DNA from: Anthoceros angustus
Taxonomy: Eukaryota; Plantae; Anthocerotophyta
Reading direction: 5' to 3'
NCBI GenBank assembly: GCA_010909165.1
Contig: VJWM01000025.1
Span: forward strand, 806,001 to 870,000
Length of the DNA: 64,000 nucleotides
Within the stretch, counting starts at the first letter, position 1; each line of letters opens with the position of its first letter. Position numbers and translations under genes: made by a program. Shown piece after piece: positions 1 to 64,000 of the stretch. The notes beneath the pieces were generated by a model. It had not been told where the DNA came from. It was given only the letters and a program-made list of their open reading frames with translations, and did not search any database.

Positions 1-972
1 ATTTGTTTAAGGTTTTTCCAATAATATAAAATCATATATGGATCTATGTACCCGAATATATCTTTGAAAGTTTAGGTCGCTCCAAAATCATTTCGTTTTT
101 AAACCTCACAAGTTTTATGGAAATATCTTAGGAGTTTCTCAAAGCTTCATATATGCATTCCGTGGCTACAAGAGCCCGCGCCGCTCATGCTTTAGAAAAG
201 ACACTCTGTTCAAGTTTTCGAATTGATCTTGCATCCAGTCGTTCTACATCATACGAACAACCTTTGCAATTGCCATGTATTTCTTTCTAGGTTGGGTTTA
301 ACCAATAGCCTCCTTGTCTTATATGTGGATTAATTCAAGATTTTATGCAGTTATGTGGAACGTAAAAGTTTGGTCACTTAGGATCTAGCGGGGAAGTGAT
401 AGGACGTAGGAATAGCTATGTTGATAAGGGTATTCTACAGGTAAGAAGCAGTGGTCACCAGTCGTCCAACCTAGCAGAATCACGATTCGAGTCGTCGTAG
501 GAAGTCGGTAGAAAGTTCTATAGGAAGTCGGCATGAGGACTCAGACTTAGAAACAAGAGAACCCAGTAGGATGTTTGACACTTAGTTTAGGAGAAGAAGG
601 GAGAAGGAGAGGGGGATGCGGAGGGGGGGGTGATGTTAGACTGATCAACGTACCAAGTCATGGTATGAATCGTTTATATAGGTAGGAAGTCCTTGGTCTT
701 TGGTAGGGAGTCATAATTAGGTAGGCTAGAAATTCTTGAACTTCGGGGGTCTAGTTAGATGCTCCTTGGTCCTTGGTCAAGAGAAAATATTGCTGTAAAA
801 AAGGGGAAAAGCATTTCGCTTGGCGCTGTCGCTTCACTTGAGACTTCTCTTCCCGACCTGATTCTGAATCCTCTAACTCAACTCGTGGCATCCATCTACC
901 AGACTAGATACACTCTAAACTAGATACCTAAGCTATGGTTAATCTTTCCTATAATCCTGACAGCAGTTTCAT

Positions 973-990
973 TCCCCGGCAACGGCGCCA
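973..990 (-). mobile_element. Primer-binding site complementary to the tRNA-Asp 3' end (Athila/Tat-type Ty3/gypsy)
   Basis: The minus strand reads TGGCGCCGTTGCCGGGGA, the complement of the plant tRNA-Asp 3' end including CCA. A possible LTR end (...TTCCACA) lies 3 nt upstream at 994. Confidence 0.75.
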
Positions 991-2465
991 AAATGTGGAA
1001 TGGGGTTTCTGCGTCCCGGAGGCGCAAAGAGGCCACATTACCCTCTATGTCGTTATAGTCCTAGGATTCGATCCCAAGGGAATGGTTTTGTGTCAAGATG
1101 TTCCAATCTACGGGTCCTAGACCTACCACAACCGATCTTTACCCTACCAAAAACAGCCACCGTGGAGATCCAAACCACCGCAGTAGTTGATTCAACCACC
1201 GTGGTGGTTTAGCCACCGTGGTGGTTACTTCCCCACGGTGGTTGCTTGGCTCTGCTGTTGTCACCGGCTCCGGGCGAGGTCTCTGAGAGTTATGGCTTTA
1301 CACACACACACACACCTAGACTCACACCTGGTCTAATTCTCTCACAGGGAAGTCCGTCCTCAGAACTTCCGGAAATTAGGCACCACGACCCCGAATACCG
1401 CGAAATCTCACTCTGGCGCCGACCCTCACTGACCTCGCCACTCGCTTCGCCCTTTTCTATCACCCGCGTTTTCTCAAATCGCACACGCATTTTCCCCGCC
1501 CTTCCCTACAGCGGCACGCTCACCCTCTTCTGCCAAGAACCTTTCCCCACACATGGATACCCCCTCTCTTCCCTTTCTCAGGCCACACAGACCTCACCCC
1601 GGGCCACACAGACCCCACTCCCTCATAGAATTAAACACGTTCTGATGGACAACTCCCTAGGAGGGGGACAGAGGAGGCACGGTTAGTACTTGGGCGATTC
1701 ACCCGCCGGCGTTCTCACCTCGACTTTCCGCAGCAACCTTTGCCCGTTCGGTAGCCGGGCGCCCCTCACCAATTCTTGTCCCAGCGTGGAGCTTGGCCAC
1801 TCGCTCTCGACCATCCAGGATCTTCCGGCCTTCTTGTGGCGAAAGCGATGTGCCGAACGTTGGTTTGATCGACGTCTCAATCAACCCCGCGAGGATTCGA
1901 TACGGAAGTTCACACGAAATCGTCTGAGAGACACTCAAAGGGTCTCTTATACATCTATGGTTGACTCACTTCTCTCCAGTGTCTAAAAATTGTAGCTCTA
2001 CCACGAGCACCCCTACCAATCCGAGCAACTCTGACTCTGCGAGCTCTCGAACACCTATCCCCTAACCCCAAAAACCCCGGACCTATGATGTCGCGGCTCG
2101 CCTAAAATCAAGCTGCGCCTCATGATTCTTTGCCTAGCCTCTGACCCATAGGGGTCCCTCTCGCTCGCCTCGATCCGGCGATTTTCCCCAAAACCTCCAC
2201 CTCACTCTCGCACTGCGGTTCCTCGTGCCTTCCATGCGCGCCTGTGGCCTCTACATCCGTTGTCCGCTCCTCCTCACGGCAGCCATACCATGTGCTCCTC
2301 CCTCCATGCTCGGCCTCGCCTCGCTCATCTCCTCCGGCACCACTTGCGGGGTAGGCGCTCCTATTCGAAGGAACAAGCAGTAGCGCCTGTGGCGGTCAAG
2401 ATGTCGACCGGTGGTTTACGCCCCTCTGTCCCAACAACCACATACACGTTTAGAGTGAGCACCGC

Positions 2466-4420
2466 TCACCATGCGGCGAAGCAGGACATGAGCATCCTCA
2501 TCCGCCTCCGCCACCTTGTTCTCGCCTTCGAGGTCCTTACCCTCTCCTCCCGTGGACAATCCTGGGCCGGCTGCTGCTGGGTTTCCAGGGGATCTGCCTC
2601 CCCATCTGCGGTACTCCTGTCGGTGGCTTCCCCCACCTCGGTTCCTCCTTCCGCGACGGTGGCCGGTTTAGCCACCGTGGTGGTTACTTCCCCCACGGTG
2701 GTTGCTTCGGCTCCTGCGCTGGCTGTTGCTCGGCCTTTCTTCGGTTTGGCCGCCTCTCTCTTGACTCTGGCCCTAGCTTCGTCTCTCTCTCGCTTGTATC
2801 TCATGACTTCTTGAATTTCTCAGGCGCCATTGTTTCCACTGCTCACTGGACTCATGAGACCTCATCTTGAAGCTCCTCAATTGTAGCATCGCCCCTTGAC
2901 TGATTCACTAAGGCCTCTGTTGGGTGGACATGGCCCTTGCACTCATGCCTTGCATAGGGCCGCCTCGCATTCCGTCTGCGCTCCTCGCCACCTTGTTCTC
3001 GCCTTCGGGCTCTCCAACTTTCCTTGAGCAACTTCTCCTGTCCCTGCACACTCGGCCGGTGAGAGCCATGGTCGCTGGTCGAGGAGATCGCTGCGTCGAG
3101 CCATGGCGAAGTCGGGCTGATTCCAATTAATGCCGTGCCCATTCCCCTCCACAACAATTCTCGCACGCGAGCGGTGTCACCTATCTCCACTTCAGCCGGA
3201 CGGGTCAGTGAAATGTCGCCAAAAATGTCCCGGAGCTCCGTCGCGGACTTGGCTGCCGAAACTAACCCCTCTTCTTCTAGGGGTTGGTTTGCCACTGCTT
3301 CCTCCTCCGCTCCAATCTCTCCTAGCGGCAGCGACTCCTCCCCTGCACCTGAGAGGGGGACAACTTGTCGTTTCCCTTTTATTTTCTCCTCCTTCACCCG
3401 CGTTCCTGCTGCCGATTTCGACCTGGTGACCCTAGGTGTAGCTGTGGGTTCCTCTTCTTCTCATGTCCTTCCCTTCTTGACCCGTTCGGTCGCCCTCGCT
3501 TCTTGCCCTTGAAACCTCCCACCTTCATCCAGATCTTCTAGGGAGGCGCATTCCCAAGCTGGAATCCTTCCGAATCCTCCTTACACTCCTCCTCCTCTAC
3601 CTTGGGTTCACGGCCGGTTTCCGGCTATGAAGGCGGAACCGACTTCAACTCCGTTAGACACGAATGCGAATACATGAATTAGAAAAGGTGAAATCAAGGA
3701 GGGCCGAGGGAAGGGAAACAATTCGCCTTCTCCTCACAGGCTCTTTCAAAGATCATCCTCCCCAATCGATTTGTGTACCTTAACCACCTCATGAAGAAAG
3801 ACCGAGTAGTGCGCCATATGATCCAACTTAGGTTGCGAAACACAAAATCCACTTGGCCAATCCCACCGGTGCAGACACGAGTTGGCGAGTCACCCATCCA
3901 TTGTTCACCCTCACTTCTCCAGCTTCATGGCGCGGCTGACTCGGGGTCTTCTTTCTGGGGTCAATTACCAAGCTTCCATCCTCGATGCTTCTCGCCCATG
4001 CTGCTCGAAAGAGCCCCAAATCCAGTTTTGCGGCCTCTTCCTCGCGCCTCTTGCGACACGGTTCTCAATTGCAGGCGCACTCTTGCACCAATCTTTGGTG
4101 TCGTAACACCATTTCTTCTCCATAAATTCGACCGGCTCACGCACGGTGCCGGCTCTCACCTTCCATGGTCCATGTTGGGCCCTTTGCGTGAGTGAGATTT
4201 CGGCGCTCGGGCGCCATCTCCCTTTCTCCTTGTTTCCCAAAAAAAACTCGACCCACTGCGAGTCGAGAAAAGGAACACCACCCTTGCGCTTCTTCCACTC
4301 CCCTTGTTGGCGCTCTTGCCTCGGCGCCTCTTTTCCTCCTTCACTGCCGCCTGGTTTCCTTCCTCCGCCGCCCGTTCGGCGTCCCCTCCGCTTCTTGCCC
4401 TTGAAACCTCCCACCTTCAT
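2466..4420 (-). pseudogene. Frameshifted retroelement accessory-type ORF (aromatic-rich N-terminal part, acidic/charged C-terminal part)
   Basis: Consecutive minus-strand ORF pieces (3965-4420, 3694-3897, 2852-3397, 2466-2804) read as protein-like; no recognisable domain. Confidence 0.35.
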
Positions 4421-5250
4421 CCGAATCTTCTAGGGAGGCGCATTCCCAAGCTGGAATCCTTCCGGAATCCTCCTTACACTCCTCCTCCTCTACCTTGAGT
4501 TCCACGGTTTCCGGCTATGAAGGCGGAACCGACTTCAACTCGTTAGACACGAATGCGCGAATACATGAATTAGAAAAGGTGAAATCAAGGAGGGCGAGGG
4601 AAGGGAAACAATTCGCCTCTCCTCACAGGCTCTTTCAAAGATCATCCTCCCCAATCGATTTGTGTACCTTAACCACCTCATGAAGAAAGACCGAGTAGTG
4701 CGCCATATGATCCAACTTAGGTTGCGAAACACAAAATCCACTTGGCCAATCCCACCGGTGCAGAACACGAGTTGGCGAGTCACCCATCCATTGTTCACCC
4801 TCACTTCTCCAGGCTTCATGGCGCGGCTGACTCGGGGTCTTCTTTCTCTGGGGGTCAATTACCAAGCTCCCATCCTCTGATGCTTCTCGCCCATACACTG
4901 CTCGAAAGAGCCCCAAATCCAGTTTTGCGGCCTCTTCCTCGCGTCGCCCTCTTGCGACCTGGTTCTCAATTGCCGGGCGCACTCTTGCACCAATGCTGGG
5001 CTGTCGTAACACCATTTCTTCTCCATAAATTCCAGACCCGGCTCACACGGCGCTCTCACCTTCCGATGGTCCATGTTGGGCCCTTTGCGTGAGTGAGATT
5101 TCGGCTGACTCGGGCGCCATCTCCCTTTCTCCTTGTTTCCCAAAGAAACTCGACCCACTGCGGGCGCGTCGAGAAAAGGAACACCACCCTTGCGCTTCCC
5201 CGCTCTTGCGCCTCTTTTCCTTCTTCGCCACTGGTTTCCTTCCTCCTCCG
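3497..5250. repeat. Tandem duplication, ~890 bp period
   Basis: CTTGCCCTTGAAACCTCCCACC near 3503 and 4395; identical peptide MYLNHLMKKDRVVRHMIQLRLRNTK at 3773 and 4662. Confidence 0.9.
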
Positions 5251-5766
5251 CCACTAGGGTTGTAAACTCCCACAGTGCATGCGTCCGTTCTTGACCACCG
5301 TGGTGGAACCAACGACTTGGTATTGAAAGCAGACTCGGCCCGAGCGTTGCATCGCGCCCCTCCGCTTCTTCCTCCTCGCTCCATCCACGGCAAATTCGCG
5401 ACCTCGCGGTCTTTGGGTGTGTCCTTCTCGATTGCGCTCCATTTGCGGCCCGCTCGCCACTAGGGTTGTAAACTCCCACAGTGCATGCGTCCGTTCTTGA
5501 CCGTGGTGGGCGGCCACCTCCCACTTGACTACTGTGTGGCATGTGTTCTAGCATATATAGACACCTTATATTCCAACAATCACCAAAACCCAAGGACTCT
5601 ATTTCCGACCTACCTGTCCGGGGTCCAAACCTAAGGTCCGAAAAAAAGAAAATTATTATTACCAAGGGCCAAGGACCATTCCCGTATAAAAGGCCTTACC
5701 CAGACGATTCTCAAAGCACTTTGCTATACAAACACACCCAAAACAAAAAAAATCGTTCATCCCGAC

Positions 5767-7262
5767 ACTTCAGAGAGGGGTTAGTGTACATGTGGTCTTC
5801 CACAAACACCAGGACAAAAATCGAAACCTGGTCATTATGCCAATGCATAGATTGAATTTCGTTTTGAACACCAAACGCATAGTTCTGACTGAAGCCCATG
5901 ACAGAGACGACAACATCAGTCGGGAACCACTCCAAGCACTGCCGAAATTGCAACCCTTGCCATTGCTGTACAAAATCGTGCAGGATGAACTCTTTCAATT
6001 TTTCTTTCGAATGCAGCACGAAATCAGCAGGATGAGTCTCCATGAAAACAAGCTTGATCCGCTTCTTCTCATGCCCATCATGGTCGGAACCAACGACTTG
6101 GTATTGAAAACGGCACCACCTCAGGACGGTATGAGGAAGCTTGTCATTTGATGTCTCGGCGGGACAGAAGCGAATTTGCCCCAGCCCACAGCGGCCACAA
6201 GTGCCTTGCAAACATGCGAGGTTGTGCCATCTAGCATTTGCCTCCTTCTCACACAAAGCATTTTTGCACATCATCCTTACAGATGCAACACATGTGTTGC
6301 CTGCACTACACTGTTGAACAAGCTCATCACCTTCTTGGGGAGCACATATCTCACACGCACAGTGACATTGTCCTATGGGATGCACACTTGAAAGACAACT
6401 GCGCATAGCATTGAAAGCGTCCTTGAGGAAGGCCATTTCCACATGATAACGGCAACAGCACAAGTTACGTTCCTGCAGGCTCTTCACAAAATACGGCTTC
6501 AATTTCTCAAAAGTTCGCTGCCCAATAGAAACGTCAGGGTGCTCTTCGCAGATTCGCAGGTAGTCTTTACATAGAGCTCCTTCAAATCGGTATCACCGAG
6601 AGGATGGCCAATATCAAAACATTCAACACACTTCCAATGACGGACACGAGGTCACTAAGTGATGCTAACTAAAATGGAACAACTCCATAACATCGCCAAA
6701 CCGTATATAGGTGATCACCATTCCATCATCCACAACACCAACACATCCACCACCTCACTAAGTGCTACAAACAGAGCAGCACCTACTCCATGACATCACC
6801 AATTCGTTCACCTAATAATTACCATGCCATCATCCACATCACCAACACAGTGGATGATTTGCGGGTCAAAAGTGTTTGGTCTGGTATATGTAGGTGCTTG
6901 GTGCCCTTTGTATTGGAGGAAGGTCGAGAGACGAGCTCCCAGAATTGCACAATGCTATTTTTCACATCATCCAGAATCATATCAGACCTAAGCTTCCTTA
7001 TGGACCCGCACCACATACCTTGGCCCCGATAATCCTTCTCACCCCGCAATTTCACCGCAGATCGGATCTGCTTGCGACTCACACCAATGTGCTTGGCCAG
7101 TGTCGCAATCAGATGGTCATCTAGACCCGGCGACAAAATGATATTCCAGAGCGTATTTCTGGCTCGCAAATGATCACCGACCTGAACATCCTTCAAATTC
7201 TTACATGTTGTGCTCATCTTCCTCATCAGGACAGTAAACAACTCTTCATCTTTCGCAGTCAA
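5767..7262 (-). pseudogene. DNA transposase remnant, Cys-rich, tentatively Sola2-like
   Basis: Motifs RKLRSD..VQFW..SRPSSN, IGQRTFEKLKPYFVK, C-C-C-YH and GFSQNY..VQNEIQSMHWHNDQVS (resembling D-F-[SA]-E-N-Y...QxEIQSxHW). Cut at 5767 by an LTR-like end and at 7262 by copia integrase. Confidence 0.6.
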
Positions 7263-10200
7263 GCGTTCAACATATGGATTTTGTGGTTAATGGTAAGGGA
7301 CAGTTAATTGAGGTACAATGCTCTTATGTTTGCAGAAATTAGTGAACTCTGCACTTAGGTATTCCTTGGCGTTATCACTACGCAGCCGTTTGAGAACATG
7401 TCATGTCTGTGCTTCAACCATAGCTATGTATTCAACAAACTTTGAAAAGGTCTGTTGGCGACTGTGAAGGAAATATAGCTGACAGTAGTGACTCCATTTA
7501 TCTAAGGAGAGAAAGTAAATTGCTTCGCCAAAAGAATGAGTGAATATATGTCCACATTTGTCCGAATGGACTACTTCCAACAGCTGAGTGGCCTTAGTTG
7601 GTGATGGATCATTGTAGGGCTTCTGATAAAGCTGACCAAATTGGCAGCTCTCACAGAAGAAAATTTCATCAGCTCTAAAGGTGAGACCATCCTTGTACAG
7701 GTCTGGATGTCTTAGAACGTGCTGTAAATATCCATGGTTGGGGTGACATAGCCTACTATGCCATAAGAGAGTGGAATTAACTCCTGGTTTTGCATATGAG
7801 ACATATGCTTACTTCTGATCAATCTGGTTGTTATCTGCAGTGATCTCCAGATTGTACAGGTCATGATAGGGAACACCAGTTGCAAGGATAAGTGAAGCCT
7901 CAGTAGCGGGAGTGATAATACAAGATGTAGGCATCAAGGTAATTTGCAACCCATGTTCTGATGTCAACTTGTGAACTGAAAGCAGATTTTTAGTCATCTT
8001 TGGAACATGTAGGACACCGTGTAGAGTAATATGGTGCCCATGGTTAAGTGTTAACCTTACATCTCCAGTCTTATTGATGGCAAGTCTACTTTTGTCCCCT
8101 AACAGGAAAAACTGACTTGGTTTGGTTGTGACATAGGTAATAAACATGTCACGAGATTGACAGATGTGATTTGTTGCTCCGGAGTCCAGGAACCACATGT
8201 GCTTTTCCGCTCTGGTAAGTGAGAGGCAAATTGCTAAGATAGATGGTGCTTTACTGTTGCTGTTCTGAGCGCAACATTAGTTTCTGCCTGCAACATTAGT
8301 TTCTGCAGCAGGACGCCTGGGCTCTCCTGCCTGTTTCTTCCTGCATTCATTTTCATAATGTCCTGGAATGTGGCACCAATTATATGGTCCCTTGACCCGC
8401 CGTTGTGTGGATGAATTTCTAGGTCAAGGATATGGACGACGTGGACCTGGATATGGCCTATATCCACCACGGCCTCTGCCTCTCCCTTGGAAGGTGTATA
8501 ACACATGTTGCTATGGATGAGAAGGAGAACGCCCTAAACTCATCCTGCTGGATTCTTCCTCCAGCAAAGCGCCTATAATTTCATATAAGGTAAATGCCGA
8601 GGCACCGCTTGATGAGGCGGCATTTCCTGAGTGTCTCTGAATAGATGCTTGGGAGCTCACAAAAGTTCTATAACTGGGAGGCAAAGAGGTTAGTAAAAGT
8701 GTTACTGCTGCCGATTCTGTGATATCTGCTCCTGCAGAGGATAACTTTGCACGCAGTGTGCGAAATCTGTTAATGTGATGTTCCACTGTATCAGATTCCT
8801 TCATCCAGAGATTGTAGAAGATACGAGTGGCATTAATTAGGGACATTTGGTCCTTGGCAGTAAACATATCCTTAAAAACTTTCCATACTTCTGCAGCTGT
8901 CACTTGTCCTTGTATATGATGTATTATGTTTTTATCAAGAGCTAACAGTACGATACTTCTAGCTCATTTATCTTTCTTGTTCCAAGCAACGATAACATTT
9001 GCTGTCATGGAACCTACTACAGGTGCAGGTGTTGGTATATTGGGCTTAGCTAGGGCACCCATTACGATGTCCATGAGGTCATGTTCCTCAAAAATAGCTT
9101 CCATTCACATATGCCAAATAGCATAATCAGTTCCATTAAACCTATCTCTATCTTTGATTTCTATTTTGGTAATGTTGATTTGTATTATAATAAAGGGATT
9201 GGGAGTATCCATGTTGAGATACTTGTCTAACCCTTTTCATGGTGTTCCTGTTTTAAGAAGTGTTTCAGGTTTGCTATGTGCTATGACCTGATAACTACTT
9301 TAGTACTATCCCTACAGGATAGAAATGTCTGGATCAAACAGGTTAGCAATACTAGTGAGCACCATATTGGTGGGTTCTGGTAATTGCAGGTGTTTGACAG
9401 TATCTAAACCCTTTGGTTCAAGAATAGGCTAGTAGGGTTTACAAGTCTGAATATATGAGACTACTAGATCACGGCATGAATAGACAGGTGCGTCTTTCTT
9501 GGATTCCGAGGATGAATATAGTAGAATGCTGTGAATTTCTCTATCAAGCAATTGGATTTTTTTCTCTAGCTGACCTATATGTTTTTGTAGTAGAATGTTT
9601 TCAACCTTTGCTTCACGTTGCAGTTCGCAGGCCTGTTCACCTAAGACTTGAATCTTGTAGTTGATGGGTACAAGAAGATTCTGGATAGGCTTACAGTAGG
9701 TCAGAAAGTATTCTGCCTATTTCTACACCAATTATTTTGGTTATTGGATGCTTGTGCAGGATGATAGGAGGTGTTGTAAGAAAGATTTCTACAGCATCTT
9801 GGAACACAATTTGATGTCTGAGGTAAAGAACATCTACAGACTTGTGTTTTATGAGCCCTTGTCATTTCCTTAGCCAGATCAGTTGGTTAGCACAAGCATC
9901 AACAAGTGTGAAGAAGCACGATGCTGGTTTTGAAGCATAATTACTGATTTTTGTGTCTCTTCCTGTGTGCACGCACAAGAAGGAGCACAAGTAACCAGCA
10001 GAGAGCCCCTCTTCATCTATGATAGGCCTGCTAGATAAGAAAATCGAAATTGCCTAAGATTTCCTTAGACATTGTTAGTCTCATGCTTGTTTGCAGGTGG
10101 TGAGCTGCAATTGGGCCTCGTTGTTCATCCATTGCGCATGGATGGAAAACAGGGTCCAATCGTTAGTTTCGCCATGTGTATACAAGCATTTGACAGAATT

Positions 10201-10379
10201 ATGGCTCTGATACCATAAAAAATTGTGGCACACGCTTGTGTCACGAGAGATTGCACACAAAAGAGTGAAGTGAACGATCTCGAAGGGAACAAGAGAAAAA
10301 GCCACGAAAGGTTGTAACTGTTTGATGAACTAGAAAGCTAAACTACGAAACCCTAACTTCGTGTCGTTTCACAATAACA
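7263..10379 (-). mobile_element. Ty1/copia element 1, 3'-truncated within integrase
   Basis: Putative LTR start TGTTATTG at 10379; PBS TGGTATCAGAGC at 10204-10215; gag (8511-8903); protease WFLDSGATNH (7809-8198); LWHSRLCHP GAG-pre-integrase; integrase LRSDNAKEY...PQNPYVER ending at ~7263. No RT. Confidence 0.85.
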
Positions 10380-10414
10380 ATTCGCATGGAACTTGAAACT
10401 AAGTTAGGGCTGCA

Positions 10415-11080
10415 TCATAATAACCTATTATTTAATACTGTAGATGAATCCCCCTTCTCCATCTGTCGGCCCATCTTTCCCTTCCTCTCCTTCTCTAGTG
10501 CCTGTTCAACTTCCTCCTGTCTCTTCTTGACATACTCCAGATCCCTCTTCATCTGTCGTTCAAAGGCTTTCTCAGATTCTTCATCGGATGATGAGTCTCC
10601 TTGGGAATCACTCTCCTCGCTCTCAAAAGATGAGGAAGAAGTCATGGAGGTGGAAGAAGAAGAAGAGGAGGAACTAGATCTCCTGGACCCCTTCCGCATT
10701 TTGTGATATCTCCTCTTTTTCCTCCTCTTCGCTTTCCTGAACCGTCATCTCCTTGTGTTTTTCCTTCCCGGGCAAATCTTCTTCTTCTTGCACTAATACC
10801 TCTATACTTTTCTCTAACAACTCCCTTTCGTCACCAGCAACTGCCACTGAAAATTGTGGTTCAAGTAGTGGTGGTTCTGTAACCATTTGTCTGGGCTCCT
10901 ATCGCATGGAGTTACATTAGAAGAAAGAGGCTTTGTCTTCGGAAGATGCTTTGTCAAACATCCAAAGAAAGATGCTTTGGTTGACAGTAAGCCATATTAG
11001 ATCAAGAGGTATTGGGTCGATCATCTTGACTTTTGTAAGTGACTGATAAGGTTAGAAACTTGGTGATGTCGAGGTTGGAT
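10415..11080 (-). pseudogene. Decayed acidic/Ser-rich coiled-coil ORF of unknown origin
   Basis: Overlapping ORF pieces 10674-10886 and 10415-10699 (EEEEKEE, SSSSSSSS, charged helix); stops upstream. Confidence 0.3.
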
Positions 11081-11351
11081 AGGGGTTGGGACTCCCAAAG
11101 AGAATGCATTAAACTATATAAGTTGAATCATAAAGCCCTAACACAATATTTCTAACTTCTTGTCGAAAGAAATATTTTTTAAGTAACTAAAACCCTTCTT
11201 GTTCAAATATCGGCTACATTAGTATAAGTGCATATGGGTAACTTAGCAATTATGTGTTCAAAAAGTTTCTTATTAAAATAATAAAAAATCAATTTTATCA
11301 TACATCAATATCATGGCAGTAGTCATGACAATTTTCATCTATAACATTTCT

Positions 11352-12419
11352 TCATTTCAACCAAAGGGAATCAAAATAGGTATCTTGAGCCACCTCCCCT
11401 ACCGTGTTATAATTCAATATTCCCCATCTAAAAGCGTCTAATTGTTCTATGTCTTGGGGGGAAAAGGCAGAATGTTCTACGTCATGCTGAACCATTTCAT
11501 GAACTATTTTTGCCAAATAGTTAACCCACAATATGTTGGTTTTTGGAAAGTGATCATTCCATTTGGTACCTACTATGCTCTGCATGGAAGCCCACAACTG
11601 CACAAGAGCATTGTTGGAATATTCTTGATCAAATCTCATTGTACTCAAATCCTTGAATAAAACGTGTGCACCCATTTGAAGTCGAGACATTTCAAAGTCA
11701 ATTATTCTGACCTTTATCCCATATGTTTTGACCCAACATTCATGGTTATTTATTCGATATCTTGCACTGCTTTTCTTATTTTCTATACGAGATACAAGAA
11801 TATTGTACTCATGTAAATCTCGATGTTCAAAAGAGTATGCTGCTTCTGCCACCTCTAATGCTAAAATCACTTGCAATAATGTACTTCTTAATTCTGACAA
11901 GTTTCCAAATTTGAAGTCCCCTAGAGGTACCCCACCATCTTCTTGCATTGCTATCTTGAATTTTTGATCAGGTGGATAATGCAGAGGATAAATTGAATCA
12001 ATAACACCTGGCCATGATCTCTTAGCAATAGAGAGTTCAGCAGAATATGGTCCCGTCCATTGTATTTCCCATTTGTTTATCATAAAGTTCATACAGAAGT
12101 ACGAGTTCCTAGGGTCTTGCAATTTTGCTAAAATCTTTGCGATCATAAACTCATTTTGAGTTTCACTTGTAGTTCTTATGGGAATTACCTTAAGTATATG
12201 CTTTTCCAATCTAAATATTTCGCCACATGCACCTTCACCTATCTTTTGTACGTTTATCATATCTACGCCCATACGGTTGATAGTGTGAGTCATAGTAATA
12301 GCCATGGACTCAACCCGTTTTCCAAGTTCTGAAAGTTCTAAGGAGTTTCGTGTTTCCACGTCTGTGAAGTGACGCCTCCAAAAATTTTCACTGAAGGAAG
12401 ATTGAAAACCAAGGATCAC
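11352..12419 (-). CDS. Intronless Haspin-like Ser/Thr kinase (open reading frame)
   Basis: KIGEGACGEIF Gly-loop, ILKVIP, FEHRDLHEYNIL catalytic loop, GIKVRIIDFEMSR and FPKTNILWVNYL, in the order and spacing typical of haspin. The likely start is the Met of MAITMT (~12307), by comparison with the second copy. Confidence 0.85.
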   Translation of the reverse strand: MILGFQSSFSENFWRRHFTDVETRNSLELSELGKRVESMAITMTHTINRMGVDMINVQKIGEGACGEIFRLEKHILKVIPIRTTSETQNEFMIAKILAKLQDPRNSYFCMNFMINKWEIQWTGPYSAELSIAKRSWPGVIDSIYPLHYPPDQKFKIAMQEDGGVPLGDFKFGNLSELRSTLLQVILALEVAEAAYSFEHRDLHEYNILVSRIENKKSSARYRINNHECWVKTYGIKVRIIDFEMSRLQMGAHVLFKDLSTMRFDQEYSNNALVQLWASMQSIVGTKWNDHFPKTNILWVNYLAKIVHEMVQHDVEHSAFSPQDIEQLDAFRWGILNYNTVGEVAQDTYFDSLWLK

Positions 12420-13034
12420 TTATATGGAAATGATGATAATTTGTAGAATTTTCTTAAAATTTTTATAGCAGAGGTCATATATATGTTAATCTTTAAAGGA
12501 TAGAAGTTTCTTGAATGTTGATGAAAAGTGGTAAATGTTATTGAGTTAAGGATCCCAGTATACGTTTTGTATAATTATCACTTCTTTCATTAGTTTGTCA
12601 CATTGCAACATCAACATATATGTTATAGTTCATAGGCGCAGTCGGTAACTTCTGGTAGGGAGCTTTGTTGCTCCTTTTCACCTTGACCCTCAGGGTCCCC
12701 CTTGGTTGTCCTCTACTGGATGGGCTTCTCCCATCAATTTTTTCCCCTCAATAAAATTTTACTTCCCTGTTATAGTTAACTACATATATGTTGTCTTGTT
12801 AAATTACCTTGAGCTATCAAAAGAATATCAATAATGTACATTAGTCTATATAAGAATGACTTATATACATACCCGCTAAACTATATAATCCTCCTAGCTC
12901 TAGAGCCCTTATATAGAGAATAGACAATCCTTTTAAGGAAACCTTCCTATCATAGTACCACACACTAATTCTATTAATCTCTATATAGTATCATGAATCA
13001 AATATGTTTGTCAGGAAAAAATGTTTTAACCAAG

Positions 13035-13265
13035 GTGATGATTATAGTAACAACCAAATATGGTATTCCAACGTGATGATTGTAGTAACAACCAAATATG
13101 GTATTCCAACGTGATGATTGTAGTAACAACCAAATATGCTATTCCAACGAGATGATTGTAGTAACAACCAAATATGATATTCTAACGTGATGATTGTAGT
13201 AACCACCAAATCTTTGGCGTTGGAGTCCGTAGTAACAACCAAATCTTTGGCGTTGGAGTCCGTAG
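13035..13265. repeat. Minisatellite: 4 x 38 bp followed by 2 x 33 bp
   Basis: (A/G)TAGTAAC unit starts at 13044, 13082, 13120, 13158, 13196, 13229, with a partial unit at 13262. Confidence 0.9.
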
Positions 13266-13835
13266 GCCTTTCTCCATACTTCCAAACTACCATGAGATGT
13301 TCCCGGTGTTGTTTGTTTGCGATCCTTTGCACCAATCTTCATCGTCCTACTCTTCTTTTTGCCCGCCATGATGTTGGCGCCTCCCCACACTGCACGAGAT
13401 TGTTGTGCGCCTCAAGAAATCCCTTGCTGAAGGTTGTCCACACCCCTCCTTCTCGTATCCGTGTTCGTTTTTGTTGCTTCTAACTTGAAACCCCGGACAT
13501 GTTTCAATTTTAAGGCACTGCACTTTTTGGTTACCTTGCACAATTTCCTTCTCACATAAACATGATAATATTTGAAGCGGCGGAATATACACAGCCTCTT
13601 CCGATATAATTGGAGCCGCTTCCAAAAAATTGCACAGTAACTAAATCACGATTTTAGCCAATTTTTGATATGAGGCAGGGGGTACTGATTTCAAGATTGA
13701 GAATCTTCATGTGTTTTCTGGTAGAAGGCCTGGGAATACTGGTGTGTGAGCGCCGGTATGTCGGCGCTCAGCCCTTGGCTTTTACTATGTCAGCGCTCTA
13801 AATTAACCTCAACTTAACTAGTATAAAAACTACAA

Positions 13836-13896
13836 CTTCGATCTCGAACTCGCGACTTATGATTCTTAGCCGGATTTTTTACCACTTTACCAACTC
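13836..13896 (-). other. Degenerate tRNA-derived (SINE-like) Pol III box pair
   Basis: A-box-like TGGTAAAGTGG and B-box-like GAGTTCGAGATC on the minus strand; no complete cloverleaf. A weaker B-box-like copy lies near 14550. Confidence 0.3.
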
Positions 13897-14047
13897 TAGG
13901 AGACAAAAGAACTTTAAGATGCGCAAATAATATATACCAATGAAGGCGCCAATATGCTAGCACCTTATGCTCTTATGTTCCCTCCATAGGGCGCCGGCAT
14001 GCCGCCGTCCTTAGATAGGTTTTTTGTGAGCGCCGGTGTGCCTGCGT

Positions 14048-14386
14048 CTACATTAACACTAGGGCTATACAACCATTTATCGTCCACCCATGCACATTAC
14101 GACTTACATACATTAGGCCATGTGTCGCTTGCTTGCGCAAGAGAATGAGAAAGAACACACCACCTTTCACACTTCCGATCATGACGCAACCTTGGTCGCT
14201 CACAAAGATAGTGTCCAACACACAAAATACATGTTCAATTGCTATGACTTCCGTAGAAAGATAGTCGCGGCTTGCACTGAGCTCGACAATAGGGAAGAAA
14301 CTTGGGCATGTCATGCCTCTCTTTACCGTTCCGATTCCCATACAATTTGAGATCATGAATATTAGGGCATGGGTAATTTCAAACAA
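14048..14386 (-). pseudogene. Possible fragment of a translational GTPase (GTPBP/EF-Tu domain II-like)
   Basis: FPIVELSA...FCVLDTIFVSDQGCVMIGSVKGG loosely resembles PIFxISxVTG...FxIDxxFxVxGxGxVxxGxVxxG. Similarity is weak and judged by eye. Confidence 0.25.
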
Positions 14387-15156
14387 TGTGCTTAGAAAAC
14401 CATTGAAATTTGAAAATAATTCTCATGATTTTGAATTCAAGACTACGAATTATTAGAATAAGGGGATTTTAAACTGAACCAATTATCCATCACTTTTATA
14501 ACACAAACTATGCTAGCCAAAATACTATGCTAGCCAAAACAAAGAAGCATGACTCGAACTTGTAACCTCAAATTTTTTTTCTCTCATTTGAAACCATATT
14601 ACCTATTCCGTAAACAGGGAAAAATTTACATTTAAAAGGCGTATGTCGGCGCCAATAGAGGTTCAAACCTAAGACCTCTTGCTTGTAGACCGCATGTCTG
14701 ACCGCTTCATTAACTTCCCTATCTGTTGAACTATTGAAGCACAAAGTACATGTTGAAATGCTGGCGCCCTCATGCCCTTATGCTCCTTTTTTTTTATAGC
14801 CTATTCGGAGAAGCAATCACATTTCAGGTGGTTTTCTAGCCATTAGCCTAGGGTGTCGGTTCAGGTAATTTCTCAGCAGAAGGAGGGTGTCTGTACGACG
14901 TCCAGCAATCATTGCCAAAGATCATGAATCTTGGGCGTTGGCATGGCACGTAGCCTTTGGGCATGACTTGGACGCTGGCATGTCGGCGCCCAGGTGTGTC
15001 ATTTACGCCGTGTGTAGGGTCTTCACACCCTCGGCTGTTGTGCACAACGATGTCGACCATGTCTGGATTGGGTGTATAGCACGAATATAGAAATAGCCGA
15101 ATGCATTCCCTTCTATGCTGCTGCAGAGATGGTCGCCCATGTTCATTTACTATTGT

Positions 15157-15640
15157 TTAACAAATCACATACACTACCGACATGAGCATCATGTCGTTAT
15201 GTTTGAGTATGGTGTCGGCCATTGATATAATCTGAAGTAATGGCTGGAACGGCTGGGCTAAGCAATCACCATTCAAATCCGCGACCACAATCTTCTTCCT
15301 TAGATAAGCCTCCTTTTCACAAAACTCTTCTATATGTGTGAAAAATTGTGCCTCAGCCACTCCTATCACCTCCACTGAATCGAATAGTTCTGATCCAACT
15401 TTGTGTCTTAAACTTTTCAACTTATTAACTATGTGAAAAGTGGATTGCTCTCCAGCGTGTGTCATTAAAGTAGTCATTGAGCATTAGTCATCTTTGTTCG
15501 ATTTCACCAAGAGTACTGATTTTCCATTCTCTTTTCTTTTTTGGTATTCTCTTTAGTAATTCACGAGTCTTCCCACTAAACATGGGTGTAAGAATGATAT
15601 GAATTTTTCCACACAATCCATCATCATTTCCTGCACTCAT
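15157..15640 (-). pseudogene. Thymidine kinase (TK1/type II) remnant, intronless
   Basis: MSAGNDDGLCGKIHIILTPMFSGKTRELLKR (P-loop, cf. GPMFSGK), a frameshift near 15535, then LMTHAG, VIGVAEAQFF (cf. IDEAQFF) and KIVVADLNGDCLAQPFQPLLQIISMAD (cf. VAGLDGDF..PF..L.LIP.AD). Confidence 0.8.
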
Positions 15641-17108
15641 GCCTTGCTCAAGCTATTACTGATGTTAGTTCATCATAGCAAAGCAAATTCTTTTGATAGT
15701 GAAAACGACGTTATTCGCTGATTTAGCTATGTTCTAAAAACACTCCCGTGACTTGTTTTATTACAAACATCGCACAAACGCGCTGGAATGCAAAATAATT
15801 CACATGATTCAATTACTTAGTTCACGCTTTAGTTTTATGTTCAATTTACAAAACTAGGAGATCGATGGGTTGCAAGATATGAACACACAAAGCTCCAAGC
15901 GTGCGAACTATCAAAAGAATGTCTAGCTCAGCACACAAGGCAATTGTATAGCATGTTCTCACCTACTTCTAAACGTCCACGTTAGCCCTTAAGCTCTATG
16001 TGAATCGTCCTCAATGTTAAGCTCCTAAACAACTTCTCGTTGGAAAACTATTCTTCTTCCAAAACTTTAGGCTCATGCACCAATTGTCTGGTCCCACTGC
16101 ACAGAGCTGTACCTTTTATGTACACCTTTCACACTTAGCATTAATCTTGCGTCTTAATCACTCTCCTAACAAGATTAGCCACCTTTCATAAAGCCTTTCA
16201 ATCTGTCAGGCTTATTCTGATAAAATTAAACATGGCTTGTCAATGACTCCTCTAGTCATGACAAGTAACAATGCAATTTATTAAGTGTACAATCTTGTTC
16301 AAGTTAGGTATTAAGGCTGTTGGTCTCAATTTCAATAAATCTGGTTGTTACTATAATCATCACATTGATTGAAATATATTTCAAGGAATAACCCAAAGAT
16401 CTACAAAATCGCATCTTGATCAGACTTATCTACTATCTACGATGCAGATGGCGCAACGAAGGACTTGTTGGCGGCAGTGGCAGGCCATCTAGAAAGGCTC
16501 ACCTATGCTATTCTCTTTGGGTGAGCAGAAAGACTTGTTGGCGGCAATGGCCGCCCATCTATAAAGGCTCACCTTTGCTTTTTTCTTTGGGTGAGTATAA
16601 GCTCAAGTAATTTAACAAGACAACATGTATATAATTAACTATAATAGGGAAGTAAAATTTTATTAAGGAAAAAAAATTAATGGGAGAAGTCCATCCATCA
16701 GAGGACAACCAAGGGGGACCCTAAGGGTCAAGGTGAAAAGGAGCAACAAAGCTCCCTACCAGAACTTAGCGACTGCGCCTACGAGCCTATAACATATATA
16801 TTGATGTTGCGGTGTGACAAAATAATGAAAGAAGTGATGACTATACAAAATGTACACTGGGATCCTTAACTCAATAACATTTATCACTTTTCATCAACAT
16901 TCAAGAAACTTCTACCCTTTATTAACACTATATATGACCCTCTACTATAAAATTTTAAAAAAAGTTGCTACAGAATATCATCATTTCCATACAAGTGATC
17001 CTTGGTTTTCAATCTTCCTTCATTGAAAATTTTTGAAGGTGTCACTTCACGGACATAGAAACAGGAAACTCCTTAGAACTTCCAGAACTTGGAAAACGGA
17101 TTGAGTCC

Positions 17109-17843
17109 ATGGCTATTACTATGACTCACACTATCAACCGTATGGGTGTAGATACGAAAAAACGTACAAAAGATGGTGAAGGTGCATGTGGCGAAATATT
17201 TAGACTGGAAAAGCATATAATTAAGGTAATGCCCATAAGAACTACAAGTGAAACTCAAAATGAGTTTATGATCGCAAAGATTTTAGCAAAACTGCAAGAC
17301 CCTAGTAATTCGTATTTCTATATGAACTTTATGATAAAAAAATGGGAAATACAATGGATGGGACCGTATTCTACTGAACTCTCTAATGCTAAGAGATCAT
17401 GGCCATGTGTTATTGATTCAATTTATCCTTTACATTATCCATATGATCAGAAATTCAAGACAGCAATGCAAGAAGATGATGGGGTATCTCTGGGAGACTT
17501 CAAATTTAAAAACTTGTCAGAATTAACAAGTACATTATTGCAAGTGATTTTAGCATTAGAGGTGGCAGAAGCAGCGTACTCTTTTGAACATCGAGATTTA
17601 CATGAGCACAATATTCTTGTATCTCGTATAGAAAATAAGAAAAGCAGTGCAAGATATTGAATAAATAACCATGAATGTTGGTCAAAACATATGGGATAAA
17701 GGTCAGAATGATCGACTTTGAAATGTCTCGACTTCTAATGGGTGCACACATTTTATTCAAGGATTGGAGTACAATGAGATTTGATCAAGAATATTCCAAC
17801 AATGCTCTTGTGACATTATGGGCTTACATGCAGAGCATAGTGT
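17109..17843 (+). pseudogene. Second Haspin-like kinase copy, disrupted and 3'-truncated
   Basis: Near-identical peptide to 11352-12419; a CGA>TGA stop at 17658, a 1-nt deletion, compensating frameshifts in the Gly-loop region; homology ends after MQSIV (~17843). Confidence 0.85.
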
Positions 17844-18262
17844 GTTCCAACGGTAGGGAGTCATCTACCATGGTACGTAAGTTACCTACCACTATAGGTA
17901 ACTTATATATAACTCCCTGTGGTGGATGTATGCCTCGTGTATAATCAACCCCCAATCTGTGGCCCTTTGCCTTAAGCTTGATCAAGTCATCCACATTCTT
18001 TTTATTGAGCTTGATCAAGTCATCAAGACTTAGATGATCACAACGTTGTCTTAGGTCCTCGAGCAACTCATAATTATTGCTTGGTCGCGAGGAATTCATT
18101 ATTGCTTGGATGTTTGTGCTCTATAATGTATTTAAAATTGGTCAATATGGATTATTTTTGTGAAAATATATTCAACCGTGGTGGTTGCTCTCAATATCCT
18201 AGGCAAATCAATTGTTAGGAGTTCTCGAGGTGGAACCGCTGCAAGGATGAGCAATTTTACCG

Positions 18263-18425
18263 ACCACTTATTGTTTGATAGATGTTCAATTTTACCACCA
18301 CTTATTGTTTGATAGATGTTCAATTTTACCGACCACTTATTGTTTGATAGATGTTCAATTTTATAGACCACTTATTGTTTGATAGATGTTCAATTTTATA
18401 GACCACTTATTGTTTGATAGATGTT
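18263..18425. repeat. Minisatellite, ~5 x 35 bp (ACCACTTATTGTTTGATAGATGTTCAATTTT...)
   Basis: Unit starts at 18263, 18297, 18332, 18367, 18402. Confidence 0.9.
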
Positions 18426-18630
18426 TCTGACCTCTGTCGTTGCGATGTCTTCCACAGGAAGTGTAAGAACGTGTTGCTGAAGTAGGAGGTGTGTTGATAA
18501 TTCACTAAACTCAAAACAATCCTTGCGAATAACCTCCACTTGAGCTCCACCACTTAGTCCGTTATCTAGCCGTTTTTGGTCTTGACATTTGCTCCCCCTG
18601 CATTAGTGGCAGAGCCTCCTTAGGTTAGTT

Positions 18631-18748
18631 CATGGCGGAAAGCTGTTTTCCACCGTTAGTTCCTTCCATGAGGATGATTCCGTCATTCATGGCGGAAAAC
18701 TATTTTCCACCGTTAGTTCCTTCCATGAGGATGATTCCGTCATTCACC
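18631..18748. repeat. 2 x 57 bp in-frame tandem duplication
   Basis: CATGGCGGAAA..TTTTCCACCGTTAGTTCCTTCCATGAGGATGATTCCGTCATT occurs twice. Confidence 0.9.
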
Positions 18749-18951
18749 ATCCAGCACCTCGGATCCGTCCTAGCATTCCTTTCGGACAAAGCTACCAACT
18801 TCTCCTTTGTCTGGTATAAATTTACATCATTCCTCGATTAAAATAGTCCACATTGGAGTATGCCCAATGTCTCTCATACACCCATTCCAGCTGGATATTC
18901 TCCTCCACTACCCAAGGCCTAAAATATGCGAGATCCTTACAACCATCGTCC

Positions 18952-19008
18952 TTCGACAACTTGTAAGTGCAGCTCCCTGCCCTTCTGTAAGGCACTAGAA
19001 CTTGCGCA
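18952..19008 (-). other. Isolated 57-bp PPR L-motif fragment
   Basis: Encodes CASSSALQKGRELHLQVVE, closely matching CASTGALQKGRQLHLQIVE of the KP-type genes downstream; the flanks are unrelated to PPR. Confidence 0.75.
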
Positions 19009-19818
19009 GACAAGAGTGGTGCTCTTGAAGGATTGGAGTGAGAAAATGGCGGCGCGCCAAGGGAGCTAGGTGCGTGAAAAAGCAAGGAGCTCAGGGCGAA
19101 GCCCTGAAGGAAAGCAGCAATGCCAAGGGCGGCAGCGTCAGGGGATGACGAGCAGCAGAGGGCGGCCGCATAGAGAGGAATTCGGCAGTGCCACAAGGAG
19201 GAAAGGGCGCGAAGCTTGGAAGGCGGCAGGCACAGAGGCCGGCGCCGTGGTGAGAGGTGCAAGGCAAGGTGGGGGGCGAGCTGCCTCACTTGGGGCTGCA
19301 AGCTCGAAGGCAAGCTCAGGGCTTAAGGAGCGAGCGGAGAGGGGTGTGACCTTGTGGGCGACCCAGTAAGTGGAAGAAGATAGCAAGGCCAGCTAAGGTG
19401 GCCTAGGGTGTTAGGAATTTTTAGGGACCTAGAGGGAATCGCCTAGTCTAAGGAGGCATGCTCATTAGCCAGCTAGAGCAACAATTTCAAGAGCTAAGGC
19501 CCGAGCTTGTGTAAAGAAGAATAAGAGGGATCATGAGGCCACAATTTGTAGGCGAAGGAGCTCAAGCATAAGCTCAAGGTTGTGGGAGTTGTGACAATTT
19601 ATGGAGACAAGCAAAAAATGAAGAGATTGTGCGGCTCACCTTGGAGCTAGAAGGGGCGGCAATAGAGAGAGATGCCGTACTAATGTAGGTGACCGATTCA
19701 GCTGAGTGGGAACAAAGCGTGACCCCACTAAAGACAAAGATCATAGACACACAGAAGAAGGAGAATGGTAGGGTGGCAACCTACTACAACAACCTCCTAG
19801 AGACTATTGAAGAACGAT

Positions 19819-22317
19819 TTAGTGAGGAACAGACCTTGCTGTTTTGACACCGGAAGGAATAGTAGCCTTGGAGGCTGGAGTTGCGGGCTGGAGACAACCT
19901 CCATCAGCCTCGATGTGCTGTGTATCCTCGACAAGGAAACTATGCAGCAACCCGTCCGTGTCTGTCCACCAGCTCTGACCTGGCTGCTTCCATGCCCCAA
20001 TTTTTGTTCTCCTTGCCTGCATCTCCTGTGCCTGCTCCCACATCTGGGCATCAGTGTATATGTTCGACATCAATGCATATGCAGCGGAATCTTTTTTGTC
20101 TAGGTTCACAGCCTCATCAAAGGCATGGCGTCCCACATCCACGTTGCTCCACTTACGAGAACCACCCAACAGAGTGTGCCAAACTGCAGCATCAGGAGGT
20201 ACAGGCATTGTCTTAACAAGAGCTAGTGCCTCATCTAGTTGTCCTGCACGACCAAACAGATCCACCATGCACGTGTAATGATCCGTTGTAGGAGTGATTC
20301 GATACTGTTCGTGCATAGCCTCAAAGTACTTGCGGCCCTTGTTCACTTGACCAGTGTGACTACACACTTTTAGCACACTAAGGAACGTAATGCCGTCTGG
20401 CTGTATGCCATCCTCTGTCATTTTAAGAACCAAGTCAAACACCTTATCACTGTCCCCTTGATGGGTGTATCCTGCAATAAGGGCACTCCAGGTGATAACA
20501 TCTCTTTTGGGCAACGCCTCAAAAACCTGCTGTGCATCAACCATACTACTGCACTTCCCATACATGCTTATCAAACTGCAGGCTACAGGCAAATCTGCTT
20601 GAAGACCTTGTTCTTTAATCTGTGCATGGAGCTGCCTTCCCATACGTAAATCTGCCAGGCTCCCACATGCCTGAAGCAGGCACACAAATGTCACTGCGTT
20701 CGGCACAACAATGCCTTCTTCTTGCATATCCCTGAAGAGGGCAAGGGCCTCCTGCCCCATGTCCTGCTGGGAATATCCTGTGATCATGGTGCTCCACGTC
20801 ACCAAATCTTTTTGAGAAAGCCCATCAAACACTCTCTGAGCATCTTCCAAGCTGCCACACTTGGCATACATGTATACCAAACCGCTGGCGATAAACACAT
20901 CGGCCTCATGTCCTCGTTCCATAATTTGTGCATGGAGCTGCTTCCCCGTCTCCAAAGCTGGTGCACCTATGCTGGAACATGCCTGGAGGAGGCACACATA
21001 GGTCACAGCATTGGGTGACACCATGCCTTCGTCTTCCATAGCCCTATACAGATGAAGGGCTTCCTGCGCCATGCCTTGATGGGAGTATCCTGCTATCATA
21101 GCACTCCATGTCACCACAGTTTTATGATCAACTCCATCAAACACGTCCCGAGCATCGTCCAGGCTGCCACACTTTGCATACATGTCTACCAAACTATTAG
21201 CTACAAATACATCAGCTTCAAGTCCGGCTTCTCTAATTCGCGCATGAAGCTGCTTACCATGGTCCAAAGCAGGTGTGCCCAGACCTGAACATGCCTGTAG
21301 GAGGCAAACAAAAGTCACTGAATCAGGTGCAACAATGCCTTCTTCTTGCATACACCTGTAGAGCTGAAGAGCTTCCTGTCCCTTGCCCTGCTGGGTATAC
21401 CCTGCAATCATTGCACTCCACACCACCACATTTTTTTTAGGAAGTCCGTCAAACACTCTCTGAGCGTGCTCCAAGCTGCCACACTTTGTATACATGTCCA
21501 CCAAGCAACTACAAACAAACAAGTCATCCTGGACGCCGCTAGCCAACACGTCAGCATGCACCTGCTGCCCAGATTCTAAATCTCCTGCCCTAGCACAAGC
21601 CTGAAGGGCTGCTACGAAAACATGGCCATCTGGCTTCACACTCGATCTGCACAGCTCATGGTACAGCTGTATGGCTTGCTTATCTTGTTTGTGTTTAACA
21701 TGCGCAGAAATTATGGCAGACCACGTAAAGGCATCTGGTTCAGTTGCCATAGTGAACACATTTCTAGCTTCTTGCAACCTGGCATGAGAAGCATACATTC
21801 GGAGGATGTGGTTGCACAGGAACGTGTCCGACTCATACCCCGTCTTCACGGTCAAAGCATGAACACGGCGACCCAGAGGCAGATCCTTGCGATCCAAACA
21901 TTCCTTTAGTACCGTGAACAAGAGGGATCTGGAGACCTCACAGCCGGTAAGCACCAGCACTCCCAGGGCATCGACAGCCTGGGGAAGCCGCCCACGCCGA
22001 CATAGTGTGCTCACGGTTTTGGGCTTTACCTCCCTTCTGCATCCTGCAGGCATCCGAGGGCTGCCATCGAGCGGCACTCTCTGCATATCCAGGGCAGCCA
22101 GCTGCGCATCCACCCAATCTGGCTTATGCACGTTGCTTGATGTAGAGGACCTCTTGGAACTCCCGATCACGGAAGTCAAGCGATGTGGAGCTTTTGTCAT
22201 CTTCACTGTTGTCCAAGCAGGAAAACTGGCTGCCACAATACGTCCTGGTGACGCCCCCCTCTGGAAGGTCCAAGAGCACACATTGAGCGGGCTGGGTTTC
22301 TTGCAAACGTGCTGCAA
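19819..22317 (-). CDS. PLS-class PPR protein A, E1-E2 with WW-type PG box and truncated DYW; degenerate PDF motif near the N-terminus
   Basis: 832-aa ORF with repeated P-L-S triplets (LVDMYAKCGSLEDA..VFD..; VTWSAMIAGY), E motifs and WKQPGQSWWTD; no HxE or CxxC. The true start may lie upstream across frameshifts. Confidence 0.9.
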   Translation of the reverse strand: MQHVCKKPSPLNVCSWTFQRGASPGRIVAASFPAWTTVKMTKAPHRLTSVIGSSKRSSTSSNVHKPDWVDAQLAALDMQRVPLDGSPRMPAGCRREVKPKTVSTLCRRGRLPQAVDALGVLVLTGCEVSRSLLFTVLKECLDRKDLPLGRRVHALTVKTGYESDTFLCNHILRMYASHARLQEARNVFTMATEPDAFTWSAIISAHVKHKQDKQAIQLYHELCRSSVKPDGHVFVAALQACARAGDLESGQQVHADVLASGVQDDLFVCSCLVDMYTKCGSLEHAQRVFDGLPKKNVVVWSAMIAGYTQQGKGQEALQLYRCMQEEGIVAPDSVTFVCLLQACSGLGTPALDHGKQLHARIREAGLEADVFVANSLVDMYAKCGSLDDARDVFDGVDHKTVVTWSAMIAGYSHQGMAQEALHLYRAMEDEGMVSPNAVTYVCLLQACSSIGAPALETGKQLHAQIMERGHEADVFIASGLVYMYAKCGSLEDAQRVFDGLSQKDLVTWSTMITGYSQQDMGQEALALFRDMQEEGIVVPNAVTFVCLLQACGSLADLRMGRQLHAQIKEQGLQADLPVACSLISMYGKCSSMVDAQQVFEALPKRDVITWSALIAGYTHQGDSDKVFDLVLKMTEDGIQPDGITFLSVLKVCSHTGQVNKGRKYFEAMHEQYRITPTTDHYTCMVDLFGRAGQLDEALALVKTMPVPPDAAVWHTLLGGSRKWSNVDVGRHAFDEAVNLDKKDSAAYALMSNIYTDAQMWEQAQEMQARRTKIGAWKQPGQSWWTDTDGLLHSFLVEDTQHIEADGGCLQPATPASKATIPSGVKTARSVPH

Positions 22318-22599
22318 CTGGCGGCTTCATTGCCTCCCAAGGGCTGGCTCCTTGCAGAGAGGTGAGCCCAGCCTCTTCCTAGAAGAGATGATATCCTCCA
22401 CACAAAATGGCTGGCAGGAGCACACGATGAACCAAGGGATCCAGGAGGCACCCACCCAAGCACGCTGTCACCGCGCAAAGCTTCACTGGTTAAGACTCGT
22501 TTCAGGCGACTGCCGTCAGGTGTCGAAGGCTGCGAGTGACGGCGGGCCGAACCCTGCTAGGGTATGGGGCATCGCACCCATGAAAAAAACCGACACTCT

Positions 22600-23090
22600 G
22601 ATCGACGCGGTGACATGTTCCTGGACACTTGACCCTCTATCCAGTCACTGGTAACCCTTTCCCGCCACCATCCGATTCTCCGAGCATGAAGATCAGTGGG
22701 TGCAAAATCTGTTCTCACATAACACACATCAGGGTAGCCGGTGGACTGCTTTAAGATCACAGAAACAACTCAAGAACGTGGTGGTGGTGAGGGACTCGTC
22801 CGAATCCCTTCACGACCAACACTTCGTTGCGTGGTCTCCTGATATTGAATTGCCCAAATCCACCTCCGCCATTGCCTCACAAGATTAGGATCAGAGGATG
22901 GCATATCTGTTCTCACAAAACAGGGCAGCCGGTGGACTGCTTGAAGATACAGAAACAACCCAAGAACGTGATGGTGAGGAAGGACTCATCCGAGTCCCTT
23001 CACGACCAATACATCGAATCGTGATCTCCTCATCTTGGATTGCCGAAATCAACCCCCGCCAGTGGCTCACAAGGTAAGGCTTTTCTGTCG
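22600..23090 (-). repeat. ~200-bp tandem duplication upstream of PPR-A, possibly decayed PDF-motif sequence
   Basis: CCCTTCACGACCAA... near 22806 and 22996; peptides KQSTGYPDVCYVRT and DWIEGQV weakly echo the PDF consensus. Confidence 0.45.
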
Positions 23091-23519
23091 TGTGCACACT
23101 CTGACTTGGAGGGAGAGGTGACTTGAGAAGAGAAGGTGATGCAGCATGTCCTCAGCCCAACCTCACCGAGGAAGCTGCAGTGAGCCCTGACGGATATGGC
23201 GGTAAATATTGCAATGTATGAGCTCATGTCATGTAGGTGATGAAATAGTTTACTTGAGCCGTACTTGCACACACACACCTCGTAAGAAAGTAATATTCTC
23301 TTCCTTGGCGTAAAAGCTGGAGCATTGGCCAATGGCCATGGGATCTTGATCTGGGTGTAGCCCCGTGGGGGTTCCATCATGCCAAGCCGGGGAATGGATG
23401 GCACCCCATCCGAGCACTGATCCATTCGAAGGAAGCTAGTTCCAATGACCTGATAATGTCTGGATGTAACTCCTTCAAGACTCCTTGAAGGGAGGACAGC
23501 ATTGGCCAGTTCTCCCCTC

Positions 23520-26500
23520 TCATGGTCGACTCTTACAACTGCAACAACCGTTTGCGAATCGATGCACACGGTACCCATCCCTCACAACAATGTCTCTCTG
23601 TTCAAGCCTTGACATGACCTCCGTGGAGCTGTGGCAGTCACTGCACATGCGTAGATTCTTCGTCACCACCAGAGGTGTCCCACTCGGAGTGTTCAAGAGA
23701 CCAAACGCCAGAGCTAGCTTCTCAGCATGACCACAAAGCGCATCTTCCTTTTCCTTCTCACGCAGAGGCTTCAACACCAAATTTGTGTGAGGTACGTGGC
23801 CTCCTTCCTGCTTCAGGCGTGCATTCGTGCTCTCTACCTTCAGCGCAATATCCTCTCTCCTCTCTCCCACCACAAATCTATGTACTTGCTTTTTCACCTC
23901 AATGCTCGCCACTCCAGGTTTCTTGTTAGCTCCTGCTACCATTCTCTGTGTTTCAATCCTGTCTACATCGCTCCACCTGCCTGCATCTGCGTAGGCATTG
24001 GCCATGAGCACATACGCGGGCGCCCACTGGGGGTCCAGTTTAACCAGACTATCAAAACACCACATTGCCCTCTCTAAATCCCCGTGACTTTTGCATGCAT
24101 TCAGCAAAGACGTCAACCCCACGACATTATTTTGGCCCTCACATGACAAAAACATCTTCTCAGCCTCATCTAAATGGCCTGCACGCCCAAGAAGATCAAT
24201 CATGCAATTGTAATGCTCAATAGCAGGTTTGATGGCATGCTCTTCAGCCATGGAATCAAAGTACTTGCGGCCCTTGTGGACCAGTCCCTCATGACTGCAA
24301 GCTGCTAGAAGGCATGTAAAAGTTGCACCATCAGGCTGAAAACCAGCAAATAGCATCTCCTCAAAACAAGCTAATGCTCTGTGACCATCATCACAAGTAC
24401 CATACCCAGATATCAGGGCATTCCATGTCACCACATTCCTTGTGGCCATGCTGTCAAAGACCTGGCGTGCATCTTCCAGTTCGCCGCATTTTGCATACAT
24501 GTCCACCAGGCAGTTGCCCAACACTACGTTGTCCAGCAGTCCACTTTCAACAATCTGTAAGTGCAGCTGCCTCCCCTTCTGTAAGGCACCAGTGCTTGCA
24601 CAGGCGTTCAGAAGGCAAGCAAAAGTAAAATGGTTAGCCAAAACCAGGCCCTCCTGCTCCATTTGTTCGTACACAACAAGTGCCTCATGTGCGAGCCCTT
24701 GCTGGGAATACCCAGCAATCAGCACCGTCCATGTCACCACATCCTTTGAGGCCAAGCTTTCAAACACCTGGCGTGCATCTTCCAGTTCACCACATTTTGC
24801 ATACATGTCCACCAGGCAGTTGCCCACCACATCATCCAGTCCTCTTTCAACAATCTGTGAGTGCAGCTGCCTGCCCTTCTGTAAGGCACCAGTGCTTCCA
24901 CAGGCCTTCAGAAGGCAAGCAAATGTAACATGGTCAGCCAAAATGAGGCCTCTTGCTCCATTTGTCCATACAGAAAGCGCCTCTTGGCTGACCTTGCTGT
25001 GCATACCCAGCAATCAGGGCATTCCATGTCACCACATCCTTTGTGTTCATGCTGTCAAAACCTGGCGTGCATCTTCCAGTTCACCACATTTTGCATACAT
25101 GTCCACCAGGCAGGTTGCCCACCACTACATCATCCAGCAGTCCTCTTTCCACAATCTGTGAGTGCAGCTGCCTGCCCTTCTGTAAGGCACCAGTGCACAG
25201 GCCTTCAGAAGGCAAGCAAAAGTAACATGGTTAGCCAAAATGAGGCCTCCTGCTCCATTTGTCCATACAGAAAGCGCCTCTTGGCCAAGTCCTTGCTGTG
25301 CATACCCAGCAATCAGGGCATCCATGTCACCACATCCTTTGTGCCAAGCTGTCAAAACCTGGCGTGCATCTTCCAGTTCACCACATTTTGCATACATGTC
25401 CACCAGGCAGGTGCCAACACTACGTCATCCAGCAGTCCTCTTTCCACAATCTGTGAGTGCAGCTGCCCTTCTGTAAGGCACCAGTGCTTGCACAGGCCTT
25501 CAGAAGGCAAGCAAAAGTAACATGGTCAGCCAAAATGAGGCCCTCCTGCTCCATTTGTCCATACACAACAAGCGCCTCTTGGCCAAGTCCTTGCTGTGCA
25601 TACCCAGCATCAGGGCATTCCATGTCACCACATCCTTTGTGCCAAGCTGTCAAAACCTGGCGTGCATCTTCCAGTTCACCACATTTTGCATACATGTCCA
25701 CCAGGCAGTTGCCCAACACTACGTCATCCAGCAGTCCTCTTTCAACAATCTGTGAGTGCAGCTGCCTGCCCTTCTGTAAGGCACCAGTGCTTGCACAGGC
25801 CTTCAGAAGGCAAGCAAAAGTAACATGGTTAGCCAAAATCAGCCCTCCTGCTCCATTTGTCCATACACAAGCGCCTCATGTGAGCCCTTGCTGTGCATAC
25901 CCAGCAATCAGGGCATTCCATGTCACCACATCCTTTGAGGCCAAGCTTTCAAACACCTGGCGTGCATCTTCCAGTTCACCACATTTTGAATACATGTCCA
26001 CCAGGCAGTTGCCCACCACTACATCATCCAGTAGACCTCTTTCAACAATCTGTGAGTGCAGCTGCCTGCCCCTCTGGGAGGCACCAGTGCTTCCACAGGC
26101 CTTCAGAAGGCAAGCAAATGTAACATGGTTAGCCAAAATGAGGCCGTCTTGTTCCATTTGTCCATACAGAATGAGCGCCTCTTGACCAAGACCTTGCTGT
26201 GCATACCCAGCAATCAGGGCATTCCATGTCACCACATTCTTTGTGGCCAAGCTGTCAAAACCTGCATCTTCCAGTTCACCACATTTTGCATACATGTCCA
26301 CCAGGCAGTTGCCCAACACTACGTTATCCAGCAGTCCTCTTCAACAATCTGAGTGCAGCTGCCTGCCCTTCTGTAAGGCACCAGTGCTTGCACAGGCCTT
26401 CAGAAGGCAAGCAAAAGTAACATGGTCAGCCAAAATGAGGCCCTCCTGCTCCATTTGTCCATAGAACAAGCGCCTCTTGGCCAAGCCTTGCTGTGCATAC

Positions 26501-28593
26501 CCAGCAATCAGGGCATTCCATGTCACCACATCCTTTGTGGCCATGCTGTCAAAACCTGGCGTGCATCTTCCAGTTCACCACATTTTGCATACATGTCCAC
26601 CAGGCAGTTGCCCACACTACGTTATCCAGCAGTCCTCTTCAACAATCTGTGAGTGCAGCTGCCTGCCCTTCTGTAAGGCACCAGTGCTTGCACAGGCCTT
26701 CAGAAGGCAAGCAAAAGTAACATGGTTAGCCAAAATCAGGCCCTCCTGCTCCATTTGTCCATACACACAAGCGCCTCATGTCCGAGCCTTGCTGGGCATA
26801 CCCAGCAATCAGGGCATTCCATGTCACCACATCCTTTGTGGCCAAGCTGTCAAAACCTGGCGTGCATCTTTCAGTTCGCCACATTTTGCATACATGTCCA
26901 CCAGACAGTTTCCAACAAACAAGTCGGGAGGAATGCCACTGTGCAAGACATCACAGTGCACTTTTCTGCCAGATTCCAAGTCGGAAGCAAACGCACAAGC
27001 CTGAAGGGCAGCTACAAAGACGTGACAATTCGCCTTCACTCCTGACCTACGCATCTCATGGTACAGTTGTATGGCCTCTTCAGGCTTCCCATGCTTAGCG
27101 TATGCGGAGATTATGGAAAACCACATGAAGGCATCTGGTTTGCCCACCCTGGTGAACACATCCATGGCCTCCTGCAGCCTACCTCCACATGCATACATGC
27201 GCAAGATATGGTTCCCCAAGTATGCATTGGAATCGTACCCAAGTTTAGCAGTGAGATCATGAACTCGTCGGCCCACAGCCAAATCCTTCTTAGCTGTACA
27301 CAGTTTTAACACAGCGTAAAACAGAGACGGAGGGATTGCAGAGTCTGTGTGCGCCAGAGATTCCAGGGCTCCAACGGCCTCAGAAAGCTTCCCTGCTGAC
27401 ATAACATGCTCACGGTTCCAGCCGTTACCGCCCATTTCCGATCCTGCACGCCTGCCAGGTTCAGGCCCGTGCTGGGCATACCCAGCAATCAGGGTTGTCC
27501 ATGTCACCACATTCTTTGTGGCCAAGCTCTCGAAAACCTCGCGTGCATCTTGTAATTCGCCACATTTTGCATACATCTCCACCAGGCAGGTGCCAACAAA
27601 CAAGTCAGGACGAATGCCACTGTGCAACACATCAGAGTGCACTCTTCTGCCAGATTCCAAGTCGGCAGCAAATGCACAAGCTTGAAGGGCAGCTACAAAG
27701 ACGTGAGCATCCGCCTTCACTCCTGATCTACGCATCTCATGGTACAGTTGTATGGCCTCTTCAGGCTTCCCATGTTTAGCGTATGCGGAGATTATGGAAA
27801 ACCACATGAAGGCATCTGGTTTGCCCACCCTGGTGAACACATCCATGGCCTCCTGAAGCCTACCTCCACATGCATACATGCGCAGGATATGGTTCCCCAA
27901 GTATGCATTTGCATCGTACCCAAGCTTGACAGTAAGACCATGAACTCGTCGCCCCACAACCAAATCCTTCCTATCTGTACACAGTTTTAGCACAGTGTAA
28001 AACAGAGACTGAGAAATGGCAGTTTTTGCCTGCGCCAGAGAATCCAGGGCTTCAACGGCCTCAGAAAGCTTCCCCTGCTGACACAACATGGTCACGGTTC
28101 CAGCCGTTACCATGCCCATTTCCGAACCTGCATGCCTGCCAGGTTCAGGCTTATCAGGAGAGCTCGACTTGGAAGGAGAGGCACCATGACCCATCTGCAT
28201 ATCCAAGAAAACGAGCTGCTCATCTACCCAAGCTGGCTTAAACATGCTGTGTAACCAGAGGACCTCGCCAGATCCCTTACGCAGGAAGTCAGGCGAACGG
28301 GAGCTCTTCTTGTCTCGTCTGTTGTCCCACCACATGGCGGGGTCCAAGAAAAATTGTTGCCACAAGTGCTCCTGCTCCTGCTCCTGGCGATGACCATCCT
28401 TACATCCGTGCCCACCCACACTTCTTCTCGGAAGTGGAACTGCTGGGCTCCTTACACTGCTGCACCTGATGGCTTGGTGGTTTGCTGGGTGAGGACTCCC
28501 TAAAGTGAGGTGAGCGGGAGATTCTCGTGGAATCCCTGCACACACACCAATTTGTTGGGTCCACAACGGGTCCGGTTGCCATGCTGTGGCCAT
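23520..28593 (-). CDS. PPR gene B: PDF motif - long PLS array - E1 - E2 - DYW:KP (ends SRP); frameshifts in the array are probably sequencing errors
   Basis: N-terminal ORF 26824-28593 with the PDF motif; C-terminal ORF 23520-25013 with KKPGVASIEV, CGHAEKLA, RMCSDCH, HRFANGCCSCKSRP; ~300-bp triplet repeats between them with many 1-nt deletions. Confidence 0.85.
24400..26950 (-). repeat. Tandem array of ~9 near-identical P-L-S triplets (306 bp ideal unit)
   Basis: The LVDMY codon block recurs at 24493, 24799, 25093, 25390, 25688, 25988, 26288, 26587, 26888; an intact unit is 102 aa. Confidence 0.95.
28201..28365 (-). other. OSB-type PDF motif in PPR gene B
   Basis: LWQQFFLDPAMWWDNRRDKKSSRSPDFLRKGSGEVLWLHSMFKPAWVDEQLVFLD matches the remembered OSB PDF pattern W..FF..P..WWDNR..K....PDF..K..GE.LWL....P.WV..QL..LD. 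Confidence 0.85.
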
Positions 28594-30288
28594 CGTTCAG
28601 GAACCGCTGTCGGAAGGCGAGCCAAACCACAGACTATAGCAGGATGCCGAATTAGTGTACATGGCCACTGACTGTTTTCACTCTTGCACCCAAAGGCCAA
28701 ACATGGGCACCCACCAGCACAGTATGTGAAGGATGCCAATTGCCTATTTGAACTTGGAACATGTAAGTGCTGGGCTCATGGTTGTCGCAAGAAGCTGCAG
28801 TCATAGTTCAGACTGAATTTTGAGTGAGCGCTGCTCAAGCGATGAATCTCAATTCTGGTCCAGGGTCCAGTCTGGTGGGCTTCACGTTGTTGCTGGATTT
28901 TTCTTTTGGCGGCTGAAGCTAGCTAAAATCGACAGCAGCCGAGGCGCAGTTTGGTACGTCTTTGAAGCGGAGAGCATGGCGCTAGCCTGTGATAGCCTGC
29001 TGTGGGCGTAAAATCCTGTGCCGCTTCCGGAGGCTGCCGCGGCTGGTTGTCGTGACTCGTTTGCCGAGGTTATGGTGTTGTGTGAAGGTGTTGAAGAGGT
29101 GGCAATCTGATGGAAACGAATTGCCGATGCAGATTTTGTTGGGAAATAGCCGCAATTTTGCGGGTTTTGTGCAGATTACCGTCATTCCCTACCTCGTTGT
29201 CGGGGATCCCGATCTGGACACCACTTCAACAACCTTTTTGCTGTTGGATCAACGAGGAGCGGATATTCTCTTTGGGATTGCCATACACACCCTCTGGCTG
29301 ATGACACGGATATTCAGCTCATCCCTGGTGGTAATTCTGCTGCTCTGGTCCGGCGTCGGACATTAAACACGATTCAGGTTTAGAGCAGGGTTTTGGAGGG
29401 AAGGAATGAGGTAGTGAGTGTTCGGGCTCTTTGAGGATTCACAGCTGATGTTTACGTTCTGACGATTCTGCCTTGTCCATGATGAAGGATGCCTCAACAT
29501 CTGCTTCTATCGTTTGGTAGGTGGTGTTGAACACGCCAAACACGTCTAAGGCAGGGATGGAAGCTACAGCCAATGCAACACAGTAAGTTTGATGCCTAAC
29601 CTTTCTTCACAAGCACCGAGTACCGGGATGCCCTTATACATGACTGTTATCGTATCAGAGGCACCCAATAGACGACTGACTTGCTATTTCTCCTCTACTC
29701 ATGCAGATGAGTCTCACAGCTGTGACAGGAGCTCACGAGGCTGTATCTTCAGGGTTTCGAAATCTCCTGAAAGACAGCAAGGAGATGTGTTTCAGTCCCC
29801 TACTCAAATATGAAACCCAAGCAAGAGGTTTCCAAAATCCCGGTTGGTGTTGGCTTCGGAATTTCAAAGCCAGAACATGCAACCAAGGTACTGTATGCCC
29901 CTACCTGTATTTAGTATGCCCATATCTGCAGATGTTCCTTCCATCCATTTTGTTCCTCGGACTTCTCAGTTTTTGGCCCCAGATGCGAGTCCCCAATCCT
30001 CACAGAGATGCAGCATGGAATGAACCTCAGAACAGGTTCACCTAGCAGGGTGCCCTACTATACCACTAAATTATTTCAAAGGGTTATGTATGGATTAAGC
30101 AGTGGCCTAAACAATTGCTAGTCTAACTGTATATAAGGAAGATCACCACTTATATTGTTGTCCCTTCACGAGGGAGCCCTTGGTCAGCTAGTTTGACCTA
30201 CAGCCAGGGGCGACTCCTCGGGACGTGCGTTCGGGATCGAATCCCTCATTAATCAAACGGGGGTAAGGTGACCGAAGTAAAACGCAAA

Positions 30289-30630
30289 TGAACCCTAACT
30301 AACGAACATAATTGAACTGAAATCGAACCGAAGATGAACGCAGCAACTAACGAGCATGAATGAACCGAAAATGAACCCTAACTAACGAGAGCATGAATGA
30401 ACCGAAAATGAACCCTAACTAACGAACATGAATGAACCGAAAATGAACCGAAAATGAACCCCAACTAACGAACATGAATGAACCGAAAATGAACCGAAAA
30501 TGAACCCCAACTAACGAACATGAATGAACCGAAAATGAACCCCAACTAACGAACATGAATGAACCGAAAATGAACCCCAACTAACGAACATGAATGAACC
30601 GAAAATGAACCCCAGCAATTAACGAAAATA
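30289..30630. repeat. Minisatellite of ~35-bp units (AATGAACCGAAAATGAACCCCAACTAACGAACATG) with internal sub-repeats
   Basis: Directly visible, about 9 imperfect copies. Confidence 0.9.
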
Positions 30631-30774
30631 AATGAACCAAAACAACCAAAAAGCTTTGCAGTGGACGACATTAGTCGACACGGAGAAATTCGGAACTGGA
30701 GCCGGCACGCTCCACGGTCGCCGGCGCGGCTCCCTGATGTACAAACCTGAGCAGTGGAAAGTTCTTCTCCCTTC

Positions 30775-33661
30775 TCATGGTCGACCCTTACAACTGCAAC
30801 AACCGTATGCGAATCGGTGCACACGGTATCCATCCCTTACAACAATGTGTCTTTGCTCAAGCCTTGACATGATCTCCGTGGAACTGTGGCAATCACTGCA
30901 CATGCGTAGGTTCTTCGTTACCACCAGAGGTGTTCCACTCGGAGTGTTCAAGAGACCAAACGCCAGAGCTAGCTTCTCAGCATGCCCGCAAAGCGCATCT
31001 TCCTTTTCCTTCTCACACAGTGGCTTCAACACCAACTTTGTGTGAGGTACGTGGCCTCCTTCCTGCTTCAGACGTGCATTCGTGCTCTCTACCTTAAGCG
31101 TAATATCCTCTCTTCTTTCTCCCACCAGAAATCTATGTACCTGTTTATTCACCTCAATGCTCGCCACTGCAGGTAACTTGTTAGCTCCTGCTACCATTCT
31201 CTGTGTTTCAATTCTCTCTACGTCGGTCCACCTACCTGCATCTGCGTAGGCATTGGCCATGAGCACATAAGCAGACGCCAATTGAGGGTCCAGCCTAACA
31301 ATGCTTTCAAAACACCACTTTGCCCTCTCTATATCCCCGTGACTTTTGGAGGCATTCAACAAAGACGTCAAGCCCACAACGTTATTCTGGCCCTCGCATG
31401 GTAGTAGCATCTTCTCTGCCTCATCTAATAAGCCTGCACGCCCAAGAAGATCGACCATGCAATTGTAATGCTCAATAGTAGGTTTGATGCCATGCTGTTC
31501 AGCCATGGAATCAAAATGCTTGCGACCCTCATCCACCAGTCCCTCGTGACTGCATGCCGCTAAAAGGCAAGTAAACGTTGTAACATTAGGCTGAACACCG
31601 GCAAGAGACATCTCCTCAAAACAAGCTAACGCCTTGTGACCATCATCACAACTACCATACCCAGATATCAGGGCATTCCATGTCACCACATCCTTTGTGG
31701 CCAAGCTTTCAAAAACCTGGCGTGCATCTTCCAATTCACCACATTTGGCATACATGTCCACCAAGCAGGTGCCCACCAGTATGTCACCGAGCAGTCCTAG
31801 TTCGACAATCTGCGAGTGCAGCTGCCTGCCCTTCTGTAAGGCACCAGTGCTCGCACAGGCCTTCAGAAGGCAAACAAAAGTAACACCATTAGCCACAATC
31901 AGGCCCTCCTGCTCCATTTGTCCATACAGAACAAGCGCCTCTTGGCCAGCCCTGTGCATACCCAGCAATCAGGGCATTCCATGTCACCACATTTTTGGTG
32001 GCCATGCTGTCAAAAACCCGGAGTGCATCTTTCAGCTCACCACATTTTGCATACATGTCCACAAGGGAGGTGCCCACGAGTATGTCATCCAGCAGTCCTC
32101 TTTCGACAATCTGTGAGTGCAGCTGCCTGCCCTTCTGTAAGGCACCAGTGCTTGCACAGGCCTTCAGAAGGCAAGCAAAAGTAACATGGTTAGCCAAAAT
32201 CAGGCCTCCTGCTCCATTTGTCCATACAGAACAAGCGCCTCTTGGCCAGCCCTTGCTGTGCATACCCAGCAATCAGGGCATTCCATGTCACCACATCCTT
32301 TGTGGCCATGCTGTCAAAAACCTGCATCTTCCAGTTCACCACATTTTGCATACATGTCCACAAGGGAGGTGCCCACGAGTATGTCATCCAGCAGTCCTAG
32401 CTCGACAATCTGTGAATGCAGCTGCCTGCCCTTCTGCAAAGCACCGGTGCTTGCACAGGCCTTCAGAAGACAAGCAAAAGTAACATGGTTAGCCAAAATC
32501 AGGCCTTCCAGCTCCATTTGTCCATACACAACAAGTGCCTCTTGGCTCAGCCCTTGCTGTGCATACGCAGCAATCAGGGCATTCCATGTCACCACATCCT
32601 TTGTGGCCATGCTGTCAAAAACCTGGCGTGCATCTTTCAGTTCACCACATTTTGCATACATGTCCACCAGGCAGTTGCCAACAAACAAGTCAGGAGGAAT
32701 GCCACTGTGCAACACATCACAGTGCACTTTTCTGCCAGATTCCAAGTCGGCAAATGCACAAGCTTGAAGGGCAGCTACAAAGACGTGAGCATCCGCCTTC
32801 ACTCCTGACCTACGCATCTCATGGTACAGTTGTATGGCCTCATTAGGTTTCCCATGCTTAGCATGCAGAGATTATGGAAAACCACATGAAGGCATCTGGT
32901 TTGCCTACCCTGGTGAACACATCCATGGCCTCCTGCAGCCTACCTCCACGTGCATACATGCGCAAGATATGGTTCCCCAAAAATTTATTCGACTCGTACC
33001 CAAGTTTGGCAGTGAGGACATGAACTCGTCGCCCCACAACCAGATCCTTCGTAGCTGTACACAGTTTTAGCACGGTGTAAAACAGAGACAAAGGAATAGC
33101 AGAGTCTGTCTGGGCCAGAGATTCCAGGGCTCCAACGGCCTCAGAAAGCTTCCCCTGCTGACATAACATGCTCACGGTTCCAGCTGTTACCACGCCCATT
33201 TCCGATCCTGCACCCTTTCCAGGTTCAGGCTTATCCGGAGAGCTCGACTTGGAAAGAGAGGCACCATGACCCATCTGCATATCCAAGGAAATGAGCTGCT
33301 CATCAACCCAAGCTGGCTTCAGCATGCTGTTTAACCACAGGACCTCGCCGGACCTCTTACGCCGGAAGTCAGGCGAACGGGAGCTCTTCTTATCTCGTCT
33401 GTTGTCCCACCACGAGGTAGGGTCCAGGAAAAATTGTTGCCACAAGTGCTCCTGCTCCTGTCGACGACCATCACGGGAAGATCCGTCCCCTCCCACACAT
33501 TTTCTTGGAAGAGGAATTGCTGGGCTCCTTTCACTGCTGCGCTTGGAGGCTTGGTTAGGTTGACTCCCTGAAGTGAGGTGAGCAGAAGCTCCGACTAGCG
33601 TCCCTGGACACACACCAAATTGTTGAGTCCACAACGGGTCCGGTTGCCATACTGTGGCCAT
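30775..33661 (-). CDS. PPR gene C: PDF motif - PLS array - E1 - E2 - DYW:KP (GRP type); several 1-nt frameshifts
   Basis: ORF pieces 32858-33661, 32314-32817, 31889-32272, 30775-31968; C-terminus NKLPAVASIEV...CGHAEKLA...RMCSDCH...HRFAYGCCSCKGRP. Confidence 0.88.
33281..33445 (-). other. OSB-type PDF motif in PPR gene C
   Basis: LWQQFFLDPTSWWDNRRDKKSSRSPDFRRKRSGEVLWLNSMLKPAWVDEQLISLD. Confidence 0.85.
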
Positions 33662-35106
33662 CGTTCAGGGACCGCTGTCGGAAGATGAGAGTCTAACTCC
33701 AGACCATGGGAGGATGCCCAGGTACTTTGCACAACCACCCCACCCTGAAGGATAGTGCAGACGGGTTTTTACCCATGGCATAAGACACCACATCAGAACA
33801 ATTGGAACGCGGACCAACATGGTTGCCAAACAGATGGGCATCCTAGTGCAGCGAGGATGCCATGTCTCCAACACAAGAGGTTGCATGTCAGAAAAAGATG
33901 TCGTCTGTGGTGAGAGCGTGCATGCTCTGGCAGTCCACTTTGGGAACGCGGCTCGAACTCGTCCTTGGCCAGTCTCATCATTGGGATGTAGTCTTCGCAT
34001 TGCAGGTTGGAGGACGCAGTTCAGGCCGTTTCCCGAGTGCCTGTTCCCAGCATTCATATGTGGGCGTTGGTCACCTACTCTGGCGCATGCCCAACAGTGG
34101 CAACCCGCACAGGCTATCAACCTCGATCTCCATTACATACCTTACACATACTCCACCAGCTTTGTTCATCTCCTCCGAGTTCTCCAAAACCGCCACCCAC
34201 TGCTCGGTCGCCTCATCGTCATCAACGAGAGAATGACACCGCTCAGCGACCTCACTCCTATCCAGCACAGCAAGCTTCACATCAGGCACCTCATCGGCAA
34301 TGTGAAACCAACATTTTTCGCTCCTCGCCACAATCTCCACTTCAAACAAGGCCAAAAGTACTTAGGTGTTCAATGCCTAGTTACCTACGTAAGTAGTTAT
34401 CTAGGTATATACCTACGTATCCTTATTTTCTACTATATGAATTCTTATTTCTCTAAAATGCCGGTATCTAAATATGTGCAAGGTTTTTTTTTTATAGTGG
34501 ATAAGGTTTACGCAAGATATGGTCGGACCTAATATTGTATGCTATTTTTTTTAGGTACAATTATGTCTAGAAGCTATTGTATTTTGAATACTCAGGTTTG
34601 TCAATAGATCTGAGATAGATGAGTTTGAGAAGCCACTGCATTTCGAATAGGTATTCAAGCTTGTCAATAGATCTTAGATAAGTTTGTATTTTTGTTCATG
34701 CATGGTCTACATTATGATGAACCCCATTAAGTCATGGATAGCATAGATAATGGTGAACCCACTAAGTTACTTACTTTGTATTAAAAGCTTAACCCCTAAG
34801 AGTACCGCCTAGATTCCGATTGGCGACGGCAGTTCAAGAACTAAGTTCGATTCACTTCCTGGGCAAGGTCAGGATGGAACTGAGTTCAAATCAAATCCAC
34901 GTTGGGTTAGAATCCAATTCAACTCGAATCAATGCATGGTTACAATGTATAATAGTCTTTTTTTCAATTCCAGGTAATTCATGGTGTTTTAATTCGAAGT
35001 CCGAATTAGACGAAATCTAACTGGCAGCTAATTATTACTTGCTACGGAATTGTCTGCAAATTGGTTGCCACAATGGATTGTATCCATACTCTGCGTTATC
35101 GCCAAA

Positions 35107-35108
<2 letters not shown>

Positions 35109-35176
<68 letters not shown>
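35109..35176. repeat. (AT)n microsatellite, ~34 units
   Basis: Directly visible. Confidence 0.98.
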
Positions 35177-35181
<5 letters not shown>

Positions 35182-35400
35182 TTTTAATAAATAAATTTTA
35201 TGTGTTTGTTCCAGAAGCCACGTCTAGATGAAGTGAACTATTCAACTGACATCAGTTCCACGGAACTGGCAGTGCGTAAGGGTCCTGATGGAGCTTGAAC
35301 CCTTGGTCGCACGTGGTTCTGTTGTCGTTAACATTCCCAAATCGGAGGTGTCGTCTTTGTTGAGCTGTGACTAGGCCAATCGGATTATTGCTCTCTCTTT

Positions 35401-37530
35401 TTGCATCCATATGAGGAGCCAGTGGTTCTGCAAGCCATGGCTGTCTGCAGCTTTGCAATTCAATCATGCCAAGCACAACATGACCCGTTGGGGATACATT
35501 CTCTCTGGACGCAACGAAGTGGTCTAGGAAGAGCTCCTGATGACCTGATTTCATGGAATAAGCCATTAGAAAATTACGAAGCCGCGAGGTGCAGCACCTT
35601 CACAGGAAAGCCAACTCGTCCAGTAGGGTGTCTGGCTGGACCCGGATCCAGCGTGGGTAGCATCCTGGAACTTTTGTATTCGCAGCTCGCTCCTCTGGAC
35701 ACGTATCATGACTCTGGCAGGCCTGCAGGATCCGTTATAGCTGAAACTGTGAGCAAACTATGTCGGCAGGGGAAGCTCACTGAGGCTGTTGATGCTCTGG
35801 GAGCTCTGGTACACACGAAGAGTCATATCTCCCAATCCCTCTTTTACACGGTATTCAAGGAGTGTGTGGCTAAGAAAGACTTGTGTCTGGGTCGCCGTGT
35901 TCATGCTCTCATGGTGAAGACGGGGTATGAGTCGGACACGTTTCTGTGCAATCACATTCTACGAATGTATGCTTCTCATGCCATGTTGCAAGAAGCTTTG
36001 GATGTCTTTGCCATGGTTTCAAAACCCGATGCATTCACGTGGTCCGCTATGATATCCGTGCTCGTTAAACATGGACAGGATAAGCAGGCCGTACAACTGT
36101 ATCGTGGGATGCGCAGGTCAAGTGTGAAGCCAGATGGCCATGTGTTTGTAGCAGCCCTTCAGGCTTGTGCAAGGGGAGCAGACTTGGAATCTGGGCAGCA
36201 GGTGCATGCTGATATTATGGCTACTGGAGTTGAGCCTGACATGTTTGTCTGTAGCTGCTTGGTGGACATGTATGCAAAGTGTGGCAGTTTGGAAGAGGCT
36301 CAAAGAGTCTTCGACGGGCTTCCTAAAAGAGATGTGGTGACATGGAATGCCATGATAGCAGGATATGCCCAGAAGGGCATGGGTCTGGAGTCCCTTCGTC
36401 TGTATAGTTGTATGCAAGAAGAAGGTATGACTGCACCCAGTTCTGTAACATTCGTGTGCCTCCTGCAGGCATGTGCAAGTTTGGGCAACCAAGTGTTGGA
36501 ACAGGGTAAGCAGCTTCATGCACATATTAGAGAACGAGGACTTGAAGCTGATGTAGTTGTCGGTGGGAGCCTGGTAAACATGTATGCAAAGTGTGGGAGC
36601 CTAGAGGATGCTCGCGGCGTGTTTGATGGACTTGGTCAGAAGAATGTCGTGACGTGGAATACCATGATAGCACGTTATTCCCAGCAGAACATGGGGCATG
36701 AAGCCCTTGGTCTCTACAGGGCTATGCAAGAAGAAGGCATTGTAGCCCTGGATTGTGTGACGTTTGTGTGCCTTCTTCATGCATGTGAAAGTGTGGCAGC
36801 TTTGCAATTGGGACGGCAGCTTCATGCACAAATCAAAGATCAAGGGCTACAAGCTGATACTACTGTCGGGAACAGTTTGATAAATATGTATGCAAAACTG
36901 GGGAGCATGGTCGATGCACAGCAGGTGTTTGATGTGTTGCCGGAAAGAAATATCCTCACCTGGAGTGCACTGATTGCAGGTTACGCCCGTCAAGGAGACA
37001 GTGGTGTGGTTTTCGACTTGTTTCTCAGAATGGGCAAGGCTGGCATACAACCAGACGGAGTCACTCTTCTTAGTGTTCTGACAGTATGCAGTCATACGGG
37101 TCAGGTGACCAAGGGGCAACAGTACTTTGAGGCTATGAGCAAGCACTACGGCATCACTCCCACAGTGGATCACTACACATGCATGGTGGATCTCCTAGGT
37201 CGCGCTGGACGACTGGAAGAAGCACTAGGTTTTGTAAGGACAATGCCTGTAAGGCCTGATGCTGCAGTGTGGCACACTCTTCTGGGTTCTTGTAGAAAGT
37301 GGACCAATGTGGAGGTGGGACGTCATGCTTTCGATGCAGCAGTGAAGCTAGACAAGCAAGATGCCTCAGCATACATCTTGATGTCGAACATATATACTGG
37401 TGCTCAGATGTGGGAGCAGGCAGAGGAGATGCAAGCAAGAAGAGTAACCCTCGGGGCGTGGAAGCAGCCGGGGCAGAGCTGGTGGACAGACATGGACGGA
37501 TTGGTGCATAGCTTTTTCAGCTGGGGATAA
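35401..37530 (+). CDS. PLS-class PPR protein E, WW-type, truncated DYW; paralogue of PPR-A
   Basis: 709-aa ORF ending WKQPGQSWWTDMDGLVHSF. Removing one T from the T5 run gives HSFSAGDNKHP, so the end is probably E+-like. No HxE or CxxC downstream. Confidence 0.92.
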   Translation: MHPYEEPVVLQAMAVCSFAIQSCQAQHDPLGIHSLWTQRSGLGRAPDDLISWNKPLENYEAARCSTFTGKPTRPVGCLAGPGSSVGSILELLYSQLAPLDTYHDSGRPAGSVIAETVSKLCRQGKLTEAVDALGALVHTKSHISQSLFYTVFKECVAKKDLCLGRRVHALMVKTGYESDTFLCNHILRMYASHAMLQEALDVFAMVSKPDAFTWSAMISVLVKHGQDKQAVQLYRGMRRSSVKPDGHVFVAALQACARGADLESGQQVHADIMATGVEPDMFVCSCLVDMYAKCGSLEEAQRVFDGLPKRDVVTWNAMIAGYAQKGMGLESLRLYSCMQEEGMTAPSSVTFVCLLQACASLGNQVLEQGKQLHAHIRERGLEADVVVGGSLVNMYAKCGSLEDARGVFDGLGQKNVVTWNTMIARYSQQNMGHEALGLYRAMQEEGIVALDCVTFVCLLHACESVAALQLGRQLHAQIKDQGLQADTTVGNSLINMYAKLGSMVDAQQVFDVLPERNILTWSALIAGYARQGDSGVVFDLFLRMGKAGIQPDGVTLLSVLTVCSHTGQVTKGQQYFEAMSKHYGITPTVDHYTCMVDLLGRAGRLEEALGFVRTMPVRPDAAVWHTLLGSCRKWTNVEVGRHAFDAAVKLDKQDASAYILMSNIYTGAQMWEQAEEMQARRVTLGAWKQPGQSWWTDMDGLVHSFFSWG

Positions 37531-37825
37531 CAAGCACCCAGCAAGGCGGGACAGCTTGTTTCAACATTCCATCATCTCTGTTCCGGGTTCTTCCACACCG
37601 CGTGCTTGCCGATATCATGATCCTGTCAATCAAGGCTGCTGCGGGCCCAAGTGTTTCTGATGACCTACAGGTTCGTCCTCATGTGGATCGCAAGCAGCAG
37701 CAACGTTTTGATGATCAAGCCTAGTTTCGCAAAGCGGTTAATGCCAGGAGTGATGATGAGGGACAGCTTGTGACAGCGGGAAGCAAGAGGGCAGCTGTGG
37801 CTGGATTGAGAGGATGGATTTGCGG

Positions 37826-39273
37826 GGGTTTAGGGTTATGCACAACAAGGACTCGGCCAAGAGGCCCTTGTTCTGTATGGACAAATGCAGCGAGAAGCCC
37901 TGATTAACTGCCTGGTGGACATGTATGCCAAATGTGGTGAACTGGAAGAAGCACGCCAGGTTTTTGACAGCATGGCCAAAAAGGATGTAGTGACATGGAC
38001 TGCTCTGATATCTGGGTATGGAAAATGTGGTGAACTGAAAGATGCACGCCTGCTTTTTGACAGCATGCACACAAAGACTGTGGTAACATGGAATGCCCTG
38101 ATGGCTGGGTATGCCGAGGAAGGGCTCGGACATGAGGCGCTTGTTCTGTATGGACAAATGGAGGAGGCGGGTCTGATTTTGGCTAACCATGTTACTTTTG
38201 CTTGCCTTCTGGAGGCCTGTGGACGCACTGGTGCCTTACAGAAGGGCAGGGAACTTCACTCACAGATTGTCAGAAGAGGACTGTTGGATGACACACTGGT
38301 GGGCACCTGCCTGGTGGACATGTATGCAAATAATGGTGAATTGGAAGACGCACGCCAGGTTTTTGACAGCGTGAACACAAAGGATGTGGTGACATGGAAT
38401 GCCCTGATATCTGGGTATGGTACTTGTGATGAAGGTCATAAGGCACTTGCTTGTTTTGAGGAGATGTTGTTTGCTGGTATTCAGCCTAATGATGTTACTT
38501 TTACTTGCCTTTAGTAGCATGCAGTCATGGGGGACTGGTCTACGACCGTCGCAAGCACTTTGATTCCATGACTGAACAGCAAGGCATCAAACCTACTCTT
38601 GAGCATTATAATTGCATGATTGTTCTTCTTGGGCGTGCAGGCCATATAGATGAGGCAGAGAAGAAGCTATTGTTATGTGAGAGCCAAGGTAATGTTGTGG
38701 GCTTGACATCTGTGTTGAATGCCTGTAAAAGTCACTGCGATATAGAGAGGGTGATGTGGTGTTTTGAAAGCATTGTTAGGCTGGACCCCCAGCAGGCGTC
38801 CGCATATGTTCTTATGGCCAATGCCTATGCAGATGTAGGCAGGTGGACCCATGTAGACAGGATTGAAGCACAGAGAACAGTGGCAGGAGCTAACAAGAAA
38901 CCTGCAGTGGCGACCATTGAGTTGAACAAGCAGGCACATAGATTTTTGGTGGGAGAAAGGAGAGAGGATATTGCTCTCAAGGTAGAGAGCACGAATGCAC
39001 GTCTGAAGCAGGAAGGAGGCTGCGTACCGCACACAAAGTTGGTGTCGAAGCCAATGTCTGAGAAGGAAAAGGAAGATGTGCTTTGTGGGCATGCTGAGAA
39101 GCTAGCTCTGGCGTTTGGTCTCTTGAACACTCCGAGTGGGACACCTCTGGTAGTGACGAAGAATCTACACATGTGCGGTGACAATGGTTGAACAGAGAGA
39201 TATCGTTGTAAGGGATGGGTACCGTCTGCATCGATTCTCATCTGGCTTTTGTAGTTGCAAGGGTCGACCGTGA
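37826..39273 (+). pseudogene. PPR-DYW:KP pseudogene F, 5'-truncated, CxxC region deleted
   Basis: Starts mid-P motif; frameshift near 38510; KKPAVATIEL and CGHAEKLA present; a deletion after MCGD removes the CH..EIMSRL segment; GRP end visible in another frame (AAGGGTCGACCGTGA). Confidence 0.8.
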
Positions 39274-39636
39274 GAAAAATGAAGATGTAGCAAGTGCTTA
39301 AGACTGTTTGTACGCCAGAGAAGACTGCTTCTTCTCTTGGGCGTGAATGTGCTTGCTTAACACCTCGATTCCTGTCTAAACTGTGCATGGACACAGTTAA
39401 GCTACAAACTCACAGGATTATTAAGACACACAGGGTGAAAATGAATTCCAGGGGTGTGCCCCACACTGTCAGCACTTAGACTTCCAACGTATCTTGTGTG
39501 ATGTTTCCTCTCTTTCTGAGGTAAGCTACCAAAGAAGCTGATCGCCTTGTGATGGATATGCTGTTAGGGGTGGATGCAGAGGGTGCGGAGAACCCAGCCA
39601 TGTACCATATTCCAGCTGATTGCACCACGGTGGGTG

Positions 39637-39737
39637 CTTCCATATTCTTCCTCCATGCATCAACAACATGGAGAACTGCATACACCATGAGGGTACAGTT
39701 CTCCAAATTGTTGATGCATGGAGGAAGAATATGGAAG
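39637..39737. other. Near-perfect hairpin (42-bp stem with 2 mismatches, 17-nt loop)
   Basis: CTTCCATATTCTTCCTCCATGCATCAACAACATGGAGAACTG (39637-39678) against CAGTTCTCCAAATTGTTGATGCATGGAGGAAGAATATGGAAG (39696-39737). Confidence 0.9.
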
Positions 39738-39904
39738 AAGGATCCCTAAACGCAGTGGTACTTGGAGCATCCCTCCACTTCACCAGAACATCACAAAGTC
39801 CCCATATTGTTGATGCATGCGGGAAAAATATGGAAGAAGGATCCCTAAACACAGTGGTACAAGTCCTGGAGTATCCTTCCACTTCACCAGAACATGACGA
39901 GAAG

Positions 39905-40584
39905 GCCTAATTTTGGCTAACCATGGTACTTTTAGCTGCCTATTGAATGGTTGTGCAAGCACCGGGGCCTTACAGAAGGGCATGCAGCTGCACTCGAAGA
40001 TTGTGGAAGGAGGGCTGCTGGATACCGTAGTGGTGGGCAACTGCCTGGTGGACATGTTTGTAAAACGTGGTGAACTGGAAGATGCAAGCCAGGTTTTTGA
40101 AAGCTTGCCCACAGAGAATGTGGTGACATGGACGACCCTGATTGCGGGGTATTCCCAGCAAGGGGGCGGACGTGAGGCACCTGTTCTGTATGGACAAATG
40201 GACCAGGAGGGCCTGATTTTGGCTGCCCTAGTTACTTTTGCTGGCCCTCTGAAGGCCTGTGGAAGCACTGGTGCCTCTCAGAAGGGCAGGCAGCTGTACT
40301 CTCAGGTGGTTGAGACTTCTGGATAACATAGTGTGGGGCAACTGCTGCCTGCTAAGGAAGATGCTTTTTGTGGGCATGCTGAGAAGCTAGCTCTGGCGTT
40401 TGGTCTCTTGAACACTCCGAGTGGGACACCTCTGGTGAGAAGGAAGAACCCACGCATTTGAAGTGACTGCCACAGTTCCACGGAGATCATGTCAAGGCTT
40501 GAACAGAGAGATATTGTTGTAAGGGATGGGTACCGTGTGCATCGATTCGCAATTAGTTGTTGCAGGTGTAAGCGTGGACCATGA
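39905..40584 (+). pseudogene. PPR-DYW:KP pseudogene G with a large internal deletion
   Basis: One and a half triplets join almost directly to EDAFCGHAEKLA (~40357), skipping the E domains; in-frame stop replacing the first zinc Cys; ends CCRCKRGP*. Confidence 0.8.
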
Positions 40585-40794
40585 GAAGGGAGAACTTGCC
40601 AATGCTCAAGTTTCCACGCCAGGGAACATGCTTTCTTCCCAGGGGTGTATGTGCTTGCTGAACGCCATCCCTGTTCAAACTGAGGCAGCAAAATGGGTCG
40701 CTGTGACGGATCCCTCATGGCAATATGGCATGTCACAACCTTTTGCCAGGCGATGCATATACAGGACTTGGCCTGCAGCGTACATACATACGTT

Positions 40795-41946
40795 TCAGGT
40801 GCGAATGTTGATTGTAGGATCCGTGTCACTCTCAGCAAATGCCTGAATAGGTTCGGAGGTTGGGTTTCCGGGTCGCTTCAGTTCTGCTGATACTGCATCT
40901 GACTTGTCATGGGAAACATCTGACAGAAGCTGTTTCTCGCTGTAATTCAATAGGTCATCAACATCCAGGTGTGAAAAAGAAGCCCACTGAGTTTTCGTCG
41001 CTTTGGGACTGTTGCTTGGGGGTCCTGGTAAACAAGGAAAGCTGAAGATGTGACAAACAATATTAAGCTCCTGGAATGTGTTTGGCAAGATGCGTATCTC
41101 GGGCCAACTCACCGCAACCTTTTCCCGCCCCCTTCCTCCCCGCGGAGGAGTTACACAAAGTCTCACCGGCAGTTGCACGGAGAGCGTGCCAATGAACCTC
41201 TGAGCCTCATCGTAAACGGAACAGCTTGCATTAATGGGTTGCCTTTCGTCCAGGCCTTGCACTGAGAGGCTTGAAGTGCCAACCGTGCTTCCAGATGAAT
41301 CACTACCACCCCATGCTGTCCTATCTCTTGCCACCACGAGGTCCAGCGGCCCCATATCCTGAAAGTACCTGTCAAGAAGGCAATCCAGCAATAAGGAGGA
41401 GGGGGAACTTACCTTCCTGGGTTCTCCAAGTTGTGGCCAAGTGGCATGCAACACCATACAGTGCCAAATGGTAAATAGGTCCCTGAAGAGGAAGTCTATT
41501 ACCTGACAAGGTGCTTTTGTCCGGATTTGAGAGGAAACATTGCAGTAACATTCAGGGGTCTGTAACCAACAGTGGGAATGGCTAGAGTTGCAATCTGCTC
41601 TGGGGGGAGTCCCCACCATTTGAAAAACAGGCTGCATGTTGGGGGCGGCTGGAAGGTTGGCTCCCAATCAAGAAAGTGCACGTCAAAGAAAAGCTCGCCT
41701 TTTATCTGTAATCTTGCAGGTTAAGGCAAAATGAAGCTCTTGAGCTCCGGTGCATGGGCAAAATTTGTGCACTTCAGCTCTTTGTTGGTGTTAAGAAGAA
41801 TGTAGCACAAACATAGCAGCATGAATATCATCGTGGACTTCAGGAGGAAGCGAAGGACCCCTGACAATTTCAGCACTGCTTGAGAACTTGCTTCTAGAAG
41901 ATCTAGGTCGGGATTGCGGTGCGTCCGCTTGATGGCGTCCTGGCAT
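40795..41946 (-). CDS. C2CD3-like N-terminal C2-domain protein (about 3 exons; structure approximate)
   Basis: Spliced reading SLPPE-IKGELFFDVHFLDWEPTFQPPPTCSLFFKWWG...FPLKSGQKHLVR|YFQDMGPLDLVV...IGTLSVQL resembles my recollection of C2CD3 (SLPPLVEGQL...PPTC.LV..RWWG...RCGPKQF.SYLTDM..L.LEV). GT-AG intron between KHLV-R and YFQD; first donor is weak. Confidence 0.55.
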
Positions 41947-42368
41947 TGTTACGTTTACGCCGTGCGTACTCTACCTTGTTGTGTACGAGTTGGAATGGTA
42001 CTCCATGGCTTGATCTTTGGCTAAGAAACCAATTTGTCGAAAACCATCATCCGCTGTTTCAGAGCTGCTCTGTTTTCCACTGATCAATTGCAAAAGTTCA
42101 ATCACAGGTAGCAAACAAAAGTGGGGACCAACTGCAGTCAGACGTCGAGGGCATCGCGGACAACAATTGGAGAAACCCACAACACGAAGATGACAGAAAA
42201 CTGAACGAGGACAAGGCCGAAGGCGATTGCAGCCAAGGCCAAGACAGGAGTATGTCAGGCCAGCGGTTAACTTGACCCAAGGTCAACTGACACAGCCTTG
42301 TTGAGTAGAAATGTGTGTAGATACTCCGAAAGCCATCGTTTAACATTTGACTGTGAAGGAACCACATC

Positions 42369-44346
42369 CTAGTGCCTTACTAAGGTCCTGATGAACTTGT
42401 CTAGACGAATTCCAAACACCTTTCTAGAAAATGTTTCTTGCACATGCTGCCTTGCGGCGATGCCCATGCTTCTTGCCTTCTCAGGGTCACTAAGCAGAGA
42501 AGACATGGCCTGGCAAAAACTCTGCGGCGTGGGTTCACATAGCAGGCCTGTTACACAGTGTTTGATACTTTCTTTAGGGCCTCCACTGTTGCAAGCCACT
42601 ACGGGCTTTCCTGCAGCCATAGCTTCCAAGGGCACAATCCCAAAATGCTCTTCCTGCATAACATGCACGCCATGGCATTATGGTGGTGTCCACTGGAAAG
42701 CAAATCAGGAGGAGGCAAATTTGCGGTTGTTCCTTACCATGGGTGTGTAGATGACACAAATGCAGGCATGCAACAGCATGTTTCTTTCCGAGGTTGAGCA
42801 AGATGGCAAAACGAGTACTTGCTTTGCGACGCCCTCCTGCTGAGCAAGGGAGTTCAGCTCGTTGAAGTACTCACGATTCTCAGACAGTCGGGGGTCGTAA
42901 CCACCTGAATCGAGAGGAATGTTAGGAGGCACAAAATGCCCAGAGATTGATGTAGCCATGGACGACTGCTGAACTTGACCTAGTAATCGTTGTGTGATCC
43001 ATACCAGCAACCACAAGCCAGATGTCTTCAACTTCACCACTGTCTTGACACTGACTCAGCTGTTCCAGGACTCGTGAGAAAGCAGAAATTGCCAATCTGA
43101 GATTCTTCTTCCTCTCGAACCGGTTGATGGATAGGAATACACGGCTGCGCAACAGGAGACCCCATGGATGATGAGGGCATCATGGAGACAAGCAAGTTAC
43201 GCATGGAAATCACGTGCGAAGTTGTAGCTTACTTCTACCTGCCAGCAGGGAGCCCAAGCTTCTCCAGTGATTGTTGAGATGCAGAAGCTGAATCAGCCTG
43301 TGGCGGCACCGAGAACTGTTCAACATCCACAGCTGGGTACAGGACTGCTGGGGACAGACCTTTTCCGTTGAGTGTCTTGAAAGTCATCCCAAATGTGCTT
43401 GCCGTGAACTCACTGTTCACCAGCACTAGATCTGCCATTCCTGCATCCGGCTCTCTCCATCTCAGGAACTGCATACCCTGCAGGTACTAAGAAGGAATGA
43501 GCAAAGCAACCACTTTCACAGGCTTGAGGAAAGAAGAAGTTTCTGCTTGTCCCAGGGCATAAGTCTCGGTGCAATATCGTGGTCCATACCAGTAGTCCTC
43601 TCTTCAACCCAATCAATGGGCCAACGATACATCTTTCTCAATCTCGTGGAATGTTGAGCGAGCAGCAAGTCTGGAAAATGACAGTAAAACAGCACCTGCA
43701 AAACAACCACCCCAGAACATGTCTCAGGTATGAAAATCTACCGACCAACGCAACCAGCAAACCATCCACTCACTTTGCTTAAAACCCATCTACCCACCTT
43801 GGCATTTCGTTTCAGCTTCAGCAGAGGTATAACCATGACACTTGGTCTACCAGCACCACATCAAATGCAGGCCAGAATAGCACGATGCACAGAGCCACAT
43901 AGAGGCACCGGGCATATGCAAACACGGCATGAAGCCTGTTGAAGACATTTCGAGGAAGAAAGGACCCATAAACCGTGACTGGGAAACTTCCTGGTCATAC
44001 AACACAGCACGGTGAAGATGCAATAGAACCAACTTCAGTCAGCATAAAAAGACGTGAAACGCAAACGGACAGCCTACCATTCACAGTCTCCTCGAAACAG
44101 CGCTTAGGATCGTGATAAGCTGTGAACACATGCACATGGTGTCCCAGTGCAGTCAATTCTAGGGCTGCATCCACAATGAGTCTCTCCGCACCACCTGCCC
44201 ACAATGACAAGATTCCACCATCAGACCCCCACACCCTGAGTAGCAGCTCAGTCGATGAAGCTCAGAGCACGGCATTGGATCATAGAACCACCTATTCCAA
44301 GATCAGGATGGCAAATAGCAACACGGAGCTTCCGCGAGGACGCCAT
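42369..44346 (-). CDS. ALG2: Alpha-1,3/1,6-mannosyltransferase ALG2, 8 exons
   Basis: Exons 44292-44346, 44078-44194, 43798-43990, 43590-43695, 43239-43440, 43005-43144, 42738-42904, 42369-42653, all GT-AG; motifs HPDLGIGGAERL, FYCHFPDLLL, SINRFERKKN, EHFGIVPLEAM. Exons total 1265 nt, one short of frame (DQVS-VI in exon 3). Confidence 0.95.
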
Positions 44347-44751
44347 CACACACCCACAAAGCGTGCACAGCCAAGCCGTAGCTGTCATTCGTTACTTGAC
44401 ATACACCCGAATTAGGTACTATTAGATATACCAAGGCACATTCATGACGTATGGTCATGAGCATGGGGCTGTTACTACGGGACCACGCACAGTCAACAAA
44501 TGTGTAGGCTCTTCTTACTACCACCCGCCAAAGGATTCCATCAGTCAGCTTGCATCAAGCGTATGAGAACTTATTAATGCCGTTTCTTCCCAACAATCTG
44601 GCTTTGGGCTACGGCGTACTGGCAATCCACTACCTATACGTATACACCCAACAGACCAGCGCTATCGCCGTTCCCCAGTCTCGAGCGTATCAAAGCAGAA
44701 TCATCCCATGATGTGGCTATCGGAAGGGGTCCGGTGGAGTGCTGCAGGAAT

Positions 44752-44870
44752 GCCTTGATACCTCTCATCTCGTATGCCGGACACCTTGTCTCACATATAG
44801 ATCTAGAGGAGAACAGGAACTGCCTTGATACCTCTCAACTCGTATGCCGGACACCTTGTCTCACATATTG
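44752..44870. repeat. ~70-bp-period direct repeat upstream of ALG2
   Basis: GCCTTGATACCTCTCA.CTCGTATGCCGGACACCTTGTCTCACATAT occurs twice. Confidence 0.85.
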
Positions 44871-45382
44871 TTCGAGATAGCTTGTAGGAGCGAAGGTCCT
44901 AGCTCCGCACAAAACCCGGCTTTTTATTACAATCAAGGAGGCCTCATACACGTATTAGGAGACGGTGCAGATGCGGAGGCACATGAACCAGATTGAAGAC
45001 ACTATGCTTCTGGAGCAGGATTGGGTATTGACACAAACAGAGGAGCCGAAAGAAGAGACTGTGTTGTGCTGAAGCTTTGGATTTTTGGGTACAATGGTAC
45101 ACTGCCAAACCAAAGGGCAAGGGCAGGGTGGGTCTTGTGGGCAACTTTGGATGCAGGGTAGCGAGATCTAGAACTCCGGATTCTTTGCACCTCACGGCCT
45201 TATGAGTTGAAGCTTTGCCGCCATCGTTAGATGACTACACTGTTTATTTGTTGAAAGTGGCCTGCCTGCACACGAAGAAATGTGAACCTGGCCTACCTGC
45301 ACAGGAAGAAATGTGAACCGAAGGAATTGTCCAACACTTTCCGAGAAGCTTTCAGAGCACAGAATGTTAGTATGCATCTTGC

Positions 45383-45828
45383 TTGTATTGCATTAGCCAA
45401 CTTGCTTGGATGCAGGTGTCACAATCTAACAGTGTGACTGCTGTTTGTTATGGCCATAGTGAAAGAACATTTTACAAGAGCTTGTGTGAGGTGATCACGA
45501 GCTCTATTATATGCCACCGCCGGGAGATGTCCTTTAGGAGGACAAGACAGGGACTTCCAGACTTTGCTATGGATGTAGAAGCTGATGAGGCAGAGTTCAG
45601 CCCTTCTGATGAGGAGGATGGGCCTATTCTTGAGTTGCTTGGTCACTCGGATGTGGAGGCCTATGAAGAGGATGATGGCGACAAGGTAGATGAGGGAAGG
45701 GCCAACTACACTTCAATAACAACTTCAGGACCTTCCATGCTCGTCCCGACTATTGCAGACATGCCGGACCATGACGCAGGACACTGGCATGCCGGCGCTC
45801 GGCATGGTGGAGGAAACAAGGATCTGGG
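45383..45828 (+). other. Unidentified acidic coding-like segment cut by the CACTA end
   Basis: An ORF with a DEAEFSPSDEEDG-type acidic tract runs into the CACTA terminus at 45829; no recognised domain. Confidence 0.25.
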
Positions 45829-46961
45829 CACTACTAGGAAACCATGCCCTTTAACACGGACTTTACAACGGGTTTTATAACAGGGTTACTACTACATTAG
45901 TAAAACGCCTGTAGTAAACATAAAGCATTAATTTCCGTGGTAATGTCCTCATACCGTATACCAGGCTATATACTATAATTTAATGCGGCATGTATACGGA
46001 GTAATTTATTTATATATAAGGTTAGTATGGACCTGTAGTTTACTTTACTACATAAATTAACCCCATTTTTTACTACGGGTATAAAACGTATAAACCTAGA
46101 TCAGCGGTTAATAAACCAATGTTTGTTAACTAGTATTAATTAACCATGGTTTATTAACTGGTATTATTAAACCTATGGTTTGTTAACTGGGGTCTCTTTT
46201 AAGACGCTGTAGTAAAAAACCATGTAGTAAAACGCCTGTAATAAACACCTATAGTAAAACTTTGTAGTAAAAGCTCTGCAGGAAACCACATGTAGTGCAT
46301 ACTACAAGGGTTTCCAGTTGCTTTAAACTGGAAAAAAGGCAGTAGTAAAACATCCGTAGTATCAGTAGCTTAGAGTTTAGGGTGTTTGGGAGTATGTTGA
46401 CAAAAAATGGCCTGAATCTACTATCCAGACCAGATCACGCAACTATTCTACACTCTAGTCTTTAGCTCATCCCTACATTCCACTAGGTGCACTTCCTGTC
46501 ATCTCCACCAGCTGCGCAACTGTAATGCATGGCCCCAAGAATAATCCAACTTCCAAAAAAGGATGCCATTAGCAAATTCAGAACAAGCATAGACAAACAG
46601 AGGTTGTCTCGCAACAAGAACCAAGGTTGTCAGGCTTATGCATCCTCAGTAGTCTCAGCATCCTTCGCCAATTTGCGGGGAAGATAATCCCTCACCATCC
46701 ACCCGTCATCAGCAACATTTAGCTTCATGATGGCTTCCATGATCTTCCCGTCACATTCATCAGTTAGGTATCCTGCCTCCTTCAACATGTCCCACACCAC
46801 AATAGCCTTCTCCTTCTCCCCATTTGCCCCAACCTGCCGACCCAACTCTGGCTGTCCGGTATTGGACTCCCTCCAAAACACTCTCAGCTTCGAAAGCCAA
46901 GACCCATGATTGCTACCTACAGCCTTTATCTCATCCAGGCTTGGTTCCCTAGTGTACTTTG

Positions 46962-49900
46962 TGATGAAATATGACCTATTTAGGGCACTCTTCACTAGGG
47001 CACCTAAGGCTATTAATTAATTTAGTTCTTAGGGCTTTAGGTAGTTTAATGAGTAGTTAGTTGTTACAACCACTTAGAGGTTAGAACTACTTATGGTTAC
47101 AACCACCTTATGGTTATAACCACCTAGCCTATATAAAGGCTTTGTACTTTCTATTATAATCAATGCATACAACTTTTGTGCAAAGCTTTCTACTATCGCT
47201 TGCTATGTTTTGCTACCTAGAGCATGATTCTCATCATGGTATCGAGCATTGCTCTCTATTTGCATTGGACAACTTGACATGCTGATCTACTCTTCTTCTT
47301 CATCTTCTTCTTCATTTCTTTTTAGAAGATGCATAGATTCTTTAGATTGCATGTCATAGATTGTCATGTTCCTTAATCTTCAATAATGCACACTTGCATC
47401 CAATCCTTGCTTCAATGCGATGGACCTTCAATCCTCAAGCAAGGCTATTGGAAGAAGATTAAGGCGCAAGACAAGAGATAGAATATAGGAATGCAAAGAT
47501 TAGAATTGCTAGGAAGTCTAGTAAGATAGTAGGAGATTCCATACTTATTGCTAACTTCATTGGCTCTATTCTAATCAAAGTAGAAGATCAAGGGAGGCAG
47601 ATAGAAATTGCTAGAAGAAACTTGCTTACTATCTTTAGTTTAAGTCAAGTGAAAGCAATAGAACTCGCTCTTGATCATATCCCAAATCTACAAGCAGGTC
47701 CTCTTCCTTCTGTCTCCAATGCAGGTTCACAACAACGCAAGCAAGAAATCTTCAGTTCGATAAAGACTCTCGCCAGAGAACCACGCCATCAACACACCCT
47801 ACGCAGAACAAGCATAGAGGAGTTAGCAAGAGAAGTGCGTGATCTCAATAAGCGCCTCCTTGAGCATACTGATCCACACATGCTGAGCTGTCTTCATCAC
47901 AAACTTTCCTCCGCCGCTCGTCATCCCGACAAACACGCCGATCTGAGAAAAGGTTTCTTCTTGTTTTGCTCCTTGCTGATGTTTCTGATGATGAGGAAAT
48001 GCGAAGTGCCTCTGTCGCAATAGTGACCACCGCAATGGCTGGTTCCGACGTGACGATCGAGAGGAGAGGGATCCACCCAAAGATGAAGTACGACCTTCCG
48101 TGGTGAATCACAACTATGGTGGCAGTTTAAGGAAAGGATGATTCAATGGGCGGTGACGTTTGGCGCTGCGAATGCGCACTTTTCCGCAATCGAGACCTAT
48201 GGGACGTTGTAAGTGGGTCCACACCAAACCACGTGGGGCTCGAGAGCAAAGAAACACAGGGCGCCGAGGATGAAAAAGCTCAAGACCTCCGATCGGTGGA
48301 CTAGCCCTTAATATGGTAAGACAATGCAGTCAAGCAAAAACTTCTAAACAGATGTGGGATCACCTTGCTCAGTTATATTCTTCAAGAGATGTTATGAGTA
48401 TGATGACCGCGATGCGCAACTTCTTCAATGTGAAGATGAAGGAATCTGACTCCGTCGAACACCATATCAATACTTTCCAGCAAGCTAGATCTCAAAATGA
48501 AGCTGCCACCAACACCTCCGTCTCCGAACTTGTTGCATTCCTTGTTCTCTTGATTTCCCTCCCACCCTCCTCTGGACCATTTCTCACCACACGGCGTGGT
48601 TCGAGCAAGCCCGTGGCGGACCTCGACATCGTGTCGCAACTCATCGGAGCCATGATTCGGAGGAGTCCGACGCCATGAGCCCAAGTCCACCGACAGTGAT
48701 GTCTGGAAGAGGCGAGGAAGAGGCGCGGCAAAAGTTCTCCTTCCAATAGACTGCTTATTCCACACCAAACAAATATCATGGCGAATCCAACTCTTCCACA
48801 CCTTCCGGGGTACCAAAAGAGTGGAATTATTTGTAATTGGTGCGAATACCTAATCACATGGAAAAGGATAGAAAGAAGAAGAATGGGAACCTAGATCGAG
48901 GCCCGCGCTCATGTTGCTTCAAGAAACACTCTTCATCAACAACACGTGTGCTCACTATTTGCCTTGCATCCTCTAAGCCGCCACCGCTTATTGGTACAGG
49001 GCGGTGGAGCAACATCACATATCTGCTACAACAAAGACTCCTTGAGTCATACACCCCACCCAGGACATCATCGTTTCTCTGGGCGATGATCACACCTTCC
49101 ATAGCGGGCCTAGGTTACATTGTACTCAATGTGATTCAGTCGACTCTTCATCTTCATCAAGTCCTCCATGTTCCGCCATGTGCAAAACCTAGTGTCACCG
49201 CTAGTCTTTGCACACACCACATGCAGTCCTTTTATATGCCGATAGTTGTTCCTTTCCTACCTCAAGAATAGAACACACAATATCTCGACCGGCATCTTAG
49301 AAGATGGACTCTATAGATTGTCGATCAAAGTAGGAGCCACACATTCGTCAATGTAGCCTCCCAACATTCTCGCACACCAACACACACGATGCTCGGCATT
49401 GTAGATTAGGTCACCTAATAGTCGGTTACTCCAAATGTCTAGAGACAACTGTATAGAACACCTGTCTCTCCAAGGTTCACAACTTAGATTGGTGCGAAAC
49501 ATGTGTCCTCACAAAACGTCACAGAACCTTTCAAAATCCATCTCCTCAAAGGGCCAAGTCACCTTTAGAGATAGTACACAGACATTTGTGGACCCCTCTA
49601 CACCCTCCTTTAGCGGTAGTAGATACTTCTTAACTTTACCGACGACTATTCCCGTTCTCGCCTCCTACATCCTCACACAAAAGAGTGAAACTTATCGTTT
49701 TCAAGGATTACATGGCATGGGCGAAAGGCTTGATCACAAACTCAAGACCTTACGTTCCGACAACGGTGGAGAGTTTACATCTCATAGATTTGCTGAATTT
49801 TGTCGAGTGAAGGCGTAGCTCAACAATTAAGTGTAGTATACACTCAAAGAAATGGCGTCAGAAAATAAGAATCTCCGCCTCCAAGAGATTACAGTTGCTG

Positions 49901-52900
49901 TTAACACAAGCTAACTTATCCAAAGCTTATTGGGTGAGGCCCTCCTTACAAGAACCTATCTCATGAATCACCGACTTCCTCATTCAAGGTATGACTCCAT
50001 ATGAAGCATTCATCGCAACAAGCCTTCCATAGATCACCTTGAATTTTTGGCTCTCGCATATGTCTTTATCCCTAAAGTACAACGCAAGAAGTTAGATCCA
50101 AAAGCTGCCAAATATCTATTTATTGGCTACAAGGCATCAAAGGTTACAAGCTATTTGAACCCACAACACGGAAGCTTATATATGCCGAGTGTTACTTTTC
50201 ATGAGTCTTACCTCTTTTCCCCAGTGGGAGCTGGTACATCCGGCCCCGAGGACGCCTCTCCAAGAGCCCTCGATACCTCCTCATTTGATGATACCGATTA
50301 TATCACTCAATTTCCAGTTCTCGCCCACGTGTTCCGTAGTTGAACCTCTTAGAGGAGGAGGAGGAGTTAGCATCTATTCCACGAAACACCACCGATGGCG
50401 ACAACATTCAAGTCGAGGAGCCAGACACTCTTTATGAAGAGCATGATGACCCTCCTGAATGACATGGAGCACCATGATCCTATTGATGTTCTGCTCCTGG
50501 AAGATGCACCGGAACCTACACAAAGGTACAACTTAAGAACCCGCCCCGCAATCGGACCCGCAGGATGGAAGGAACCTCCTTTAGGATATCTAGCTGTTTT
50601 TGATGATCCTCTTCCCCGTATCACTTTACTCACAAGTCGTATACAAGGCAACCATAGATCGGAAGAACCTCTTACCTTAAAACAAGCTTTCTCTTCTCGA
50701 AAAAGCCTTATGGAAGGTAGTCAGAGATTCGAATATAACTCTCTCATTAGTAACTCTACATGGGAATTGGTTAAGCCACCTAAGGGTAGGAAGATAGTCA
50801 CCAGCAAATGGGTATTCAAAATTAAGAGAAAAGGAGATGGTTCCATTGAGAGATACAAAGCACGCCTTGTGGCTGTGGGATTCACCGGATACCGGGTTTA
50901 GATTACCTCCCATGGGCCACATTCGCCCGATAAAAGTTTGCTTCCCTTAGAATAATCTTCGCCTAATGACCCATCATGATCTTGAGCTCCATATGATGGA
51001 TGTGAAGACAAGATATCTCTATGGCCGTCTTCAAGAAGAAATCTACATGAAACGCCGAAGGTTATGAGGTTAAAGGCAAGGAAGATTGGGTATGCAGACT
51101 AATTAAAGGCTTGTATGGCCTTAAGCAACTGGTAAAATTGGAATATGGACATACATGTGAAACTCATCAAAGAGGCTTCCGCAAAGTGATGCCGATGCAT
51201 GCATGTATATCCTAATATCGTGCAATGATACCTTTTACTTATTGCTCTCGTCGGACGTATTCATGGCCACAAACTCTCTTACTCTCCTAGCCGAGATCAA
51301 AAGTCGGCTCAAGACTTTTATGAAATGTCCGATTTAGGAGAAATGACATATGCACTTGGTGTCAACATTATTAGAGATCGAGCAAACAAGACTCGAGTAT
51401 TGTTCAAACCAAGTACATTAAAGAAAGTTTAACCAAGTTTGGACTTGAAGATGCGAAACCGCCTACACCTTTGCTAGTGGGGTCGCTTACCATGGATATG
51501 AGTCCAAAGACGACAAGATAAGTTGGAAATGTCGTCCCATATCGACATCTGTTGGCACACTTATATATTTATCCAACTTCACACGACGGATATATCTTCA
51601 AGTCGCCTGCTCACAATTCGAGAACCACGGCGTGAACCGGATGTCAACTAAGCGCATATTCGATACCTCCTCATTTGATGATACCGATTATATCACTCAA
51701 TTTCCAGCCTCGCCCACGTGTTCCGTAGTTGAACCTCTTCTGCAGGAGGAGGAGGAGTTAGCATCTATTCCACGAAACACCACCGGATGGCGACAACATT
51801 CAAGTCGAGGAGCCAGACACTCTTTATGAAGAGCATGATGACCCTCCTGTGAATGACATGGAGCACCAGATCCTATTGATGTTCGCCCATGGAAGATGCA
51901 CCAACCTACACAAAGGTACAACTTAAGAACCCCCCGCAATCGGACCCGCAGGATGGAAGGAACCTCCTTTAGGATATCTAGCTGTTTTTGATGATCCTCT
52001 TCCCCGTATCACTTTACTCACAAGTCGTATACAAGGCAACCATAGATCCAAGAACCTCTTACCTTAAAACAAGCTTTCTCTTCTCGAAAAGCCTTATGGA
52101 AGGTAGTCAGAGATTCAATATAACTCTCTCATTAGTAACTCTACATGGGAATTGGTTAAGCCACCTAAGGGTAGGAAGATAGTCACCAGCAAATGGGTAT
52201 TCAAAATTAAGAGAAAAGGAGATGGTTCCATTGAGAGATACAAAGCACGCCTTGTGGCTGTGGGATTCACCCATACGGGTTTAGATTACCTCCCATGGGC
52301 CACATTCGCTCCGAGCAAAGTTTGCTTCCCTTAGAATAATCTTAATGCCCCATCATGATCTTGAGCTCCATATGATGGATGTGAAGACAAGATATCTCTA
52401 TGGCCGTCTTCAAGAAGAAATCTACATGAAACAGAAGGTTATGAGGTTAAAGGCAAGGAAGATTGGGTATGCAGACTAATTAAAGGCTTGTATGGCCTTA
52501 AGCAACTGGTAAAATTGGAATATGGACATACATGTGAAACTCATCAAAGAGGCTTGCAAAGTGATGCCGATGCATGCATGTATATCCTAATATCGTGCAA
52601 TGATACCTTTTACTTATTGCTCACGTCGACGACGTATTCACAAACTCTTACTCTAGCCGAGATCAAAAGTCGGCTCAAGACTTTTATGAAATGTCCGATT
52701 TAGGAGAAATGACATATGCACTTGGTGTCAACATTATTAGAGATCGAGCAAACAAGACTCGAGTATTGTTCAAACCAAGTACATTAAAGAAAGTTTAACC
52801 AAGTTTGGACTTGAAGATGCGAAACCGCCTACACCTTTGCTAGTGGGGTCAGCTTACCATGGATATGAGTCCAAAGACGACAAGATAAGTTGGAAATGTG

Positions 52901-55604
52901 ATCCCATATCGACATCTGCACACTTATATATTTATCCAACTTCACACGACGGATATATCTTCAAGTCGCCTGCTCACAATTCGAGAACTCGACGTGAACA
53001 CCGGATGTCAACTAAGCGCATATTCGGATACCTCAAGGGTACCATGCACAGGATTGACATTCAAGTATACACCGTGCATAAAGACGTTGACATTAACGAC
53101 TTACCGACGCCGACTATCTTTGGTGACCCGACACTGCATCCGATCGTGACGATCGCTATTGGGGAGCACCGATATCTGGTCAAGTAAGAAACAACCAACC
53201 ATAGCCTTGTCCAAGACCGAGTCGAGTATAGAGTACTAACCTCGGTTGCTAAAGACATAGTATGGACTAGGCTAACCTTGAGTGAACTTCATCACAAGCG
53301 AAAAGCCCACCTTGTTGTTGAGTGATAGTCGTGAGCTATAGCCTTGTCAAGGAACCTGTCTTCCACTCTAGAACTAAACATATTGTCGAATATCATTATA
53401 TCGAGAGAAAATAGAGGATAAAACTATAGATATTAGTTATGTTCAAACTTTAGATAATGCATGATTTATTAACAAAGTCACTAGGCATTGAATCGCAGAA
53501 ACATATGAAATGTTTAGGTATATTGGACACATGTCTAAGCCTCCACTATAGTTCATCCTAGCGACTAAATTGGTCTACTTAAGATAACCTTAGTAATCCA
53601 ATATTCTATTCTAAGTCTTGAACAATCATCCTCAATCTTAACATAGGCCTTAGCTGCATCCTCTCCTTCATACATAGTTGAGGTACTCTCTAGAAAATAA
53701 TATTAAAATATTACATAATATTTTGCTAATTAAAACTTTTCATATTTTCTTAACCTCAAGAATACTCACGATAGACATGGATCATATGCCGGAAATTCTT
53801 CACAAACACATAACCGTATCATATGTATCTTAGTTTCGGCAAACATAGGAGCATGGAGGTACGTCCGAATTCCCTTTCATATTAGTGATTATATAGATGA
53901 GCTTCACATCATCACCCTTGGGATATATGCCGGGTTTCGAATCCTATGTTTCCTATTCTATGTCTTTCTTGGGCAAAAGAAACCTAAAATGGGCAAGATT
54001 TTAGCAAGAGAAAATAAGTTAGAACACCTTTTAGAGTCACAAAAGCATGTCTACCTTTTCATTTTTCTCATTTTCTTCATTTCATTTCATTTTCCTTTTT
54101 CCCATAATTTTCCATACATAAATCTGCAAAAATAGTATCAGAAAATTCATCACAATTAATATTTTTGAAACTGGAAAATGGTCATTTGAAGATGCCCACA
54201 AACGGGCTTACAACTAGGTGCCTCTCCTCATGACAAAAGGGGGCATCTGCTCAAGGTGCCTCCTTCACGACAAGGGGGAATGCCTTGCTATACCATCGCT
54301 ATCTTACTTGAGATTTCAGCCTCCTTCATCACAGGCGAAGCCCTTCAATGAAGATTCTTCCGAGGCACTTGTATCGATAAGAGAACAATCTCGCGATTTC
54401 TTCCCACAGAGCTTTGAGAAATCTTCCTCGACGATCTCTCACCGCACACTGGTGACGACATGCCGCATTGGAGCAGTGTTGGCTTGGGATTAGCGGCAGC
54501 ACTTTTGAGACATTGAGACAAGACATGGGAAGATCAGCTTTCTTTAATCTCCCGGCTTGGGTGAGACACTCCCATATGGCGGCACTCACACATCAATGGC
54601 GATCTTCAGACTGCAGAACAAATTCCACCTCTCCCGGTGACTTCAACCTCTACACGAGCTCCACCACTTCATCCCACGGAAAACGTGGTGGGCTCTCCAC
54701 AAAGGTTGGAATCCATTTAGATGCGGTGGAGGATCACGGTATCGCACAAGTGGGCGTCTGCTCCTCGGAGGCGGTCCCTCCCAGGGCTCCTCTTCTTTCT
54801 TTTTCCACCGCAGTGTGGCACCCATCTACTTGCGCAGCACCACCGCAGCGGTGATCCAGCACATGGGCGGCGCGCGCGGCGCGGCGCGGCGCGGCGCGCC
54901 CCACGGCGCGCCCCCGCCCACATCTGCGCCATAGCAAGTTCTTTGTGCTTCATGAGCGGGAGGAGCGGGGAGCGCAACGGAGCGGGAGCGAGGGGGAGGA
55001 GGAATAAAACCGTATGGGGGTTTCATTAACGGTATGACCCCCCCATGGTATACGGACGGGCATCACATGCCCCATGGGTTTAACCCATTTAATGGTTTTC
55101 GTTTTTACCTTTTACCTTTTACCTTGTTTAGGAATTTACCATTTCCTAATTACGTTTTTGGTAATTAATTTTGATTACATTAAATTCTGCTTAAATGTAA
55201 CTTAAGCCAGTTTTTAATTGTTTTCTTAGTTAGTGGATAGCTTTCAAGTTAGTGGGAGCTAACTAGTCCTTTTAGTCTCATTTGAAGCGATTCTTCACAC
55301 CTAGTTCATAGTGAGTGGGAGTGATGAAATATGACCTATTTAGGGCACTCTTCACTAGGGCACCTAAGGCTATTAATTAATTTAGTTCTTAGGGCTTTAG
55401 GTAGTTTAATGAGTAGTTAGTTGTTACAAGCACTTAGAGGTTAGAACTACTTATGGTTACAACCACCTTATGGTTATAACCACCTAGCCTATATAAAGGC
55501 TTTGTACTTTCTATTATAATCAATGCATACAACTCTTTTTGTGCAAAGCTTTCTACTATCTGCTTGCTATGTTTTGCTACCTAGAGCAGCTATGATTCTC
55601 ATCA
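46962..55604 (+). mobile_element. Full-length Ty1/copia element 2 with near-identical LTRs and a 5-bp TSD
   Basis: LTRs 46962-47236 and 55322-55604 (TGATGA...TCATCA); TSD CTTTG at 46957-46961 and 55605-55609; PBS TGGTATC(A)GAGC at 47237; PPT AGTGAGTGGGAG before 55322; gag, integrase (LRSDNGGEF), RT (KWVFKIK..DGSIERYKARLVA), RNaseH (RTKHI), heavily frameshifted. Confidence 0.95.
50268..53040. repeat. Internal tandem duplication (~1.39 kb) of the RT region
   Basis: TCGATACCTCCTCATTTGATG near 50269 and 51660; duplicated KPPKGRKIVTSKW peptide. Confidence 0.9.
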
Positions 55605-56714
55605 CTTTGCTCTAAACCTCTCCAGAAACCCCTTCTGACCACCATATCCAAAGCAAGAATATGTATTGCTTCCTACCTCCTTCATCCTGCTCATGGCGCT
55701 TTTTACGACTAGGGCCACAACTCCGCTTATCTTGTCTTGCTCCTCCTTCAAAAACACATCCCAATACTCTTGCTTCACACCTTTCGGGACATACTGGGGG
55801 TTAGACTTCTTCCCCTGCAAAAAATAATGGGCCTCCTTTCTAACATTGTTCCTCCAATACTTCAAATTAGTGCTCAAAAACTGCAAGACAATAGGCTGAA
55901 ACTCCCATGGCCCAGTCATAGTTTGCCTGATGCATGTCTCAACATGAAGCTGGGTGGCGTCTGTTTGTTTCCAAAAGGGATATATGAGTGGATTGCATAC
56001 GTACAGGACCGCAAAATGGACTCTGTCCTTCATGGGTATGAATGAAGGACTCTCTTGGTATATAAACCCTGAAAAACACGAGGAGTTGCAGCAAGATTAG
56101 TACTATGACACCAGCAAAGTTAGAGTTTAATCGGGCCTAATTCAGTCTTCAAACAGGCTTAGCACAACGTTAACAGGGTTGATGGCTGTGAACGTGGCTA
56201 TTATCATGGCTGTTTCAGGCTTGAAACAGCAAGGCTTGAAAAAGCAAGGCCTGAAACGGGGATAAAATTTAATTCCTGCACACACGGCGACCATTCTGCT
56301 CTTACAATAATAACCTTAACAAGAGCTACAAACTAGCGTGCTTACCAAAGGGGTGCAGATGTGAGGGAAGCACTTCGTGACAGATATCGTGAACCCTCTT
56401 CCGCTTTGGGCCTCTCTTGCCCTTCACATCCACATCGCGGCATTCAGGTGGAATGATGGCTACATCGTCTTCCACATCACGACATTCAGTTGGAAAGGTG
56501 TCCACATTTTCCTCCACATTGCGGCATTCCCCAATGAAGCCACCTGCATCTAGATATTCAGCATTCAACCTGTTAGAATTGGCAGGCTCTGTAGATGCAT
56601 CTTCAACAGCAGGGTTCTCGTGGTTCGCAGCCTTCACATGGCGCACGAAATTCGCCCACACAGTTGGTTTTTTAGGACTATCTGGTACACGGCATTCTGC
56701 GCCATGTGCTTCGT

Positions 56715-59700
56715 TCTCAAAGTTCGGTGGAGCATCAGTCTCCAGCCCCCCATCATTATCAATCAAGGCATCGTGGTTGCCGACGAGGGTAACCTCTATT
56801 GTCGCATCCTGCGAAACCAGTTGTGTTGCTTGTGATTCCGACGCGCCGAACCCATCTGCGCGTAAAATCAGACATCGTCCATAATGGCCCAGGGCATAGA
56901 TCCGGCTTGTTTGCTTCACTTTGTGGCGCCCTTCTTCGTCGATGTCTGAATCAGACTCGTCGTCTAAACCCTCGAAACGCGGACGCTCCTTGTCCACGTC
57001 ATCCTCATTAGAAACCTTGTCCGCATACCATGCCTCCTGACCCACATCATCATTCAACCCCGAGCACTCGGCGGCGGCCTTTGCCTTAGCGGTGGCAGCA
57101 CGGGTTTTGGGCCGCGGCGACTGTGGAACATGTGAGAACCCACGACCACGCTTGCTTGCGCCATCTTGGCTACTCCACGCTCTTCCATGGCCATCGCAAC
57201 CTAAACCTGCCATTAAGGACACCTGCTGGGATGCATCCCTTTTTTTTCCACTGCCCCGTTCGTGTAATGGAATAAGTGCTGGAAATTACCTAAGGCACGT
57301 TTGGTTAAATAGGGTTAAAACCTATGCACCCATTCGTTAGGGTTACAACGTTTCATAGGCAACGCCGCTTAGTTCAAAAACGTTTTAGTTCTTGTTATTT
57401 AGAAGATGAACTTATGAATATATACTTTTCAAGAATGTAATTCTTTATTAGTTTCTACATACATTTTCAATATATTTGAAATGGTATCAGAGCAGTATGT
57501 AGATTTGATGTTTGCTGTTTATAAATAAAATGCATTGAAAAAGATGCATTTTGCATATAGTTTTGTTGTTTTTGATTTAGAAAAAGTGTTTTCTTGATCA
57601 AGAAAACAAAACTTTCAAGAATGTCTTTTTGTGTTGTTTCTTTGTATAATCGTTGATGCAATCTCTGGCAAATTAAGGGAGTGATCCTGACGCATCTTTC
57701 CTGAGATTGCTTAAAAGCAATCTCAGGAGACATGCGCTAGGACAACTACCTAAATCTGCAGATAGATTGTCAAAATAATTTATATAAAATACAATGTTAA
57801 ATAGAAAACATTTGACAACACAAGATTTGGCCTCATGAATGGCCAACCGACTGGACGGGCACCAATGGCAGCCTCGCCCTGCTGAGCGCATCCCACAACA
57901 TCAGAATCGCCACAGGAGGCAGGGGGCACAAGTTGTGAGAGACATAATTGCAGAGCAACTTCATCAATTAGTTACAGAATGGATTGCTCATGCACAAAAT
58001 CAACCTGTGCTATCTCTGGAAGTAAGAGAGTCTTTTAATACCTTGATTGAAGTTCTCTTTCCAGATCAGGGCCATTTGGCCATTGCCCTCCCACCAAGGA
58101 ATCCTGAAAATCTCCCTGAGATTCGTGTTCAGAGAGCTTTTGATGGTAATGGTGTACAAAGAGGTTTTCTAACAACACATGTAGCACCTGCCACAAGTGT
58201 TACTCAATTAGTACATAGAATTGAGGCACATCAAGAGCATGTAGATACGCGTTTTAGCAATATACTACAAAGGTCTCAAAGTTCGGTGGAGCATGGGTCT
58301 CCGGCCCCATCATTATCAATCAAGGCATCGTGGTTGCCGAGGGTAACCTCTATTGTCGCATCTGCGAAACTTGTGTTGCTTGTGATTGACGCCGAACCCA
58401 TCTGCGCGTAAAATCAGACATCGTCCATAATGGCCCAGGGCATAGATCCGCTTGTTTGCTTCACTTTGTGGCGCCCTTCTTCCGATGTCGAATCGGACTC
58501 GTCGTCTAAACCCTCGAACGGGCGCTCCTTGTCCACGTCATCCTCATTAGAAACCTTGTCCGCATACCATGCCTCCGACCCATCATCATTCAACCCGAGC
58601 ACTCGGCGGCGGCCTTTGCCTTAGCGGTGGCGGAGGGTTTTGGGCCGATGGAACATGTGAGAACCCACGACCACGCTTGCTTGCGCCATCTTACTCCACG
58701 CTCTTCCATGGCCGCCGCAACCTAAACTCGCCATTAAGGACACTGTGGGATGCATCCTTTTTTCCACCGCCTGCTCGTAATGGAATAAGTGCTGAAATTA
58801 CCTAAGGCACGTTTGGTTAAATAGGGTTAAAACCTATGCACCCATTCGTTAGGGTTACAACGTTTCATAGGCAACGCGTTTGATTAGTTCAAAAACGTTT
58901 TAGTTCTTGTTATTTAGAAGATGAACTTATGAATATATACTTTTCAAGAATGTAATTCTTTATTAGTTTCTACATACATTTTCAATATATTTGAAATGGT
59001 ATCGGAAAGCGATTATGTAGATTTGATGTTTGCTGTTTATAAATAAAATGCATTGAAAAGATGCATTTTGCATATAGTTTTGTTGTTTTGATTTAGAAAA
59101 GTGTTTTCTTGATCAAGAAAACAAAACTTTCAAAGTCTTTGTGTTGTTTCTTTGTATAATCGTTGATGCAATCTCGGCAAATTAAGGAGTGATCCTGGCG
59201 CATCTTTCACAGATTGCTTAAAAGCAATCTCGGGGAGACATGCGCTAGGACAACTACCTAAATCTGCAGATAGATTGTCAAAATAATTTATATAAAATAC
59301 AATAGAAAACATTTGACAACACAAGATTTGGCCTCATGAATGGCCAACCGGAGCACCAATGGCAGCCTCGCCGAGCGCATCCCACAACATCGAATCGCCA
59401 CAGAGGCGGCACAAGTTGTGAGAGACATAATTGCAGAGCAACTTCATCAATTAGTTACAGAATGGATTGCTCATGCACAAAATCAACCTGTGCTATCTCT
59501 GGAAGTAAGAGAGTCTTTTAATACCTTGATTGAAGTTCTCTTTCCAGATCAGGGCCATTTGGCCATTCTCCCAAAGGAATCAAAATCTACGAGATTCGTG
59601 TTGAGAGAGCTTTGATGGTAATGGTGTACAAAGAGGTTTTCTAACAACACATGTAGCACCTGCCACAAGTGTTACTCAATTAGTACATAGAATTGAGGCA

Positions 59701-59745
59701 CATCAAGAGCATGTAGATACGCGTTTTAGCAATATACTACAAAAG
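56715..59745. repeat. Tandem duplication (~1.5 kb) spanning the CACTA ORF start, the copia-3 LTR/PBS and the leader ORF
   Basis: AAAGTTCGGTGGAGCA near 56719 and 58278; the PBS region recurs at 57482 and ~58997. Confidence 0.9.
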
Positions 59746-60042
59746 GTCTCAGCAACTAGTGTAGATGTTAGAGACTTGCAGGAACAAATTTCACATTTAG
59801 ATTTTAAACTCCTTACCTTGTTGAAGCCTGTTTTACTCGCTAATCCTGTACATAGAGGAGCAGCCTGTAAACATGCCAAGAAAACAAGTAAGAAACATAT
59901 GTTTGGTGCTCCAAACTCTTGTCCTTCCTGCTCAGTATATGCATTCAATAAATGGGAGATTAGGAATCACAAAATAGCAAACAGAACTAGAGAGCAAGAG
60001 TCTGTCCATAACAGACCTGCTAATGCTGTCAACATTCTTTGA
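57839..60042 (+). CDS. Leader ORF of copia 3 (~240 aa after removing the duplication): coiled coil plus C-terminal Cys/His cluster
   Basis: 57839-58277 (…FSNILQRSQ) continues at 59745-60042 (…VRDLQEQISHLDFKLL…CKHAKKTSKKHMFGAPNSCPSC). Confidence 0.5.
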
Positions 60043-61424
60043 TTTTGCTTACCTGATAAGCATATGTCTTAAGTCTTGAAATAATAAACCCCTGTAAAAG
60101 CCACTTTGGAATCTTAGTGTCTTGGGAGTAGCTAACCCAAAGCACAAAAGGAAGAAAAATGGCAGATGCCTCATCTAGCCTAGGTGGGGAAGGGTTTAGA
60201 GAAAAAGACAGATTTGGTGGTCAGGATTACGATATTTGGGTAATCCGAATGAAGGGAGCCTTACAGAACAAGAAGCTCTGGAAGGTTGCTATTGGAGTAG
60301 ATATTGCTCCAACAGTTTCAAATCCACCCACAGCAGCTGAAAACAAATCATTGGAAGCATGGGATGCAAAAGATGAAGCAGCCATGTTCCTGATCCGGAG
60401 TGGTCTTACCTCAGAGATGCTGAGACAGACATCCGGATGTTCCACTTCAGCTGAGATCTGGTTCAGACTTCAAGACCTGTATTCAGGAAGCAATCAAACT
60501 AGTCAGATGACAGCCCTGCGAAACTTACAGCTTTGCAAGATGAAGGATGGTGAATCAATTGAGAAACACCTTGGACATTTCAGAACACTTGTCTCAAAAT
60601 TAGAAAGTGCTTCAAATGAGGTTCTGAAGGATGATATGCTTGCCTTGTATTTCCTTATATCACTTCCGGAATCTTGGTCACATTTCGTTACTTCCTTCAA
60701 TGCTTCAAGGCTCCAAACTGAAAAGCTTGCAAAAGCTTCAAATGTGACTCTGCCAGCAACCACATTTGCAGAGTTAGTGGGAGCATTATTACAAGAAGAA
60801 GCTACAAGGCAAACTCATCGAAGGACAGGCAAGCAACAAGCACTCTACACATCTAATAGAGGACGTGGTGGAGGCAGACCTTATAACAGAGGTGGAGGCA
60901 GCTCTTCAAGGGGTGGTGGCTCACAAGGACGTGGATCCGGAGCCAGCCAAAGAAAACCAAAAAGGACAGGCAACTGCAACTGGTGCAAGTTACCTGGTCA
61001 TTGGGAGCGTGAGTGTCGTAAAAAGCAAGCTGGTATTCCTCGCAAGGAGGGTTCAACCAGTGCTGAAACTCATGTGGTTGTGAAGAAACAACCAACCCCT
61101 TCAGCCCTCACAGTAGGTACAATTGTGTTTGCAACAAGTTCATTCTTGTATCCTCGCCACCGCCAAGAACACACAAAAGGGCCCGGTCGGGACAGTACTC
61201 TTGACACGGGGCTACCCACATCTGTTTTGATAGAGGGTCATTCCAAATGTACAAAACATATAAGGATCAGTATGTGTACCTAGGTGATGATAGATCCCTA
61301 GTGTCTCCTGGTCGTGGCACCATAGACTTGTCAGTTCCATCAGGGCACTTGTTAACACTGTATGATGTTTACTATGTCCCTGACATGACTCGGAATTTGA
61401 TTTCAGTCAGAAAACTCAATGCTG

Positions 61425-61880
61425 ACAATCACTGTCACATTTTATTTACACATACAGAATGTCAAGTACTGGATGCTTTCAATCATAATAAAGTACTTGC
61501 CTATGGGTCTTCAGACAGAGATTTGTTTCTTCTTCACACAGACAGTATTGTACCAACTTCAAATTTAACATATGATGCCAGTGCTGTATCTACACAACAA
61601 ATAGAAAAGGTTGTTGTGGCATAAGAGATTAGGTCATCCACATTCAAAGAAAACTCAATCTTGACAATCAACGCTCATTTTATTTACACATACAGAATGT
61701 CAAGTACTGGATGCTTTCAATCATAATAAAGTACTTGCCTATGGGTCTTCAGACAGAGATTTGTTTCTTCTTCACACAGACAGTATTGTACCAACTTCAA
61801 ATTTAACATATGATGCCAGTGCTGTATCTACACAACAAATAGAAAAGGTTAAGTTGTGGCATAAGAGATTAGGTCATCCA
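61425..61880. repeat. ~240-bp tandem duplication in copia-3 pol
   Basis: LFLLHTDSIVPTSNLTYDASAVSTQQIEKV is encoded twice. Confidence 0.9.
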
Positions 61881-64000
61881 CATTCAGCAAAACTTCAGAA
61901 ACTTGCTGTAAGTGATTTTTACCAGGATGGTCCTATTGGGCAGTTGGCATCCCTTCCCTTGTGTGAGTCTTGTGTTATTTCCAAAAGGCATCAAGCAGCC
62001 TTTAGAAATAAAGCTCCACATAGAGCCTCTGAGGTTCTAGAACTAGTACACACTGATCTGTGTGGACCTCTATCTCAAGAATCCATAGGAGGTGGTAGAT
62101 ACTTCCTAACCTTCACTGATGATAAGACTAGGTTTGTCACCACCTACATATTGAAACAGAAAAGTGAGTGTTTCAGTCACTTCAGAAACTACATCAAGTA
62201 TGCTGAAAGATGGACTGGAAAACAACTCAAAACATTACGATCAGACAACGGGGGAGAGTTTACCTCCAATGAATTCCAGACATACTGTACAGCTGAGGGA
62301 ATTGGTCGCCAGCTGACAGTGGTTTACACACCTCAGCAAAATGGTGTTGCTGAGCGTCTTAACCTTATTCTGCAAGAAATGACATCTTCCTTATTACATC
62401 AAGCCCAGCTTCCATTGCCATACTGGGCAGAAGCTATAATTACTGCAACTTACCTTAAAAACAGGTTGCCAACTACTTCTGTCGTAGGCCAGACACCTTT
62501 TGAAGCCTTCACAAGGCGTAAGCCTTCTATTCTTCACTTGCGCACATTTGGATGTGTAGCATACGCTTTTATACCTAAAGAGAAAAGGAAAAAGCTGTCA
62601 GACAAGGCCAGAAAGCTACTTATGCTAGGCTACACAGAAGGAATTAAAGCTTATAAACTCTATGATGTACCTAAGAACAAAGTCATTTATGCAAGAAGTG
62701 TTACCTTTAATGAAGACCAAAATTGGGTATCAGTGGGAGCTGTTCACAATGAGGACGTTGATCCCACTGATGATGATGCTTCCTTTGATCAATCTGATCA
62801 CAGTACTCAACTTGTTCCCATGGAGGACATTGCTCCTGCAGGTGGGGAAAATCCAGCAGCTGGTTTTGAGCTCCTTGATGTTGAGGACATATCAGGTGCA
62901 GAACCTGCACGTTTCGATGCTGCACATCCTACTTGATAAGAAACGCGGAAGCGTGTTTGTAAAACACAAAACATTGATTGATTAAAATGAGAGTAAATCC
63001 TCTTTAAGTACAAAACTGAATGTGACTCTTGAGTTAAACTAAATAACCTATTGTTAAGTCCATATAAACTGTGTTAGGTTTTTCTATCCTTAACACTCCC
63101 ACTAAAAATAACACGATTTATACAACCTTGGCCGGGCGCATGTCCTGTGACTATCTATTTCGGCTACCGCATAACGGGGCGTACTCTTGCCCACGGCATG
63201 GACCTCCTGACTGCCATCTACTTATGCAGTGCTTGCATCCTGCTCTTCAGAGTAATCTCGCGCGCAAGCTCCAAGATGAAGACCCGCTCGAGTGCATCAT
63301 GCGGCGCAAGTCCCGCCGCGGCCCGGCTGTCGGCATGAAAAGAGCCAGCTAGCGGAAGGAGGAAAAGCAGGGGCTACTCTGACCTGTAAGTCGGCCCGAC
63401 TTAACACACATGGATGCTCGCCCATCAGCAGCGTCCTCATGTGCAAGCCCCGCCACCAGCCGCCATTGCCACAGTGAGTTCTTGAATCGGAGCCGGGGCG
63501 GTGACATCGACCCAGCCCCCAACACGGCCAGCGGACAGTGGGGCCGGTGAGCACTCGGCGTCGTCCTACTAAGGTGGTGGGAAAACTCCCACTACTTCGT
63601 GCTTGACCGGTGGCGCATGGCAACTCAAGCTAAGATGGAAGCACTTGAATGTCAAACGTCGAAGTCACCGCGACAGGCGCATGAGTGGGCGGTGAGCGAA
63701 TTTCTAGATGGTGGCGACCTTTGACAACCCGGAGGCCGGCAGGAAAGGCATGGCGATGCTCTGGCATCACAAGAAAGGCACATGTATGTGTGTGCTTATT
63801 TGTACCCGATGAAGGAGAACCTATCTGTTAAACCCCTGTCCTGACCATGTCTGCGATTTTGTGGCTACTTTGAAGCTTCATCCACCAGACATGTTGTTCC
63901 AGGGTCATTCCTAACTGCCCATCTGACTTATGTATGCAGGAGGGCTACGAGCCCAAGGCTGTCTCTCGTTCCAGCGGTGGCACAGGCCACTAAGGTGAAG

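Follow-up and report, generated by a model that had tools for sequence, protein, structure and literature searches.

A young array of near-identical P-L-S triplets in a hornwort-type PPR-DYW:KP gene

Within a 64,000-nucleotide stretch of the hornwort Anthoceros angustus (assembly GCA_010909165.1, contig VJWM01000025.1, positions 806,001 to 870,000; hereafter the window), a PPR gene on the minus strand contains a tandem array of closely similar P-L-S triplets. The original prediction for this locus held that unequal crossover or conversion among the cassettes, combined with single-base toggles at specificity codons, could rapidly reprogram a U-to-C RNA editor in the manner of TAL effectors, with the caveat that scattered deletions in the units resemble artefacts of unpolished reads. 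The locus therefore raises the question of which gene carries the array, whether its broken reading frame is real, and whether the variation among the triplets requires anything beyond ordinary repeat turnover.

The array-bearing gene and its C-terminal domain

The features of the array-bearing gene (gene A) and of its paralogs in the cluster are collected in Table 1. Gene A matches the Pfam families PPR, PPR_1, PPR_2 and PPR_3, together with E_motif (E = 1e-13) and DYW_deaminase (E = 3.6e-33), and its start, MAT.WQPDPLWTQQ, is also found in paralog B. As assembled, it consists of six open stretches, split by frameshifts inside the array. Judged by its predicted protein, gene A is a nuclear, PLS-class PPR RNA-editing factor of the hornwort type. 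A search for the same or a same-species protein among 5.8 billion proteins returned none, the best match (P0013) being only 59% identical.

Table 1. Features of gene A and its paralogs (positions are those of the window)
Feature	Positions	Strand	Basis or remarks
Gene A, PLS-class PPR-DYW:KP gene	23520–28593	-	ORF list, Pfam, tblastn map of the window, start shared with paralog B
N-terminal leader, non-PPR, with SPDF...G.VLW motif	28201–28593	-	translation and alignment with paralog B
Head copy 1, first PPR motifs to an S motif plus 15 P-motif codons	27511–28200	-	direct repeat, 681-bp spacing; leader edge approximate
Head copy 2, in-frame 681-bp intragenic duplication of the head	26831–27510	-	alignment
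Unit 1 (P-L-S), 301 bp	26530–26830	-	codes P N/N, L A/N, S N/D; five deletions
Unit 2, 294 bp	26236–26529	-	codes P N/D, S N/N; seven deletion events
Unit 3, 306 bp	25930–26235	-	in frame; 10 private substitutions, no indels
Unit 4, 298 bp	25632–25929	-	nearest relative unit 1 (1.4% different)
Unit 5, 298 bp	25334–25631	-	nearest relative unit 2 (2.1% different); S5 = T
Unit 6, 298 bp	25036–25333	-	nearest relative unit 5 (2.4% different); the array's sole 1-bp insertion
Unit 7, 295 bp	24741–25035	-	chimera: P part young-unit-like, L-S part unit-3-like
Unit 8, 306 bp	24435–24740	-	in frame; most divergent unit; codes P T/N, S N/N
Terminal P2-L2-S2-E1-E2 motifs, intact	23922–24434	-	Pfam E_motif and translation
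DYW:KP domain, 133 residues	23523–23921	-	K1-P2, H65-A66-E67, K88, M92, C93..C96-H97, SRP end
Stop codon of gene A	23520–23522	-	
Paralog B, PPR-DYW:KP gene ending GRP	30775–33661	-	own 301-bp x 3.4 array at 31656–32679
Copy C, true pseudogene	37885–39270	+	N-terminus absent; 1-bp deletion; 26-bp deletion

The C-terminal domain was assessed with the published DYW:KP criteria and residue numbering (PMC9478123, PMC11845758). In gene A the domain starts with K-P-G-V-A, at a place where PG-type controls read PG.SW and paralog B reads L-P-A-V-A. Both genes have HAE (residues 65–67 in gene A) rather than HSE, as expected for the KP subclass with its Ala (or Cys) after the zinc-binding His (PMC11845758); four of the five control sequences have HSE, and the fifth, a fern protein ending GDMF, has HAE. 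K88 and M92 are located at exactly the published numbers, and the zinc motif CSDCH occupies positions 93–97. The domain is as long as the KP criterion specifies (132–133 residues) and lacks xHP: a gap of four residues relative to the controls, or three relative to the fern control, coincides with the extra residues, which are HPQ or HQQ in the DYW- and GYW-ending controls. The K103 position is occupied by E, in an STE common to the GRP-type relative P0013, which ends GGRP. Paralog B ends with GRP, whereas gene A ends with SRP, one residue off the name-giving triplet.

These marks place the domain of gene A, as far as its sequence can tell, in the hornwort GRP subgroup of DYW:KP, the type linked to U-to-C editing. 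Like gene A, the hornwort PPR-DYW:KP GRP proteins, which are the basis of designer KP2 and KP3 and are candidate U-to-C factors, combine a PLS array with E1-E2 and a 133-residue domain, and share with it the KP start, HAE, K88, M92, the absence of xHP, Glu at K103 and the ...RP end. Gene A differs from them in starting with KPGVA instead of KPAxA and in ending with SRP instead of GRP. It also differs from P0013, whose triplets are divergent, by its tract of eight near-identical triplets and its duplicated head. The earlier designation of the gene as a U-to-C-type editor is upheld at the level of class, that of PLS-class PPR genes with a DYW:KP domain. Domains of this type perform U-to-C editing in designer consensus proteins, which are the only KP proteins assayed (PMC9478123); natural KP proteins have yet to be assigned an activity (PMC11845758), and an intact gene A product would be a candidate for U-to-C editing.

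The triplet array and its frame breaks

Tandem Repeats Finder reports a single array at 24401–26917 (period 300, 8.4 copies, 89% matches, 4% indels, score 3926). It comprises eight P-L-S triplets arranged head-to-tail on the minus strand from 26830 to 24435, and P motifs begin with the codons V-V-T-W at 26830, 26529, 26235, 25929, 25631, 25333, 25035, 24740 and 24434. A full unit of 306 bp, or 102 codons, splits into P, L and S motifs of 36, 35 and 31 residues, matching the PLS-class criterion (~35/35–36/31 residues). As had been noted, the units are almost identical in DNA and span 294 to 306 bp in length: substitution differences amount to 1.4–8.3% among units 1–7 and to 7–15% between unit 8 and the rest, and synonymous divergence between the closest pairs is ~0.016.

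The array contains 29 deletions and one insertion. Units 3 and 8, the most divergent, have 29 private substitutions and no indel at all; the six youngest units together show just 10 private substitutions. Homopolymers account for all 14 unambiguous 1-bp deletions (47% expected). A T4 run is present in five units, at a place where the paralog units read GTT TTT, and also in head copy 2, where head copy 1 reads GTT TTC and paralog B GTT TTT. Head copy 2 further contains a 2-bp and a 1-bp deletion, with ~13 codons misread. Among segments, 31 indels fall in the 20 whose nearest copy is at most three substitutions away and four in the other 13 (Mann-Whitney p = 0.0005). An identical 5-bp deletion is found in unit 2 of gene A and unit 1 of paralog B. 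In unit 7, three deletions are confined to the P part, and the L-S part shows just an in-frame 6-bp loss.

This pattern indicates that the frame-breaking deletions are most likely uncorrected long-read assembly errors; the homopolymer bias and an indel density that tracks similarity to other copies bear out the caveat about unpolished reads. Published hornwort assemblies combine Nanopore R9 reads with Pilon polishing (PMC8075897), and short-read mapping is unreliable in repeats (PMC10095996). Long-read errors would have survived where the cassettes are too alike for short-read polishing to correct them. Deletions common to two units always occur in adjacent units (1-2, 4-5, 6-7), a pattern that a purely context-driven error model fails to predict, and several deletions, at 4–6 bp, are on the large side for consensus errors. 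If the deletions are errors, the real gene A probably has an open and unusually long array, with ~39 PPR motifs by count. The technical lesson is that near-identical coding repeats in this assembly carry uncorrected homopolymer deletions, as a result of which PPR genes with young arrays will be miscalled as pseudogenes or split into several gene models.

Alternatively, gene A could be a true pseudogene, in which the ~30 small indels are real and which is a decaying member of a fast-turnover PPR cluster. Frameshifts affect six of the eight units in the assembly, paralog B is likewise frame-broken in its array and head, and local conversion would yield deletions shared by neighbouring units. Copy C, whose 26-bp deletion takes out the CxDCH zinc motif, is certainly dead, so decay does occur in this cluster. 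The 681-bp head duplication, which breaks into a P motif, would also be an odd architecture for a working protein. Nevertheless, we consider the pseudogene explanation unlikely. In natural mutation, the ratio of indels to substitutions is ~1:5 to 1:10, whereas in the youngest units indels outnumber private substitutions by ~3:1. Decay would pile up disabling changes of all kinds with age; what is observed are nearly only deletions, concentrated in the youngest and least unique segments, with the older units 3 and 8 spared and no nonsense substitution in 816 array codons. The rise of indel density with similarity to other copies is the reverse of decay with age, and the excess of deletions over insertions and the restriction of the unambiguous 1-bp deletions to homopolymers likewise speak for errors. 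Moreover, the flanking 1.2-kb C-terminus is intact, and its comparison with the paralog B counterpart (dS 0.34, dN/dS 0.185) points to purifying selection. We thus favour assembly errors over decay, and the gene is presumably intact in the plant.

Errors of a different kind would be involved if the copy number and unit order were themselves assembly artefacts, with a different true unit count and some variants that are consensus noise. Near-identical 300-bp repeats are hard to assemble, and consensus quality is visibly low in the stretch that contains the array. This explanation is, however, very unlikely, given that all eight units can be told apart by substitutions (the smallest gap, between units 1 and 4, being ~4 differences), that an array of only 2.5 kb is easily spanned by single long reads, and that the code toggles are substitutions, not indels. 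Programmed frameshifting or introns can be ruled out as the cause of the breaks because these lie dispersed, at homopolymers, and vary between units. An apparent stop codon in unit 4 proved to be an alignment artefact, which disappeared on realignment with the paralog units.

Code residues of the triplets

The code residues were read by gap-aware translation, codon by codon, with an x at each break. The P motifs end, in gene order, with N,D,N,N,D,N,D,N (AAC/GAC), reproducing exactly the series that had been predicted; the toggling codon is real, but lies about five bases away from the predicted coordinates, at 26727–26725 in unit 1 and 24635–24633 in unit 8. The last residue of the S motif switches between D and N, as predicted (D,N,D,D,D,D,D,N), and that of the L motif reads N,N,D,D,D,D,D,N. 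Position 5 of the P motif, also said to alternate between N and T, is N in seven units and T in the last unit alone. Position 5 of the S motif is N except for T in unit 5, and is ambiguous in unit 6 because of the 1-bp insertion.

In the PPR code, an exchange between Asn and Asp at the last position, with Asn at position 5, is a C/U switch. Decoded in this way, the P and S motifs of gene A give approximately U | C.U U.C C.U C.U U.G (C/U).(U/G) U.U A.C | U.C. The Asn/Asp changes at last positions are single A/G changes, and CpG hypermutability is ruled out as their cause, the three toggling A/G sites all being outside CpG dinucleotides. Variation is more frequent at code codons than at the remaining codons, a comparison proposed with the original prediction: across all eight units, 5/6 code codons are variable versus 24/96 others (Fisher p = 0.007), and in the six youngest units 4/6 versus 10/96 (Fisher p = 0.003), with p for the enrichment spanning about 0.003–0.04. 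The dN/dS between young units is ~0.6–1.2 and, resting on 3–5 changes, is uninformative. Pairs of closest relatives mostly agree in the state of the last P residue, so the N/D series largely mirrors copied blocks. Much of the code pattern is thus attributable to block duplication and recombination between units rather than to many independent toggles, and few toggles suffice.

Origin of the array and comparison with known systems

The kinship of the units is a mosaic, in which units 1-2-3 resemble units 4-5-(6)-7. The most likely path would be duplication of a three-unit block, after which one more unit was duplicated and recombination occurred out of register at least once. The RNA-reading tract would accordingly have grown lately by unequal crossover between 306-bp P-L-S cassettes whose scaffold stayed near constant, with differences favouring the fifth and last motif residues. 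The mosaic kinship and the chimeric unit 7 fit the predicted crossover or conversion; the reprogramming role attached to it is hypothetical. Taking all observations together, a recently amplified array in a GRP-type PPR-DYW:KP gene, with frame breaks that are most probably assembly errors, is probably the best explanation. The array represents a genuine intragenic amplification, young and of an ordinary kind, in a gene family already known, and is not a demonstrated specificity generator.

Our literature search for natural near-identical PLS-triplet arrays, or for intragenic triplet duplication in editing factors, retrieved only the RFL precedent and general reviews. In restorer-of-fertility-like (RFL) genes, which are P-class PPR genes, motif duplication by unequal crossover has already been described (PMC5075784). 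As in the locus analysed here, clustered RFL paralogs exchange sequence, whole motifs are duplicated or inserted by unequal crossover, and diversity is highest at positions 5 and last (PMC5075784). Unlike gene A, RFL genes have no deaminase domain, are genes of seed plants and target CMS transcripts, and the repeating unit in gene A is a 306-bp P-L-S triplet in a hornwort-type editing-factor gene. TAL effectors of Xanthomonas, which provide an analogy only, similarly have tandem near-identical repeats, a two-residue code with one repeat per base, and remodelling by recombination; they differ in having an unrelated fold, a DNA target and a bacterial origin. In addition, the array of gene A has 24 variable non-code codons, and its L motifs add little to the known code.

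The T at S5 of unit 5 equals the state in the paralog B units, which suggests exchange between the genes, and comparison of the gene A units with unit 2 of paralog B gives a lower dS (~0.12) than comparison of the C-termini of the two genes. It is conceivable, though quite unlikely, that hornwort DYW:KP genes maintain young, near-identical and intact P-L-S arrays at several loci, and that shuffling within and between paralogs, together with Asn/Asp and Asn/Thr toggles, makes these arrays a fast source of U-to-C specificities; such arrays would be a eukaryotic, RNA-side counterpart of TALE repeat evolution. The suggested exchange between genes, the mosaic genealogy and the enrichment of code codons would all suit a dedicated, TALE-like diversity generator kept because shuffling and toggling make editors for new organellar sites, and the TALE-like prediction is partly supported; but with a frame that is untranslatable as assembled, few independent toggles needed, non-code codons varying as well, an uninformative dN/dS, and variability at positions 5 and last that is typical of any PPR family, with a duplication precedent in RFL genes (PMC5075784), we regard such a generator as highly improbable. 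Ordinary repeat turnover could equally have produced the variation in the array as a by-product, and an adaptive value of the toggles is hypothetical.

The closest structural parallel is synthetic. The dsn3PLS-DYW designer editors, (P1-L1-S1)n-P2-L2-S2-E1-E2-DYW, also repeat a constant, consensus-like triplet scaffold n times, and their specificity is set solely at the fifth and last residues (PMC12733224). They contain three triplets, whereas gene A is natural and has eight triplets and a KP-type domain. If its array is open, the product of gene A would be a natural protein with the architecture of the synthetic (P1-L1-S1)n editors, with a constant scaffold, mainly code variation and a U-to-C-type domain. 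Such a protein would reveal the way in which hyper-editing plants acquire editing-factor specificities and would offer a natural scaffold for the design of U-to-C editors. The target predicted from the code residues of gene A, a degenerate, low-complexity pyrimidine-N-pyrimidine repeat, counts against the preferred explanation, since a protein could bind such a sequence in more than one register.

Anatomy and family membership of gene A

Repeat finding and gap-aware translation bore out the original prediction of eight near-identical, toggling P-L-S triplets. Tandem Repeats Finder detected one strong array at 24401–26917 (period 300, 8.4 copies, 89% matches, 4% indels, score 3926), with the minus strand as its coding strand. 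The first four codons of the P motif (V-V-T-W) recur at 26830, 26529, 26235, 25929, 25631, 25333, 25035, 24740, and 24434; this spacing delimits eight units of 301, 294, 306, 298, 298, 298, 295, and 306 bp, numbered here in gene order, with the gene's terminal part next in line. In its consensus form, a unit comprises 306 bp, or 102 codons, divided among P (36), L (35), and S (31) residues.

The array belongs to gene A, a PLS-class PPR gene of the DYW:KP type, in which an N-terminal leader is followed by two copies of a PPR head, the eight units, and an intact P2-L2-S2-E1-E2-DYW tail. Its Pfam matches are to PPR families, the E motif, and the DYW deaminase domain. The 681-bp head duplication spans a non-PPR linker and six PPR motifs; at the junction, a P motif is cut short after 15 residues. 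In head copy 2, a 2-bp and a 1-bp deletion cause about 13 codons to be misread, with the frame staying open. The leaders of gene A (28250–28330, minus) and its relative in the cluster, paralog B (33320–33400, minus), have a conserved 'SRSPDF.RK.SGEVLW' stretch in common. A non-coding tandem repeat (22723–23073, 190 bp × 1.8) lies directly downstream of the gene A stop codon.

By every sequence criterion that could be tested, gene A is assigned to the hornwort GRP-type DYW:KP family. Its last 133 residues conform to all the sequence criteria given for the DYW:KP subclass in the literature (PMC9478123, PMC11845758). The DYW domain begins with Lys-Pro, has the zinc site HAE rather than HSE, carries Lys88 and Met92 exactly at the published positions, and lacks the xHP insertion of PG-type domains. 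Glu occupies the position of Lys103 of PG-type domains, and the C-terminal end is SRP in gene A and GRP in paralog B; Glu at this position and an ..RP end are marks of the "GRP" subgroup described from hornworts (PMC9478123, PMC11845758). P0013, the best match among 5.8 billion database proteins, shares only 59% identity and has the domain start KPAVA and the end GGRP; further close database relatives end in GDRH, as in the second hornwort subgroup. On these grounds, the window is taken to be nuclear DNA from a hornwort or a near relative of hornworts, with proteins absent from the database. U-to-C activity has been demonstrated for designer consensus KP proteins only (PMC9478123), so for gene A we infer it. 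If open, gene A would encode an organelle-targeted RNA-editing factor: the PPR tract would bind the RNA on the upstream side of the base to be edited, each motif taking one nucleotide, and the DYW:KP domain would convert U to C. The searchable literature yielded no description of natural P-L-S triplet arrays with near-identical units in editing factors, a weak absence given that the two main DYW:KP surveys fall outside that scope.

Code residues and genealogy of the units

The code positions, the fifth and last residues of each motif, were read by gap-aware translation, with x for each broken codon. In units 1–8, the last residue is N,D,N,N,D,N,D,N in the P motif, N,N,D,D,D,D,D,N in the L motif, and D,N,D,D,D,D,D,N in the S motif; a single A/G change accounts for each of these toggles, all of them outside CpG sites. 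The fifth residue of the P motif is T in unit 8 and N in the other seven units, and that of the S motif is T in unit 5 and N elsewhere, unit 6 being ambiguous owing to a 1-bp insertion. In the PPR code, Asn at position 5 specifies a pyrimidine, with Asp as the last residue selecting U and Asn selecting C (PMC12733224), and the toggles therefore switch between U and C.

The toggles had been proposed to allow TALE-like reprogramming of the editor. Across the eight units, 5 of the 6 code codons are variable vs 24 of the 96 other codons (Fisher p = 0.007), and in the six youngest units 4/6 vs 10/96 (p = 0.003); when only sites with the minor state in at least two units are counted, the enrichment of code codons has p = 0.012 to 0.09. 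The alternative raised with the proposal, equal or lower variation at code positions than elsewhere, thus did not hold in these comparisons (p values 0.003–0.09). On balance, the proposal is partly supported. By substitutions, the closest pairs of units are 1-4 (1.4%), 2-5 (2.1%), 5-6 (2.4%), and 3-7 (4.4%), and on this pairing most of the N-D-N, N-D pattern goes back to the copying of a block of three units. Unit 7 is chimeric, with its P part of the young type and its L-S part resembling that of unit 3. A few point changes with duplication and recombination suffice for the toggle series, which is less dramatic than it appears. The likeness to TAL effectors lies in design and is one of analogy rather than common descent. 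The mode of evolution agrees with that described for Rf-like P-class PPR genes, whose paralogs are clustered, whose motifs are duplicated by unequal crossover, and whose diversity is greatest at positions 5 and last (PMC5075784).

Gene A is a new member of a known family and has an unusually young internal amplification; the synonymous distance between the closest units is ~0.016. Between the C-termini of genes A and B, a dS of 0.34 and a dN/dS of 0.185 indicate long-term purifying selection. The dS from the gene A units to unit 2 of gene B (~0.12) is lower than that between these C-termini, and this smaller distance suggests that the two arrays have exchanged sequence. All units in gene B and in copy C, a third DYW:KP copy, share the Thr that unit 5 has at the fifth S residue.

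The target predicted from the P and S motifs in the array is a repeat of pyrimidine-N-pyrimidine, in which one S motif would read a purine and one P motif an A. Such a low-complexity target could be bound in shifted registers, and because of this and the interrupted head, we doubt that the present array binds in a finely tuned manner. The array may have expanded very recently, and perhaps almost neutrally.

Origin of the frame breaks

Six of the eight units are frameshifted in the assembly, a state best explained by assembly error. Indels are far rarer than substitutions in natural mutation, yet the six youngest units contain 29 deletion events and one insertion vs 10 private substitutions, whereas units 3 and 8 have 10 and 19 private substitutions and no indels. 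All 14 unambiguous 1-bp deletions fall in runs of at least two identical bases (expected, 47%). Through a further shared deletion, five units and head copy 2 have four Ts where paralog units have a five-T run (GTT TTT GAC), and an identical 5-bp deletion in gene A unit 2 and gene B unit 1 is compatible with a context-specific error. When segments of ~100 bp were split by whether the nearest copy differed by ≤3 substitutions, 31 indels fell in the 20 segments with such a copy and four in the other 13, and indel density tracked local non-uniqueness (Mann-Whitney p = 0.0005; Spearman −0.47, p = 0.006). The gradient repeats at larger scale: the C-termini of genes A and B, ~89% alike, have no indels in 1,824 bp, and the three heads (two in gene A, one in paralog B), 93–95% alike, have five. 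Published hornwort genomes are Nanopore R9 assemblies polished with Pilon (PMC8075897), and short-read polishing is unreliable in repeats (PMC10095996).

These five observations (indel excess, homopolymer runs, the four-T run, the recurrent deletion, and the non-uniqueness gradient) favor artefact over decay and agree with the original suspicion of unpolished reads; the breaks are quite probably uncorrected long-read errors. That gene A is instead a true pseudogene appears unlikely, the indel-free units 3 and 8 and the concentration of indels in identical-base runs and in the least unique segments speaking against it, although deletions common to two units always involve neighbors (1-2, 4-5, 6-7), some deletions are 4–6 bp long, and the same cluster contains a real pseudogene. 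At 24741–26830, two-unit deletions pair adjacent units and substitutions pair 1-4, 2-5, 5-6, and 3-7, a contrast for which neither error nor pseudogenization accounts.

The neighboring PPR cluster

The window contains a cluster of related PPR genes: two E-type genes, gene A, paralog B, and copy C.

Coordinates of PPR features in the cluster
Feature	Position	Strand	Remarks
First E-type PLS PPR gene	19819-22317	minus	intact
Gene A	23520-28593	minus	leader, doubled head, eight units, intact tail
Gene A head duplication	26831-28200	minus	in-frame, intragenic, 681-bp; copies 93% alike
Paralog B	30775-33661	minus	own 301-bp × 3.4 array
Second E-type PLS PPR gene	35401-37530	plus	intact; 57-62% identical to first E-type gene
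Copy C	37885-39270	plus	degenerate DYW:KP copy; more fragments up to 40581
Additional DYW fragment	40354-40581	plus	

The two E-type genes, each ending in a PG-type box (KQPGQSW) with a truncated DYW domain, flank the DYW:KP genes and are inverted relative to each other, as if an E-type and KP-type gene pair had been duplicated head-to-head. Copy C is a true pseudogene: its N-terminus is absent, 1 bp is deleted near 38510, and a 26-bp deletion near 39185 takes out the CxDCH zinc motif. Directly downstream of the gene B stop codon lie non-coding tandem repeats (30286–30642) with 46/81-bp units. An AT-rich stretch at 8000–18000 has a GC content of 37–41% vs ~50% in the PPR cluster; the AT-rich region has short tandem repeats (13030, 16458, 18252, and 18629) as well as an open frame of 355 codons (11352–12419).
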